From an uncultured Nitrososphaeraceae archaeon (GTDB taxonomy: Archaea; Thermoproteota; Nitrososphaeria; Nitrososphaerales; Nitrososphaeraceae), in assembly GCA_963779615.1 (NCBI GenBank), contig CAVZZA010000003.1, positions 1,056,001 to 1,120,000 on the forward strand: a stretch of DNA of 64,000 nt. Direction: 5' to 3'. The notes beneath the pieces are model-generated. The model searched no databases and was not told the DNA's origin. It saw nothing but the letters and a program-made list of their open reading frames with translations. A program made the translations under genes and the position numbers. Numbering within the stretch: position 1 is the first letter of the stretch; every line of letters begins with the position of its first letter. This document shows, in pieces, positions 1-64,000 of this stretch.

Positions 1-306
1 TAATCACTTTGAGAAAGCGTTTGTTGGAGTTTAAAGGCATTTTTGGCGACACAGACCTTCTAAGTAACACCACAGTAGCCTCTAATGTAATATCAGCTTA
101 AGGTAACACGCAAGGCAAATACCTTTTTGCTTTGGCAACTTGACAGTTATTGACACAGTCTGTTTTTTTATTTTGTTTTGACAAATAACCATAATATTTT
201 ATGGTTAGCGACTGTGCAAAGATTCACCATCAACAAGCACAACCCTAAAGACAGTAAAGTGCCATGAAAAAATTATGTGTAAACAATACAAGAAAAACGT
301 AACGTT

Positions 307-522
307 TTACTTGTTGTTTAACAGGGAATTAACAGTGCCTGAGACATCCACTTGCTGTATTTTATTAATTTCTTCATCAAACCACATTTCAACTTCTTTT
401 GGGTTGTCATAAATTTTATCCTTGATTGAATTTAATTCGGCTATCCTCGTTTGGGAAAGATTCTGAAGCGGATAAAGGTGGTCATTGACTAATTTGGTTA
501 TAATGTGCTCGAACATCTTCAT
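307..522 (-). CDS. small hypothetical protein
   Basis: 71-aa ORF with no recognisable motif, directly downstream of a 26-aa hydrophobic ORF. Confidence 0.45.
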   Translation of the reverse strand: MKMFEHIITKLVNDHLYPLQNLSQTRIAELNSIKDKIYDNPKEVEMWFDEEINKIQQVDVSGTVNSLLNNK

Positions 523-526
523 TCCC

Positions 527-607
527 TCATATTAGCCCAAACAAAAATTTCAACAAAATTATTAATACAATGATCCCAATTACAATCCATATTATGTTCC
601 ATATCAT
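527..607 (-). CDS. 26-aa hydrophobic membrane peptide (MIWNIIWIVIGIIVLIILLKFLFGLI)
   Basis: Translated by hand, ATG 607 to TGA 527; one TM-like helix; may be the frameshifted N-terminus of 307..522. Confidence 0.5.
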   Translation of the reverse strand: MIWNIIWIVIGIIVLIILLKFLFGLI

Positions 608-782
608 GTTTTTTTATGATAAACAAACTTTATTAATATGATATTGAGTCTATGCTCGGATCATAAACCATAAAACAGTTCTTTAATTTATAAACACCGC
701 AAATAATTGTGATATAGGACTGATCGAATTACAATAGTTATCAAAAAGAAACAAAAACAAAACAGGCAAAGTATAAGAGAAA

Positions 783-1172
783 TCAACCATTAACAAGATC
801 TTTAATTAATTTGTTCAATAAAAATAATTTTATTGGCTTAACTACCAATGCTATTTTTTTATCCTTAAACATATTTTCACTGTTAAAAACACTTTTAATA
901 GAATCATAAGCAGTAATCATCAATATGGCTACTGTGGGGTGATTTTGTAAAATTTCTTTTGCAGCGTCAATACCGTTCTTCTCATCAGGTAATCGATAGT
1001 CCATAATTATCAGGTCAGGTTTAAACTCCAAATAGTCATCCATAATATGAGTTGCAGTAGTATTTGTAACCAATACAGTGTAACCTTTATTTTTCAAATA
1101 GTCCTTATACAGAATTAAAAGGTCGTGCTCGTCCTCAACAATCATGACCTTGATGTTGTTTTTATCACTCAT
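783..1172 (-). CDS. stand-alone response regulator receiver (REC) protein
   Basis: VMIVEDE, LIIMDYRLP (phospho-Asp), MITAY and VKP motifs; start moved from 1334 to ATG 1172. Confidence 0.9.
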   Translation of the reverse strand: MSDKNNIKVMIVEDEHDLLILYKDYLKNKGYTVLVTNTTATHIMDDYLEFKPDLIIMDYRLPDEKNGIDAAKEILQNHPTVAILMITAYDSIKSVFNSENMFKDKKIALVVKPIKLFLLNKLIKDLVNG

Positions 1173-2909
1173 ATCACGATATAAGATTGGCAGAGCATCA
1201 TTATTAGGCTTTACGCAACAAGCGATAACACAAATAGGATGATGTACCTCCAAATTCTTCCATTTCATTTTGTCCAGATACACCACATGCCACATATCGA
1301 CATTTTTTGACATAGATAAGCAAGCCCGTTCCATTTTCTTGGCGATTATAATTTCTCAAACAGTGTTGAAATATTTTTATACTGAATATCGTTTCAGCAC
1401 CTATAACCAAAACATCAAGAAAGTTTCAGGTGGAATTATCAAATATGACCTTTACCCTACTAAAACCCCTATTATCAAACTCACAAATCAACAAGATAAA
1501 TAAAGCCCTACTAATCAGAATTTCATCTGAAAAAATACCAAGGCTCTGTACTAGGCTTCAAGGTGTATTTTATTGGATTTTTAATAGAGGCATTCTTCAA
1601 CGTAATTTGTATTTTTTTATCATTACCAATCGTTTTTTATAAAACAAACGTCACCTTCAAATAGTCATGTTTATCACATTTTGAATTGGCATGCATTCTG
1701 AATGGATTTCTGGAAATTGCATGCTCATGTCCAACATTCTTGAATCTATTTTATTAGCATTCAGATAATCCCGGTATTGCGTCAAACGGGTTAAGGACAT
1801 GAGCAGCAACATTCATAAAATTTGGGCATTGTTTAAGTATGAATGTATTTGCACAACAGAAATTTTTTTTAAAATTAAGCAATTTTTTTAATTCGATAAT
1901 TTTTCTGTCAACAACTTGATTTCAGATTTTCATCCAATCTAACTGCAGAAGAGACACTTGAAAAGATGATAACTATTACAAATAAAATCATCAAAACATA
2001 AGGCAATGTTTTATCATCAATAATTTCCTTTATTAAAGTAAATATACCTTTTTGACAGATAAATGCATATGTAAAAAGATAATTTGATAACTTCTACAAA
2101 TATGACCACAGTTCATAACAAATAGTATCACCAACACCATTTATTAAAACATTTAATATGTGAAGACATCAATTTAAAAGCGTTGTTGATCAAGTATCAT
2201 TTAGTAAATTAAGACATATAATTAGAAGAAATCAATCAGGTAAAAATAACCTATATCTATCAAATATCTTTTAAGCGGCCATTGCATAAACGTATTTTGA
2301 CCCTCACCATCATACCTAAAGAAGTGTATGGGCATGTAAATAATATGTGAGTCACTTATTAGAATAATTTTTCTAATCCACATGTTTAGATTTTTATTTT
2401 TTCCCATATCACAACACCCAAGAATAGAACACTGTTACTAGGAACAATTTTGCTGGCTGGGATAAATTGTTGATATTAAACCAGTATAAAAAGAAATACC
2501 CTATTGCGAAAAGTGTGCCAATAGGAGAACATGCAGGGGATGGAAAAAACTATCGCCAATATTATCAAAGTACATGATAACGATAAAACGTCCCAGTTCC
2601 ACCGATTGTGTCAGTGACAATTGGTATCCACAATGCCACAAACTTTTGGAAATAGTGCCACACTCATAACCATTCGCAGCATGATAATAGCATGGCATAG
2701 AGAACTGCTATTCAGAACATCAGCAAGGCATAAAACTGATGATTTTACACCATTTCCCCGTGTAGGGAGGAAATGTAAACTAAAACATATACCCCTAATC
2801 GGTCGTATCTATTTGCAGATAATCACAATAAGGAATTAAAGACGCTTAGATAGAGTTAAAACAAAGATATCGATATATTTATTTATACTTTGTATCATAA
2901 AGCTAACTA

Positions 2910-3350
2910 ATGATTTCAAAAATAGCATTATTTGGAATAGTTGTAGCAGCTTTGTTTTCAATAACTCTAGGCATTCAGTCAGTCGATGCTGCACCTGTTA
3001 CATTTAATTTAACCAAGTCTAAAAATCCAGGTCCTGGTTTTGGTGACGAAAAAATAGGAACGGTGAGCATTGATACAAAGGATAATAAAACATACATTTC
3101 AGCAAATTTGTCCGATACTGCCCCTAAGCAAGACAAAGTGTTTGAAGCATGGCTGGTAGATGCAGGTGGATCAAATTATAAATTGAGTTTGGGACAAGTC
3201 ACAGAGGGTAATTTACAGTTTACAGAAAAATTAGTTAACCCATATACCTACAAACAATTCATAATAACAGAAGAACCTGCAAACGATAAAGATCCCAATG
3301 CTGCTGATACATATGGAGGGGTTGAATTACCAATCCCATATGGACAGTAA
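2910..3350 (+). CDS. secreted protein with anti-sigma-K (RskA) C-terminal-like domain
   Basis: Signal peptide ending VDA; FEAWLVD...LSLG...FIITEEP pattern. Confidence 0.65.
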   Translation: MISKIALFGIVVAALFSITLGIQSVDAAPVTFNLTKSKNPGPGFGDEKIGTVSIDTKDNKTYISANLSDTAPKQDKVFEAWLVDAGGSNYKLSLGQVTEGNLQFTEKLVNPYTYKQFIITEEPANDKDPNAADTYGGVELPIPYGQ

Positions 3351-3675
3351 TCTTCTTTTTTTTTACAATCAACTTTAAGATGTATCTCTGCATTAACTGA
3401 AATAAATAATTATAAGCTCGGGCTTAAACACTATTTCAATAATATAGGCAACCCATTCCAATACAGTTAACGTCTTAGATGGCCCCGTTTACTTTAGGTT
3501 TTATTTTGTTATTTCATATCAAGCTCAGTTGATAACATCAGCATGAAAACAGTCATTTTTGAAAATTAGTTCTCCCCAATTAATACAAAATTATTGTGCA
3601 TATTACTTGAAAGACTCCAATCAAATATCAAATAAACCAAATAAAGGACAGTCCCCAAAGTGAGAGTCTGAATTC

Positions 3676-3950
3676 GGCTCTGTCAACTTAACGTTTTTCT
3701 ATATCACCCAGACAGCTATTAGTATGTATAACGAGAAAGTTTTAGGAGACTCTAGACTAATGAAGGATGAAGGGTTACAACACCAAGACAAGTTTGAGAA
3801 AAACGGAGCGTAAAAGATGGAGATTTCTTGACTTGTTTGACAACTAGGAAAGGTTATGTATATAAAAAAAATTAGAATTTGATTCTGATAAAGCATTTAA
3901 ACAGATAGGGAAATTTAAAAGAGAGAAATTACTGTTAAGTTGACAGAGCC
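3676..3950. mobile_element. IS6-type MITE (275 bp)
   Basis: Terminal inverted repeats GGCTCTGTCAACTTAAC / GTTAAGTTGACAGAGCC, nearly identical to the IS6 ends at 19867/20534; GAATTC on both flanks; no transposase. Confidence 0.85.
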
Positions 3951-4000
3951 GAATTCAGATTGATTTGTTTAAATACAAAAGTTGATAACTTTAAATAATT

Positions 4001-5248
4001 TTGACGAAATATGATGATGCAATCGAGCTGCATAAAATGCTTAAAGGTAAAATAGAGGTTTGCAGCAGGATTTCTCCGAACAAGATTTTTGAGGACGAAG
4101 CAACAAACAAAGGCATTTTGGACCTCATATATACTCCGGGAGTAGCCTTTGTTGCCCAGGAAATATACCGCAACAAAGAACTTGTTTATGACTATACATC
4201 AAAGTGGAATAATGTTGCAATAATATGCGATGGAACAAGGGTTCTTGGGCTTGGAAACATAGGGCCTGAGGCGGCATTAACAGTTATGGAAGGAAAATCA
4301 ATATTATTTAAGATACTAGGCAACATAAATGCATATCCTCTTTGCATATCCACACATAGCAAAGAAGAAATAATCAAGTTTGTTAAACTAATAGAGCCAA
4401 ACTTTGGTGCTATAAACATTGAGGATATAGAATCCCCGAAGGTTTTAGAGATAGTGGAAATATTGCAAAAGGAAATGTCTATTCCAATTTTTCATGATGA
4501 CCAACACGGAACAGCAGCAATAACACTTGCTGCACTTATAAATTCACTCAAGATTGTGAACAAAAAGATGGAAAACTCCAAAGTAATAATTGCGGGGGCA
4601 GGCTCTGCAGGATACGGAATATTCAAGGTGCTTTACAAAGCAGGATGTAGAGAAATCATCGTAATCGATAAAAAGGGCTCAATCCACAAGGATAGAGAAG
4701 ATCTTCATAACCACCCTTCACACAATAATGAAAATAACGACAGTTCAAACGGTAAAAATAATTACACCAACTCCTTTAAGACAGAAATTGCAGCCAAGAC
4801 AAACTTAAAAAAGATATCTGGAGACCTGGAAAAGGTTATCCAAGGTGCAGATGTTTTTATCGGGACAACAGGAAAAGGGAAGATATTAAACGACAAAATG
4901 ATAAAATCCATGAATTGCGATCCCATTATCTTTGCTCTAAGCAATCCTGATCCTGAAATACTTCCTGAAAACGCGTTGGCTGCAGGAGCCAAGATTATTG
5001 CTACCGGTAGGTCGGATTTTCCAAATCAAATAAATAATGCGGTAGTATTTCCTTCCATCTTCAGAGCGCTTTTAGATTTAAGAGTAAAAAATATAGATGA
5101 GGACATACTCATAGCGGTCGCCCAATCAATTGCAAATCTAGTAGATTCAAAGCTTCTAAAAGAAGACTACATCATACCAAAAATTAATGATCCTCGGATA
5201 CTACCAATAGTAACTAATTCCATAAAAGAATACATTTTGAATCGATAA
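4001..5248 (+). CDS. NAD(P)-dependent malic enzyme
   Basis: YTPGVA, DGTRVLGLGNIG, VMEGK, NIEDI, FHDDQHGTA, GAGSAG, ALSNPDPEI and TGRSDFPNQINN motifs. Confidence 0.95.
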   Translation: MTKYDDAIELHKMLKGKIEVCSRISPNKIFEDEATNKGILDLIYTPGVAFVAQEIYRNKELVYDYTSKWNNVAIICDGTRVLGLGNIGPEAALTVMEGKSILFKILGNINAYPLCISTHSKEEIIKFVKLIEPNFGAINIEDIESPKVLEIVEILQKEMSIPIFHDDQHGTAAITLAALINSLKIVNKKMENSKVIIAGAGSAGYGIFKVLYKAGCREIIVIDKKGSIHKDREDLHNHPSHNNENNDSSNGKNNYTNSFKTEIAAKTNLKKISGDLEKVIQGADVFIGTTGKGKILNDKMIKSMNCDPIIFALSNPDPEILPENALAAGAKIIATGRSDFPNQINNAVVFPSIFRALLDLRVKNIDEDILIAVAQSIANLVDSKLLKEDYIIPKINDPRILPIVTNSIKEYILNR

Positions 5249-5527
5249 AGAAATCATGTTGAAAAGACAGTGAAAAGACAGGTTAACCATGCGAAGAAGC
5301 ATCAATTGCTTGTATGGGATTGTTTTAGATAACACAGGATTTTATAGAGATATCATGCAGTGTTGACACCTTGTTGAAACTTTTGGTCAATGGACTAAAA
5401 AGAACCAAAATCTATATTTTTATCCACACATTGGTTGATCATAAACATTACAGCAAAAAACAATTATTCTAATATGGAATACAAGATTTATAATTGCATG
5501 CGATTAGTACAACTTCATGATAGATGA

Positions 5528-6940
5528 ATGGAACAAGGGAGAGAAAAACCAATAGGCAAATTAGATAATGCAAAAGAAACAAAAATTTTGGTGACAGGTG
5601 GAAGCGGTTTTATAGGAAGTGGACTGATAAAAAACCTAATAGATAAAAAAAATTCCGCAAAATATCCATATTTCATACGTTGTCTAACAAGGAATAAAAA
5701 ATCTATAAGCAATTTAAAAATTAGTGAGAAGGACATACAGATTGTCGAAGGAGATCTATCTAATTATAATGACTGCTTGAATGCCTTAGATGGGATAGAC
5801 ATAGCATACTATCTTGTCCACTCCATGGAAGGGTCCACAAAAGATTGGAAAAAGTTCTCTCAGAAAGAACAAACCACCGCCGAAAATTTTTCTCGTGCAT
5901 CCTCCCAGTGCAATGTTAAAAGGATCATATATCTTGGTGGGCTAACCCATGGGCAGGATAACGAAATATCCCAACACATGTTAAGCAGAAAACAGGTAGG
6001 AGAGACACTTGCAAAATCAAATGCAAAGGTAACCATTTTCCGTGCAGCAGTAATTCTTGGAAGTGGAGGAGGGTCCTTTGAAATGTTAAGGTATCTGGTT
6101 GAGAGGTTGCCAGTAATGGTTTGCCCAAAATGGGTTTTGACCAAATGTCAACCAATATTTATTGGGGATGTGCTGAATTACCTTTCAGGGTCAATTGAAA
6201 TAGAGGAAACAGAGGGAAAAGCATTTGATATCGGGGGCCCTGACATTTTAACCTACTCTGACATGATGAAAATATATGCCAAAATAATTCATAAATCGAT
6301 AAAGATTATAAGAATACCGGTTTTAACCACTAAACTATCATCCTATTGGGTAGATTTAGTAACACCGGTGGAAGCATCTCTGGCAAGGCCACTTGTGGAA
6401 AGCCTTAGGCATGAAGCTGTTGTAAAGGAACACTCCATCGTAAAGCTAATTCCTTTAAAATTAAAAACTTTTCAAGAATCATTGGAATATTGTTTAAAAG
6501 AAGAGAACAGATATAAAAGGATAAACAAAAATGAAATTAAAAAAGAGAGAACTTCAGTTTCGCTAAATTACAAAATTCTTTTGGTATCACTATCTTTGTT
6601 ATTAATAATAGGCACCACCTATTATTTCCTCGACAGCAGGCAGGTGTTTCTAAAGCCATTTTGGTTAGCGGTGGCATCGCTTTGGTATTTATCCATCATA
6701 TTTTCGATCTATTTCATAAGATTCGGTGCAAGGTTGGGGGCATTGGTAGCTGGGATAGTTGGTTGGGCAACACTAATATTCTGGATATCGGATAACTATT
6801 ACATTATTTCAGGGTATTCCTTGATATTAAGCAACCCAAACTCCAATGAGACATGGAGAAACATAGTGGGCATAATAATTGCATCCTTTACCATACTTTC
6901 GTCTCACAATATTTTTAACAAGATAAAGGTGCGGCATTAA
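5528..6940 (+). CDS. YbjT-like NAD(P)-binding oxidoreductase (atypical SDR) with C-terminal 4-TM domain
   Basis: TGGSGFIG Rossmann motif, AYYLVHSM, IIYLGGL, FRAAVILGSGGGSFEM; hydrophobic C-terminus. Confidence 0.85.
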   Translation: MEQGREKPIGKLDNAKETKILVTGGSGFIGSGLIKNLIDKKNSAKYPYFIRCLTRNKKSISNLKISEKDIQIVEGDLSNYNDCLNALDGIDIAYYLVHSMEGSTKDWKKFSQKEQTTAENFSRASSQCNVKRIIYLGGLTHGQDNEISQHMLSRKQVGETLAKSNAKVTIFRAAVILGSGGGSFEMLRYLVERLPVMVCPKWVLTKCQPIFIGDVLNYLSGSIEIEETEGKAFDIGGPDILTYSDMMKIYAKIIHKSIKIIRIPVLTTKLSSYWVDLVTPVEASLARPLVESLRHEAVVKEHSIVKLIPLKLKTFQESLEYCLKEENRYKRINKNEIKKERTSVSLNYKILLVSLSLLLIIGTTYYFLDSRQVFLKPFWLAVASLWYLSIIFSIYFIRFGARLGALVAGIVGWATLIFWISDNYYIISGYSLILSNPNSNETWRNIVGIIIASFTILSSHNIFNKIKVRH

Positions 6941-7160
6941 ATAAAACGCCGAACACACTACAAAGATCACAAAGCAATGAAAAAAAGGAAACAGGTTTTT
7001 TTAAAATCTTACCTTTACACTTGCAGACATGGGAAATTTCTAAAAAACACTTTTTTAATTAAAACAATAGACAGGAAAATCAATTTTCACCATACATGTT
7101 AAAAAAGTAATTAGCACCAGTATACAATATTAGCACTATGTTAATATTTTAGCGAAACTG

Positions 7161-8075
7161 ATGTTAAATACGGCATACATAAGATTGAAAAAGGTTAAAG
7201 GCACCGATTACCTTTATCTGGTTCAAAGCAAATGGGACCCACTTTTGAAAACATCTGGGCAAAAAACAATAAAATATCTTGGCAAGGCCTCCAATGTCAC
7301 TGTTGAAAGTATTCCTCAAGAGTATAGGGATAACCCCAGAATTTTGTCAGCGATAAGGTCAAAAACTGGAAACCAGTCAAAAAAAACATCGGCAGTTGGA
7401 GGGTTGAAAAAACAGGTTTTCAACGCCCTAAAAAATGGTGATGCGGAAAAAGTATTGACGATAGCTCAACTGTACGAAAAAGAAACTAGCCTTGCGGAGT
7501 TCTACGATGACATCCTAAAACAGGTTTTATATGGGATTGGATACCTGTGGGAACACAATATATTAGACATAGCAACTGAGCATATATGCAGCAATATAAC
7601 TAACGAAATAGTTCACAAGCTAAATACGTATCATAAAAAGGACAGGAAAAATTCAAGTATTTTACTATGCACCCCAGAAGGAGAAATTCACAATATTGCA
7701 TGCAATATAATAGAGTCAATACTATTACAGAAAGGATACAAAGTACACAACATCTCACCATCGGCTCCTGCCGAATCGGTTATTATGCACATCAAAGATA
7801 CAAATCCATCACTAATAATGATTTCTGTGACCCTTAAAGAAAACATTGGAACATCAAAACGGCTCATGAAAAGGATAAGTACAGAATTCAACATACCTGT
7901 TCTTTTAGGAGGATTGGCAATAACAGAAAACAGTGAAAAGGAAAGGAAAGATATCGAAATGATGAGTAACAATATTAAGGTTATAACTAACGGAACTCTA
8001 AAAACATTGGTACGTACAGTTGGATTGATGACAAAAAATAGCACATTAACCAAAAACATCAAATCAACTCAATAG
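7161..8075 (+). CDS. cobalamin-binding protein (B12-binding_2 cap plus B12-binding Rossmann domain) with basic N-terminal domain
   Basis: W-x9-EH (WEHNILDIATEH), ExH (GEIHNIA), ISVT and VLLGG motifs. Confidence 0.85.
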   Translation: MLNTAYIRLKKVKGTDYLYLVQSKWDPLLKTSGQKTIKYLGKASNVTVESIPQEYRDNPRILSAIRSKTGNQSKKTSAVGGLKKQVFNALKNGDAEKVLTIAQLYEKETSLAEFYDDILKQVLYGIGYLWEHNILDIATEHICSNITNEIVHKLNTYHKKDRKNSSILLCTPEGEIHNIACNIIESILLQKGYKVHNISPSAPAESVIMHIKDTNPSLIMISVTLKENIGTSKRLMKRISTEFNIPVLLGGLAITENSEKERKDIEMMSNNIKVITNGTLKTLVRTVGLMTKNSTLTKNIKSTQ

Positions 8076-8186
8076 ACTGAACACCTGATACAGAATTCTC
8101 AACCATGATGCCATAATTTTAGATCAAACAACAATACATGCAAATCAGTTTATCATAAAAATAAAATCACAAACAGGCGACAAAGA

Positions 8187-8489
8187 TTAAAAGTTATCCC
8201 CAAAGTTTTTCATGTTAGAGTTGACTCTTTCTTGTGCGTTTCCCTCACCTTCACCTTTACGTTTATGTTTATGGTCATTTTTATGGACCCGTGCGTCCAT
8301 TTCTTTTCCGTGTTCCTCACGCACATGATGCAATCTATCTTTTTCATGGAGGAATTGTTTTCCGCATTTAGAACACTTTAAAATTGTAGAGTGATGAATT
8401 TTCCTTGAGTGTTCAATCAGTTCACTAAACGAACCGAATTTTTCGTTGTCTGCCTCGCACTTATATTTTTTTTTATGAAAGAAATCCAC
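8187..8489 (-). CDS. C2H2-type zinc finger protein
   Basis: CSKCGKQF...HHVREEH finger plus a degenerate first finger. Confidence 0.8.
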   Translation of the reverse strand: MDFFHKKKYKCEADNEKFGSFSELIEHSRKIHHSTILKCSKCGKQFLHEKDRLHHVREEHGKEMDARVHKNDHKHKRKGEGEGNAQERVNSNMKNFGDNF

Positions 8490-8681
8490 AAATTCATTGA
8501 TGAAAAGAAGTTATTAAATTTTTTATTAAATTTGTTGATTTGTCTAAAGTATGTTGGTTTATTTAGATGATTATACAATTATTTCAATAAAAACACATAA
8601 AAAGGAAAATCGGCGCGGCTAAATCTCGGCTCGGATTTGCCACAAAGATAAGATTTGCAGCCAAATTATCTTTTGCTGAAA

Positions 8682-9482
8682 TCATTTTATTAAACTATAT
8701 ATCCAACTGTACATTTCAGAATTTGAAACAGCTATAAACGACATTCTTGAATCCACAGAAAGATCACAATTCAAATCATTACCACTCATATCAAAAACAA
8801 GTCCACCGGCTTCCTTGGCAATCAGATAACAGGCAGCCATGTCAATAGCCCTAATTTTGTTTCTGATATCAATATATGCGTCTATTGAGCCTTGTGCAAA
8901 ATAACATACCTCCAGAGCATTGGCACCTAGATGTCTTACATGGTTAACTGAAGATACCAGTTTTGAAATTGAAACAAAAAGACTTTCAGGCAAACCTGAT
9001 ATATTCAATCCTACGACCAATTCTTTTGCAGATTTTGTTGGTTGTTTTGTTAAATCTAACTTTTTTTCATTAATAAATGAGCCTTTATTTTTAGATGCGT
9101 GATAAAGGTCGCCCGATAAAAGATTAAAAACTACTGCATCGGTAACAGATTGAAGCTTTGTATCAGAAGAATAGGCCAGTGAGCAGCAATAAAAAGGAAG
9201 GCCACAATTTGCATTGGTGGTTCCATCTATCCCATCCATCACAATCAATCCAGCGTCATTGCCTTTTACTAAACCACATTCTTCCCCCATAACATCAGGA
9301 ATAAAATTATTCCTCTTTAAGGTATCAAAGACAGACTTTTCTGCCACAAGGTCTATTCTAGTCGAAACATCACCTCCTGCGCCCATATTAAATTTTTGTT
9401 GTCCCTCAATGGTTCCTATTATATTTTTAGTGTTATCATAAACACTATTAGCACACTCTTTTAAAATACCTAAAACCGACAC
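8682..9482 (-). CDS. suhB: inositol monophosphatase / fructose-1,6-bisphosphatase family protein
   Basis: GEE, DGIDGTTN, RHLGANALE and RAIDMAA motifs of the FIG superfamily. Confidence 0.9.
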   Translation of the reverse strand: MSVLGILKECANSVYDNTKNIIGTIEGQQKFNMGAGGDVSTRIDLVAEKSVFDTLKRNNFIPDVMGEECGLVKGNDAGLIVMDGIDGTTNANCGLPFYCCSLAYSSDTKLQSVTDAVVFNLLSGDLYHASKNKGSFINEKKLDLTKQPTKSAKELVVGLNISGLPESLFVSISKLVSSVNHVRHLGANALEVCYFAQGSIDAYIDIRNKIRAIDMAACYLIAKEAGGLVFDMSGNDLNCDLSVDSRMSFIAVSNSEMYSWIYSLIK

Positions 9483-9831
9483 TTTTTGATCACATCAACG
9501 TTAATTGTATAAAGTAATAAAAACTATCAAGCAAATGTTAAAACATCCAAGTGCATTATCCATCCCAATTAAAAACATCATTTCATAATTGTGGCATATC
9601 AGGACATAAAGCAACCATTTGCTAAAAATATCAGTTAATGCAAATGAAGATAAAGAGCAAACTAGTTGCTTAATACAAATCACACACATATAATCATTTA
9701 AAAATGCTCACATCGCAAGCTTTGGGCATAATTTGCATTTCCACAGATCAAAGACATCATTATTCACAACTTTAGCCCTACAAGCAAAAAAGACAACAAA
9801 ACATAATAGAATAGAACGCAACAACAAACAC

Positions 9832-11425
9832 ATGTTAGACGGTTCAGAACCCTCATCATCCATATCACAATCATCAATAAGCAATGATCTTTTAGGAGTA
9901 GTCATAGGAGTTACTAATTCAGGATACGTTATTTTTGAGGGAAAAGAGCCAGTGGGTCTCGGAGAATACATAGTTATAACAAATACCGACAAGAAAAAAA
10001 TATTGGGCGTTGTAGAATCATGCCTTATTAAAAGTGATGCCTTAGACGATATTTCAAATTTTCAAGAAGCTTTGGAAAGTAAAACTGTTGCCGAAATAAA
10101 TAAAAGAGACAAAAGTTTTAAAATTAGCGTTAAAATCTTAGGTTTACTGAATTTACTAAAACAGTCCAAGGTAATTTTACCCGAAATTCCGCCATTGCCA
10201 GGAACAGAGGTTTACAAGGCAAATAAAAATGATCTAGAGGAAATATTTAATCCTGAAGACGAATCATGGCTAAAAGTTGGAACCCTTTTACGAAACAGTA
10301 ATGTCAATGCAAAAATAAACATCAACAAACTTACTACTCGGCACCTTGGAATTTTGGCGATGACAGGCATGGGGAAAAGTAATTTGGTCAGCATAATAGC
10401 TAAAGCAATATCAGAAATACCCGGGACAATGGTTATCTTTGACTATCATGACGAATATCACTTCTTAGATGGTGAAAACATTAATTTTGTTCAGGCCCAA
10501 ATAAATCCAAGGCTCCTTACTGCAGAAAAGTTTGCAGAAGTGATTGAGGTCAGAGACAATGCAGATATTCAAAACACAATATTACTAAAAGCATTTGACA
10601 ATGACGATTTGAAGAATAAAACGGAAGACAATTTTTGGGATTTTTTAGAAAGCAATATTCAGGAAATAGGCCATAAAGAAAAAAGATTCACAACTTCTGC
10701 AGATAGGGTATTAGACAAAATAAAAGAGGCAAGGAAAAGGTTTGACAGCATTTTAATCCCTAATTCATCGGATCCTGTTTCACAAATCAAGGAAGGAAAA
10801 GTAAACGTAATTAATTTGATAGAATTCACAGAAAAGCAAGCTAATGTTGCAATTGCTTTTTATTTAGAATCGATATTGTATCAAAGAAAGTTATCGAAAA
10901 GCAAGGGCAAGGGTTTAATAGCAAAGAAACACCGGAAAAAATCAGGTTTTATTTCACAGTCCAGTTATTGTAGTAATAGAAGAAGCCCATGTATTTATTC
11001 CAAAAAATGAGAATACGGACACAAAATACATTGCATCAAAAGTGGCAAGGGAGGGCAGGAAATTTGGCGTAGGCCTAATAATAGTTTCTCAAAGACCCAG
11101 GTCACTCGATCCCAATGTTTTAAGCCAAATGGGTTCTTTATCAATAATGAAAATAGTTCAGCAAGAAGATCAATCACAGATAGGATCGGCTAGTGAAGCC
11201 ATAAATGGGAAAGTCATAGAGCAACTGCCTTCGCTGAATCCAGGAGAAGCTCTTTTTGTAGGCCAATGGGTAAATTTACCCTCATTTATAAAAATAGATG
11301 AAATTAAGGAGAGAACGATGGGAAAGGACCCCGAGCCTGTAAAAGAGTGGAAAAACAATCAAATAAGCAAGGAACTGTCGATAGAAGACTGCCAGTTTTA
11401 TATTCGGGAAGAATACATAGATTAA
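9832..11425 (+). CDS. herA: HerA helicase/ATPase, split by a frameshift at about 10922-10960
   Basis: HAS-barrel N-terminus, Walker A AMTGMGKS; Walker B VIVVIEEAH and REGRKFGVGLIIVSQRP lie in the next frame. Confidence 0.9.
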
Positions 11426-11447
11426 ACAATTGTTTTTACAAATATAA

Positions 11448-11762
11448 ATGGAACATCAGATATTTTTTCATCTGATGAACATTGCTTTAATAACAAAAGG
11501 TGAAAAACAGATAAGATTAAAACTATTTGACGAAAACTTGAAAGAACTGGCCGAAGAACAATTTCAAGACACATACACTTTGAATTTTTTTTTGCAGATA
11601 ATTCCAAAAAAATACAACACCAGCAAAACATTGATGATTCTCAATGATTTAGAAAGATTGAAAGATGTTAATGACGATAACGACAACAACAATGTTGAAT
11701 TAATATTAGCTAAAGATGAAAATTCGTATTTTATAAATGAATCACAAAACAACTGCCAATGA
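11448..11762 (+). CDS. hypothetical protein
   Basis: 104-aa ORF directly after herA; no motif. Confidence 0.5.
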   Translation: MEHQIFFHLMNIALITKGEKQIRLKLFDENLKELAEEQFQDTYTLNFFLQIIPKKYNTSKTLMILNDLERLKDVNDDNDNNNVELILAKDENSYFINESQNNCQ

Positions 11763-11775
11763 TTAACAGGCTGCA

Positions 11776-12051
11776 TTAATCACTGGGATCATTGTCAATA
11801 GTGTAAGATTTCCTTTCATTGGACACCTTGCCAAAAGTGTAAGATTTTCTTGCGACAGATACCTTGCTACTTGAATGGCAGATTGGACATTCTGCCCAGT
11901 TTTTACCCCCAGAATATTGCCAACAATGACTGCATTTTTGATAGGTACACTGAATCCATAACGACTTCTTTGGGTATTTTACCCAATTTGGTTGTTTGGG
12001 CTTTCTGGTCCTTCTTGCTTCTCTAGGTAAACGAGATAGCCTCATAGTCAT
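11776..12051 (-). CDS. basic zinc-ribbon protein
   Basis: CTYQKCSHC...CPIC cysteines; Arg/Lys-rich N-terminus; downstream of rad50. Confidence 0.65.
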   Translation of the reverse strand: MTMRLSRLPREARRTRKPKQPNWVKYPKKSLWIQCTYQKCSHCWQYSGGKNWAECPICHSSSKVSVARKSYTFGKVSNERKSYTIDNDPSD

Positions 12052-12126
12052 CTATCACACATTTTAAATGGTAATGCAAATATTAACCTTATCCAAAAGA
12101 AAGCAAAGAGGCAAAGAATATGTTGG

Positions 12127-14277
12127 CTAACATGGTGTAACAATAGATCCTTTGTCACTCATCGAAAATCTGTAAATTTGCTCTATTTCAGAGTTTTCAA
12201 ATATCTCCTCATCATGGGTGATAATTATAATTTGAGACAAAGGTCCAACACCTTTGCTAAAAACATCTGAAATTATCTTGACAAAGGAACGTCGACGCTC
12301 TTCATCCAAATTAGAAGTGGGCTCATCCAGTACAATAAAATCGATTTTTGAGGATCCCATCAAATACGCAATTCCCATCCTTAATGCCAACGATACAGCC
12401 ACTTTTTCGCCGCCGCTTAATGAGATTATATCTATTTCTCCACGCTTACCGTAACACAGAACCTTTATCTCCCTAGGTTTTTCTATCAAAGATATTTTAG
12501 ATATACCAACATTAAAGGTATTGATATAATCAGAGGATTTGACAGATATTAAATTTAATGCCCAAGTCCTTAAGCTAGAACTTACTATGCCATCCCTGTT
12601 GAAAACATTTGATCTGATTTTCTCAAGATCAGAAATAAAACCAGAAGCTGAGTACAATTCAGACTTCAAGCTGTCAAATTCAACAATCTCAGTTTCCAGA
12701 TCTGAGATAGTTTTTTCCAATATTGCTTTTTGTTTTTGTGTTTCGATGAATTTGGATGACAGTCTATTTTTTATGTCTTTCTTTTGTTTAAGAACGTTCG
12801 GGTCAACGTCAACAAGATCACTCTTCATTTTTGTTATAACATCAATCAAGTTTCCTGAATACTCATCAACTTTATAAGACAACCAGTTAGCAGTGCCTTT
12901 AAAATCATTAAAATCCAGCCTGGAAATAATTTGAAAATCTTTATTTAAAGACGTGAGCCTTTCTTCAAGAGCATCTACGTTTTGATTTACAGAAATGTCA
13001 TAAGATGACAAGGTCTTTTCTGCAGATATTATATTTTTTTCTTTTTTTCTGAAATCGAGTTCCTCCATATTTAACTTCAGTATATCAGATGCGATCAATG
13101 CCTTTTCTTGTTGTTTTTTACCTAATTCCTGCCTGATGTGAGAAATATCAAACATATCATTTATTGTGGTTATTTTGGAGTTACACACAGGGCATTTACC
13201 ATCCTTTATTTGGATTTTTTTTGCAAACTCGGTAAATCCATTTAACCTCCCAATTTCACCTTCTAACTTATTTGTCTTTTTAGTTAGTTCTTCTTTCTCC
13301 GATAGGACCATTTGTAGAGTAATAAAAACCTCATCTTTATTCTCCAGAACTGAAAGAGAGTTTTTTACTTCGAAAATCGTCTTTTTGATTTTCTCGATTT
13401 CAATCTTTAGGGAAAATGATTTTTCTTTTAAATATTTTAATAGCGTAGTCTCCAATGCCCTTATTTCTTGAAGTTTGGATATTTTAGGTTCCAAATCGTC
13501 TATTTCTTTTTCCACCACCAACATCTCATCAGTTATTTTAGATAAATCCGAATACACCGTATTAAGGGATATTTTTGATTTTTCAATTCTGTTTCGATTT
13601 TCTTCAGCTTTAGTTATCAGCATATTTATATGATGATCATCGTAACCTCCAGTCTTTTCCCTCAGTGAATTTCTAAACTCATCAATAATTGAATGCATAT
13701 ACGCAAATGACGTGTCCAAACGGTCCAGGCCCATCATATTGTTTAACAATTCCTTAAACTCCTTTGGTTGAGAGTCAATTATTTTATTAATTTCGCCTTG
13801 TTGTATTATACTAGCGATTTGTAACTTTTGATAGTTTATTCCCAATATTGTTTCGATTTCACCGACAACTGATTCTCCAAGTTGTTTTCGTTCCCCCGAT
13901 ATTACCGATCGGTAATCAGGTTTACTTTTTTCATTCCTACCAATTAGAACATTTTGTTTAAGTTGATCTAACTTAACAGACACAAGGTGTCCCGAGTTAT
14001 TGATTTGCCGGTGAATTTTATAATTAACAGAACCAACAGAAAAGTCCATAACAACAAAGGAGCCCGACTCATCAGACGATATTTGATTAATACCCTTGGT
14101 AACTAAATTTTTATTGGATTTGCGGGTATGTTCATCGAACAGCGCAAATGTGATGGAATCTATGATGCTGGATTTTCCGGATCCATTATGGCCTACAAAC
14201 ACAGTTATGCCAGGGGTAAACTCAAGGCTGGTATTTTTATGAGATAAAAAATTATTTAAAATTAATTTCTTTATCAA
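12127..14277 (-). CDS. rad50: DNA double-strand break repair ATPase Rad50
   Basis: Walker A GHNGSGKS, coiled coil with CPVC zinc hook, signature LSGGE, Walker B LDEPT, ITHD. Confidence 0.93.
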   Translation of the reverse strand: MIKKLILNNFLSHKNTSLEFTPGITVFVGHNGSGKSSIIDSITFALFDEHTRKSNKNLVTKGINQISSDESGSFVVMDFSVGSVNYKIHRQINNSGHLVSVKLDQLKQNVLIGRNEKSKPDYRSVISGERKQLGESVVGEIETILGINYQKLQIASIIQQGEINKIIDSQPKEFKELLNNMMGLDRLDTSFAYMHSIIDEFRNSLREKTGGYDDHHINMLITKAEENRNRIEKSKISLNTVYSDLSKITDEMLVVEKEIDDLEPKISKLQEIRALETTLLKYLKEKSFSLKIEIEKIKKTIFEVKNSLSVLENKDEVFITLQMVLSEKEELTKKTNKLEGEIGRLNGFTEFAKKIQIKDGKCPVCNSKITTINDMFDISHIRQELGKKQQEKALIASDILKLNMEELDFRKKEKNIISAEKTLSSYDISVNQNVDALEERLTSLNKDFQIISRLDFNDFKGTANWLSYKVDEYSGNLIDVITKMKSDLVDVDPNVLKQKKDIKNRLSSKFIETQKQKAILEKTISDLETEIVEFDSLKSELYSASGFISDLEKIRSNVFNRDGIVSSSLRTWALNLISVKSSDYINTFNVGISKISLIEKPREIKVLCYGKRGEIDIISLSGGEKVAVSLALRMGIAYLMGSSKIDFIVLDEPTSNLDEERRRSFVKIISDVFSKGVGPLSQIIIITHDEEIFENSEIEQIYRFSMSDKGSIVTPC

Positions 14278-15502
14278 TCCAAAGAATCATCATCCTTTTC
14301 TTGATAATTTTTTTTGTTATTTTCATAATATTTCCAAAGGTAATCAACAATTTTCTTGTTCTTGCCTTTGTCGATGTTCATGTTATTGGTGAGTTGTTCC
14401 TCATCATTTATCATCTGCACAAGATCTAAAGACAAGTTTGTCAGGTTTTCAGACTTTAGCGTATTTAAAACCAATTTTGAAAGCTCCTTATCGATTTTAA
14501 AATCGTTTGCATAGTCATAAGAATTGCCAGATACTGACTCCTCATCAAACGTGTTCCAGGCATAATACAAAAAGTAGTCGTTTAGTTTAGATAGTTCACC
14601 AGATAACATTTTAGGATCAATTTTTGCCCCTTTCACTTTTAGATCGAGTATAGGTTTTTTTTGGCAGTTCATGGATAAATCTAAAAGATATTTTAGATGC
14701 CTATCCAATTCACCATAATCTAGTGAGTGGCTTATTTGAAGTCTTCTTTTTTCGATCTTGATCCATTGTGTGGTAACATTTTCAGGGCTGTTTGAAACAT
14801 CAACCATAAGAAACCCTTTTTCCACATCTGAAATAGGCTCATTATGGCCAAGGTCAAGCGATCCGGGATAGGCAACCAAATGGTTTTCAATTTCAGGAAA
14901 GTTTTTTTGTATATGATCATGATAATGGCCCATTGCGTAATAATCAAACCCCAAGGGCAAATCGCTTGCAAAAATCTCACCTGCAAATTTATTAAAGTCA
15001 GATAATCCCTGATGGAGAACCAAAATTTTCTTTATCTTTTCCCTCTTATTTTGTCATTTTTTACCATTTTTTCTAATTTTTTAAATGGTTTAATTAATCC
15101 ATTATCAATGTTGGATCGTCTTTCCTTATTAAATCCATATATCAACAGGTCTTTTATTTGAGCAGGCGAATCTGGCTTAAGTCTTTTAGCTAATCCCAAA
15201 TTATGAAACAAAAATAGAAGGGGCACATCATTGGTTCTGCTTATATCATGCTCCCCAAGTATAAAATAAACAGGAATAGATTTTTCCTTTAGTTTTTTTA
15301 ATTCACGCGCTAATCTTATAACAGAGGCGCCATTGGGTTTGGGATTATGGAAAATGTCCCCAGCAAGAATTATTGCTTCAACGTGTTCATGAATAGATTT
15401 ATCTACTGATTCTTCAAATGCCGCGTAAAGATCTTCTTCACGCTCTTGTAGATTAAACTGGGCGTAACCTAAATGAATATCCGAAATATGGGAGATAAGC
15501 AA
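14274..15502 (-). CDS. mre11: DNA repair nuclease Mre11, split by a frameshift near 15050
   Basis: SDIHLG, GDIFH and GEHD in ORF 15032..15502; VLHQG, GHYH and YPGS in ORF 14274..15023; one extra A in a homopolymer would join them. Confidence 0.9.
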
Positions 15503-15570
15503 TCAACATAATATGTAAAATCCATATTTTATATATTATTTATCAAATTAAATAAAGACTTGCCGTTTAA

Positions 15571-15744
15571 TCAACCACCACCAGCATTCGCACCTATTGT
15601 ACCCCAAATTGTTTCTTGATAGTTATCAATTAATTCATTTAAAAGGTCATTCATATCTAGATCTTGTTTTTTTAAATCCACATAATCAATCAACAAGGAA
15701 TTTAATCTTTTGTAGGTGATGTCATCTACTTTTAAATATTGCAT
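15571..15744 (-). CDS. small hypothetical protein, possibly ribbon-helix-helix-like
   Basis: MQYLKVDDITYKRL...MNDLLNELI pattern; upstream of mre11. Confidence 0.5.
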   Translation of the reverse strand: MQYLKVDDITYKRLNSLLIDYVDLKKQDLDMNDLLNELIDNYQETIWGTIGANAGGG

Positions 15745-15810
15745 TAACAACATTTTTGTTAAAGATGTCTATATATAGATTTAAAACAGATTTGTTGAAA
15801 TAATATTAAT

Positions 15811-15829
15811 ATGGATAAAATTTATCCAT
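15811..15829. promoter_or_regulatory. inverted repeat in a divergent promoter region
   Basis: ATGGATAAA-A-TTTATCCAT between genes starting at about 15744 (-) and 15844 (+). Confidence 0.4.
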
Positions 15830-15843
15830 TCATGTGTATATAA

Positions 15844-16188
15844 ATGAGCGATCAGGTTGAGATAACTTCAAATGACAAAAAAAGGAAATTTCTTTTCAAT
15901 ATACTAAAGTTTGATAACGGATATTTTATTTCGATTTCTGAAGAGAAATTGAGGATTGGCTCCATTTCGGTATCTTTAGCGACGACCAACCAAACGAATA
16001 CGGCTAAAGTCATACAGGATAAAAATGATCAGTTATTCATAGACACCCTGTCAAGAAGAATCTCATTGATGATAAATGGAATTTGCATCGTGTCATTTTT
16101 CACAAAAAACAAGTTGCAGTTTGATGACATGAGAGACAATCAATGACAAAATATTAAAAACAATAGAGGACAAAAAAGATGAACAATG
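15844..16188 (+). CDS. conserved archaeal protein, proteasome assembly chaperone 4-like; C-terminus probably frameshifted
   Basis: LKFDNGYFISISE...IGSISVSL pattern; a plausible helix (TINDKILKTIEDKKDEQ) continues in another frame after about 16135. Confidence 0.5.
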
Positions 16189-17607
16189 AGATCAATAACA
16201 ACAACAAAGAAAAAACAAGTAGCGAAAGAAGCAGCATAACCATAGATGCGAATGAAAAAAATACAACAAATACGATCTCAGGGGCTTTATATCCATTTTA
16301 AAAGACAAAAAAGAATTATTGACTATAGACAAAAAGGTAAAAGGAAATTTCAACTTGCAGCAATTGTGGGCAAACTTGACAAGAAAGAAGCAATACTATT
16401 TACCAATGTAGAGGACTCAAAATTCAAAGTTGTATCGAATATACTGGGGACAAGGAAACGCTTTTTCTATGACTTAAAAACAAGCAGTGAAAACAGCAAA
16501 ATTGATTTTTCCAATTTTGCGAACATAAATAAGGAAAGCTATCCGGTTAAAATATCATCTGATGCCCCATTTTATAAAAACAGTTCACAAAACTTGTTAG
16601 ATCTTCCAATCATAACCCATTTTGAGAAAGACGCAGGACCCTTTGTTACATCATCCATAATCTATGTGAAAGATGAGGAAAGTCAAAGTCAAAATTCATC
16701 AACCCATCGCATGTTATTATTAAACAGCAAGGAAATGATAATAAGAATGGTGGAGGGAAGGCACCTCCATAAATGTTTTGTCCACTCTAAAGAACACAAA
16801 GAGGATTTGAAAATAAATGTGGTGATCGGAGTGCATCCTGCTGTGAATTTAGCCGCAGCCTACCAAGCGGCATACGGCATCGACGAAATATCAATAGCGA
16901 ATTATTTGATGGACGGGAACCTGGAATTGGCAAAAAACCAGTTTTCAGGACTGGATGTACCAAAACACAGTGAAATAGTGCTGGAAGGAAAAATACTTCA
17001 CGACAAATTCGCCGAAGAATGGATGGTAGAGATGCTTAGAACATACGACTTTAAAAGAAAACAACCAGTTTTTGAAATTAACAAAATATGGTATAGGGAC
17101 GATCCAATATATTATGACATTTTACCTGGATATACCGAACATAGGTTACTCATGGGGCTGCCTATCGAATCAAAGATATTTGGATATGTCAAAAACACCG
17201 TCCCCACAACAAAGTCAGTCCACCTAACAGACGGTGGAAGTAACTGGCTTAATGCGGTAATTCAAATCAAAAAAAGACTGGAAGGGGAGCCCAAAAATGC
17301 GATTCTTACCGCATTTTCAGCCCACCCTTCCTTAAAGACTGCAATAGTTGTTGACGAAGACATCAATCCAGAAGACCCAGTGGAGGTAGAATACGCAATT
17401 TCCACAAGGGCCCAAGCCGACAAAGACATTTTAATAGTAACCAATGCAAAGGGATCCAGTTTAGACCCATCGAGTGATCAAAACAACCTGTTAACCACAA
17501 AATTAGGGATAGACGCCACCATTTCTTTATTAAAAGACAAGGAGAGGTTTGAAATAGCAAAAATCCCGGGGTTGGAAACAATAGACATAGATGAATTTAT
17601 TAGGTAA
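16179..17607 (+). CDS. ubiD: UbiD family (de)carboxylase with N-terminal frameshifts
   Basis: DAGPFVTS, HRM, EIVLEG, VVDEDI and GIDAT motifs; the typical N-terminus DLRGFISILKDKKEL is in another frame at 16274. Confidence 0.9.
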
Positions 17608-17818
17608 ACAACAATAAACAACATGCAAAACTAATTTTGTATTGAGCATGGATAGAAGGCACCAATGATTTTTTATTATTGATATGCAGCGTATGGCAGT
17701 TTTGGTAATACAAAATTTCACCGAAAATATCCGATAAGCTTCAATTTACTAAACACATCTGACCATAAATTGCGTCCATGCATAACAACAGACAGAATTA
17801 ACAAGTTTTGATTTGGCC

Positions 17819-17950
17819 ATGTGTATACAATGCAATGCTGACAAAACAGCAGATACAGACAGACACAATCCTGACTGTACAAAACACAAGTCGCAAAAAG
17901 TTTTTGAGGTACATGCAGCAGCCGATAGAATGCGAAATGACAAAAAGTGA
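17819..17950 (+). CDS. 43-aa Cys/His microprotein (MCIQCNADKTADTDRHNPDCTKH...)
   Basis: Translated by hand; CxxC...H...C...H could bind metal. Confidence 0.5.
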   Translation: MCIQCNADKTADTDRHNPDCTKHKSQKVFEVHAAADRMRNDKK

Positions 17951-18158
17951 AAGGTCCCCTTTTGGGCGGGTGATTTTGGTTTTCAGTGTTTGAAAGTTCA
18001 GCAATTGACCAAATGACCAGAACACGCAAAATCAAAACTCAAATAAGCGCTTTAAGTCAACCCCTGCTGGATGAAACACTCAGGTCTAAAGGGGTAGCGG
18101 CTTGAAAAAGTAGAACATAAAAGATGTTAGATAAATACTAGGATATCTACATCATAAT

Positions 18159-18362
18159 ATGGACCGCCTAATCGTTGAATCATACAATAATTCGACCATA
18201 AATACAATTTTAGACGACATTGGTAAAAAGTATGCAATAGACACCTCCAAAGAACAATTAAGCGAAGACATTGATGTACAAGAAGTTAAGTTCAAATACA
18301 GAACATATTCAGAATGTATAAGAATATTGTATAAAAGCGTAGGGTATATGAAAGCAGTCTAG
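18159..18362 (+). CDS. small hypothetical protein
   Basis: 67-aa ATG ORF. Confidence 0.5.
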   Translation: MDRLIVESYNNSTINTILDDIGKKYAIDTSKEQLSEDIDVQEVKFKYRTYSECIRILYKSVGYMKAV

Positions 18363-18517
18363 GTCCTTACTTTCATTAATTTGATGTGTCCTGTAGTACA
18401 GTTCTGTGGTCCCCCCACATGAGCATGTAAAAGATCTTTCGCTTTCTCTTCAGATAGTTTTTCCGTGGAGATGTAACCACATTTGTCACAAATAACAATA
18501 AAACTCCATTTCACCAA
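18359..18517 (-). CDS. 52-aa zinc-finger-like microprotein
   Basis: Translated by hand: MVKWSFIVICDKCGYISTEKLSEEKAKDLLHAHVGGPQNCTTGHIKLMKVRT. Confidence 0.55.
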   Translation of the reverse strand: MVKWSFIVICDKCGYISTEKLSEEKAKDLLHAHVGGPQNCTTGHIKLMKVRT

Positions 18518-18688
18518 ATATCCTCATGCTAATTATTATCTCACGATATTTATCTATATGTAATAGCGTTATACCTTAAAATGATCTATACCAACAGAGA
18601 AAGGCAATTATCAGCATTAAACGGATTTGGAGTAAATAAATTCTATTTAAATTGTTTATTTATTTAAAGGGATCATGATAGTCAAACC

Positions 18689-19463
18689 ATGAGAGAAGTT
18701 GGGAAAGGAAACTTTCCAAAAGACATTGACGTCAAAATTGCAGAGACGGGTAATGGGATATACAGAATATCAGGGTTTGACGACACATTTGGCATCACAT
18801 TTAACCAATTTTTAATTGATGATGACCAACCAATGCTCATCCATACAGGCCCTATCGGGATGTACAAGAAAATAGAAGAAAAAGTAAAGGAAATAATTCC
18901 ATTGAGCAAATTAAGCTATGTCGCATTCCTACACTTTGAAAGTGATGAATGGGGAGGGATGGCATTTCTTGATTCTGCGGATGCCAAATTGGTATGCAGT
19001 GATTTGAGCTCGAAATTAAATTTGACGGGATGGTACAACATCCCTGTTGACCACATTTCGTTTTGGGACAATGAAACTCTAAAAACAGGCAAGAGGAGGT
19101 TCAAATTCATCATGACCCCCCATGTTCACCATTGGGACAGCATGATGGTTTTTGAGGAGTCGACACAGTCACTTTTCCCATCAGACCTGTTTATTCAGCC
19201 AGGCAACAACAGAACAGTTACAGAAGAGGACCTATCAGACAGCATGCTTGCCCTCTATAGAGGCGCAGGAATATTTGCAAGCGAAGGCCCAGTACAGGCA
19301 AACAACCAAAAGGCTTGAAAGGTTGAATCCAAAAATGGTATTTCCCATGCACGGCTCTTGCATTGATGGCTCCATCTTTCCAAAATATGTGGATGCGATA
19401 ATGGACAATAAATTTGCGTATTCGGGGATGGTGCTTGGGCAGGAATTGGAAACAGTCAGCTGA
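18689..19463 (+). CDS. MBL-fold di-iron protein (FprA N-terminal/ODP-like), frameshifted near 19295
   Basis: FNQFLI, LIHTG, HFESDE, PHVHHWD and SDLF; the final PMHG motif is in the overlapping ORF 19152..19463. Confidence 0.85.
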
Positions 19464-19866
19464 TTACGGTTTAAACAGGAAAAACAGCAAAGGAGAGCGA
19501 GATAAACAGACCATAAAATATTTTGGAGTTGCAGCAAAGGTGAAAAAAGAGAGTGAAAATAAGGGGTCTAGAGGAAAAAATGCAAATCAACAACATGATT
19601 CGAGCAAACCAACGCCATTTGATGCATCAGATCAGTCAAAATTCTTGGTTTATCTCCAAGCATTTCTTTATAAAATCTCCTTCATTGTTCCCCCCACATT
19701 ACGCGTAGGAGAAACAAATATGCCTTGGACAAAAACAAGAGTGAAAAGGAATAATACAAAAAAAACATGCAGAAAATAAATTATTTTCTATGCCGAGAAA
19801 AAAATTACACCCATAAAACAGATGATGGAACAAAACATTTTATTAAAACCTTTTGAACATCATAAT

Positions 19867-20534
19867 GGCTCTGTTAACTTAAGAGATTATTTCGCTATTG
19901 TGGTGATAAGCAAACAGATTCAACCATTGTTTTACGTGCTTTAGTTTGCATTTCTTCCTTCTACACGGAAAATAATCGTCAAATCCTTCTGTCCTGTCCT
20001 TGATGTACTGCACAGTCCTCTCTATCAGGCTTTTCTCAAAAGGGGAATGCAGATGATGCTTTAGTTTCAGGAACCTGCATGCTTGTGGATACCAAGTTCC
20101 CCCATCTGTTGAAACCGGATGCTTTCCATACCTATTTGTCAGAGACGCAATAAACCGTTCGGCTACAAGTATTGCTCTTTCAACTGACACATCAATCCAA
20201 AGGATTTTCCTGTGTTTTGGTTCAATTGCAACCCAAGGCCATGTGTGTTGGGAGCCAACCTTAATCTGGGTTTCATCAACAACATACCCATGAACCTTTT
20301 TTTCTCTTGGTTGATAGTCTCTTTGGCCTGTATTTTTGAATCCATTTCCAGACTGACCCCGGGCTTCTTTCCACAAATCGGTTTAACGCCTTTGCAGTGC
20401 TTCTATAAGAGAGACCAAGGAAGTAAAGATATAGTGAATAGGCAATATCCTTTGATTTAGTTCTCTGCATTAGGCACATCAATATCGCTTATGGCATAAC
20501 CGCAACTATAGCTTTTTCTTAAGCTAACAGAGCC
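19867..20534 (-). mobile_element. IS6 family insertion sequence with frameshifted transposase
   Basis: TIRs GGCTCTGTTAACTTAAG / CTTAAGCTAACAGAGCC; VDETQIKVG, STDGGTWY and IERTVQYIKDR DDE motifs; HTH N-terminus in ORF 20276..20482. Confidence 0.92.
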
Positions 20535-20971
20535 ACATAATAATTCATAATAATATGAAGGCTAATTCAAGTTTTTATTTATTATTTAAAGTCTAGTCAT
20601 AAAGGTATGAGTTTAGTGAGAATAAAATGTAATTCATATTTTTCGTGCCAATAAATAGAATATACTATTTAAAAGTGAAAGTATGAATATCTTTATTACG
20701 ATCGCATTATTCTACAACCACCGCATCTAAAAAAATTATCTGGAATCAGGATCAATACAAGATATTATATGTATACATGGTATCAAATCATTCAACCAAA
20801 TATATTCAGGATAATTGTATAGAAGCCTGAAAGGATAAATTCGCGGTGTTGTTGTATAGTCCCATTTAAATCATATTCACACCTGTATCATTGTAAACAC
20901 CACTTACCCTTTTTTAAATGAAACCCCCTCAATGTGTGTTATTCGGGTTCTTCCCTAATCCTGGAATAATG

Positions 20972-21005
20972 TACTTATAAGCAATACTTATAAGCAATAC
21001 TTATA
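20972..21005 (+). repeat. 13-bp tandem repeat (TACTTATAAGCAA, about 2.6 copies) upstream of the DUF1611 operon
   Basis: gTACTTATAAGCAA TACTTATAAGCAA TACTTATA read directly. Confidence 0.75.
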
Positions 21006-21039
21006 TCACATATCGACAACAGTTTACTATTAAAGTTAT

Positions 21040-22170
21040 ATGAGCATCATACAGAAAAATGTAGAATATTCAACCAGATCTAACCCCATTAATATGAATT
21101 ATGGTCAAATAAAGTGGTCATGGGCAAGTAGATTGTTACGCAGCGATCATGAATATGAAATTACTAAAGCAAAAGAATATAGTGACACGCCTGTTGTAGG
21201 GGATCTGGGATTATTCAGGGTTATTCGTGTTGGCTCTCACACCAGACTGATAAATATGGATAGTAGGAAAATGAGAATTTATGAAGGAGATTTGTTCGTG
21301 GGTATTTTTGGCAATAGATATGCAACAGATGCTTTTGAAGCAGAAGTAGAAGGGTTGAAAGATCTTTCATTGTTGACTACTGCAGGCATGGTAGGAAGGA
21401 TAAAATCCAGTCATAACTCAACTGGTAGATCTACAGAGGTTTCATTTTTGGGTTTTCTGAAGGACAAGACATCAAACCAAAAAAAAATAAATCTCAAGCA
21501 AACAATATTTAAAAAAAGGTATCTTGATCATTCTTTATCAAGACCTAAAGGACTAGGAAATCTATTGGCTATAGTAGGATCAGGAATGAGTTCCGGAAAA
21601 ACAACCTTTTGTAGAAAATTAGTAAAATCGCTTTCTCAAAAGGGATTATCGGTAGCCGCCTGTAAATTGACAGGGAGCATTTCCCCAAGGGATTTTGATG
21701 AAATGGTTTCGGCAAGTGCCATTTATGTAACAGATTTTAGCGACTATGGTTTTCCTTCCACATATAAATGCGAAGAGAAGGAATTACTTAAATTATTTGA
21801 AATCATGTTATATGATATAGAAAAGTTAAATCCAGATATCATAATAATGGAAATAGCAGATGGTGTTTTACAACAAGAAACCAATTTCTTGTTAAATGAA
21901 CCCTTATTTCAAAAAAGGGTAGGCGGATTAGCGGTTGCAGCAGATAATGCGCCTTCTGCTCTATACACAGTAAACCATCTTGCGAGTTTAGGGTACAAAA
22001 TACTTGCATTATCCGGAGCCATAACATCATCTCCTCTATACGTAAGAGAATTTGAAAAAATGTCTGCTATACCCGTGATATCCTCTGCGGCTAACACCAT
22101 AAGAGTTGGTTCGTTATTTAACAATTTAATAAAGAAAAAAGAAAATATTCACCATAGTTTGGTAGAATGA
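21040..22170 (+). CDS. DUF1611-like P-loop protein
   Basis: GNRYATDAFEA, P-loop GSGMSSGKTT, KLTG, DFSDYGFPSTY and EIADG motifs. Confidence 0.8.
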   Translation: MSIIQKNVEYSTRSNPINMNYGQIKWSWASRLLRSDHEYEITKAKEYSDTPVVGDLGLFRVIRVGSHTRLINMDSRKMRIYEGDLFVGIFGNRYATDAFEAEVEGLKDLSLLTTAGMVGRIKSSHNSTGRSTEVSFLGFLKDKTSNQKKINLKQTIFKKRYLDHSLSRPKGLGNLLAIVGSGMSSGKTTFCRKLVKSLSQKGLSVAACKLTGSISPRDFDEMVSASAIYVTDFSDYGFPSTYKCEEKELLKLFEIMLYDIEKLNPDIIIMEIADGVLQQETNFLLNEPLFQKRVGGLAVAADNAPSALYTVNHLASLGYKILALSGAITSSPLYVREFEKMSAIPVISSAANTIRVGSLFNNLIKKKENIHHSLVE

Positions 22171-25100
22171 GCGGCAGTAAAAAAAACGGAAGGAAAAACA
22201 AATCAATTATAAAATACGGGCTGACTTTCCTAAAGCGATACAGAACCAAACTTTCTTTTGCAATATTTTGGTCCATCCTTTTTGTTATAATTCCAATGCA
22301 AATACCAGTAATTACGGGCACGTTAGTTGATGGATTGGGTGCAAGCGGTGAAAATCCAATTTCATTCTACAGTATTGAAATTGGCAAGACTCCTTATGAT
22401 GCTTTAAAGTTCGGCATTGTCAGCCTGTTGAGTGTTTCTTTGCTATATGGCATTACAGCTTATATGAGAATTTCCCGTGCATCAATTGTTAGCAGGAAGT
22501 TTGTTTTTGAGCTTCAAAGGGCAATAGTTCAAAAATTAGAATTCCTATCCTTGGATGTCCATAGAAAATATGGTTCTGGCGACCTTTTAAACCACATAAT
22601 AGTGGATACCAACAATGTAAGGCCCTTTGTGGAAACAACAGTTATAAAAACAATAACCAACATTGCCAGAATATCATATCCTCTTGTTATACTTGTTCTT
22701 ATTGATCCCTTTCTGGCAATGGTTGCATATTCAATATTGCCTGTTCAATATTTATCCATAAGAAAGATTCAGTCAAAAATAAGCCATGTGTTGGCACAGC
22801 AGAGAAATGATAAATCAAGGTTAACCACACTGTTAAAAGAAAATCTTGACAATATCGAAACCATCCAATCGTCCAGTGCTGAAAAAAACTTGATAGGAAA
22901 AATAACAAGCGATATTGGACAGATTGAGTCATCGCAAATAAAGGCTCAACGCCAATATGGAATTATGATGGGTTGTGCATACGGTTTAACAGCATTGGGT
23001 ATGGCATTGATTTGGTGGTTCGGAGGACAAAAAGTTTTGCATAATGAAATCACTCTCGGTCAACTTGTAATATTCTCAGGGTTTCTTCTCTTCGCTTATG
23101 AGCCAGTCCGATACTTTACCAGGAACGTAAAAGATCACCACAGGAGCATTATCGCATTGAAACACATACGAGCGGTTTTAGAGATACCCTCTTCTATTAA
23201 TGAGGAATATGACGCTCCAGGTTTAAGAGCATCAAACTGCAACATAGTTTTTCAGCATGTCTCTTTTTCCATTGGTAAAAAAAATAAAAGCATACTAAAG
23301 GATGTTTGTTTAGACATAAGCCCCAAAAGCATTACGGTGCTTGTTGGGAAAAGCGGATCTGGGAAAAGCTCTATTTTGAAATTGATTATGCGATTATATG
23401 ATCCCTCTGAAGGGAAGGTATTGATTGACGGGCAAGACATTAAGCATGTTTTGGTATCTTCCCTAAGATCACAAATTGCCCTGGTGCCTCAGAGTCCTGT
23501 AGTGTTTTCTGGAACAATCAAAGAGAATATTCGCTTGGCAAACCCTGATGCCTCAGACAAGGAAATTGAAGAGGCATGCATTGCTTCGGATGCTTTATTG
23601 TTTATTAATAAATTTGAAAAGGGATTAAGTACAATCGTTGGTCAAGGGGGTGTACATTTGTCGGGTGGGGAAGTTCAAAAAATAGCTATTGCAAGAGCAT
23701 TGCTGAAGAAACCAAAAATATTATTATTGGACGAGCCCACATCTGCAATAGATACTGAATCTGCAAAGCACATCATGAATACATTGAACAGCTTAAGAAA
23801 GTCCATGACAATCGTCGTTGTAGATCATAGCATAAATTCAGTTGTTCAAGCAGACAATGTGATTACCATAAATGACGGGGTTGTGGTCGATACCAAAAGT
23901 AGAACGATGGTAAAAGAACTTTACAATGGATCGTATCTTGCTTACTCTCAGGACAATTTTAGCTATACGCTTTTAAATCATAATCAAACTAATATATTCC
24001 CCAACGGAATAAGTGGTATGGCATCAGATGTGGATGTTCCGCAGGGTGGAAGCATTGAAGGAAATAGCATAGATTACAGGGTCATTGGTAGAACCACCAA
24101 TAAACGGCGGATAGATGTTGTCTTTGTCGGTGATCAAAATAATCCGAAATTAAAGGTTTTCGTCTTTGCAGGGCAACATGGTGATGAAAAAGGTAGCAGG
24201 CAGTCGGCCCTGAGGCTAATCGATCATCTGATAAAAACCAAAGAGTTCCCCGATATCTGTGTCGGTGTTTTGTCTAATGCAAATCCTGATGGAGCCTTCA
24301 AAAACAAACGTCAAAACACTGCAGGAATTGATTTGAACAGAGACCACTTGTTATTAATGTCGGAAGAAAACCGCGCAATACATTCCTTTATTCAATCTTG
24401 GAAGCCAAATGTAATAATAGATGTCCACAACTATCCGCCTGTAAAGGAATACTTGAAGAAGAATAACTATGCATTTTACCAGGACGTGCTCATAGACGGG
24501 CCCACCAATCCCAGCATTATCAAAAAATTTGATAAAGATCAATTTGGTAGTTTATTGAATCATTTGCAATTGGATCTAGGCAAGTTTAACTATAGTTGTG
24601 ACAGGTATGTGTTAATCGATCCAGAGGGCAGGGCAAGGCATAGTACAGACGATATTGTTGATGCAAGGAATTTTTTGTCGTTAAGGCATAACGCTTTAAC
24701 CATCTTGGTTGAAGGAAAAGAACCCCTGCCTGGAAAAGATAAGGATCAGCAGTTAGAGCGCAGTATTTCTGCGCAATATCTTGCTCTCGTATCTATCCTA
24801 AAGTGGATCACCCAAAACAAATCCATCATACTTGAGAATCCCCAAACTGCAAATGAAAAAGCAGACAGGATTTCAATTAGATACAAGTTCAGCGAACCTG
24901 AAAAAAACTTTAAAATGAAATTTCTAAATACAGTTTCTAATGAAATTGAAGAATTTGCCATTCCTGCTTATGAATCATCTTTGGAAGACAGGAGAACTGT
25001 TAAAATGCCTTATGCGTATGCAATTCCAGGCAGCAAAGACAAATTGTTGGCCATTTTGCATGGTCACGGTTTTACCTCCACTAGGCTGGATAAATCAGAA

Positions 25101-25403
25101 TTATTCAAAGTACAGAAATATCTCGTGCTAGCATGCGAGCCTTCAAAAGCCAGCACAAAAAGAAAACCAAGGCCGCCTACAAACGTCCGATTGATAACCC
25201 TTGAGGAAGAAAAAGATTTATCGGGTTATGTTATTTTTAACACCAGTCAGGAGGGAGGATATTCACTGCCGCTCTTATTAGAACCTCAATCAGAATATGG
25301 GCTCACACGGTATGAAGAGTTGGGTTTAGACGTTACCCCAACGAAAGATTTTGATGCTTTAAGAATAACAGACAAAAAGTTCAGAGACATCCATAATAAT
25401 TGA
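22167..25403 (+). CDS. ABC exporter (TMD plus NBD) fused to a C-terminal M14 zinc carboxypeptidase domain
   Basis: TM helices, GKSGSGKS, LSGGE, LLDEPT; then GQHGDE, NPDG, RQN..GIDLNRD and IDVH M14 motifs; overlaps the upstream stop (ATGA). Confidence 0.88.
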   Translation: MSGSKKNGRKNKSIIKYGLTFLKRYRTKLSFAIFWSILFVIIPMQIPVITGTLVDGLGASGENPISFYSIEIGKTPYDALKFGIVSLLSVSLLYGITAYMRISRASIVSRKFVFELQRAIVQKLEFLSLDVHRKYGSGDLLNHIIVDTNNVRPFVETTVIKTITNIARISYPLVILVLIDPFLAMVAYSILPVQYLSIRKIQSKISHVLAQQRNDKSRLTTLLKENLDNIETIQSSSAEKNLIGKITSDIGQIESSQIKAQRQYGIMMGCAYGLTALGMALIWWFGGQKVLHNEITLGQLVIFSGFLLFAYEPVRYFTRNVKDHHRSIIALKHIRAVLEIPSSINEEYDAPGLRASNCNIVFQHVSFSIGKKNKSILKDVCLDISPKSITVLVGKSGSGKSSILKLIMRLYDPSEGKVLIDGQDIKHVLVSSLRSQIALVPQSPVVFSGTIKENIRLANPDASDKEIEEACIASDALLFINKFEKGLSTIVGQGGVHLSGGEVQKIAIARALLKKPKILLLDEPTSAIDTESAKHIMNTLNSLRKSMTIVVVDHSINSVVQADNVITINDGVVVDTKSRTMVKELYNGSYLAYSQDNFSYTLLNHNQTNIFPNGISGMASDVDVPQGGSIEGNSIDYRVIGRTTNKRRIDVVFVGDQNNPKLKVFVFAGQHGDEKGSRQSALRLIDHLIKTKEFPDICVGVLSNANPDGAFKNKRQNTAGIDLNRDHLLLMSEENRAIHSFIQSWKPNVIIDVHNYPPVKEYLKKNNYAFYQDVLIDGPTNPSIIKKFDKDQFGSLLNHLQLDLGKFNYSCDRYVLIDPEGRARHSTDDIVDARNFLSLRHNALTILVEGKEPLPGKDKDQQLERSISAQYLALVSILKWITQNKSIILENPQTANEKADRISIRYKFSEPEKNFKMKFLNTVSNEIEEFAIPAYESSLEDRRTVKMPYAYAIPGSKDKLLAILHGHGFTSTRLDKSELFKVQKYLVLACEPSKASTKRKPRPPTNVRLITLEEEKDLSGYVIFNTSQEGGYSLPLLLEPQSEYGLTRYEELGLDVTPTKDFDALRITDKKFRDIHNN

Positions 25404-25709
25404 AATGATTGTTAACCGCACTTTTTGGTTTGTTCAATGAGACTCTAAAGCACAATTATCATTATTTAGACTCAAGTTTAGACGGAATAACTTCCCCATA
25501 GAAACGAATGGTAATTTTAATAAGAATACGCAGGTGCAGCCAGTCTCCTTGACCTTGTGTTCAGTATGACCTCAAGCTAGTGAACTCAGGCCAGCCTGCA
25601 ATCCATATCCTCCCACAATCAGAGTAATCACTCAAGTGACTTTGAAAATGTACCAATTAGCATAAACACAAAAACAATCTACAACCTTCATTTATCTAAC
25701 GTGTTCTCA

Positions 25710-26430
25710 ATGATGTTGACGACCAAATCCAAATTGGTTAGTTCCTACAAAAAGGAAACAGACTCAGAGGTTAAGGAAAGACTGCCATTAGTTATCAGGT
25801 AAGAGAAGACGGACGCATTCCTTTTCTTGTTGTTATGGTGATGAAAAGAAGCTACCCTTGGGCGGGGCTGGCTAAAAAGATATGATAAGGAAGGCATTGA
25901 GGGACTGAAGGATAGGACAAGAAGCGGCAGAACACCTGAGATATCACAAGAGACTTCCAGTCAAATAAAAAAAGAACTAGCTGGCTCCAAACAGGGCGGG
26001 ACAACAAAACAGGTGGAAGAGCTGTTTGTGGAGAAAAGCGGCACAAAATACCATTATACCCACACATACCGCATACTTCGCAAATGGGGTTTCAAGCAGA
26101 AGGTGCCAGGAAAAGCGCATGTCACCACGGCATCCAAAGATGAGAAAGAGGCTCTCAAAAAAAGGCCACAGAGCATCGCCGCACCACAGGCCAAGGAAGG
26201 TTAGGAAGTATTTTGGCAGGCATAAAGGCAGCCTGATATCAGTATACCTTCCAACCGCATCACCAGGGTTTATGGTGATGTAGGGCGGTATGGAACATGG
26301 CCAAACGAGATTTGTTTATCCTAGAACACTAGTCATCATTTACCGATTTTAAAAACAAGATATCTCTTTTTCAGAACAAAAAGATTCGGTCTTGATGCGA
26401 GAAACTATCTTCTTAGGAATACACTTTAGG
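25710..26430 (+). mobile_element. degraded IS630-family transposase remnant
   Basis: Fragments YKKETDSEVKERL, EGLKDRTRSGR, YRILRKWGFKQKVP and YLPTASP with stops and frameshifts. Confidence 0.8.
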
Positions 26431-27035
26431 AAACTAAGGCTAATCGGTATGTCATCATCAAATTGACATATGGTGGGCGGGCAAGGCTATTGCCAACAAC
26501 AACTAAGGCTAATAACGGAATACATGCATACAGTGCTTTACTAAAATCCTTTACCCCAATTTAAACACCATCAGAAAGGCTCGAATCCTCAGCAATCACA
26601 TATACCCTGGGTAATAGGGTTTGACCGCTTATCCGAGCAGTTTACGACTGAAGGTATGGACTTTACAACAAAACCCAAACAAAATGATATGGCAATAATT
26701 AGCATACAGCAAGTATTTTCATAGACACGGGCTTTGGGCGCTTGCTTGGAAATGCTGGTATCGTTGCGGTAGTTTCAACAGGCATTGCTGCAGAATTCGG
26801 TTAGAATCCAGTGCCAGGGATGCGTTCAACAGAGGGTTCTATTCTGTAGTAGTTGTTTTGAGAGCACTGTACATGTTTTTCCAGTCCACCTCCTTTTTCT
26901 TTTCTGGCCGTTGTTTATTGCCAAGCCTTCCTGCGACTTGCCTTGGGCCCAAACCCATGTTCTCTGGCATTTCGGAGGATTCAGGGGTTTGCGGGTTGTC
27001 GGTGGCAGACAACCATCCACAGTTGACCCCCTGAA

Positions 27036-29006
27036 TCACCTTGGCAGCAATGCCCTGTGCATGTCCCACAGTATCAGTGTGTATTCGGACAGAAATGGCG
27101 GTCCCCCGCCAAAGTTTCGGGGCTCGCCACCGCGTGCAAACTGACAAGATTCGTCTCTTACCTGAACTGGCGCAGAATCCAGCTTTACCGGCTTGCTTGC
27201 CTCCTTGAAGACAACAGTGCTCTTGCTGTCATAGTTGCAGTCACCAGTCCTTGTCAGCGGGAGGTTGATTTCATCTGCAACGGATTGCTTTTTGAGCACC
27301 AGCCTCTTGTCGCCTGTGTTGAGCCCAAACCAATCCTCAACTCCGGCACCAGTGGATGGGTTTATGAAATCTACACGCATCCACTGCCAGCCACTTGTTG
27401 GGGTGCCATCCCTGCGCTGAAGGTCCGGCAGGGTTATCAGTTTGCCTGCGTCTGCCAACTCGGGTATCGGGACATCCCTTAGCCTGAGCGTGGTCTGTTC
27501 ACTGGTGTACACCATTGATATTTGTGTCAGGATGTTTTTGACCTCTAGGAGTGGGTACCTTGCCGGTGGTGGCTGCTCTCTGAACAGATCGTAATGATCT
27601 TTGTCCTGCACCATGACTGGCAGGTCAAACTCCCCATCCAGCCCCGCAATTCTGATTTTTCCTGGTTGCTCTTTTCTCTTGGATGAGTCATCTCCCACCC
27701 CATTAGGCCCGTATCCAAATGCAGACAGGAATTGAGGCGCCACGTCTGTGGTCGTTGCCCCAGTGTCAAAATTGTATTCCACTGGTTGGCTCCACGTTCC
27801 ATCTGGCAGCTTCAATTGAATAGGCAATATAGTCCTGGTTTCTGAACTTGTGAGGTTATAAACAAGAGTACTCTTTGGTTGTGACAGTATCCGAACCTCA
27901 GTTATTGAGGCCCATAGATTTTCAGTATTTCCGTTAACAGTTATCCTCACATATTTGGCATGTAATGTAGAGTTTGGAATAAGATAACGCTCCAGATAGT
28001 TAGTCTTTCCGCCGCTTTTGGACGAAAACACATTCACAAAGTTAGAGCCATCGTTAGAAGCAGAGACAGTAAACGCACTTGTCCTAAGATCGCCCCTTTG
28101 CCAGGCAATGTCAATGGCGCATACCACTGTACTGGGTTCAAGTTCATACTGAATATAAGATCCAATACCATAGTCACCCCATCTGGTGTCAAAGTTTTTG
28201 TCAAGGGTATTTTGCGGAACCTTAGTGCCATCATAACCACTTGAGCGAACTCCAAGTATCTTTGACTCGCCACACCCGGCAGTGGGAACAGTTGAGGACG
28301 GCTTTGACAGTATTTGAACCTCAGTTATTGAGGCCCAGTTATTTTCCGTGTTCCCATTGACAGTTATCCTTATGTATTTGGCCTGAAGATCGGGGTACTC
28401 AACAACATAACGCTCATAAGAGTTTGTCTTTCCGCCGCTTTTGGACGAAAACACATTCACAAAGTTAGAGCCATCGTTAGAAGCAGAGACAGTAAACGCA
28501 CTTGTCCTAAGATCGCCCCTTTGCCAGGCAATGTCAATGGCGCATACCACTGTACTGGGTTCAAGTTCATACTGAATATAAGATCCAATACCATAGTCAC
28601 CCCATCTGGTGTCAAAGTTTTTGTCAAGGGTATTTTGCGGAACCTTAGTGCCATCATAACCACTTGAGCGAACTCCAAGTATCTTTGACTCGCCACACCC
28701 GGCAGTAGGATCCGAGGCTAAAGATGCAGAAGGAGATATTTGGGAAGATGATGATGGGGTTTTGTACTGCAAAGGATCAGCATCAGAAGGTAAAGGTGCA
28801 GAGCGGGTGGATTTGGGGGAGGATGATGGGGTTTTGTACTGCAAAGGATCAGAGTACCTAAAAATAGGGACATCAAGATACTTGTCAAATAATTCAGAAA
28901 CAGATGATGCGGCATAAATCTTGGTAACAAGATCAGGCATGCCAGGCATAGCAAAGATTAACATTAAAACAACAGATGCGGATAACAAGCGGTTATATTT
29001 TATCAT
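27036..29006 (-). CDS. secreted protein with two discoidin (F5/8 type C) domains and a C-terminal aspartic-protease-like domain
   Basis: Signal peptide; duplicated NTLDKNFDTRW...YIRITVNGNTENNWASITEV domains; YNFDTGA and FGLNTGD motifs. Confidence 0.8.
   Translation of the reverse strand: MIKYNRLLSASVVLMLIFAMPGMPDLVTKIYAASSVSELFDKYLDVPIFRYSDPLQYKTPSSSPKSTRSAPLPSDADPLQYKTPSSSSQISPSASLASDPTAGCGESKILGVRSSGYDGTKVPQNTLDKNFDTRWGDYGIGSYIQYELEPSTVVCAIDIAWQRGDLRTSAFTVSASNDGSNFVNVFSSKSGGKTNSYERYVVEYPDLQAKYIRITVNGNTENNWASITEVQILSKPSSTVPTAGCGESKILGVRSSGYDGTKVPQNTLDKNFDTRWGDYGIGSYIQYELEPSTVVCAIDIAWQRGDLRTSAFTVSASNDGSNFVNVFSSKSGGKTNYLERYLIPNSTLHAKYVRITVNGNTENLWASITEVRILSQPKSTLVYNLTSSETRTILPIQLKLPDGTWSQPVEYNFDTGATTTDVAPQFLSAFGYGPNGVGDDSSKRKEQPGKIRIAGLDGEFDLPVMVQDKDHYDLFREQPPPARYPLLEVKNILTQISMVYTSEQTTLRLRDVPIPELADAGKLITLPDLQRRDGTPTSGWQWMRVDFINPSTGAGVEDWFGLNTGDKRLVLKKQSVADEINLPLTRTGDCNYDSKSTVVFKEASKPVKLDSAPVQVRDESCQFARGGEPRNFGGGPPFLSEYTLILWDMHRALLPR
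27890..28705 (-). repeat. 423-bp-period near-identical tandem duplication encoding the two discoidin domains
   Basis: Shadow ORFs 28034..28273 and 28457..28696 are identical, offset 423 bp. Confidence 0.9.
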
Positions 29007-30512
29007 GGGTATCCACCCCCAATTATTTTTGTATTTATTTGTAAATATTTACCAATTCCGATTGGCAATAGTGCACTATTTATACTCAACTTAAAGAGGT
29101 AAGATAATTTGATATATATGGGACGCTTGATTATATTACAAAAAAAAGGTTACATGGCCTGTTCCCTAGATTTTAGGTTTAATAATTCTGGTTATTATGA
29201 AACTGTATAACTATTACTATAATTTAGAATATAAAACAAACATTGTAAAATTTTAATGCATAATCCATTATGCTTCAATGACCACATCCTCTCATCAAAC
29301 TCTGGCTCATTTGCGGGCTGATTGTTTTTGTTTGTCCACACCATTCTATTCCTTGCTAATCAAATTTTGCAGTGTCCTTTTGGCCTTCAAGGATTGGATT
29401 TCTGACTTGGAAGGAAATGACACATTTGAGGTAGACAAGCAAAAAGTGTTGAAAGGTGTAAAATATGGTCTAATTATTAAGTGGTCTTGATGGAATTATT
29501 TTCTATCCGAATACACCAAAAAACAGTTATCAAACATATTTCACACATCCAAAACTAATCGCCTTCGAAATTGATTTACTTGTATTATTGATTTGCCATA
29601 AGGAGTAGAGGCAATAATCGGGTGGTTCCAACGTTTCTCAAGGCAATTGACAAACAGAGAATCAAGAGTGTTTTTGACTCTGTCTTTCCTTCTGGTCCCT
29701 CAACCAAATAAGACGGAATCATATTTTTTTGAATTGTGCAAAATTCTTATGGTTTCTAAACAAAGTAACAAATTTATTTTCTTCGAGTTCCAATGTATGG
29801 AACTATGTGTTGATTTTAATGTAACGTGTTTTTCTACCCTGTCCCTATTCAAATGTGAGTACACATTGATAGAATATATGAACATGTTCATTTTACTCAA
29901 ATGAATTGATATGTACATATATTATCAACACTAATTCCATTACATAACCATGCTAAAGGTAACAGATTATTAGATTTACAAATCAACATGTCACACATAA
30001 CACAACATATGAATATGTTCTTGTTAACAACGTGTTCTAATAAGATTTGCTACCTTCAACAATGACCAATCTAACTATAAATTTGGACGATTAGAATACG
30101 TAAATAGTTGTATTATATCAATGACACATGTATTATCCTGTGTCAAATTCCTTATTTCGAGAAATTAAAAAGACAAAGACCGGTTCTCGGGTCTTGACAG
30201 ATAATATTTATTAGAAAATGAGAATCAAGTTTCTTGGTTTTATGTGTTTTCAAGCAGATTATAAAATTTATATATAAGGGATCATCATGATAATCGTTTT
30301 TCATCGCTTTTGTTGTTGTGGATGTTGATACTGCTAAAGATGCGGCCATCAATATCATATGCAAAGGTATTTTCTGATAATTAAACACACCATATCATTG
30401 ATTTAAACACATTAAACATGAACCAAAAGAATAATATTATACCCATTATATCTAAAGAGGTTACCTAAAGAATACAATCATCGGACAGATTAATAAATAG
30501 GAGGTAGACAAA

Positions 30513-31763
30513 ATGAAAGGGGTAGTAAAAAAAATTCCGGATAAGTTAAGTAATGATTTAGATCTCAACTATGATAAAAACATTGGAAATGAATTCAAAA
30601 TCCTTTTTGTTGGTGATACAACTTTTGGAGAAAACTATGTTAATGATTATGGATCCCGAAAGGATATCGGATATAATCCCTTAGAAAGGTTTGACCGCGA
30701 CTATTTTTTCCAAAAGGTAAAGCCCATTTTACTTGAATCCGATTTGGTTATTGCAAACCTTGAAACACCACTGATAGATGTGAATAATACCGTGAGACCC
30801 ACTTTTCCAGTTTCCTCCACTAACCGTTACGGCAAAAAGAATGGTGTATATCAGCACTGGACAGATAAAACGAAAACTGTCAAATATTTGAAAAAATACA
30901 ATATCCTCAATGTGTCATTGGCAAATAACCATGTGCTGGACTACGGAATTGACGGTTTACACCAAACTCTGGATAAGCTGGAAGAAAGCGGAATAAGATT
31001 CTTTGGTGCAGGTGTTAACAGAAGGCAAGCTGGCACACCATATACAAAAAACATCTTTATCGGGCACACAACGGTGAAACTTGCGGTTATCTCCGCCTTT
31101 GAATACCGCAAGGGATATGACGAGGACTTCTCTTTTTACGCAAGTGACATGAAAGGAGGAGTAAACAGGCTTTCACTTAATAGAATCCACCAAAAAATAA
31201 AAAAACTAAGAGAAGACAACAACAATGTCTTCGTTGTTGCATTTCCCCATTGGGGGGGACGCCGTAACTATGGCTGGAAGACAGACAAGCAGACAAGACT
31301 AGGGCACCAACTTGTAGACGCGGGGGCAGATCTTGTGATTGGTGGTGGTCCCCACAATATGCAACAAATCGAAGAATACAAAGGACGGCTGATTTTATAC
31401 AGCATTGGAAATTTTCTGTATAATTCTTGGGGCAATTATGGTAACTTCAACGCCATTCCTTTCAGTTTGGCAGTAAGGTTGGTATTTCAAACAAACGATA
31501 TAAAAAACCCGACCAATCAACCTGAACAAGATAATGCTGACAATGACATCCCCTTAGCAAAAGTAAAAAAAATACTCAAGGTATACCCCATTAAGACAGA
31601 CAATAGTGAGACGAATTTCCAAGGAAGATTCTTGGAAGAACAGGAGTTTAAGATTGTCCATGATATACTGACAGACAAAAACTCTTTTCTAAAATCCTCA
31701 AAAAGACCTACGAAAGCAGGGATTGACAAAATAGGCCGATTTGTAGAAGTGCACTTGGATTAG
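30513..31763 (+). CDS. CapA/PGA_cap family metallophosphoesterase-like protein
   Basis: FVGD, ANLE, SLANNHVLDYG, PHWG, GADLVIGGGPH and YSIGNF motifs. Confidence 0.9.
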   Translation: MKGVVKKIPDKLSNDLDLNYDKNIGNEFKILFVGDTTFGENYVNDYGSRKDIGYNPLERFDRDYFFQKVKPILLESDLVIANLETPLIDVNNTVRPTFPVSSTNRYGKKNGVYQHWTDKTKTVKYLKKYNILNVSLANNHVLDYGIDGLHQTLDKLEESGIRFFGAGVNRRQAGTPYTKNIFIGHTTVKLAVISAFEYRKGYDEDFSFYASDMKGGVNRLSLNRIHQKIKKLREDNNNVFVVAFPHWGGRRNYGWKTDKQTRLGHQLVDAGADLVIGGGPHNMQQIEEYKGRLILYSIGNFLYNSWGNYGNFNAIPFSLAVRLVFQTNDIKNPTNQPEQDNADNDIPLAKVKKILKVYPIKTDNSETNFQGRFLEEQEFKIVHDILTDKNSFLKSSKRPTKAGIDKIGRFVEVHLD

Positions 31764-32056
31764 GATCCATAAAAAACTATATCAGCAATGAAACAAACCA
31801 TTTGTAAAAACCACCTTTTAAGTATAAGATACTCGCATCTTTTCCCGTAACGCCCAAAAAAAGTGATACAAATGTTCCAATAATTAATAAGTTTATGTTG
31901 ATATCCCCATAGTTTCAGTTTCCTGAAACACAATTATGTATAAATTTAATAATAGTAAAATTTGGCTAATTAGAGGGTCATCTTTCAGATTATCTGTGCA
32001 TCATTTCCTTTAACCTAATGGAATGCCAAAAGGTTAAAGGAAACATTTTAGGCCAA

Positions 32057-34402
32057 CTAACATTGTTTTGGCACTGTCTTGGAATCCGTTTTAGTATTGC
32101 CTTTTGATGGACATTGCGTGTTGATACAAAATTGCCACTGATGCTTTGTTGGAAGAGAATACATGCATTTGATAATGGGCCACCTGCATTCAGTGCAAAC
32201 CTTACCAGTGTTTTTTATTCTTCCTTTTTGTGGTAATGGCGAAGTGGCAGTACATTTGTCAGATGAGTACAGAGAGCATCCAGCAAATCTTTTTTTGGTT
32301 TTGTTTGATTTTTTGATGACCAGATCACCTCTGTTGCAAACAGGGCACGCTCCCAGCATAACCTGTTGCCTATTCTTGGCTGCTACAACAGATTTAGTTG
32401 CTTCCAATGCACTTGTCATTTGTGCGCCTATCTCCCTTTGGTTTTCCTTAAAAAAAAATATTGCCTCTTTTAATTTATTTTTGGCATGATCTACCACATA
32501 CTCGCTTTTGATTTTGCCTGATTCAATTTTTTCCAACTGTTCGTCCATAGATCTAGTAAGGCCTGTAGACACTATGTTAGGTACGTATTTTCGCATCGCT
32601 CGTATTATTTCAAACCCAATATCTGTTGGCTTGATTCCGGTACTTAATGGGAGATCATTCATTTCTTTTTCCTTGGAAGGAACAACAGTATTGGTTATGT
32701 AATTTCTTTTATAGAGGGTGTTAATGATTTCGGACCTTGTGGCCTTGGTGCCAATTTTTTCTTTTTCCATCTTCTCTAGTAGACTAGACTGATTGAACCG
32801 TACCGGAGGCTGGGTAAACTTTTCTGTTAGGGTTATATCCACATTCTTCAACATGTCATCCTTGTGCAGTGTTGATAAAGCAATAGGCATTTCAACGTTA
32901 GACATATTGGCATACGGCTTGTAAAAATACCCCCATCCCTCATACAACACCCTCTTTCCCTCAGCTTTGAAAATGTGGATATCCTTCACCAAAATGGTAA
33001 CAATTGTTTGTTGGGTTACACAAGGATCTCCAAACGTGGCAAAAAATCTTTTTGCTATCAAATCAAATAATTTGAAGTCTGCATCCTCAAGTCTACCTTT
33101 TGGTTTTTGACCCGTGGGATAAATTGCGGGATGTGCTGGATCGGTTTTACTGCCTTCATTTGGATAAATATGTTCTTTTGACAGCAACCTCATAGCCAAA
33201 TCAGCATAAGCATCGTCATCTTCATTGCCATGGATGGCATAACGAGAACGAAAACCAATTTTTGAAAGACCTGAAACAATTTTCTTGTAATTGATAGAGA
33301 CTGGAAGCTTTTGACTGGATGTTCTCGGATAGGAAATCAATGCAGAGAGATACAGTTTCTCGGCAACAGATAGGGTATAACCTGGAGAGAATTTGAATAC
33401 TCTATAGGCTTCCTTCTGAAGATCGCCAAGGTTAAAAGGATATGGAGGCTTAAGCGTTATCTTTTGAACTTTAATTTCGGTAACCTTGCCATCTTGATTT
33501 TTGCAGGCATTGACTATTAAAGTTGCTTTAGACATGGAATCCAGTTTTTGCGGATAATAGTATGCATGAAACACATGTCCATCTTTTTCAAATTCACCTG
33601 TTATTGTCCAATATGGCACAGGAATATGGTTTCTTATCTCAATTTCTTTATCCACTACGAAAGCAAGCGTTGGACCCTGTACTCTACCAATTGTCAAGTT
33701 GTAGTACATTTTACCATCACTGCTATTCTTGAAAGACTGCGTAAGGGCTCTGGAAAGGTTAACTCCATAAATAAAATCAATCATATGACGAGATTTACCT
33801 GCATCGGCTAATCTTATAATTGGTTTTAACAAGTTATCAAATGAGTGTCTTATTTCATCGTCTGTGAGAGTTGAAAATTTTGCCCTCAATGACTCTTCAT
33901 ATTTGTTATTACATGCATATTCCAAAATATTGTAGCCGATTACTTCACCTTCCTGGTCATAATCACACGCGTGAATAAAGATTGAAGCTTTTTGGGACAG
34001 TATGGATATTGTTTTTATAATTTTTTTAATTTTTTCAGACATTATATCTAAATTATTTCCTCCACTGCTTTTTTTTTTAATCGGCACCCATTGGATGTCA
34101 AATACAGGATATAAACTACGGTTCGCGCCTACATCAATCAGTCCATACAAATGACCCAACGCATAACATATAACAAAGTGTTGACCCTTTTTATTGGTTG
34201 CAAAGAAAAAAGGCAATGACATCCTTGTTGTTTTGTTATCATCACGAATCTCAGAATCTGATATGCTTTTTAAACTAGATGTTCCAAGAGCATGTGCTAT
34301 TCTTTGTGCAGCGGCAGGTTTTTCACAAATTACCAAGGCGAATGGCCGGGGTATACTAACAATGCCTGATGCGCTCAAGTCTACTATTTTATTCTCACCC
34401 AA
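32057..34402 (-). CDS. topA: DNA topoisomerase type IA
   Basis: TOPRIM ICEKP and ACDYDQEGE, GRVQGPTL, catalytic ISYPRT, GIGT-like IGTKATR, C-terminal Zn ribbons. Confidence 0.95.
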   Translation of the reverse strand: MGENKIVDLSASGIVSIPRPFALVICEKPAAAQRIAHALGTSSLKSISDSEIRDDNKTTRMSLPFFFATNKKGQHFVICYALGHLYGLIDVGANRSLYPVFDIQWVPIKKKSSGGNNLDIMSEKIKKIIKTISILSQKASIFIHACDYDQEGEVIGYNILEYACNNKYEESLRAKFSTLTDDEIRHSFDNLLKPIIRLADAGKSRHMIDFIYGVNLSRALTQSFKNSSDGKMYYNLTIGRVQGPTLAFVVDKEIEIRNHIPVPYWTITGEFEKDGHVFHAYYYPQKLDSMSKATLIVNACKNQDGKVTEIKVQKITLKPPYPFNLGDLQKEAYRVFKFSPGYTLSVAEKLYLSALISYPRTSSQKLPVSINYKKIVSGLSKIGFRSRYAIHGNEDDDAYADLAMRLLSKEHIYPNEGSKTDPAHPAIYPTGQKPKGRLEDADFKLFDLIAKRFFATFGDPCVTQQTIVTILVKDIHIFKAEGKRVLYEGWGYFYKPYANMSNVEMPIALSTLHKDDMLKNVDITLTEKFTQPPVRFNQSSLLEKMEKEKIGTKATRSEIINTLYKRNYITNTVVPSKEKEMNDLPLSTGIKPTDIGFEIIRAMRKYVPNIVSTGLTRSMDEQLEKIESGKIKSEYVVDHAKNKLKEAIFFFKENQREIGAQMTSALEATKSVVAAKNRQQVMLGACPVCNRGDLVIKKSNKTKKRFAGCSLYSSDKCTATSPLPQKGRIKNTGKVCTECRWPIIKCMYSLPTKHQWQFCINTQCPSKGNTKTDSKTVPKQC

Positions 34403-35298
34403 TTAACATAATTAAGTAATTTTGTTCTTAACAATTAGGGCAAGCCTATTACCACAATCTTTAGATTTTTATTAAAGGACATGGGCATGAAATATAATCA
34501 ACCACAGATAAGACGGTAAATGCAGTTTCTATAAAATCAAACTAAATTCAATGCAAGTGATATTTTGGGATAAAACAATATGATCAACAAATCGACAAGG
34601 TGATCAGTGTTTGCAGAGAGATAAGCAATACCGACGCATTTGAAATTGACACCTCTACCATCACACTCCAACTATCAGTGTATTTGCAATTTTCAAAAAA
34701 TTAAGGAGTCCATTTTTTTTAATAAAATAATTAATAAAATTTCTAAAAGAATCACTAGTGTAATTGCTTTGGGATGCTATTTTTGACGGTTTTGGCATTC
34801 GGCGATCTTAACTTTATCAAAGTTAAACCCTACCCCCATTCTTTTTTCTTATAATGGTTTGTTTAATGTGTCAAATTGTTAAATACCTTATATGAAAATG
34901 CAGATAATGCGTTGGATAAAAAAAACAATGACCATCAAATAAAACAGCTAATTGAATACATCAAAAAGGCATTACCTTTTGAAGATGCCGCAACAGAAAG
35001 TGGTAAATTATATTGCCATGCTGCTTGATTTACCATTATCAAGCTAATGATTAGCTTATCGAAAGTCATCCCACGATTTTCCAAGATAAGGCAAGTATCT
35101 CTTTATGCTCTTGCAGTTGTTTTAAGAACACTTTCCATGGTCTTTCAGTCCATCTCCTTTTCCGTTTCTGGCCGTTGTGTATTGCCAAGCCTTCCTGTGA
35201 TTTGCCTTGGGCTCAAATCCATGTTCTTTGGCATTTCGGAGGATTCAAGGGTTTGCGGGTTTCGCGGGAAGATGGTCATCTACAGTTAATTCTCTGAA

Positions 35299-36294
35299 TC
35301 ACCTTGGCAGCAATGCCCTGTGCATGTCCCACAGTATCATTGTGTAATTGGACAGAAATTGCACTCCGCCACCAAAGTTTCGGGGGTCACCACCCCGTGC
35401 GAACCTACAAGTTTCTTCTTCCCTTACTTGAACTTTAGAGGAATCCAGCTTTACCGGCTTGCTTGCCTCCGTGAAAACAATAGTACTCTTGCTGTCATAG
35501 TTGCACCTACCTGTCTTTGTTAGCGGGAGTTTGATTTTATCTGCAACAGATTGCTTTTTGAGCACTATCTTGTCATCGCCGGTGTTGAGCCCAAACCAAT
35601 CCTCAATTCCAGCACCAGTTGATGGGTTTATGAACTTGACACGCATCCACTGCCAACTATCTGTTGGAGTGCCATCCCTCGGCTGAAGGTCCGGCAGGGT
35701 TATCAGTTTGCTTGTGTCTGCCAACTCGGGTATCGGGACATCCCTTAGCCTGAGTGTGGTATGTTCACTGGTGTACACCATGGATATTTGTGTCAGGATG
35801 TTTTTGACATCCAGAAGTGGGTATCTTTCTGGTGGCGGGTTATCTCTGAACAACTTGTAATGTCTTTTGTCTTGCACCATAACTGGCAGGTCAATCTCTT
35901 TATCCAGTCCCACAATTTTGATTTTTCCTGGTTGCGCCTCTCTCTTGGATGAATCCTTTCCCACTCCATCAGGTCCGTATCCAAATGCAGACAGGAATTG
36001 AGGCGCCACGTCTGTAGGCCATAATGCGCCTGTGTCAAAATTGTATTTAACTGGCTGACTCCACGTGCCATCTGGCAGCATCATTTGAATTGGCAATATT
36101 GTTCTGTTTTCTGAACTTGTGAGATCGTAAACAAGAGTATTGTTAGCTGTGCCGGGTGCAGGGGTTACAGGCGGTATTATAGGTGGAGGTGTAGCAGAAG
36201 AAATGGTTAAGATAGATGATGATGCAAGCAAGAGCACCACAAACAGAAAAATTATGGAAATAGTACTTTTTTTAAATGGCTGATTAAATATCAA
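35299..36294 (-). CDS. secreted aspartic-protease-like protein, paralog of the C-terminal part of 27036..29006
   Basis: Signal peptide, Pro-rich linker, YNFDTGA and FGLNTGD; identical C-terminus ILWDMHRALLPR. Confidence 0.8.
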   Translation of the reverse strand: MIFNQPFKKSTISIIFLFVVLLLASSSILTISSATPPPIIPPVTPAPGTANNTLVYDLTSSENRTILPIQMMLPDGTWSQPVKYNFDTGALWPTDVAPQFLSAFGYGPDGVGKDSSKREAQPGKIKIVGLDKEIDLPVMVQDKRHYKLFRDNPPPERYPLLDVKNILTQISMVYTSEHTTLRLRDVPIPELADTSKLITLPDLQPRDGTPTDSWQWMRVKFINPSTGAGIEDWFGLNTGDDKIVLKKQSVADKIKLPLTKTGRCNYDSKSTIVFTEASKPVKLDSSKVQVREEETCRFARGGDPRNFGGGVQFLSNYTMILWDMHRALLPR

Positions 36295-36757
36295 ATTATG
36301 GATTCCCCAACAACGCAGACTCTACCACAATATAAGGACGAAGAAACACACATAGTTGTAAATTAAATCACTTGTATATTAGAGCTGAGGCACAGTTGCC
36401 CAATCAATGAATTTTGTAACATTGTTTAGCACCCCTCTAGCGCATTTACAGTCAACACGGGGTTCACACCACCAACAAAAAATGTCGGACTGTCCTAAAG
36501 ATCATGCTATTGTTAGTCTTGATGTTTAAATCAGGAAAGCCGGACCAAAAAGGAGAGGAAACAGGTGATTTCATTTTAAATCACAAACATGCCATTGACA
36601 AAATGGGCAATACGAAATAGAATTTTTGTTTATTTGTTTTATATAATCTATAATAATTTAGATATAAGTTGTAATTATTTAATACTAATAGTTTATTTTG
36701 CATATGTATTAGAGGTATTATAAAAATTTTAATATACCAAATATTGGTTAAAACTCA

Positions 36758-36948
36758 TGACATTAAGTCTAAACTGTAAGATGGAGGCGATTCTGTTTGT
36801 ACTCATACAATGTATGGTGAAACAGAGCAAGAACTTTTAGAGAAACTCAAAAAGACATGGTATTGAAGACCACGGGTATACAGAAGAGACTTTTAACGAA
36901 AAAATTGGGAAGACATGGAGCACTAGAAAGTTAATAAAGTCTGCTTAA
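36758..36948 (+). pseudogene. DUF1059-like small metal-binding protein with frameshifts and a stop
   Basis: Pieced frames read MTLSLNCK-DGGDSVCTHTMYGETEQELLEK..HGIEDHGY. Confidence 0.55.
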
Positions 36949-37489
36949 TCTTTAATTTTTACATAAACTCATATTTTTTATTCTCGGTTATGAATGGCTC
37001 TGCTTAATGCATTATTATTGCCTCATCCCAAGTCAAAGTCAAACACACCCACTTTATAATCATCCCATACCGTCACTCTTCAGCATTTACACAAATATCT
37101 GAAGACAGTATTGGTCAATAGTAAATAATTGATTGAATCCACAATTAGAGTCAAATTTGCCATTGGGTCCAAAGGGATTTAAATCCTTGGGTAAATGGGT
37201 TGTAATGTTTTGCAAATCTTAAGCATTGCTATTAGTTCATTTGATGTTACCGAATTCTCAACCTAAATATGCTTTATCGGTAACAATAGAACACCAATAA
37301 TCTATGGCTATGGGGAATGTGATGAATGTTTTTGATTTGATGGATTGTTCAATTATGTATTGTTGCATAAATCATCAGAATTTGTATTTCTAAATTGGTC
37401 ATAGGTGGGGGCTAAATCTAGATGTTATATAACAATATATCCCTGTAGCTGTCGGATTGTACACATAACATACTTGCATGCTTTCATCT

Positions 37490-37740
37490 ACTATATATGA
37501 TCAAGCCATTCAGACCATGGTATTATTCCAAAATTAGGTTTTGGCTCCTCATTTAACATGGCCAAATATTCTATAAGGTGACTATCAGGGTCACGAAAGA
37601 AGACAGAAGCAGATGGCATTCAACATAATGCATTTGGCTCTTCTGTTTCTTGCCCAAAGAAGGAAAGAGGAGTATTCCATTTGACCTTAAACGTAATGTT
37701 GCATTCAGCAAATCATCCGGATATTATAGTCAACTTGAGT
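37490..37740 (-). pseudogene. C-terminal fragment of a VOC/glyoxalase family gene
   Basis: PLSFFGQETEEP...*MPSASVFFRDPDSHLIEYLAML...WSEW with an in-frame stop. Confidence 0.65.
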
Positions 37741-37765
37741 ACAGGTTGCTGAAATGGATTTCTGC

Positions 37766-38935
37766 CTATTTGTGTTTCCTTCTGCTTTTCAGACTTTTCA
37801 TATAATCAATAAAAAATGTCGCAAAGACTCCCGCTGCCCCACTGCCGAGAATCACTATTGGGGTTCCGTATGTGACCCAAAAGGCATTGAATGTCTCATT
37901 AACACTTAGTGGCGGTATTACCTGTATTGTTAAGTTTGCCGGCCCGGTTATGTAGCCAATTGTCGGGTATTTTTTGGATACCTTAAACTCGGGATCTGCA
38001 AACCCATTTACTGTGTCATTAAACATAGGCGATGTAGGTGATGTTGTTTGTATTAACAATGAAGCCCTAAAAGGTATTGTATATACGCCTAATGGTGATT
38101 GTGGAGAAACCTCTACCTTAAACAATGGGGGTTGAACCCTTTGCGTAGATACACTTAGGCCGCTAGAGCCGGCATCTGTGTCATTGTCGAAAGTTATGCT
38201 AGTGACAGTATTAGAAAATGGCGTCCCTATCTCGGCGGGAATTAGGAGCTTTTCTCCTTGCCTTATGACTATATCATTTGGGCGTGTCAACACGTCTATG
38301 GTTGGGGGAGGAACAGCAACCCAGCCTGTAAAATCCCTGACTTCGCTTGATTTGAAGGATTCTGCCGTATAAAATGACAAGCCGTAAAGGCTAGGAGAAT
38401 TTATGGAATTTAGGTTTAATCGCAGTTTAACATATCCTGGCCCCACAACAGGTCCACCAAAAGACTCTGTGTGGTTTTTCTTGGACTCTACAAGCGCAGA
38501 AGTGCCTGTTGAGGACAATTGGTAAAGATATTCGCTCCATTTTCCATCAACTGCTTCAACGTAAAAGTTGTAATTGGCTCCGTTATATCCTGAGTTTTGG
38601 GGCATGGAAACAATGGCAATAAGCACACCATACCTAATCTTTTTGAGGGGTTGACTGTATACAGAAGCATTTTCCAAATTTGTTGCTAACCAAAATGTAA
38701 CATTTAGAGTCTTTCCATCACTATGATAATGCACTGCCAGCAGGTTTGCATAGTCAGACCTTAAATGAGGACCGTCATTACCATAAGTTTGGACCCAATC
38801 ATTTGCCTGACCACGGGATTCTTTATCCGAAATTACAACCTGGTCAAACGCAGGCGATGCAGCAAAAGCCTTGTGAAAAGGCGAATTGGGGATTGATAGC
38901 AACACTAGCAATAACAACATAAAAACAATATCCAT
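37766..38935 (-). CDS. secreted, C-terminally membrane-anchored surface protein
   Basis: Signal peptide ending AFA, beta-rich body, several N-x-S/T sequons, C-terminal TM helix and basic tail; start moved from 39085. Confidence 0.7.
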   Translation of the reverse strand: MDIVFMLLLLVLLSIPNSPFHKAFAASPAFDQVVISDKESRGQANDWVQTYGNDGPHLRSDYANLLAVHYHSDGKTLNVTFWLATNLENASVYSQPLKKIRYGVLIAIVSMPQNSGYNGANYNFYVEAVDGKWSEYLYQLSSTGTSALVESKKNHTESFGGPVVGPGYVKLRLNLNSINSPSLYGLSFYTAESFKSSEVRDFTGWVAVPPPTIDVLTRPNDIVIRQGEKLLIPAEIGTPFSNTVTSITFDNDTDAGSSGLSVSTQRVQPPLFKVEVSPQSPLGVYTIPFRASLLIQTTSPTSPMFNDTVNGFADPEFKVSKKYPTIGYITGPANLTIQVIPPLSVNETFNAFWVTYGTPIVILGSGAAGVFATFFIDYMKSLKSRRKHK

Positions 38936-39181
38936 CGAAACAGACGATAAGAATAAGTATTTTTGTGACTGCAAATCTGTGTAAAGTAACCCTTTGCATA
39001 CTGAATCATATCTGACATAGATAAGGTTTTTGTCGATCCTGCAAAGTAATGGATATTCAAAGTCAAAACCAGCAAAATAAAACAAGCTTACCCCTGAAGC
39101 ATTTTTTCAATTAATTACTGTTAATGCCCTGTTGTCAAATATTTAGAAACCTTTGAATATGTTTGTTGATCCATTATTCAG

Positions 39182-39580
39182 CTAATCATCATACAATCTC
39201 CATGGAATTACTTTACCCGGATTATTGTAATGTTCATTGCACAACCACCTAAAGAAGAATTTTATATGGTTGAAATAGTGGTTCCATACTGCTATCCATT
39301 TCTTTTCAGTGTCCATTTCTGAAGGTTTCATTTTGTTGTCTAGGAAACTTGTTACATCACCCCTTTTGATACCCCTAAGATATTTTCTGATTTCTGATTG
39401 AAGATTGAAAAAACCTTTCAAAATCAATAATAACTTTAAGGTTGTTTATGATGTGCCTTTCACTGGAGTTATTGTTCTTCATAAACTCATAGAACTGGCC
39501 AATCAATTCGGCATTTTCTATATTTGATAAAGTGCCTACTTGACTTGGTAATGTACTTGGTTTAATAGGAATTTTTCATC
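39182..39580 (-). pseudogene. N-terminal fragment of a tyrosine integrase
   Basis: Pieced frames ENAELIGQFYEFMKNNNSSERHIINNLKVI...FLD..KKWIAVWNHYFNHIKFFFRWL resemble a SAM-like integrase N-terminus; catalytic domain absent. Confidence 0.65.
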
Positions 39581-39633
39581 AGCTCTCCTGTTATCTTTGT
39601 ATAACTATTGAAATATTTCAAACCGTTTCCTAT

Positions 39634-39660
39634 ATGGGCCAAAAAAGGATTTGAACCCCC
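39634..39660 (-). other. degenerate tRNA 3'-end (att-like) fragment next to the integrase relic
   Basis: Reverse complement GGGGGTTCAAATCCTTTTTTGGCCCAT has a T-loop and acceptor-like end; similar copy at 37164..37186. Confidence 0.45.
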
Positions 39661-40016
39661 TACACATAAATTGGTTCAATAGGGTAGTAACAAAAGAATG
39701 AGAATTTATCTGCGGATAATTGCAGGCCATTTTGCAATAGACATGAAACGGGTGTCTTAATCGCGAGGTTAAAAATTTGTGATCTTTCGCCACCATCATA
39801 AGAAAGTATAAGGGAGGAACATTAAAAACAAAGTCACATCATACTATATCGCACAAACACAAAATTCCCTAGTTTTCTTTTGATAGCCTTATTTAAAAAA
39901 AAAATTTACACATAATACAATACGCTATATCAATTTCTTATCCTTAGATTTACAATTAGGCTGTAAACATGATTGACGGTATATAAAACCTATCATAAAA
40001 TATTATATTAATACAT

Positions 40017-40982
40017 TTGACTCAAACTAGACAAACCAATCCTTCTTTTGGTATATTGATACACGGTGGAACAAAAACTGAAAAAGTTGGAAAAGCAGAT
40101 GAAAAAGAGGAAATCAAAAAGTCACTCAAATCTTCCGTATCAAGCGGTTTTGACCTATTAAAAAAAGGCAAAAGTGCAGTTGATTCAGTGGAAGCATCTG
40201 TAGCAGTCATGGAGGATAGCGGAGCTTTTAATGCAGGAGTGGGTTCATGCCTTACCATCGACAAAAAGGTAGAGATGGATGCATCCATCATGGATGGGAG
40301 AGACCTTTCTGCAGGCAGTGTAGGAATGGTGCAAGGTGTACAAAATCCAATCAAACTAGCAAGGCAAGTTATGGAACGCACCGATCACGTAATGATAGTG
40401 TCTGATGGCGCATTGAGGCTCGCAGAACTCTTGGATATAAATATCAGGCAGCATGAACCCAGCCAAAAAATAATAGATAAATTCAACAATCTCAAAAAGT
40501 CTACTAATAATAAATGGGAAAGGAACAATGACCTAATAACCAATTCCTCGAATAATAATTCTCTTGATAAAGACCATGGCACAGTGGGAGCTGTTGCAAT
40601 AGACAAAGATGGAAATGTAGCTTCAGGTGTATCTACCGGTGGAAGGTGGCTCAAGATGCGGGGCAGAATTGGAGACTCCGCAATCATTGGTGGAGGATTT
40701 TATGCAGACAATAGATTAGGGGCAGCATGTGCTACTGGAAAGGGTGAATTCATCATGAGAATCTGTTTGTGCAAATATGCTTGCGACCAGATGCAATTTA
40801 AAAATGCACTTTTTTCAAGCAAGAAATCAATTGCATCATTAACCAAGAGGTTTGGAAAAAACACAGGCGGAATAATCACGGTCGACACCAAAGGCCATTT
40901 TGGCATAGCATTCAATACAAACTATATGCCAGTAGCATTCATCAATAGCAAAAACGAAAAGATGAATATCTCTATTGAATAA
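40017..40982 (+). CDS. iaaA: isoaspartyl peptidase / L-asparaginase (Ntn hydrolase)
   Basis: IHGG, FNAGVGS, EMDASIMDG, autocleavage site HG|TVGAVA, STGG, GRIGDS and TGKGE. Confidence 0.93.
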   Translation: MTQTRQTNPSFGILIHGGTKTEKVGKADEKEEIKKSLKSSVSSGFDLLKKGKSAVDSVEASVAVMEDSGAFNAGVGSCLTIDKKVEMDASIMDGRDLSAGSVGMVQGVQNPIKLARQVMERTDHVMIVSDGALRLAELLDINIRQHEPSQKIIDKFNNLKKSTNNKWERNNDLITNSSNNNSLDKDHGTVGAVAIDKDGNVASGVSTGGRWLKMRGRIGDSAIIGGGFYADNRLGAACATGKGEFIMRICLCKYACDQMQFKNALFSSKKSIASLTKRFGKNTGGIITVDTKGHFGIAFNTNYMPVAFINSKNEKMNISIE

Positions 40983-41004
40983 AAACCAAAACTCATTTAA
41001 ATAA

Positions 41005-41026
41005 ATAGATAGATAGATAGATAGAT
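41005..41026 (+). repeat. (ATAG)5.5 microsatellite
   Basis: atagatagatagatagatagat just after the iaaA stop. Confidence 0.8.
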
Positions 41027-41829
41027 GCCAATCCAGAAAGATAATTCACATTAACAGCTTTATATAATGCATATTTTAATTCGGGGATTATTACCCCATT
41101 ATCAATGTCAATCATAATTATCGATCAGGCGCATTTGTATTTCCATTCATGTATTCATGTAACTATAAACCGGCATTGAGAAGTTATTGGTCGCTATAGA
41201 CGATTATTGAGCGGTTTTTGTACATTTACACTTATAGTCATTGAAGACGTGGGTAGCATTCAAAATCAAAAAAATTAATGCCTTTCTTATTATATGTTCA
41301 TTTGGTATGCATACAATCATCAAACAATATTAAGATGATAATCCCATTAGTTAGTATCAGTTTTTCATATTCCTTATTTTTACTATGATGCTAAATGAAT
41401 ATTTAAAATAACAGATTTAAATTTTATTTATAAACACAGACATAATGTAGTATATGGAATTAGGAACACATTTTGCCTCTACTAATGAAAATCAATCCGT
41501 TCTTAAGAATCCTAACTAGAAAAAAATTAAAAAGCAAATATGCTGATGCTCTTTTCGATTTCAAATATTGTCAAAATATAACTAAAGGTATTAAACGTTA
41601 TAAAAAAAAAGATCCTTGCAACTGTAAGAATATATTTTACACTGTAGCATAGTTTTTTGTTGGGTCGGAAAATTGATTTTTTTGCAATTTTGTTTAAAGA
41701 AATGTTTTTTGAGATTCTGTTAAGTTAAATGCTCCCTTAAAATCATTCAGGGTTAGTTGAAAATACAGGTAGAATTAGTGTTGTTGAGAGTATTGCTATT
41801 GATGTGGGGTTAGATGATGAGGATGATGT

Positions 41830-42999
41830 TTATGATGCGGGCAGTATTATTGATGGCGTGTCAGATGATGTTGTTGGTGGTGTTGTGGATACGGTTAATG
41901 TTGGATTAGTTGCTGTGAATGCTGTTGATGCCAGTTTATCTGCTGTGGATGCTAGTTTATCTGCTGTGGATTCCAGGTCATCTGCTGTGGATGCTAGTTT
42001 AGGTACTGTTAGTGTTAGTTTAGCCGATGCCTCAGCTGTCATTGTGGAGTTGTTTGCTGCTGCTGATTCAGATGCTGCTAATGTCTGTTTAGCCGCTGTG
42101 GATGTCTGTTTAGCCGCTGTGGATGTCTGTTTAGCCGCTGTGGATGTCTGTTTAGCCGCTGTGGATGTCTGTTTAGCCGCTGTGGATATCAGGTCTTCTG
42201 CTGCTGCTTCAGCCGCTGTGGATGTCTGTTTAGCCGCTGTGGACTCCAGGTTAGCCGCTGTGGATGTCAGGTTAGCCGCTGTGGACTCCAGGTTAGCCGC
42301 TGCTGCTGATATTTTATCTGCTGTGGATGTTAGTTTAGGTACTGTTAGTGTTAGTTTAGCCCCTGCTGCTGCTGTGGATGTCAGTTTAGTTGCCGCTGCT
42401 GCTGTTGATGATAAGTTGGCTGCGGTTGATGCCAGTTTATCTGCTGTGGATGCTAGTTTAGGTACTGTTAGTGTTAGTTTAGCCGCTGTTAGTGTTAATT
42501 TATCTGCTGTTAGTGCTAAGTTGTTTGTTGCTGACGTTGAGTTTGCCGCTGTTACGGTATTCACTGCCGATGGCGTTGAGTTTGCCGCTGTTACGGTATT
42601 CACTGCCGATGGCGTTGAGTTTGCCGCTGTTACGGTATTCACTGCTGTTGATGCTGTTTTATCAATACTTGCTATTTTTTTGGATGGATTATTTTCCCCG
42701 CTGCTGTCGTCGCCTCCGTCACTGCTGCTGCTGCTGTCGCCTCCGTCACTGCTGCTGCTGCTGTCGTCGCCTCCGTCACTGCTGCTGCTGCTGTCGTCGC
42801 CTCCGTCACTGCTGCTGCTGCTGTCGTCGCCTCCGTCACTGCTGCTGCTGCTGCTGTCGCCTCCGTCACTGCTGCTGCTGTCGCCTTCTGATTGTGCAAT
42901 TACTAAATTATTGACAGCACCAGCACTCATAATGCAAAAAATGGAAATGATTAAAACGCTTAAAACTATTTTTACTCTTAGCATGTTTTTATAGTACAT
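41830..42999 (-). CDS. secreted low-complexity repeat protein (Ser/Asp/Gly tract, then Ala/Thr/Ser heptads)
   Basis: Signal peptide; SSSSSDGGDD about x6, AVNTVTAANST x3, STAAKQT-like 7-mers. Confidence 0.75.
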   Translation of the reverse strand: MYYKNMLRVKIVLSVLIISIFCIMSAGAVNNLVIAQSEGDSSSSDGGDSSSSSSDGGDDSSSSSDGGDDSSSSSDGGDDSSSSSDGGDSSSSSDGGDDSSGENNPSKKIASIDKTASTAVNTVTAANSTPSAVNTVTAANSTPSAVNTVTAANSTSATNNLALTADKLTLTAAKLTLTVPKLASTADKLASTAANLSSTAAAATKLTSTAAAGAKLTLTVPKLTSTADKISAAAANLESTAANLTSTAANLESTAAKQTSTAAEAAAEDLISTAAKQTSTAAKQTSTAAKQTSTAAKQTSTAAKQTLAASESAAANNSTMTAEASAKLTLTVPKLASTADDLESTADKLASTADKLASTAFTATNPTLTVSTTPPTTSSDTPSIILPAS

Positions 43000-43903
43000 T
43001 TTCAGTATACATAAACATAGTCATTCTATAGGTAAAAATGTAACATAAAAATACACTATAAATTAAACAAACAACAATAGTCCGAAATATTTTTGGCGTT
43101 TTCTTTATAGTTGCACCAAATGTTTTTGTTCAGTCGATTGAACATTACCACTTTAACATATGCCACAATAGAAACATATTTCGCATCCTGCTATGAAATC
43201 ATTATTCTACCTCTCTCAATCCGGTATGTTTTAAAAGAACAGTAAAAAAAGAGTAATCATATAAATATATTTGATTTTGTTTAAATCAGATACGATTAAC
43301 AATGATATATCGATACTAAACCGGTTGGTACAATAAAATTTCAATAAAAATTCTTTTTAAGACAATTTTATGTTATATCGTGATTCTCCAGAACATAATA
43401 GTCATCCATAAATTATTTTCACTACTTCCTATGATTATTCTAAACAGATTAAATAATGATATTTTCCGGATTACCTCTTTTATCATGTTTTGAAAGCGGT
43501 TATGATGTAGATACAACATATTCTCTGCCACCAACATTGTCTTGATTGCTATTGAAAAAGTAGTTCCCATAGTAACGGAAAAAATTGAGTTTTTCAACTA
43601 AGGAATATTAATTCACACGCGGATTACACCAAATGTACTATTTGCATTCATTCCTTATACGGCTAATTTCAAAATTGAGAATTCAAATTAAAGATAATAT
43701 TCAGTTTGATGACATTGTGCAAAACTATTATAATTCTAAAATTCAATCATCTTTCGAGTTTTACAATATTATTGAAAATAACGGATTTGTCATGGATAAA
43801 GTTTTTAGTCAAGACTTGAAAGAAATCGTAATTTCATGGTTTATAATGCCAAATTCATCTTGAAAGTTTTTAAGCCTAACTATGTTCATTACATGAACTG
43901 GTC

Positions 43904-46132
43904 TTGAGTGATAACCATAGTAATGATAATGATAATGATAGTACATTCTCATTATCAAATCCATCGGATTCATCACCAGGTTTGAGCGAAAACACAACAA
44001 CAACATATTCAAAACATCAACAACCGAAAGAAAAGACCGAGGTATGGCATGGCGAAGAAAAAGCCATGGACGTGCTAGCCCAAACTATGTACAATGTTAA
44101 AAAGAGGGCAGATGTTTGCGGCGACTCTTTGTCACCATCTTTTTCAATGGGTGTTGAACTGATTAAAAACGGATATATCGATTTTAAAAAAAGAGGAGTT
44201 ACAATACGATTCATTACAGAAATTACTAAAGAAAATCTTGGCTATTGCAAAGAATTAATGCAGTATGTTGACCTTCGGCACATTCCCGAAGTTAAAGGAA
44301 ATATGGCAGTTAGTGAGACAGAATATGTAGCTACCGCCAAACTTGAAGGAGAGTCAAAACCCGTTACGCAGACCATTTACAGCAACGCTAAAGCTGTAAT
44401 TGAACAGCATAGATATTTCTTTGAGAATTTATGGGTAAATGCAATACCGGCTAGCCAAAAAATTAGAGGAATAGAGTATGGAACAGAGCCAACAAAAACA
44501 GAGGTGTTGGAAAGTGAGGAGGAAATATCAAAAAGGATAACAGAGTTTGTTAAAAGGTCTGGCTGGCTGTATGTTTGCTCTACAATCGGGGGAATGCAGT
44601 TAAGTTACAACAATTTCTTTGATGTGTACAAAGACGCCGTGCAAAGGCACAGAAATGGAAAGCATAAAGGGGTCAGATGGATTACGGCAATAAACAACAA
44701 CAAGGATATAGAGTTGGCAAAAGCCTTTTTGGATGAAGGAATAAACGTACGCCATGTGAAAAGCATACCGCTCCCCAGTTTTGCCCTAAGCGACAAAATG
44801 CTGATCTCCACCATAGAAAAGATGGAGGGCGGAAGAATGGTCACTAACCTGCTCAGTAGCAACGACACTCTATACCTTAACCACTATGGCGCAATTTTTA
44901 AGGAGCTGTGGAAAACTGGCATTGATGCAAAATCCCGAATCAGGGATATCGAAGAGGGACACTACATAAATGTGGAGATAATGCCAAATCCAAAAGAGTC
45001 GATTAGGTTTGTCGCCGAATTAAACAAATCCGCCAAAGAAGAGATACTGATATTGTTATCTTCCGAGAACGGGTTTTTACGTACAGAAAAAAGTGGGGGT
45101 CTTAATTTATTGAATGAATTAGCTTCCAAGGGAACAAAAGTAAAAGTTCTAACCCCATCAGAGTTCAGCATCATGGGCAAAATAGATCAAATAAAATCAA
45201 AGTATCGCCATATTGAGTTTAGAAGTTTACAGTTTTCCTTGCAATTGGTAATGGGTATTACTATCATTGACAGAGAGAAAAGCATGATTTTTGAAATTAA
45301 AGACGATACCAAGGATAGCTTTCTGCAAACTCTGGGCATATCAATTTATATTGAAAGCAAATCTGCCGCGCGATCTTACATATCTATTTTTGAAAGCCTA
45401 TGGAAACAAACAGAGATGTATCAAGAATTACAAGCACATGACAGGATACAAAAGGAATTTATCAACACAGCAGCCCATGAACTTAGAACCCCAATTCAGC
45501 CAATACTTGGGCTTACAGAATATGTGAAGAGCAAAACAAAAGACAAGGAGCACAAAGAATTACTTGACATAGTAATCAAAAATACAAAGAAATTAAAAAA
45601 ACTGGCGGAAGATATTTTGGATGTCTCGAAAATTGAAAGCAATTCACTAAACCTAAACAAAGAAAGATTTACAATTGATGACCTAATATTGGACATTGTT
45701 AAAGAATTTGGAAGTAAATCAGCCAATGGCAAGAAAATAGAATTTGAATGCACAAACCCAAATGACATATCTACCACAATATATGGAGACAAAAACAGAA
45801 TGGGCCAGGTAATATCCAATTTAATTAGTAATTCTATAAAATTTATTGCAAAGGAAGGATTGATAACTACAAGCATAGAAAAAAGAAGTGGCAATAGCGA
45901 CAGTGAGAAGAACATAGTTGTTGTTAGAGTCAAAGACACAGGCATTGGAATAGATAACGAGATATTGCCAAAGCTATTTACAAAGTTTACCTCAAAATCC
46001 TTCCAGGGGACTGGGTTGGGATTGTATATTTCAAAAAGAATTGTCGAGGCCCATGACGGGAGAATATGGGCAGAAAACAATAAGGATGAAAAAGGCGCCA
46101 CATTTTCTTTTAGCCTGCCTTCAAATGACTAA
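43904..46132 (+). CDS. soluble sensor histidine kinase
   Basis: H-box AAHELRTP, N-box NLISNSIKF, DTGIG, GTGLGL; three repeated PLD/TrmB-like N-terminal domains; no TM. Confidence 0.93.
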   Translation: MSDNHSNDNDNDSTFSLSNPSDSSPGLSENTTTTYSKHQQPKEKTEVWHGEEKAMDVLAQTMYNVKKRADVCGDSLSPSFSMGVELIKNGYIDFKKRGVTIRFITEITKENLGYCKELMQYVDLRHIPEVKGNMAVSETEYVATAKLEGESKPVTQTIYSNAKAVIEQHRYFFENLWVNAIPASQKIRGIEYGTEPTKTEVLESEEEISKRITEFVKRSGWLYVCSTIGGMQLSYNNFFDVYKDAVQRHRNGKHKGVRWITAINNNKDIELAKAFLDEGINVRHVKSIPLPSFALSDKMLISTIEKMEGGRMVTNLLSSNDTLYLNHYGAIFKELWKTGIDAKSRIRDIEEGHYINVEIMPNPKESIRFVAELNKSAKEEILILLSSENGFLRTEKSGGLNLLNELASKGTKVKVLTPSEFSIMGKIDQIKSKYRHIEFRSLQFSLQLVMGITIIDREKSMIFEIKDDTKDSFLQTLGISIYIESKSAARSYISIFESLWKQTEMYQELQAHDRIQKEFINTAAHELRTPIQPILGLTEYVKSKTKDKEHKELLDIVIKNTKKLKKLAEDILDVSKIESNSLNLNKERFTIDDLILDIVKEFGSKSANGKKIEFECTNPNDISTTIYGDKNRMGQVISNLISNSIKFIAKEGLITTSIEKRSGNSDSEKNIVVVRVKDTGIGIDNEILPKLFTKFTSKSFQGTGLGLYISKRIVEAHDGRIWAENNKDEKGATFSFSLPSND

Positions 46133-46283
46133 ATCCAAGACCGATTTCAAAAATTGAAAACTAATGAAAGATTGTCACAAATTCCTCACACCTGCAATCA
46201 ATAAAGTTCAGGGCTTGACTCACTGATTGACTAAATACAAAATAAAATTATTTGTATATTATTTTTAACCCAATAGACAAGGT

Positions 46284-46295
46284 GGGGGCGCCCCC
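46284..46295. terminator. GC palindrome between convergent genes
   Basis: GGGGGCGCCCCC in an AT-rich intergenic region. Confidence 0.3.
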
Positions 46296-46312
46296 TACAA
46301 AAAAGGACCTTG

Positions 46313-46810
46313 TTATGTAGGTGATGTTATCGTGTTAGAGGATTTTCCAAAAAATGCTTTTACATGTGGTCGGTAAAGATAATACAATATTATGATGTCG
46401 ATAGCTATCCCAATTATTTGCCCTATCAATCCTGACATTATTGAGGCGCCATCGTTGGAGATTGACGCAACAATTACTGAATTGGTAATTCCGGAAACTA
46501 TCTGAATGGCAATACTTATCACTGTCAGTATTATTGTAATTGTCCATGCCCAGCCTTTGCCTTTTAAGAGCCCATAGGACATGACTAGGTATCCTATACC
46601 CACTACAAGAAGGATTGCGCCTAACGATAGAAATACTATTCCAAAAAACGAACCCATTGATTCAGGTCCATTGGGGTTATTAGGGTTATCCGGGGTGGAA
46701 ATTGAAAACAATGCACCTGCACCAATCAAAGATAATCCACTAAATAGCAACAATATTCCAGATATTATGGCAAGAATTGCGATAATCGTTACACCTGTCG
46801 GTCTATTCAT
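46313..46810 (-). CDS. 4-TM membrane protein (RPTGVTIIAIL type)
   Basis: RPTGVTII, YGLLKGKGWAW and YYLYRPHVKAFF motifs; start moved to ATG 46810. Confidence 0.85.
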   Translation of the reverse strand: MNRPTGVTIIAILAIISGILLLFSGLSLIGAGALFSISTPDNPNNPNGPESMGSFFGIVFLSLGAILLVVGIGYLVMSYGLLKGKGWAWTITIILTVISIAIQIVSGITNSVIVASISNDGASIMSGLIGQIIGIAIDIIILYYLYRPHVKAFFGKSSNTITSPT

Positions 46811-47280
46811 TTTTTGTGTCAAGGTTTTAAAATAAACACGCAACTAAATAAAGTTAAATTTTTATAATTTTCTTTCTTGTTTTGTTAATCTGTAATTTAC
46901 AAGGCAAGGAAAAAACCAGGCGATAACATAAGTACGCAGCAAATCACTATTACCACGGACTATCATTAGGAAATTTGTCAAAATGGATTTCTTTTTGATT
47001 TTCCAAAATCAATACACCCCTATTTCTGTTGTGTAATTCAATTTTTAAAATCATGCTATTTTTTCATTTACTATATACATCTGATGTTCGATATAATAAT
47101 CATATAGATAAGTTTATTTTGAATACATGGCGTCCTTTTTGCTCAGCCTGCAAATCAAATTGCAGCATAATAACTATTCTTTTGTTATGGCTAAAACTTA
47201 ATTACCTGTATAGTTCAACTAATAGCACAGTGTTGCACATTGTAACACAATTCATTAAACATGGAGACGAGAAAACATAA

Positions 47281-47574
47281 ATGAAGAAACCTAATTGGGT
47301 ATGCTCTGCATGCAGCATGTGGTCAAGCAGAAAATCCAGTGTAAAACGCCATATAAAAAATCAGCACAATGGTAATACTTCATTGGTTACATTTATGGAC
47401 TACATAGTGGGGAGACAATCAGGGCGATATTTACGGCCGTCCCCACCGCCATCTTCATTTCAGCGCTCTAATTACCAGAATAAAGAGAAAGAGTCCCCTC
47501 TGGATACATTTACACATGAATATATGAAAGAAAAAGCAAGACTAGCTGCCAGAAAAGAGATGGGTCTTATTTAA
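47281..47574 (+). CDS. C2H2 zinc finger protein
   Basis: CSACSMWSSRKSSVKRHIKNQH. Confidence 0.75.
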   Translation: MKKPNWVCSACSMWSSRKSSVKRHIKNQHNGNTSLVTFMDYIVGRQSGRYLRPSPPPSSFQRSNYQNKEKESPLDTFTHEYMKEKARLAARKEMGLI

Positions 47575-47993
47575 TTTTGGAATCTGTTCAACAAATAATC
47601 TAATTGCATTCAGTGACGCGGGAATTGGAATATGATAGGACTTTAAATGGAGGACAAGATATGTATCATCTGTGCTCCAATGGAACATTTTGGATCAAAT
47701 ATTTTATCCCTTTTTTATATGACCCAAGTTTTTCGAAATTATTGAAACAGTGGTCAATTTGATCATTGTTTCGGTCAAATCGGTCAAAAAATAGTCTTTT
47801 TTATGCACTACTATGAGCGTGATTTGAGCACGGTGGATATTATCATTTACCTTAGGAAATAAGAGTTGAAATAACTTTGGCGTATATCTTTAGTATTAAA
47901 AATTGAATTTGTTTCAATGTAATTTTTAAATATGATTTTTATTAAGGCCAATGCTGTTTCAACGGATACATACCCTATTCAATTTAACCCTAT

Positions 47994-48335
47994 TCAATTT
48001 AACCTTCTGCTTATTGTACTGTAATCGGGGATTGACGGCAATTTTCCTTTGGCATGTCCTTTTGCAGTACCCTCTGTTTGAAGAAAGGGTAGATGAAAGT
48101 ACGCTTTGACATGTCCCAGTAAAAGAAGAAATGCGTTGGGATGTTGAAACGGTTCGTCGGACTTATCTCCGTATACATCCTTTAGTTCTTGGCCCCAGTT
48201 GTCAATGACATCAAAACCGAGTAGGATCTCGCCACGCCTAACAAGCATTTGGTTGTATTCTGACCATTTCACACAGTTCGTAGGTGGGGGCCAGCTAAGT
48301 GTATTTGGAAATAAGGAATCATGCAACAAAGCACA
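47994..48335 (-). mobile_element. truncated IS5-family transposase (5' part only)
   Basis: WSEYNQMLVRRGEILLGFD...HLPFLQTEG...IPDYSTISRRL; ends at a 15-bp tandem duplication (47972..48001). Confidence 0.8.
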
Positions 48336-48440
48336 ACTAGACTACATCTTACACAACTCAACCAGGCAAGGCCATTTATTTAATAATTATTTTTTAGAAT
48401 ACGGTATTAGGTATTCTACTTTTGCTTTTTTCCTTTGACT

Positions 48441-49136
48441 TTATATTTTCTTTTTATCAAATGTTATTTCCAGTATTCCATTATTATACCTGGACCTAGC
48501 AGTTTCAATATCTGTTTCTGGGGGTAATCCTATAGTTTTGTGACATTTTCTTTGAGGGTTGTCAGCTGTCACCTCAACTGTTTCACCATAAGCGTTTATC
48601 TTGATGTCTTCTTTCTTTACACCCAGTATTTCCATTACAACTTTGACTTCTTTGTCGGTTGTATTCACATCGACTAGGGGCTCTCTTTCAGTAATTTTCT
48701 GCGAGTCTTCTCCAGATCCATTTTCTGCAAATCCTATTTTTTCTGCTACTGCATCAAGAGAATCAACATTTCCAAATTCTATAACACGAGGTTTACCATC
48801 AAATCCAATAGTCATTGAATATCCATAAACCAGTGGCCTGGCTTCTCTTACGCGTCTGCCATCAAATCCAATAGTCATTGAATATCCATAAACCAGTGGC
48901 CTGGCTTCTCTTACGAGAGGTCTACCTCCTTCAGGTATTTGGTGTTCTCTTACTAATTCTTTTGGTGCGTTTGATTGGACATGGTTTGATTGGCCAAATC
49001 TTCTCCCTATTTCTGCTTGTATAGCATCAAATTCACTAAGCCTGTTACTTCCTATTGATTTGCTTTTTACACTATTTCTACCACGGCCAAAAAATCTCTT
49101 AAACCCATCATAATTAATTATATCTTTAACATTCAT
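48441..49136 (-). CDS. hsp20: archaeal small heat shock protein Hsp20 with an internal 21-aa duplication
   Basis: VYGYSMTIGFDGKPRVIEFGN, EPLVDV, GVKKEDIK and RYNNGILEI; start moved to ATG 49136. Confidence 0.9.
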   Translation of the reverse strand: MNVKDIINYDGFKRFFGRGRNSVKSKSIGSNRLSEFDAIQAEIGRRFGQSNHVQSNAPKELVREHQIPEGGRPLVREARPLVYGYSMTIGFDGRRVREARPLVYGYSMTIGFDGKPRVIEFGNVDSLDAVAEKIGFAENGSGEDSQKITEREPLVDVNTTDKEVKVVMEILGVKKEDIKINAYGETVEVTADNPQRKCHKTIGLPPETDIETARSRYNNGILEITFDKKKI

Positions 49137-49267
49137 TTGTATTATTTCCTTTAATACTATGTAATATACATTACATAATATATATTTTTCTAACATTTTG
49201 TTATTTTTATATATATAAAGTAAAAAATACATTTTGGATTTACATATTCTAATACTCTGATTTAGTT

Positions 49268-49632
49268 ATGAACTTTAAAAAAATAATAACAAAAATCATC
49301 GTCAACCCAATAAAATCATTGCCCAAATTATTGTCAGTTGGCATAATATCTCTGTTTAGTGCTATACATCTACCTCGTTATCAAATAGAGGCATAATCTC
49401 CTATGCACAACAACAATCAGTAGATCCCTGGTCTGAGGCTTTAAAAACAGCTCGATCAAAATTGGAGACAGCAACACCACCTGGGGCGTTTGGAAATGGT
49501 GTTCCAGACCTGTGTAACATAACGACTCAAGAATTACTGATGGTCTTTGGAATTATATCCATTGGTAGCATATTGGTGTATACCACAATCAACTTGATAA
49601 ATCGCAGAGAGAAGATAAAAAGTGACCATTGA
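49268..49632 (+). pseudogene. frameshifted small membrane or secreted protein
   Basis: Signal-like N-terminus, then another frame ...YAQQQSVDPWSEALK...PGAFGNGVP...TM helix, TGA 49632. Confidence 0.45.
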
Positions 49633-49648
49633 TCACTACTGTTTCTGC

Positions 49649-49831
49649 GGCCCTGTTAACTTAAGTATTTTATAATAATTTTATTTAACTATTCCCTAGG
49701 TTCATTTTACCCGTCAGGTAGAATTTGTTCTATTTTAAGCATAATTTGTGGCCAATTATCTCTAAAAAATATTTTACCATGATTTTTAATGGCTTAAAAT
49801 AATGGAAAAATTTCCTTAAGTTAACAGAGCC
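49649..49831. mobile_element. IS6-type MITE (183 bp) with 8-bp target duplication
   Basis: TIRs GGCCCTGTTAACTTAAG / CTTAAGTTAACAGAGCC; direct repeat GTTTCTGC at 49641..49648 and 49832..49839. Confidence 0.9.
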
Positions 49832-50097
49832 GTTTCTGCTCATTAAAAGGATATTAATCACCTAAAACAAGAGACTAAGCCTTTCTTTTTTAACTTTCTT
49901 TAAGGAATTAATGCATTATTAATAAAACAAATAAAGGTATAGTAGAGATTCGACATTAAATGAATAAGAATTTCCACATTATCTAAAAGTATTACAAACA
50001 TAAGACTCTGATTCCAGATTTGATGATTTCATATATTACCTATACCAAACATTATAACAACCAGAATGAACAAATATGGATTCAAGGTGAAAATATA

Positions 50098-51147
50098 ATG
50101 AGTGACAACTTTTCTGAATATCTAATTGATACAATAAACAAAGGCTCATTATCTTTGATGTTATCAATCGGTCATAGAGCTAAATTATTTGATCTAATGT
50201 CTACTCTGCCCCCATCATCCATTAAAGAAATTGCAGAGAAATCCAAACTTAATGAAAGATATGTTAAGGAATGGCTTGGGGCAATGGTAACTGGAAAAAT
50301 TATTGATTATGATTCTGAAAATAACACATTTACATTAGCAAAAGAAAAAGCACAATGCCTGACTCGAGAAGACAGCGTATATAATTTTGCTGCATCAATG
50401 CAATGGATTCCAGTATTAGCTCAAGTTGAAGATGAAATTTTAGAATGCTTCAGTAAAGGTGGTGGCGTTCCTTACTCCTCCTATCATCGATTCCATGAGG
50501 TCATGGCAGAAGAAAGCTATCAAACAGTAGTAACAGGCTTAATCGAACACATTTTGCCTTTAGCTCCAAATCTTATCAATAAATTAGAAAAAGGAATCAA
50601 AGTACTGGACATAGGATGTGGAATGGGCAAGGCTGTCAATATGATGGCCAAACATTTTCCTAATAGCACTTTTTATGGATATGATTTATCTGAGCAGGCA
50701 ATTGAAGTGGCAAAAAAAGAAGCAACAAAAATAGGAAACCCAAACACAGTTTTTCAGGTACAAGACATTCTCAATCTAAATTTTATAGAAAAATTTGATT
50801 GTATTACCGCATTTGATGCAATACATGACCAACCAAAACCAGATGAAGTATTGAGGAATATATATAAATCGTTAAACAATGGAGGAATGTTTCTTATGCA
50901 AGATATTCTTGCATCTACATCTTTAAAAGACAATGTTGCACACCCTCTTGGTCCTTTCCTCTACACAATATCATGTTTACATTGTGTGTCTGTCTCACTA
51001 TCTCAGAACGGGGCAGGCCTTGGTGCGATGTGGGGTAAAGAAAAAGCTATTGAAATGTTAAAGGAATCTGGATTTTCAAATGTGGAGGTTAAAACTTTAC
51101 CTCATGATTTCCAAAATTATTACTATACATCCTACAGGGAAGAATAA
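50098..51147 (+). CDS. wHTH plus class I SAM-dependent methyltransferase (Rv2258c-like)
   Basis: ERYVKEWL wHTH, VLDIGCGMG, FDAIHD and GLGAMWG; start moved to ATG 50098. Confidence 0.9.
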   Translation: MSDNFSEYLIDTINKGSLSLMLSIGHRAKLFDLMSTLPPSSIKEIAEKSKLNERYVKEWLGAMVTGKIIDYDSENNTFTLAKEKAQCLTREDSVYNFAASMQWIPVLAQVEDEILECFSKGGGVPYSSYHRFHEVMAEESYQTVVTGLIEHILPLAPNLINKLEKGIKVLDIGCGMGKAVNMMAKHFPNSTFYGYDLSEQAIEVAKKEATKIGNPNTVFQVQDILNLNFIEKFDCITAFDAIHDQPKPDEVLRNIYKSLNNGGMFLMQDILASTSLKDNVAHPLGPFLYTISCLHCVSVSLSQNGAGLGAMWGKEKAIEMLKESGFSNVEVKTLPHDFQNYYYTSYREE

Positions 51148-51355
51148 TAGGTTAGTGTGTTTGACCCGGGTTGTCTTGGGGTTGGAAAATACTTTCCAGA
51201 ACAAACATAATCCATGCCAAACAGAAAGAAGAGGAGGCAAGATTCGTCTCAAGAGGAAAAAGACTACAATCAACACTATTCTATTTTTGAACGACCTTTG
51301 CCAAGTTCCCGTTCGGCAGACAATCATTTTATGAATGCCAAAAGCCATTTTGCAA

Positions 51356-51631
51356 TCACAAAATCATCTCTTGGTTGTATTCTTTTTGCTTTTTTAATTG
51401 TGTAGCGTAATCTTTAGCCATATTAAGTACCAGTGGTTTCATCGTATCACAAAATAACTTACATAACAGGTCAAATGTCGCTTCTGTTATTTGCATATAT
51501 GATTGATTGGAATTACTTACAAAATTGTACCAATTATCATTCAGCATTTTAAAAAATTCATAGAGAGGGTTCGGAGAATGGTAATTGTCTTTTGTTGGGA
51601 TGTAGTAATCCATATGCAAAAATCTTATCAA
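51356..51631 (-). CDS. hypothetical protein
   Basis: ORF only; no motif. Confidence 0.3.
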   Translation of the reverse strand: MIRFLHMDYYIPTKDNYHSPNPLYEFFKMLNDNWYNFVSNSNQSYMQITEATFDLLCKLFCDTMKPLVLNMAKDYATQLKKQKEYNQEMIL

Positions 51632-51799
51632 CTTCTATAAATAATGATTTATTTCCAAGACAAAATATCTATAAAAAATTTATAGGAAAATATCCAAATG
51701 CTATATGTGACTTTTATTAATGGTTGCATTGTCATAAACCATTTATTAAATTCTTGTTTTTATGACAGCAAATAAGGCAATGATTTTCATCAAATACTT

Positions 51800-52215
51800 A
51801 GTTGCTTTTTGTAAAATTTCATTGTAACCTGTATTGCATTCTATACCTTCCAAGACATACACAATTAATTATGGCAGAGGCATTTAAAGACCTGAAGTTA
51901 ATCAACTATTTTGCCATCTTCTCAACTACAAACTTTCCTTTTAGGATTGGCCAATATTTCTATAATAGGTCTAGGAAGATAGCATTGGTTACCTCTTTGT
52001 TTATCATATGCTTGAGGTTTTGGCAGTATTGTTATTGGTTGAATTGTTGGTATAGACCCATTTTTTAGCATTTATCTCTGGGGCATCAATTAATCCATCC
52101 AGACTCTTGGTCCCTGCATTGTTATCCGGAGGAATGGTGGGGAATCTGTGGCTATATTGGGCCACCCATTTATTGGAATATCCATAATCGCTACAATATT
52201 AGGAAAAAATTTGGC
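51800..52215 (+). pseudogene. heavily degraded MIP/aquaporin gene (copy 1)
   Basis: AFISGASINPSRLLVPALLSGG and LWLY remnants; alignable by eye with 54100-54450. Confidence 0.6.
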
Positions 52216-52444
52216 AATGGATGATATTAATTTGTTGAAATATATGCCATTCTACATGAAAAGCAACATAAAAACAACACATGTAGCAGTTGTAAAAATA
52301 CAATAACAGAGAAAGCAGTAGATTTTTGTTTCTTTCATAAACCAACAGGATAATAATATTTGTTGTTGATGGTATTATCAGCAAAAGAGAAATAGGCTTG
52401 GTCAACAATCCGGTCAACAAACAACTTGTTTTGAGTATAAAAGA

Positions 52445-52475
52445 GGTGTGAAGTGCGGAATTTGTACTCGCGTCC
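52445..52475 (-). other. degenerate tRNA 3'-end copy 1
   Basis: Reverse complement GGACGCGAGTACAAATTCCGCACTTCACACC. Confidence 0.55.
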
Positions 52476-52940
52476 ATCACTTTGATGGGACTTGATAAAA
52501 GTGGCACCTCTTCATCCAACAAGTGGGTCATCTTTTTCATGATGATGGAATTTAACTTTAACTTGTACTCATAGGACTTTAAAACCTGCTTCTATCCATG
52601 ATGAAATCGGATTACAGGCTTTAAGAAGGGACATGGTTGAGATAGGGGACAAAAGTATTAAAGGTTAGTCTTTTGCCCTGTCAATTATATCCATATGCAT
52701 ATGCGTTTATTGTCCTTTAATGCTGTTCTATTTTAAAAAGGGAATGAAGGAACCGGGCTTTTTAAGTTGGTTACTCAAGTCCTGGTCGCTTCTTTTTGAG
52801 TTTTTCTTTTCTTTAGCCGTCTTTTGGCTTCAGCATACATGCCATGCCATTATTGAGATATTGGCTTTTATGATGGCTTACAAATGCACTGTACTTTTGC
52901 TACCTACCCACTTTTATAGCGTACAAAGGACAGTATCAAC

Positions 52941-53369
52941 ATGAATCAAACAAATGCAACAGAAAGTGGAATGGAAAGAGGAAATGGAAACAGAAACCTT
53001 GTTCTTTTGTTTATATACAGGGCCCCAAAAAAGAATCACCAAGCGATTGTTGATCTGAACAATCGTGTAATTGGCACGTTTAAGGAATATGGCGTTCAGG
53101 GATTCGAGATGTTCCAGCTAGGGAACACCCAAGACATGATGGGATTTACCAACATAGCCAAAACCATCTCAGCTAATGGGGATGAGGAGGAAGTGTGGTT
53201 GGAAATCCAATCATATAGGGACCACAAACACCTGGAAGAGGTTGGGGCAAAGATGATGAGTGACGAAAAGATGAAAGCGGAGGGTCAACAGTTTATGAAC
53301 CTCATCACACCGGGCTCACGCTGCAGTTTTGGGGAATTCAACCGCCTCACTGAACTGGGCTTTATATAA
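52941..53369 (+). CDS. DUF1428 (YbaA-like) family protein
   Basis: YRAPKKNHQA, GFTNIAKTI, EEVWLE.QSYRD..H and FGEF pattern. Confidence 0.75.
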   Translation: MNQTNATESGMERGNGNRNLVLLFIYRAPKKNHQAIVDLNNRVIGTFKEYGVQGFEMFQLGNTQDMMGFTNIAKTISANGDEEEVWLEIQSYRDHKHLEEVGAKMMSDEKMKAEGQQFMNLITPGSRCSFGEFNRLTELGFI

Positions 53370-53562
53370 CTAGGGTATAGTCATCCCTTTTGCCTCTTCC
53401 TTTGTTATAAATCCCTGTATCCTTTTCCATGTCTGTCTCCTTTCACACGCCATTTCGGAAAAGTCCCTATCCAACAATTCAACCCATTTGTCAACCATTC
53501 CAGGCATGAAATTAGGCAGTAAAAGTTTATTCAACAAAGAATTTGTTTTGAATGCCAAAAAG

Positions 53563-53586
53563 ATGCAAAATGCGGAATTTGAACCC
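53563..53586 (-). other. degenerate tRNA 3'-end copy 2
   Basis: + strand atgcaaaatgcggaatttgaaccc; shares the flank aatgccaaaa with copy 4. Confidence 0.55.
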
Positions 53587-53814
53587 TAAATGTTGGGATA
53601 CAAAATGGGTATGTAAGCATAATTTTTAGACAAGTATCTCAAAAACAATTACCCTTAATCAAAACCTAAAATGAGCCCACCAATCAATCCAAAGCCTATT
53701 TGCTTTCTTTCCCGTAACCATTACCAAACGAGGTAACCACCACCCATTTCTGCAATTGCTGCAACCGCAAATAACGTAAATGCGGATATAAAAAGTAAAA
53801 GTTTATTGTCATCA

Positions 53815-54448
53815 CTATTTGCAGGAACTAATTCCAATTTTATCATCTTCTTCTTTTCTTGGTTAGTAACATATTATGATGACCACGTTACTAGCAATCA
53901 TTGTTCCCAAGATTGCATTTGCCCCCCTTTGTGGGCATCGTAATAGGCGTATACTCATTTGGAAAAATATCAATGGCCCACTTTAATCCCGATGTAACTT
54001 TGAGTTTCTTGATTACAGAACATAGTGAAAAGACAATTATTGCTGTACATATCTGCAGAGATAACAGGGGCGCTATTGGCAAGCCTGTTTGTAAAGTATG
54101 TCATATGAAATGAGGCTTTCCTTGGAGCCAAATCACCAAACTATGCCTATCCTCTGCCTTTGATATTTGGGGTAGAGGTATTGGCTTCCTCTTTACTGAT
54201 GACTGTAATTTTGGTTGTTGTATATACAAAGGGCCTGAGAGGTTTTGGCGGTATTGTTATTGGTACCATGGTTGGCTTGGACATATTTTTTTGGTATTTA
54301 TATCAGGAGCGTCAATGAACCCTGCCAGGTCCTTGGCCCCCGCCTTGTTATCAGGGGGAATGATACGAAACCTATGGCTGTATTGAACCGCCACATTTAT
54401 TGGAACATCCATAATCGCGACAATATTACGAAAAAGTTCAGCAAATAA
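53815..54448 (+). pseudogene. frameshifted MIP/aquaporin gene (copy 2)
   Basis: GKISMAHFNPDVTL (NPA1 mutated) and ISGASMNPARSLAPALLSG (NPA2) in different frames, with stops. Confidence 0.8.
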
Positions 54449-54998
54449 TTGCTTTGTGCATACATTTCAAAAAACATTGTCATTTTCTATCAAAAACAAC
54501 ATAAAAAACAACATATGTAGCAGTTGAAGATGTGTGGCAGCAGAGATAGCAGTTGGCAAAATATTGTAACACAGATACCAAAACTCATTATATTACAAAC
54601 CAACTGAATATCAACATCAGTTGCAAAAGTTAATGCAAGAAAAATTAAAATCTCAAACATAGAAACAGAAATGGACTTTGTGCGGAATTGGCGGTCTTGG
54701 CAGGACTTACAGGTATTGGACTTTTCAATATTTGAACAATATTGAGGTTGTTAGTAAGGCTATTGTAATACGCTATAATACTTTTGACAATATTTCAATA
54801 CCAACAGAAAAAATCAAATTGGGTCGGTAATGGAAGCATTGTTACTTAGCTGTTATGGCCGATCATTAGAAATTACTAATAGGTAACCACACTAAGAATC
54901 TAAAACTAAGTGTCGACCAATCATTACCTATACCCCACAAACGAAATGAACAAAATAATGTAAAAAGTATATACGAAACTTATTCCTTTATACAATTC

Positions 54999-55154
54999 AT
55001 GGCAAAAATGATCAGTTGTCCATGCGGTTGGACACTTATATCTCCCCAGGGAAACGAGGATATAAAAAAGCACATACAGATACATGCTAAGGATCATCAT
55101 CCTGGCCTGACCGAGACAGAGGATGAGGTTGAAAAGATGATCAAAACAGTCTGA
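54999..55154 (+). CDS. DUF1059-like small metal-binding protein (51 aa)
   Basis: Translated by hand: MAKMISCPCGWTLISPQGNEDIKKHIQIHAKDHHPGLTETEDEVEKMIKTV. Confidence 0.75.
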   Translation: MAKMISCPCGWTLISPQGNEDIKKHIQIHAKDHHPGLTETEDEVEKMIKTV

Positions 55155-55221
55155 TGTTAAATCAAAGATGAACCTTGTTTGCTATCACGACTTCAAAAGG
55201 TAGTTGTTTAAAGTCAATGTC

Positions 55222-56160
55222 TTACATGGATTTTGACTCGGTTGTGATTTTTTGCCCTATTAAGTCGTCCATCCAGTTTTGTCTTTTCGGTTCTACGACT
55301 TCCTTGAATATAAAAAGGGAGCAAGATCTCACACCGTCGAACTTCAATATGTTTACGTAGGCCTCTTCAGGCTCCGCAAGAGTAAATGCAAAAAGATTGG
55401 CAAGCAAGATCTTCTCTGCCAGGGTTCGCACTGACCAAAGATTATCTGCGTAAGTTTCCCTTAACTGCTTGACAATCTTGTACCGCTTTGTTGCGTCAAC
55501 CGACAATTCCAATTCATAAAATATTAAGCCTTGTTGTTTTTGGCTATTTATTATTGCTCGGACTACTAACGTTTCTGAAACTAAGAGTTTTGTAATCCTG
55601 TATCTAACCATCCTGGGAGTAAGTGACAACGAGTCAGAAATCTCGTTGATACCTGACAATGCATCATATCGGAGTTTTTGAATAAGTTCCCAATCTAGAC
55701 TATCCGGAATTGAGACGGGTTCTTTTATTGAGTAACTTCCAAGCTTCCACTTGAATAATTCAAATCTATTGGCTATTTCAGCAGCCACTTGATCTATCTC
55801 CTCAGAGGAATTTCCAGTGATACTAACAGATACCACATTCCCTAAGTAGTCAACCGCTTCGACAATAAATGGGAGTCCATGGACATATTTTATGACTCCG
55901 TGTTTGGTGGCAATATTTAAGGCCTCAAATCTATAGGTGTTCATGTTTTTGAATTGAAAAAGCCCCAGGCGGGGCATTGCCTGATAGTACTTGATAAATC
56001 CGTCGTTTTCCATTTTCTTTACCCGTAATCGAACCGTTTTCTCATCCATTCCGAGCTTCCTCCCAATCTCTGACGGGCTAACCCGCCTGTCTATAAACGA
56101 GTCGTAATCTAAACCCTTGAATGCTATTTCACAGAAGATCCTTACATCTTTCGCATCCAT
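55222..56160 (-). CDS. tandem Lrp/AsnC-type transcriptional regulator (two wHTH modules)
   Basis: SEIGRKLGMDEKTVRLRVKKM and DSLDWELIQKL...LSLTPRMVRYRITKL; divergent from the methyltransferase. Confidence 0.85.
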   Translation of the reverse strand: MDAKDVRIFCEIAFKGLDYDSFIDRRVSPSEIGRKLGMDEKTVRLRVKKMENDGFIKYYQAMPRLGLFQFKNMNTYRFEALNIATKHGVIKYVHGLPFIVEAVDYLGNVVSVSITGNSSEEIDQVAAEIANRFELFKWKLGSYSIKEPVSIPDSLDWELIQKLRYDALSGINEISDSLSLTPRMVRYRITKLLVSETLVVRAIINSQKQQGLIFYELELSVDATKRYKIVKQLRETYADNLWSVRTLAEKILLANLFAFTLAEPEEAYVNILKFDGVRSCSLFIFKEVVEPKRQNWMDDLIGQKITTESKSM

Positions 56161-56435
56161 CTAATTGTCCTGAACTTCCCGGCTAAAAAATTTAAAATAA
56201 AGATCATCATCTGCGTTTGACTCAACCATAAAAAAGATGGATGTGACACGCGCGATCTAATTTATGTAAAATACGGGTATAGAACTCCCGCCATTTATTT
56301 ATCATTCATGCGCCTGAACCTATATCATGATACGAGAAGTATTATCACCAACAACCATTGAAATGGAGAGGCACGAACAGGGAATAAGGCAATTAAGCAT
56401 CAGGAGAGGTTCAATGAATTCTAAAGGAGGTTTGG

Positions 56436-57500
56436 ATGCAAATGGTGGCAGATGAAGCAAAGTTGCAGAAATTTATTGAAAAGGCTGTAAACGAATGGGG
56501 AGCAACAGAAGGTGCTTTGATCACTTTTGTTGGCGACAGGCTGGGATTGTTTAAAGCTATGGCGGGAGCAGGTGAGATGACACCTCAAGAACTGGCAGAA
56601 AAGACAGGCACACACCCAAGAATGATTACAGAATGGCTATCAGGGCAAGCCGCTGGAGGTTACGTTATCTACAATAGCACTAAAAGAACATTCTCATTGC
56701 CTGAAGAGCATGCCTTGGCCCTGACTGACGAAAACAGCCCGGCATACGTAGCCGGATTTTACCAATCACTGGTAAGTCTTTTCAAAGACGTGGAAAAAAT
56801 TATTGAGGCATTCAAGACTGGAAAAGGCCTTGGATGGGGGGATCATCACCACTACTTGTTTGAAGGAACTGAAAGATTCTTCAGGCCTAATTACCTAGCC
56901 AATCTAACTAATAGCTGGATTCCAGCGCTCGAAGATGTCGAGTTCAAGCTAAAAAATAACGGAGCTAAAGTAGCAGACGTTGGATGCGGGCATGGCGCAT
57001 CAACAATCATGATGGCAAAAGCATATCCTAATTCAAACGTCATAGGATACGACTTCCATAAACCATCAATTGAGTGGGCTAAAAAACGGGCAGAAAAAGA
57101 GGGCTTGAAAAACCTAACATTTGAAGTGGCAAAGTCATCAGATTATCCTGGTGACGATTATGACTTGGTAACGTTCTTTGACTGCCTCCACGACATGGGT
57201 GATCCTGCAGGTGCTGCCAAACATGTGCTACAGACCTTAAAGAAAAAAAATGGCACCTGGATGGTAGTAGAACCATTTGCCAATGATCAATTAGAGGACA
57301 ATTTAAATCCTATTGGCAGGGTATTTTATTCGGTATCCTCTCTTGTATGCGTTCCTGCTTCTTTAAACGAGAATGGACCGGCACTGGGAGCTCAAGCAGG
57401 TGAACAGAGGACAACAGAAATAATGAAATTGGCAGGGTTTTCGAAGTTTCGTCGGGCTACTCAAACGCCTTTCAACTTGGTCTTAGAGGCACGACCTTAG
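56436..57500 (+). CDS. wHTH plus class I SAM-dependent methyltransferase (Rv2258c-like), second family member
   Basis: GDRLGLF, EWLSGQAAGGY, VADVGCGHG, FFDCLHDMGDP and LGAQAGE. Confidence 0.92.
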   Translation: MQMVADEAKLQKFIEKAVNEWGATEGALITFVGDRLGLFKAMAGAGEMTPQELAEKTGTHPRMITEWLSGQAAGGYVIYNSTKRTFSLPEEHALALTDENSPAYVAGFYQSLVSLFKDVEKIIEAFKTGKGLGWGDHHHYLFEGTERFFRPNYLANLTNSWIPALEDVEFKLKNNGAKVADVGCGHGASTIMMAKAYPNSNVIGYDFHKPSIEWAKKRAEKEGLKNLTFEVAKSSDYPGDDYDLVTFFDCLHDMGDPAGAAKHVLQTLKKKNGTWMVVEPFANDQLEDNLNPIGRVFYSVSSLVCVPASLNENGPALGAQAGEQRTTEIMKLAGFSKFRRATQTPFNLVLEARP

Positions 57501-57959
57501 TCCACATAACTGTCAAGGATTATTTCATGGTTTGAACCAGATATAATTTAAATCCTATGAGACGTTAATGACGACATACAATTGCAAAACTTATCCACAG
57601 TCTCATCATTAATTTTTAGACAAGGTTTATGATCATGAAGAAGAACTACTCAATAGTAATGTAGCGAAAATAACAGAGGAACAAAAATATTTGGGATGAA
57701 TTATTGCAGAGAGGCATCATCTAAGACGAATGTGCTATTGTATGCATCTGGCTTTGTATTATGTGCCAATAAACCACTTCCTCATATTGAGCCCGGTGTA
57801 ACATTTTTTGTGTTTTTTGAGCAAATAACTTGCTGCCAACCCCCCAGACCTTTGCAGTATCAGGAGACCGCCTACCTGCAATATCCTTAAAAGAAATTAT
57901 GGCTGCTGGTTGGTTTTGACAAATCAAATAGAAGAGTACCAGAATTCCTCGCACCATCA

Positions 57960-58145
57960 CTAGAATCCTGAAAAAATGATAACCTGATGAGATTGATGTC
58001 CCTTGGCATTATGTGTAATAGATGATTGATTTTGTTGGTGCTGTTCTGCTAGGACGCTTTTATAATCCATTACTAGGAACCCTATGGCATATGTTAATGC
58101 GGTTGGTATAGCCACAAATAAGATAAATGCAAATGGTTTTGGCAT
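57960..58145 (-). CDS. small membrane or secreted protein
   Basis: Hydrophobic N-terminus; 61 aa. Confidence 0.35.
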   Translation of the reverse strand: MPKPFAFILFVAIPTALTYAIGFLVMDYKSVLAEQHQQNQSSITHNAKGHQSHQVIIFSGF

Positions 58146-58370
58146 AGTAAACGTGTTGTGAATCCATCTTTTTACAAATTGTAATACCAGTTAAAGGGTT
58201 TCTCTAAACATAATTAACTTAATAACTCGAACATGGATTTATGGTCAATATGAAAATATGAAAATTAATATGCATATTCAAAAACTGTGTTGACTCCAAT
58301 CGCGTTCATAATACTTTTGTGACTTTACAACAATTTCGTCAGAGAATTATCCACATGAAGTTAGAAAGAA

Positions 58371-58394
58371 GTGCGAAGTGCGGGATTTGAACCC
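58371..58394 (-). other. tRNA 3'-end copy 3
   Basis: Reverse complement GGGTTCAAATCCCGCACTTCGCAC, a T-arm plus acceptor strand with no 5' half adjacent. Confidence 0.7.
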
Positions 58395-58786
58395 TTAATT
58401 ATTGTCTTATCAATATGTTGGGTGTAGTTAATGATTGAACTAATATGTTCAATCAAAATACTTCTATCAAACAATGAACCTCTTAATATGCAATAAGTTA
58501 TAGTTATAGTATTTCCGAAATATCACATATTCGGGCAGGCTCATATCTTATCATGGATAGAAGCTCAAATAATGCGCCTTATTTCAAAATAAGCAAAATA
58601 AAGAGGATGAACAGATTTTGCTTTCTACATCAATTTTGTACTAAGCACGTAGTACACCATAATTATTTAACCAACAATACTGTACTATTGTCGTCATTAT
58701 CATCATGTTTCTCTAATAAACACAACCTTTGGAGTTTATTGAGAAAAAAGACTTCTTATATAATGATAAATGTACTCCTACATTTA

Positions 58787-60172
58787 ATGACAAGTAATAT
58801 ACCAGACAAATTCAACTTTAGCCAATTCATATTAGGAATATACATCATAATTATTTTTATACCATTAACAACAGATAATTTATTTCAATTGCCCAGTGCA
58901 CGAGCACAAAATGCTATAGTTGATGATCCTGATTTGGACAAAAAAGATGTTGCAAAGGCGTTGATTGACAAAGCGGAGGCATTAGAAAAGCTGGGTGACC
59001 ACACCGGAGCTTTAGAATCGTATGATAATGCCTCGGCCATAAACCCCACCAGCACAAAGGCGTTGACTGACAAAGGGAAGCTTCTGGAAAAGATGGGTGA
59101 CCACACCGGAGCTTTAGATTCCTACGGTCAAGCGTTGGTCATAAACCCCAATAGCACAAGGGCTTTGATAGAGAAAGGGGAGCTTCTGGAAAAGGTGGGT
59201 GACCACACCGGAGCTTTAGAATCGTATGATAAGGCCTTGGCCATAAACCCCACCAGCACAAGGGCTTTGATAGAGAAAGGGGAGCTTCTGGAAAAGATGG
59301 GTGACCACACCGGAGCTTTAGAATCCTACGGTCAAGCGCTGGCCAAAAACCCCACCAGCACAAGTGCGTTGACTGACAAAGGGGAGCTTCTGGAAAAGAT
59401 GGGTGACCACACCGGAGCTTTAGAATCCTACGGTCAAGCGCTGGCCATAAACCCCACCAGCACAAGGGCTTTGATAGAGAAAGGGGAGCTTTTGGAAAAG
59501 ATGGACAACAATACCGGAGCTTTAGAATCCTACGGTCAAGCGCTGGCCATAAACCCCACCAGCACAAAGGCGTTGACTGACAAAGGGCAGATTCTTGAAA
59601 AGGCGGGCAACAATACCGGAGCTTTAGAATCGTATGATAAGGCCTTGGCCATAAACCCCACCAGCACAAGGGCTTTGATAGAGAAAGGGGAGCTTTTGGA
59701 AAAGATGGGTGACCACACCGGAGCTTTAGAATCGTATGATAAGGCCTTGGCCATAAACCCCACCAGCACAAGGGCGTTGACTGACAAAGGGGAGCTTCTG
59801 GAAAAGGCGGGCAACAATACCGGAGCTTTAGAATCGTATGATAAGGCCTTGGCCATAAACCCCACCAGCACAAAGGCGTTGACTGACAAAGGGAGGATTC
59901 TGGAAAAGGCGGGCAACAATACCGGAGCTTTAGAATCGTATGATAATGCCTCGGCCATAAACCCCACCAGCACAAGGGCGTTGATAGAGAAAGGGGAGCT
60001 TCTGGAAAAGGTGGGCAACAATACCGGAGCTTTAGAATCGTATGATAATGCCTCGGCCATAAACCCCACCAGCACAAGGGCTTTGATAGAGAAAGGGGAG
60101 CTTCTGGAAAAGGTGGGCAACAATACCGGAGCTATACAAAATATTATAAAACCCATTCCAAACTCCCAATAA
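58787..60172 (+). CDS. secreted or membrane-anchored TPR protein with 11 full and one partial near-identical 34-aa repeats
   Basis: Hydrophobic N-terminus ending ARA; 102-nt repeats (ALIEKGELLEK.G..TGALESY..ALAINPTST); start moved from 58553. Confidence 0.9.
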   Translation: MTSNIPDKFNFSQFILGIYIIIIFIPLTTDNLFQLPSARAQNAIVDDPDLDKKDVAKALIDKAEALEKLGDHTGALESYDNASAINPTSTKALTDKGKLLEKMGDHTGALDSYGQALVINPNSTRALIEKGELLEKVGDHTGALESYDKALAINPTSTRALIEKGELLEKMGDHTGALESYGQALAKNPTSTSALTDKGELLEKMGDHTGALESYGQALAINPTSTRALIEKGELLEKMDNNTGALESYGQALAINPTSTKALTDKGQILEKAGNNTGALESYDKALAINPTSTRALIEKGELLEKMGDHTGALESYDKALAINPTSTRALTDKGELLEKAGNNTGALESYDKALAINPTSTKALTDKGRILEKAGNNTGALESYDNASAINPTSTRALIEKGELLEKVGNNTGALESYDNASAINPTSTRALIEKGELLEKVGNNTGAIQNIIKPIPNSQ

Positions 60173-60661
60173 AGGCTTTGATTTACAAAGGTGAGGCAGT
60201 GGAGAATCTTGGTAACATACAAAGGTAATCAACCAAATACTGTAAGAGAGACAATAAAATCATTTAACTTGTAAGTCAACTGGACATTATTTTGGATATT
60301 TGTTTAGAATTCGCATTTCGTTATTGTCTGATGATATTTACCATTTTTGGTAAAATTATCATTATCATTTTATTCTAATAAACAGTATTCTGATTTTATC
60401 CATGCATGAGCAAATTCACCCAAAGTTTCAAATCCAGTATAATTTTTATTTATTATTTAATACATAGATCGTTTCCCTTTAATTCAACTGTAAAACTTCC
60501 ATTTTAGTTGTTTTTGTGGATTTGTGTTTGCTCTTTCATAACACATTCTATATCATTCACCAAGCTTTAGCTGTTTCGTCAACAATTTACGAGCAGACCT
60601 AAACAATTTTATCTATTTGTCAATAATCCAGTCAACAAATCACCCATCTCAAATGCCAAAA

Positions 60662-60685
60662 GGTGCGAAGTGCGGGATTTGAACC
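60662..60685 (-). other. tRNA 3'-end copy 4
   Basis: + strand ggtgcgaagtgcgggatttgaacc, 23 bp identical to copy 3. Confidence 0.7.
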
Positions 60686-60928
60686 TGCATCTTGCACTCA
60701 CGGATTCATAATAACAATCCAATATATCACCTAAATATCAAATCATACAATACCTAATCAAATATGGAGCCTTTACAATTCAACAATTTTATTTTAAATC
60801 ATCAGGTAGATTTTACCAATGCTTTGTTTCCGTGTCTATGAAGTTTGATTATTTATATTCATTTTTTATTGCATCGCATGTAATGGGTACTTAATATTGT
60901 ATTTTTACCACCTATCTTCCGATCATAC

Positions 60929-61300
60929 ATGAGAGAATTCAAAAAGCGGGGTTATCTGTATGTCACCATCATGTTCTTCGCCATTGCATGGCTTGTGCAT
61001 GGGATTACTGCATACAATCAATTTGCAGATGAGCAGAATGAGCATGGACAACCATTTGAAATGAATGCTTTTTGGAATGAATTCATAAGGCAGACAACAG
61101 AAAACTGGCAATCAGAATTCCTACAGTTGGCTTGGCAGATAGGTGGGCTTATGATATTGTTTGCAGTTGCCTCTCCCCAGGACCGCATAGGTGACCAAAG
61201 AAAGGAGAAAATGCTCGAGAAACTATTGGAGTTGAAAATGAGCAAGGAAGATTATGAAAACTTTATGGCAAAGTTGGGGGAAAAATACCCTGAGAAATAA
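60929..61300 (+). CDS. DUF6766-like small membrane protein
   Basis: ENWQSEFLQL motif and two hydrophobic segments. Confidence 0.7.
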   Translation: MREFKKRGYLYVTIMFFAIAWLVHGITAYNQFADEQNEHGQPFEMNAFWNEFIRQTTENWQSEFLQLAWQIGGLMILFAVASPQDRIGDQRKEKMLEKLLELKMSKEDYENFMAKLGEKYPEK

Positions 61301-61440
61301 TATCCATCCAAAATTTATTATTCCCATTGGACCAACAGTATTTGATTTGCTGATTTATTGCGTATAAAATACCAATCCAATATCAATAAGAAAAGAAAGT
61401 AAAAACAGTAACAATATTAGATATATGACAACCGCATTAA

Positions 61441-63039
61441 TTGCAATGGTTGCAAAATAATACAGAGTCAAACTTTTCAGATGAAAAGTCACGGACTGCA
61501 TTTGGTGAGAGAACATTTGGCAATTGTATAACCATTACAATAGACGGGGTGGAGACATTTTGGCAGATTCATGAGGCTATACGTCAAGCAAAATCAAGCA
61601 TATGCATAGCAAGCTATGATTTTGACCCACAACTGCGTCTCATTAGGGAAGGAATGCAACAACAGTCACCCCCAAACTTGATACATTCTCAATGTAAAAC
61701 AGAGGAACAAAAACAAAGTTTTAACCGTGACAATGGGGCAAAAATAACAGATATTACTTTGGAAGGTCTTTTGGTCGAAAAGGCAATGCAGGGTTTGGAC
61801 ATTAAAATAGTTGTTTGGGAGCCAAGGTTTATCATCAGGGCAATGCCAGGAAGCAAAAAGCGGGGAATTGAAGGCAGGGCAAAAAAGGTAAAGACACTCC
61901 GGAAACTAGCAAGGCGTTATGGTGTTGAAAACCGCATTGAAATAAGGTTTGACAGCAACGCGCCTGCCCTTACATCCGGTTTTCATGAGAAGATCATCAT
62001 AGTGGATAGCAAAATAGGCTTTTGTGGTGGATATGATCTATTGGGAAACAAATGGGATACGAGTTGCCATGGTTTTGAGAACCCCTCAAGAGACAATGGT
62101 TCCTCACCCTGGCATGACATTCACGCGATGGTCAAGGGACCTATATTATGGGATTTGATATTCCATTTCAATCAAAGGTGGGTTTTCGCCATGACAAAGA
62201 AAATTCAAGAAGCCAGGGATGTCAAAATTGGCTCATTAGCGTTTTTCAGCATGCCTTTTGTTGCCAATACTAACTATGACCCTGAAGGAGACACAGAGAT
62301 TATCGCACTCAGAACTTGGAAGGGGTTAGACATGGATGGAAATGGACTCAAGGGTAGCAGCAGTACTGATGAGGGCATTCGTTCATGGTATGCACGAATG
62401 TTCAAAAAAGCAAAATACAGCATTTATGTTGAGGACCAATTTCCATTCCAAGACATTTCAATCACCAATACCCTTAAGAAACAGATGGAGCAAGAAAAGA
62501 ACCTCAAAGCTATAATAGTGTTACCAATGAAGCCAAATCTGCCAAAGTCTGCACTGGCTCTAATCTCAAAGGAAAGCATCAATGATATAAACAACAATTT
62601 GTCATCCTTGCGAAAGGCAGGAGGAGGCAGGGTTAAAACATACTCTTTGATATCGCAGCATCCATCCATTGCAGAAAAAAGAACCCAAATCTATGTGCAT
62701 TCAAAGATAATGATAGTGGATGACCGTTGGATAACGATAGGCTCTGCAAATATGGATAGAAAAGGGTTCAAGGACTCCACCGAACTGGACATTGGAGTGA
62801 CGTCGCCTAAACTGGCGAAACAAACAAGGGTAAAACTATGGAATGAGCATATAAGCCATGAGAGCCCCTCTCTTTCCAGCTTCGATTTAAATGACTTTGA
62901 GTCAGGATTCAAAGCCTGGGAGACATTGGCAAACGATAACGGAAAGCGGGTGCTTGACAATGAGCCAATACAGGGACATGCGTATTATTACAATTTTGAA
63001 GAGATAAACCTTCCTTCCCCTTATCCAAACGCCAAATAG
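61441..63039 (+). CDS. phospholipase D family protein (two HKD motifs)
   Basis: HEKIIIVD...GFCGGYDL, PWHDIH, YVEDQF and YVHSKIMIVDD...IGSAN. Confidence 0.92.
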   Translation: MQWLQNNTESNFSDEKSRTAFGERTFGNCITITIDGVETFWQIHEAIRQAKSSICIASYDFDPQLRLIREGMQQQSPPNLIHSQCKTEEQKQSFNRDNGAKITDITLEGLLVEKAMQGLDIKIVVWEPRFIIRAMPGSKKRGIEGRAKKVKTLRKLARRYGVENRIEIRFDSNAPALTSGFHEKIIIVDSKIGFCGGYDLLGNKWDTSCHGFENPSRDNGSSPWHDIHAMVKGPILWDLIFHFNQRWVFAMTKKIQEARDVKIGSLAFFSMPFVANTNYDPEGDTEIIALRTWKGLDMDGNGLKGSSSTDEGIRSWYARMFKKAKYSIYVEDQFPFQDISITNTLKKQMEQEKNLKAIIVLPMKPNLPKSALALISKESINDINNNLSSLRKAGGGRVKTYSLISQHPSIAEKRTQIYVHSKIMIVDDRWITIGSANMDRKGFKDSTELDIGVTSPKLAKQTRVKLWNEHISHESPSLSSFDLNDFESGFKAWETLANDNGKRVLDNEPIQGHAYYYNFEEINLPSPYPNAK

Positions 63040-63059
63040 ATAAGGAAAAAATTACTGAT

Positions 63060-63722
63060 TTATAAAAATCCCCTTTTTGGAATTTTCATTCCAAAAACAT
63101 TTATGGTTTCATCTTTGGAGGCTGCAAACCTTTCCACAATTGACCAATTTTCCTTTATAATTCCTGCCACTTCATGTGGGACATATCTTTGCCATGCCAA
63201 TCCGTCTGTGATTGCAGTGGAATTGGAATCTAATACACTCGAATACAGCATTTCTTTAACATTGGATGATGATATTTGCATTCTTTTAGCTTTGAGGGGA
63301 TGAAATCCATGAATTAATAGCATTATCCTTTCAGACAAATCACCAGTATAGGAAACAAACCTTTCTTCTGGCATTCCCTTTATTATTTGATCTTTGAACT
63401 TGCGTGAAAGTGGGGAAACTAGCTGTGGGAGGTACTTGACATATGGTGAATTAAAATAGTAATTCGGCAAAACCTTTACTGTTTTGTCATCATCAAATAC
63501 CGACTCAACCATTTTTCTTCGAATGGCATAAGGGAACGGAAAGCTTCTAGTGTTTACCTCTTTGTTGTCGCTGAGGAAAACCACTGGAAAAACATACACC
63601 CTATACTTTTCCCTCAAGTTAGAGATTATATTTGCATGGGAGTTGGTTAAAGGATTGAAATGACCCAGAAAGACAACAGCGGAAGGCATCGACAATTGCC
63701 TGAATACGATAAAATCATTCAC
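63060..63722 (-). CDS. HIGH-type nucleotidyltransferase (cytidylyltransferase-like)
   Basis: FLGHFNPLTNSH, PFPYAIRRKM, ISSSNVK and WQRYVP; the start may be at MPSAVV. Confidence 0.8.
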   Translation of the reverse strand: MNDFIVFRQLSMPSAVVFLGHFNPLTNSHANIISNLREKYRVYVFPVVFLSDNKEVNTRSFPFPYAIRRKMVESVFDDDKTVKVLPNYYFNSPYVKYLPQLVSPLSRKFKDQIIKGMPEERFVSYTGDLSERIMLLIHGFHPLKAKRMQISSSNVKEMLYSSVLDSNSTAITDGLAWQRYVPHEVAGIIKENWSIVERFAASKDETINVFGMKIPKRGFL

Positions 63723-64000
63723 TAAATGAACTTTATCTTTTCCATTTTTTTGTTATGTGGGGGCTTTTCATTTACAGAAAAAAAAGGGGATGATTCCATG
63801 TCTCCTTTCATATGGTCTGCAACAACAAAAGACACTACAAGGAAAATTTATGGATAAAATCAAGTTTGACAAAAAAGAGGTTTAAGACGTATTCAACACA
63901 GGTTATTGAAAAAGGTAAATTATTTTTTATTAAGGCAATTTAGTATTGATATAATCAATCAGATATCTTGTACTGGCTTTTTGCCTCGTCTTTGGATATC

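Follow-up and report, generated by a model that had tools for sequence, protein, structure and literature searches.

An ABC exporter fused to an M14 carboxypeptidase and its partner P-loop enzyme in a soil ammonia-oxidising archaeon: a candidate small-peptide module

Comparison with Described Systems

Peptidase-containing ABC transporters (PCATs), such as the bacteriocin exporters, carry an N-terminal C39 peptidase. The locus described here lies in a 64,000-nucleotide stretch (the window) of the genome of an uncultured Nitrososphaeraceae archaeon, and encodes a P-loop protein (P0001) and a fusion protein (P0002). Like the PCATs, P0002 combines an ABC half-transporter of the exporter fold with a peptidase facing the cytoplasm, an arrangement in which cleavage can be coupled to transport. 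The two differ in peptidase type and domain order: P0002 has an M14 zinc carboxypeptidase behind the nucleotide-binding domain (NBD), the PCATs a C39 cysteine endopeptidase ahead of the transmembrane domain. No Pfam match with a C39 domain was obtained in P0002, the scores with the NCBIfam models TIGR01193 and TIGR03796 (215–236 bits) were far below the cut-offs (524–853), and no leader-peptide gene was found near the window cassette.

The C-terminal P-loop domain of P0001 has the same fold as the DUF1611 proteins and DgcN (Z 15.8 with 2g0t, 14.7 with 2obn, and 14.2 with DgcN, 7xrj). P0001 differs from them in its all-beta N-terminal domain, its low Pfam DUF1611 score (E 0.06, 13.2 bits, cut-off 25, with an alignment limited to the P-loop) and its partners, which are an ABC pump and peptidases, no DgcA-type partner having been seen. 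The best structural matches belong to the group of dethiobiotin synthetase BioD, CobQ, and CTP synthase (VIA Z scores of 16.6, 16.5, and 16.4, the first two with BioD, and 15.0 with CTP synthase), as does the best PDB sequence match (E 0.004). BioD has a lysine-containing motif, KPV, beyond the P-loop, and the lysine-containing strand motif ACKLTGS follows the P-loop of P0001. The differences from BioD include an identity of only 14–16%, the additional N-terminal domain, which carries invariant residues of its own, and the lack of any biotin-pathway context.

The top Foldseek matches of the M14 domain (E ~1e-12) were bacterial cytosolic-carboxypeptidase-like M14 proteins (4a37, 4b6z, 3k2k, 3l2n) and MpaA (5hxd, 4axv), with identical zinc-binding and catalytic residues. 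The identity amounts to ~18–20%, however, the M14 enzyme described here has a 190-residue C-terminal domain in place of the N-terminal beta-sandwich domain, and it is either joined to an ABC pump or encoded next to one. Lastly, the locus resembles the poly-gamma-glutamate synthase systems PgsBCA/CapBCA and cyanophycin catabolism (isoaspartyl dipeptidase, CphZ) in that PGA_cap (CapA/PgsA family) and Asparaginase_2 genes travel with it, and the M14 domain has a distant structural relative in CphZ (8ein, Z 16.8). On the other hand, neither PgsB, CapC nor cyanophycin synthetase was found above threshold in the host genome (92.5% complete), the PGA_cap protein of the window has no membrane anchor, and the transporter part of P0002 scored 281 bits with the cyanophycin-associated ABC model, the cut-off of which is 880.

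Organization of the Gene Pair and Reality of the Fusion

The features of the locus are listed in Table 1. As the preliminary description had it, both open reading frames are present and overlap by the four bases ATGA (22,167–22,170), which are shared by the stop codon of P0001 and the start codon of P0002 (junction sequence ...GTAGAATGAGC...). The tandem repeat located 35–68 nt upstream of the P0001 start, with its TTATAA boxes, might be a promoter region.

Table 1. Positions of the features in the window
Feature	Positions	Strand	Evidence
Frameshifted IS6-type transposase remnant	19879..20482	-	Pfam, similar pieces elsewhere
Perfect 13-nt tandem repeat, TACTTATAAGCAA x 2.6, with TATA-like TTATAA boxes	20972..21005	+	
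P-loop enzyme gene P0001, 376 aa	21040..22170	+	ORF list, AF2 model
P0002, 1078 aa: ABC exporter, M14 carboxypeptidase and C-terminal domain, fused	22167..25403	+	
P0002, exporter-type transmembrane domain ABC_membrane, residues 31-308	22257..23090	+	PF00664, E 1.8e-30
P0002, nucleotide-binding domain, residues ~377-582	23295..23912	+	ABC_tran 377-526, E 1.1e-32
P0002, linker, ~50 residues, no stop or indel	23913..24062	+	pLDDT 31-45 (model residues 1-40)
P0002, M14 carboxypeptidase domain, residues 633-889	24063..24833	+	Pfam, fold match, motifs
P0002, conserved beta-rich C-terminal domain, residues 890-1078	24834..25400	+	Motifs LPxAYAxP, LLEPxSxYGL
Transposase N-terminal HTH remnant, HTH_32/HTH_33	25845..26204	+	E 4.5e-11
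Secreted protein, 656 aa: signal/anchor, two F5/8 type C, DTGA domain	27036..29006	-	
CapA-like PGA_cap protein, 416 aa	30513..31763	+	Pfam E 2e-54
Paralogue (331 aa) of the C-terminal domain of the 656-aa protein	35299..36294	-	82% identity over 280 aa
Asparaginase_2 Ntn hydrolase, isoaspartyl peptidase/L-asparaginase type, 321 aa	40017..40982	+	E 2.2e-85

The long frame of P0002 is a genuine fusion: the transmembrane domain, the NBD, and the M14 domain previously reported in it were all matched by Pfam models, and every motif named was located. Three independent DNA runs and one RNA-library run yielded contigs that cover the linker region (23,805–24,350, which includes the interval 23,880–24,060 where read mapping had been proposed as a check) with no insertions or deletions, and a single contig record (X1 record 6) extends from 23,361 to 24,350. 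The same fused architecture recurs in 17 protein clusters showing 30–100% identity, the most distant of them at 30–45%. Since the contigs carry no indels and these clusters are also fused, an assembly artefact does not account for the linker. That an assembly or sequencing error has merged two genes might be suspected from the homologues, which are two genes at 44 of 46 loci, and from L054/G010, where the two parts share one frame with ~200 codons and ~20 stops between them, but the probability of such an error is negligible given the contigs, the 17 independent clusters, and the further fusions at L017 and L042.

Domains and Conserved Residues of the Two Proteins

The NBD motifs of P0002 are intact (Walker A at 394, the LSGGE signature at 498, Walker B at 519, and the H-loop near 555), and the transporter scores are MsbA/HlyB/TAP-like. 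The Pfam Peptidase_M14 match spans residues 638–728 (E 1.1e-9, 38.8 bits vs. a cut-off of 21.6). The motifs HGDE (671), NPDG (706), DLNRD (722), and DVHN (752) are all present. The zinc ligands are H671, E674, and H754, the Asn-Arg clamp for the substrate carboxylate is formed by N724 and R725, and LVEGK contains the catalytic E849; none of these residues varies among 39 homologues. With all of them present, the domain is catalytically complete, and it is located on the cytoplasmic side since it follows the NBD and the free-standing homologues have no signal peptide. For the C-terminal domain (890–1078), no match with a known fold was obtained, the fold-search rows covering model residues 33–331 only.

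Based on the sequence and the AF2 model (pLDDT 90.5), we infer that P0001 is a two-domain cytosolic enzyme with a BioD/DUF1611-type P-loop domain. The all-beta domain (residues ~25–145) has an FGNRYATD..E.E motif with the invariant residues R93, Y94, A95, and E100; it is followed by the SIMIBI P-loop domain (170–365), which carries Walker A (GSGMSSGKTT, 180–189), ACKLTGS (207), DFSDYGFPSTY (232), and MEIADG (270). The structural alignments cover the C-terminal domain only, leaving the beta domain unsuperposed and unmatched. The family comprises 605 clusters (50% identity level) at E<=1e-30, its archaeal and bacterial members being 45–50% identical, and 32 residues, many of which are in the N-terminal domain, are invariant across 61 sequences.

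Some members of this family have weak Pfam DUF1611 scores or bear the name DUF1611 in the databases. The label of DUF1611 protein initially given to P0001 was not upheld: the score is below the cut-off, the N-terminal domain is different, and the fold is common to the P-loop domain only. As nothing but this fold is shared with DgcN, the D-glutamate chemistry of DgcN is not transferable to P0001, and BioD is at least as close (Z 16.6 vs. 14.2). The kinship with MpaA, which had also been suggested, is that of a weak relative: the model of the M14 domain gave Z scores of 26.1 with carboxypeptidase B, 24.9 with 4a37 (also the best PDB sequence match, E 9e-4), and 19.8 with MpaA, for which the sequence comparisons yielded E 0.49 against the PDB sequence and 29–38 bits against a homologue cut-off of 157. 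It is therefore highly improbable that a DgcN-like enzyme and an MpaA-like M14 enzyme cleaving gamma-D-glutamyl bonds make and export a D-Glu-containing peptide here, even though DgcN (7xrj) and MpaA (5hxd) are both among the structural matches and the CapA-like gene travelling with the cassette is tied to poly-gamma-glutamate systems; the module neighbourhoods showed neither a racemase gene nor a DgcA-like one.

Distribution of the Module and Companion Genes

A P-loop protein with at least 39% identity is encoded at 54 loci, 39 of which have at least 5.5 kb of downstream DNA. In all of these 39, the gene for M14 and the C-terminal domain lies downstream of the P-loop gene on the same strand, and in 37 the ABC gene lies between them. 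The ABC and M14 genes are fused at only two of 46 loci and separate at the other 44. Strictly linked across phyla, the trio is a conserved, horizontally mobile module of archaea and bacteria; as it usually consists of three separate genes, the fusion is a lineage variant. The fused architecture of the preliminary description is therefore real without being the rule among homologues, nor are these always encoded separately, Rosetta-stone fusions of ABC and M14 being found in the window, at L017 and L042, and in the 17 clusters. The genes of the pair occur in exactly the same four of 61 related genomes, adjacent in each, which agrees with their being one functional unit. The module is present in four of the 34 genomes of the host genus, and this patchy, accessory distribution with IS-associated flanks is in keeping with the acquisition proposed earlier.

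Three of these four genomes also carry the PGA_cap, Asparaginase_2, and secreted aspartic-protease-like genes. They are contiguous with the module in sister genomes, whereas 5-kb and 8-kb inserts beside IS remnants separate them in the window. The PGA_cap and Asparaginase_2 genes each occur in the same three genus genomes of the 34, those holding the close cassette. The former lies immediately 3' of the ABC-M14 gene in the sister genome G023 and at L018, where the window has a 5.1-kb insert; the latter is a neighbour of PGA_cap in both G021 and G023, and at L042 it comes straight after the fused gene. The PGA_cap protein has no N-terminal hydrophobic segment (its N-terminus was judged by eye to be hydrophilic), and the Asparaginase_2 protein should lack a signal peptide since the Pfam match begins at residue 13; both hydrolases appear to be cytosolic. 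Such a location would suit the degradation of a compound taken up from outside no less than it would suit synthesis. The ~280-residue DTGA domain of the secreted 656-aa protein may be aspartic-protease-like, as a lead only, and the co-travelling of such a protein also fits nutrient acquisition. Homologues of its 331-aa paralogue occur in four of the 34 genomes, one lying directly upstream of the cassette at L042.

The IS6-type remnant consists of a DDE_Tnp_IS240 match (19,879–20,376, E 8e-7) and an N-terminal piece (20,276–20,482), similar pieces being found upstream of the cassette at L016/L054 and L050. The HTH remnant, which has neither a start codon nor a DDE part, falls inside the 5.1-kb segment missing between the corresponding genes of G023.

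Elsewhere, most archaeal and Planctomycetota loci have the core module without extra hydrolases. Many loci are flanked by regulators (ECF sigma factors, two-component systems, and a Ser/Thr kinase), and Asparaginase_2, PGA_cap, an M36-like zincin, and an HTTM-like membrane protein serve as alternative or additional partners, the last in some cases as a fusion with M48 or DCC1 domains. No conserved small ORF suited to encode a precursor peptide was found near the cassette, nor is any other biosynthetic enzyme conserved in the neighbourhoods, which does not favor a biosynthetic role.

Proposed Function

The modify-trim-export role first suggested remains an inference. The best reading, to which we assign a probability of about 0.4, is that a small carboxylate-ended peptide-like compound is synthesized or trimmed at the cytoplasmic face and that this is coupled to export. 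Working beside the pump on its cytoplasmic side, the P-loop enzyme would spend ATP on building or altering a small peptide-like compound that has a free carboxylate at its end, probably that of an acidic or omega-linked Asp/Glu-type residue. This step might consist of carboxylate activation in the manner of BioD, CobQ, and CTP synthase, although ligase chemistry is not established since the relatives include the acetyltransferase DgcN and plain NTPase switches. The tethered carboxypeptidase would strip a C-terminal residue, for maturation or proofreading, and the ABC dimer would expel the finished product; the fusion would hard-wire a contact between peptidase and pump for which other organisms use separate subunits. 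We favor export on three grounds: the exporter fold (ABC_membrane) and MsbA/HlyB/TAP-like scores of the transporter, the fact that the import machinery, where adjacent, is a separate system (Opp-type or TonB-type), and the flanking regulators together with the receiver domain present in three of 25 long family members. The peptide and acidic-residue theme is based on the nature of the partners, and the co-travelling PGA_cap and isoaspartyl-peptidase genes lend some support to the earlier idea of a peptide or amino-acid polymer.

The main rival is import and breakdown, which we regard as unlikely. The exporter-fold ABC protein would take up peptides freed outside by the secreted protease-like proteins, and the M14 enzyme, the isoaspartyl peptidase/asparaginase, and the CapA-like protein would degrade them in the cytoplasm, providing the ammonia oxidiser with amino acids and ammonia, while the P-loop enzyme would act on one of the products; it might, for instance, acylate an unusual amino acid in the way DgcN does. 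Exporter-fold ABC proteins that work inward are known in the siderophore importers IrtAB and YbtPQ, and in IrtA a cytosolic enzyme domain joined to the pump acts on the incoming cargo, as the pump-fused domain of P0002 would do. The apparently cytosolic M14, Asparaginase_2, and PGA_cap hydrolases are consistent with this, as are the aspartic-protease-like genes with lectin domains in the same genomes (adjoining the cassette at L042) and the Opp-type peptide-uptake genes (SBP_bac_5 and permeases) which adjoin the module in Acidobacteria and are interleaved with the cassette at L094. However, importers of this fold are rare, the core module has no solute-binding protein, a second pump would be redundant wherever Opp-type importers are present, the extra hydrolases are absent from most archaeal and Planctomycetota loci, and this reading does not explain why the P-loop enzyme is so very highly conserved.

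These import genes could also belong to a metallophore-type cycle, in which the P-loop enzyme would build a chelating peptide, the ABC protein would export it, a separate Opp- or TonB-type importer would retrieve the loaded form, and the cytosolic hydrolases, which suit release following re-uptake, would destroy the returned compound to free the cargo. Import parts do adjoin the pump, and in two groups that are not related: Flavobacteria loci have a TonB-type outer-membrane protein there, and Acidobacteria loci and L094 have the SBP_bac_5 and permease genes. ArsR-type HTH genes lie immediately upstream of the module at L024 and L038, and at L026 and L036 its upstream genes include cupredoxins. 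The neighbours vary from one lineage to another, though, and no importer was seen within the window; cupredoxins are abundant in ammonia-oxidising archaea, so that their adjacency may be due to chance. Such a cycle seems quite improbable.

The module, which is widely conserved and yet unstudied, is carried by a soil ammonia-oxidising archaeon, where the pairing of an ATP-binding enzyme with a peptide-trimming enzyme tethered to a pump points to a candidate small-peptide pathway.

The fused ABC-M14 gene

The two same-strand reading frames overlapping by ATGA, which were pointed out in the preliminary description, are both present, and encode the P-loop protein P0001 and the fused ABC-M14 protein P0002 (see table). 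P0002 carries three domains scoring above the Pfam cut-offs: ABC_membrane (residues 31-308), ABC_tran (377-526), and Peptidase_M14 (638-728). Taking an exporter-fold ABC half-transporter to consist of a six-helix ABC_membrane domain followed by a nucleotide-binding domain (NBD) with intact Walker A and B, signature, and H-loop, the N-terminal part of P0002 belongs to this type: PF00664 and PF00005 were matched with E-values of 1.8e-30 and 1.1e-32, respectively, and all of these NBD motifs are intact. The M14 motifs HGDE, NPDG, DLNRD, and DVHN are also intact, as is the catalytic Glu in LVEGK.

The single 1078-aa frame was rightly read as one gene, since the same architecture was recovered by an architecture search in 17 protein clusters, and since no indel is seen where contigs of three DNA runs and one RNA-labelled run pass through the linker. 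An assembly artefact joining two genes is therefore practically excluded. These clusters are 974-1114 aa long, apart from one cluster of 681 aa lacking the membrane domain, and their identity over the C-terminal part lies between 30% and 100%. The contigs of the RNA-labelled soil library are 95-99% identical to parts of both genes, and may originate from a relative or from DNA carry-over.

The M14 part reaches 38.8 bits with the Pfam model (cut-off 21.6). The model of the M14 domain and the conserved C-terminal domain (CT) following it (P0002 residues 590-1078, 39 homologues, pLDDT 88) shows a canonical M14 fold, with Z 26.1 and an rmsd of 2.5 over 233 residues versus carboxypeptidase B (7eqx) and Z 24.9 versus the cytosolic-carboxypeptidase-like enzyme of Pseudomonas (4a37), and its top Foldseek matches are the bacterial cytosolic-carboxypeptidase-like group. 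Residues H671, E674, N724, R725, H754, and E849 are invariant in the 39 aligned homologues; by carboxypeptidase A numbering, they correspond to the HxxE...H zinc ligands, the Asn-Arg carboxylate clamp, and the catalytic Glu. This part of P0002 is thus a genuine M14 peptidase, with its closest relatives in the bacterial cytosolic-carboxypeptidase-like group, and is not the murein tripeptide amidase MpaA, with which it had been compared: the stand-alone homologues score 29-38 bits versus 157 for the NCBIfam equivalog NF007897, and the PDB sequence match to the MpaA structure 5hxd has an E-value of 0.49. The free-standing M14 homologues start directly with the domain and show no hydrophobic N-terminus; in P0002, the M14 domain is cytoplasmic because it is located after the NBD. 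The 190-residue CT has conserved motifs of its own and gave no fold match, the structure-search alignments covering only residues 33-331 of the model.

To our knowledge, the peptidase-fused ABC transporters known so far are mainly those with an N-terminal C39 domain. These peptidase-containing transporters (PCATs) combine an N-terminal C39 peptidase domain with a gene encoding a substrate with a double-glycine leader. The fusion described here works alike but is not a member of the PCAT family: no C39 match was found in P0002 with Pfam, the peptidase is located at the opposite end, the scores are far below the NCBIfam PCAT cut-offs, and neither a leader-peptide substrate nor a conserved small ORF was detected. 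Clustering of all ORFs of 20-110 aa from 83 loci brought up no multi-taxon family outside the large genes, other than pieces of IS elements and two small membrane proteins present in three Nitrosopumilaceae/Nitrososphaera loci. With the model of the cyanophycin metabolism-associated ABC transporter (NF052233), P0002 scores 280.8 bits versus the at least 880 required, which is no better than with MsbA-type models. The anti-phage defence models of PADLOC-DB gave only generic ABC-ATPase matches with P0002 and no specific one with P0001 or the M14+CT part.

The P-loop protein and its family

The name DUF1611 protein, initially given to P0001, was not borne out by the Pfam search, in which the score was 13.2 bits (cut-off 25, E 0.06) over residues 176-230 only, and in which MobB and CbiA scored about equally; the NCBIfam search gave no match. 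The AlphaFold2 model (61 homologues, pLDDT 90.5) consists of an all-beta N-terminal domain (residues ~25-145) and a P-loop domain (170-365). The best structural alignments of the P-loop domain were obtained with dethiobiotin synthetase (BioD; Z 16.6, 16.5, and 16.4), followed by the DUF1611 structure 2g0t (Z 15.8, 172 aligned residues, rmsd 3.0, model residues 157-363 only), CTP synthase (15.0), the DUF1611 structure 2obn (14.7), and 7xrj (14.2), which is labelled DgcN in the PDB title. P0001 therefore has the C-terminal P-loop fold of 2g0t, 2obn, and 7xrj, but the scores of BioD, DUF1611, CTP synthase, and DgcN are nearly tied, and with BioD at Z 16.6 this fold fails to single out DUF1611.

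An N-terminal domain of the DUF1611_N type, which we take to be Rossmann-like, was rejected, since model residues 25-145 form strands only and the 2g0t match misses this region. The N-domain was superposed on none of BioD, 2g0t, 2obn, CTP synthase, and 7xrj, and a 57-sequence profile found nothing among the PDB sequences (best E 3). In whole-model fold searches the matches were all taken up by the P-loop domain, and the ESM Atlas yielded only unnamed or weakly named clusters. As modelled, the first gene product has just one domain in common with BioD and with DUF1611/DgcN. A D-glutamate pathway of DgcN and DgcA is mentioned in PMC10845958; a D-glutamate chemistry, as proposed in the preliminary description, receives a minor share among the functional readings considered here.

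Among 1.84 billion representatives, the P0001 family accounts for 605 clusters (50% identity level) at E<=1e-30, for which no Pfam or NCBIfam model and, in a literature search, no paper were found. Between archaea and bacteria, the members share 45-50% identity, and across 61 sequences 32 positions never vary, among them R93-Y94-A95 and E100 of the N-domain; conservation this strong speaks for an enzyme acting on a conserved small substrate. The prediction of a complex between P0001 and the M14+CT part returned no answer (score 0.00), which speaks neither for nor against such a contact.

Distribution and organization of the module

Scanning one genome per species yielded 238 relatives of P0001, and the best 79 of these 238 loci were examined. 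Of the 54 loci at or above 39% identity, 39 extend for 5.5 kb or more downstream. Every one of these 39 has a same-strand gene encoding M14 and CT, and 37 have an ABC gene between the P-loop and M14 genes, the exceptions being L064 and L068, which lack the ABC gene. The fused architecture does occur elsewhere (in loci L017 and L042, besides the 17 protein clusters), but these are only two of the 46 loci holding both genes, and in most of the 46 the genes are separate. The window thus carries a rare fused variant of a conserved, uncharacterized module, lying within a mosaic accessory region. No description of this module was found in a literature search covering journals other than subscription ones.

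The archaeal carriers belong to the Nitrososphaerota, the Thermoplasmatota, and one Methanophagales bin, and the bacterial ones to the Acidobacteriota, Planctomycetota, Desulfobacterales, and Myxococcota-labelled and Verrucomicrobiota bins. In the FastTree tree of 78 sequences, an M14-linked clade (53 rows) is separated from a clade without M14 (25 rows), local support being 100% for both. The Nitrososphaerota form a single supported group (17 rows, 96%), with P0001 of the window inside it. In the M14-less clade, the ABC gene still adjoins the P-loop gene in most loci, and the third partner differs. It may be Asparaginase_2 (cluster 9; 11/79 of all loci), encoded in the Flavobacteria loci after the ABC gene and next to genes for a TonB-type outer-membrane protein and a T9SS-tailed beta-propeller protein; an M36-like zincin, either on its own or as a fusion with PGA_cap; or an esterase-like protein.

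In 23 bacterial loci, spread over both clades, the module contains an inserted pair of membrane proteins, one single-pass and one polytopic. The polytopic protein is HTTM-like, its profile matching the membrane domain of the vitamin-K-dependent carboxylase (E 3.7e-5), is fused in places to a DCC1-like thiol-disulfide oxidoreductase or M48 peptidase domain, and was not found in the window's genome.

Two apparent fusions were discarded: the 965-aa P-loop-ABC ORFs of Thermoplasmata (L045 and L049), the parts of which are in different frames, reflect over-extension in GC-rich DNA, and the 1343-aa "open frame" of genome G010 contains about 20 stops between its two parts. At this latter locus (L054, i.e., G010:C17, a Nitrosocosmicus bin; 4818-5431), ABC and M14 are in the same frame, about 200 codons and 20 stops apart, which looks as though an insertion, or decay of the linker, had broken up a fused gene.

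Other neighbors were also observed. A peptide uptake operon of the Opp/Dpp type, encoding SBP_bac_5, two permeases, and ATPases, adjoins the module in L021, L025, L031, L032, and L039, and is interleaved with it in L094. Cupredoxin genes (L026 and L036) and ArsR-type HTH genes (L024 and L038) are located directly upstream in several archaeal loci, which may be due to chance; ammonia oxidizers are copper-rich.

The extended gene set in the genus and its mosaic neighborhood

Homologs of P0001 and P0002 occur in the same 4 of the 34 genus genomes (G000, which is that of the window, G010, G021, and G023). Exactly three of the 34, all among these four (G000, G021, and G023), also carry a PGA_cap gene, located in the window 5 kb downstream of the fused gene and beyond the stretch initially described, as well as Asparaginase_2 and a secreted protein family, a fragment of which occurs in G008. 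A third copy of this family is present in the window's genome (G000:C3:236930-237877). The longer of the two paralogues in the window also carries a pair of almost identical F5/8 type C domains. The shared secreted domain, without any match in the Pfam search, contains a DTGA motif and falls with ESM Atlas aspartyl-protease clusters at a score of 0.87, which is a lead only. The flanking UbiD-family gene is present in all 22 genus genomes searched, yet G018 and G003, with a 90% identical UbiD, do not have the set, the distribution of which thus goes beyond kinship alone.

Location of the genes and flanking remnants in the window (unless a locus is named)
Feature	Location	Strand	Remarks
P0001, P-loop protein	21040-22170	+	376 aa
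P0002, fused ABC-M14 protein	22167-25403	+	1078 aa
PGA_cap (CapA/PgsA) gene	30513-31763	+	E 2e-54; 185 bits versus 27
Asparaginase_2 gene	40017-40982	+	3/34 genomes
Secreted paralogue, longer	27036-29006	-	280-aa domain (C-terminal), 82% identical to that of the shorter
Secreted paralogue, shorter	35299-36294	-	same 280-aa domain
IS6-type DDE remnant	19879-20376		upstream flank
Transposase-type HTH remnant	25845-26204		downstream flank
Membrane-protein pair	L039 9832-11357		example
Membrane-protein pair	L084 9826-11327		example
Membrane-protein pair	L023 11146-12962		example
Membrane-protein pair	L020 11694-14333		example
Cupredoxin/ArsR-type HTH genes	L026 4830-6641		upstream of module
Cupredoxin/ArsR-type HTH genes	L036 2391-2867		upstream of module
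Cupredoxin/ArsR-type HTH genes	L024 4610-4945		upstream of module
Cupredoxin/ArsR-type HTH genes	L038 1789-2442		upstream of module

In G023, the NBD end, M14+CT, PGA_cap, and Asparaginase_2 lie on one strand within 4.8 kb, and in G021 a gap of about 160 bp (protein-match coordinates) separates PGA_cap from Asparaginase_2. L042, from a different Nitrososphaeraceae branch, shows the order secreted-domain protein, P-loop gene, fused ABC-M14, Asparaginase_2, while L018 has PGA_cap pieces after M14 and Asparaginase_2 upstream on the opposite strand. In the window, the same four genes are all on the plus strand, split by segments at 25.4-30.5 kb and 31.8-40.0 kb, which contain an HTH remnant, the two secreted paralogues, a topoisomerase IA gene, and unknown ORFs, and which are missing between the homologous genes of G021 and G023. 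The topoisomerase IA gene (32057-34402, minus strand) lies inside the 8-kb segment between PGA_cap and Asparaginase_2, and the spacer between these two genes in G023 includes 320 bp 68% identical to its 3' part (L098 987-1308), a similarity hinting at an older rearrangement.

The IS6 remnant reported upstream was confirmed, and IS6-type N-terminal pieces are located upstream of the cassette in the window, L016/L054, and L050; in its base composition, the cassette is not set apart from its surroundings. Just upstream of the P-loop gene (20972-21005), a 13-nt sequence (TACTTATAAGCAA) is repeated perfectly in tandem, x 2.6; the repeat has TATA-like boxes and duplicates a candidate archaeal promoter element. 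Further upstream, a putative HerA/NurA/Rad50/Mre11-like repair cluster was recognized by eye from the translations (9733-15502); two of its genes are each split into two ORFs, the HerA-like one at 9733-11010 and 11042-11425, and the Mre11-like one at 15032-15502 and 14274-15023. Next to the IS6 remnant, the stretch 18689-19463 holds an ODP-family metallo-beta-lactamase-fold gene (209 aa, Pfam E 1.5e-15) and, after and overlapping it, a 103-aa ORF in another frame, the two possibly being one frameshifted gene.

Possible function

The set established here consists of a conserved P-loop enzyme, an exporter-fold pump, and a cytosolic carboxypeptidase, is membrane-associated and strictly linked, and has partner genes with a peptide and acidic-residue theme. 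The reading we prefer, with a probability of about 0.4, is that processing is coupled to export: the P-loop enzyme would make or modify a small compound with a free carboxylate end, the tethered carboxypeptidase would take off its C-terminal residue, and the pump would export the trimmed product. Export is preferred because of the exporter fold of the pump, the separate import systems beside it in two unrelated groups, and the neighboring regulators along with the receiver-domain fusions, present in 3 of the 25 long members of the P0001 family. The probability is held at this level because no precursor gene and no further biosynthetic enzymes were found, the hydrolases are apparently cytosolic, and one partner is protease-like and secreted. 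These hydrolases and this partner fit at least as well with import and catabolism, in which uptake would be followed by breakdown; this reading is considered less probable than export. Smaller shares go to a metallophore-type cycle and to the D-glutamate chemistry.

The window contains a component of poly-gamma-glutamate synthase, the CapA/PgsA (PGA_cap) protein, while PgsB (TIGR04012) and CapC/PgsC (PF14102) gave 0 matches in the window's genome (92.5% complete), the controls being positive in Bacillus subtilis; no cyanophycin synthetase scored above the threshold in this genome. It is conceivable, although quite unlikely, that the P0001 family is a new ATP-dependent amide-bond former, combining a BioD-type P-loop domain with a novel beta domain, and joins acidic residues through omega linkages (gamma-glutamyl or beta-aspartyl) into an oligo- or poly-amino acid. 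Synthesis would then proceed without the ribosome, NRPS, an ATP-grasp enzyme, or a Mur-type ligase; the orphan CapA-like protein would play the role it holds beside PgsB, the ABC pump would export the product, and the M14 and isoaspartyl-peptidase enzymes would set the chain length or recycle the product.

Significance

An M14 metallo-carboxypeptidase placed behind the ATPase domain is a different solution from the N-terminal C39 fusion, and the fusion shows physically which proteins of a widespread uncharacterized module cooperate. The bacterial carriers of the module are tractable hosts for functional work. If the amino-acid-polymer reading were true, the module would be an unrecognized secreted polymer or peptide pathway in soil ammonia-oxidizing archaea, Acidobacteriota, Planctomycetota, and others. 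In ammonia-oxidizing archaea, the module is an accessory, IS-associated trait travelling with peptidases and an asparaginase-type enzyme, and may therefore bear on peptide-like secretion or on the use of organic nitrogen in some soil strains; either outcome would be new for these archaea.
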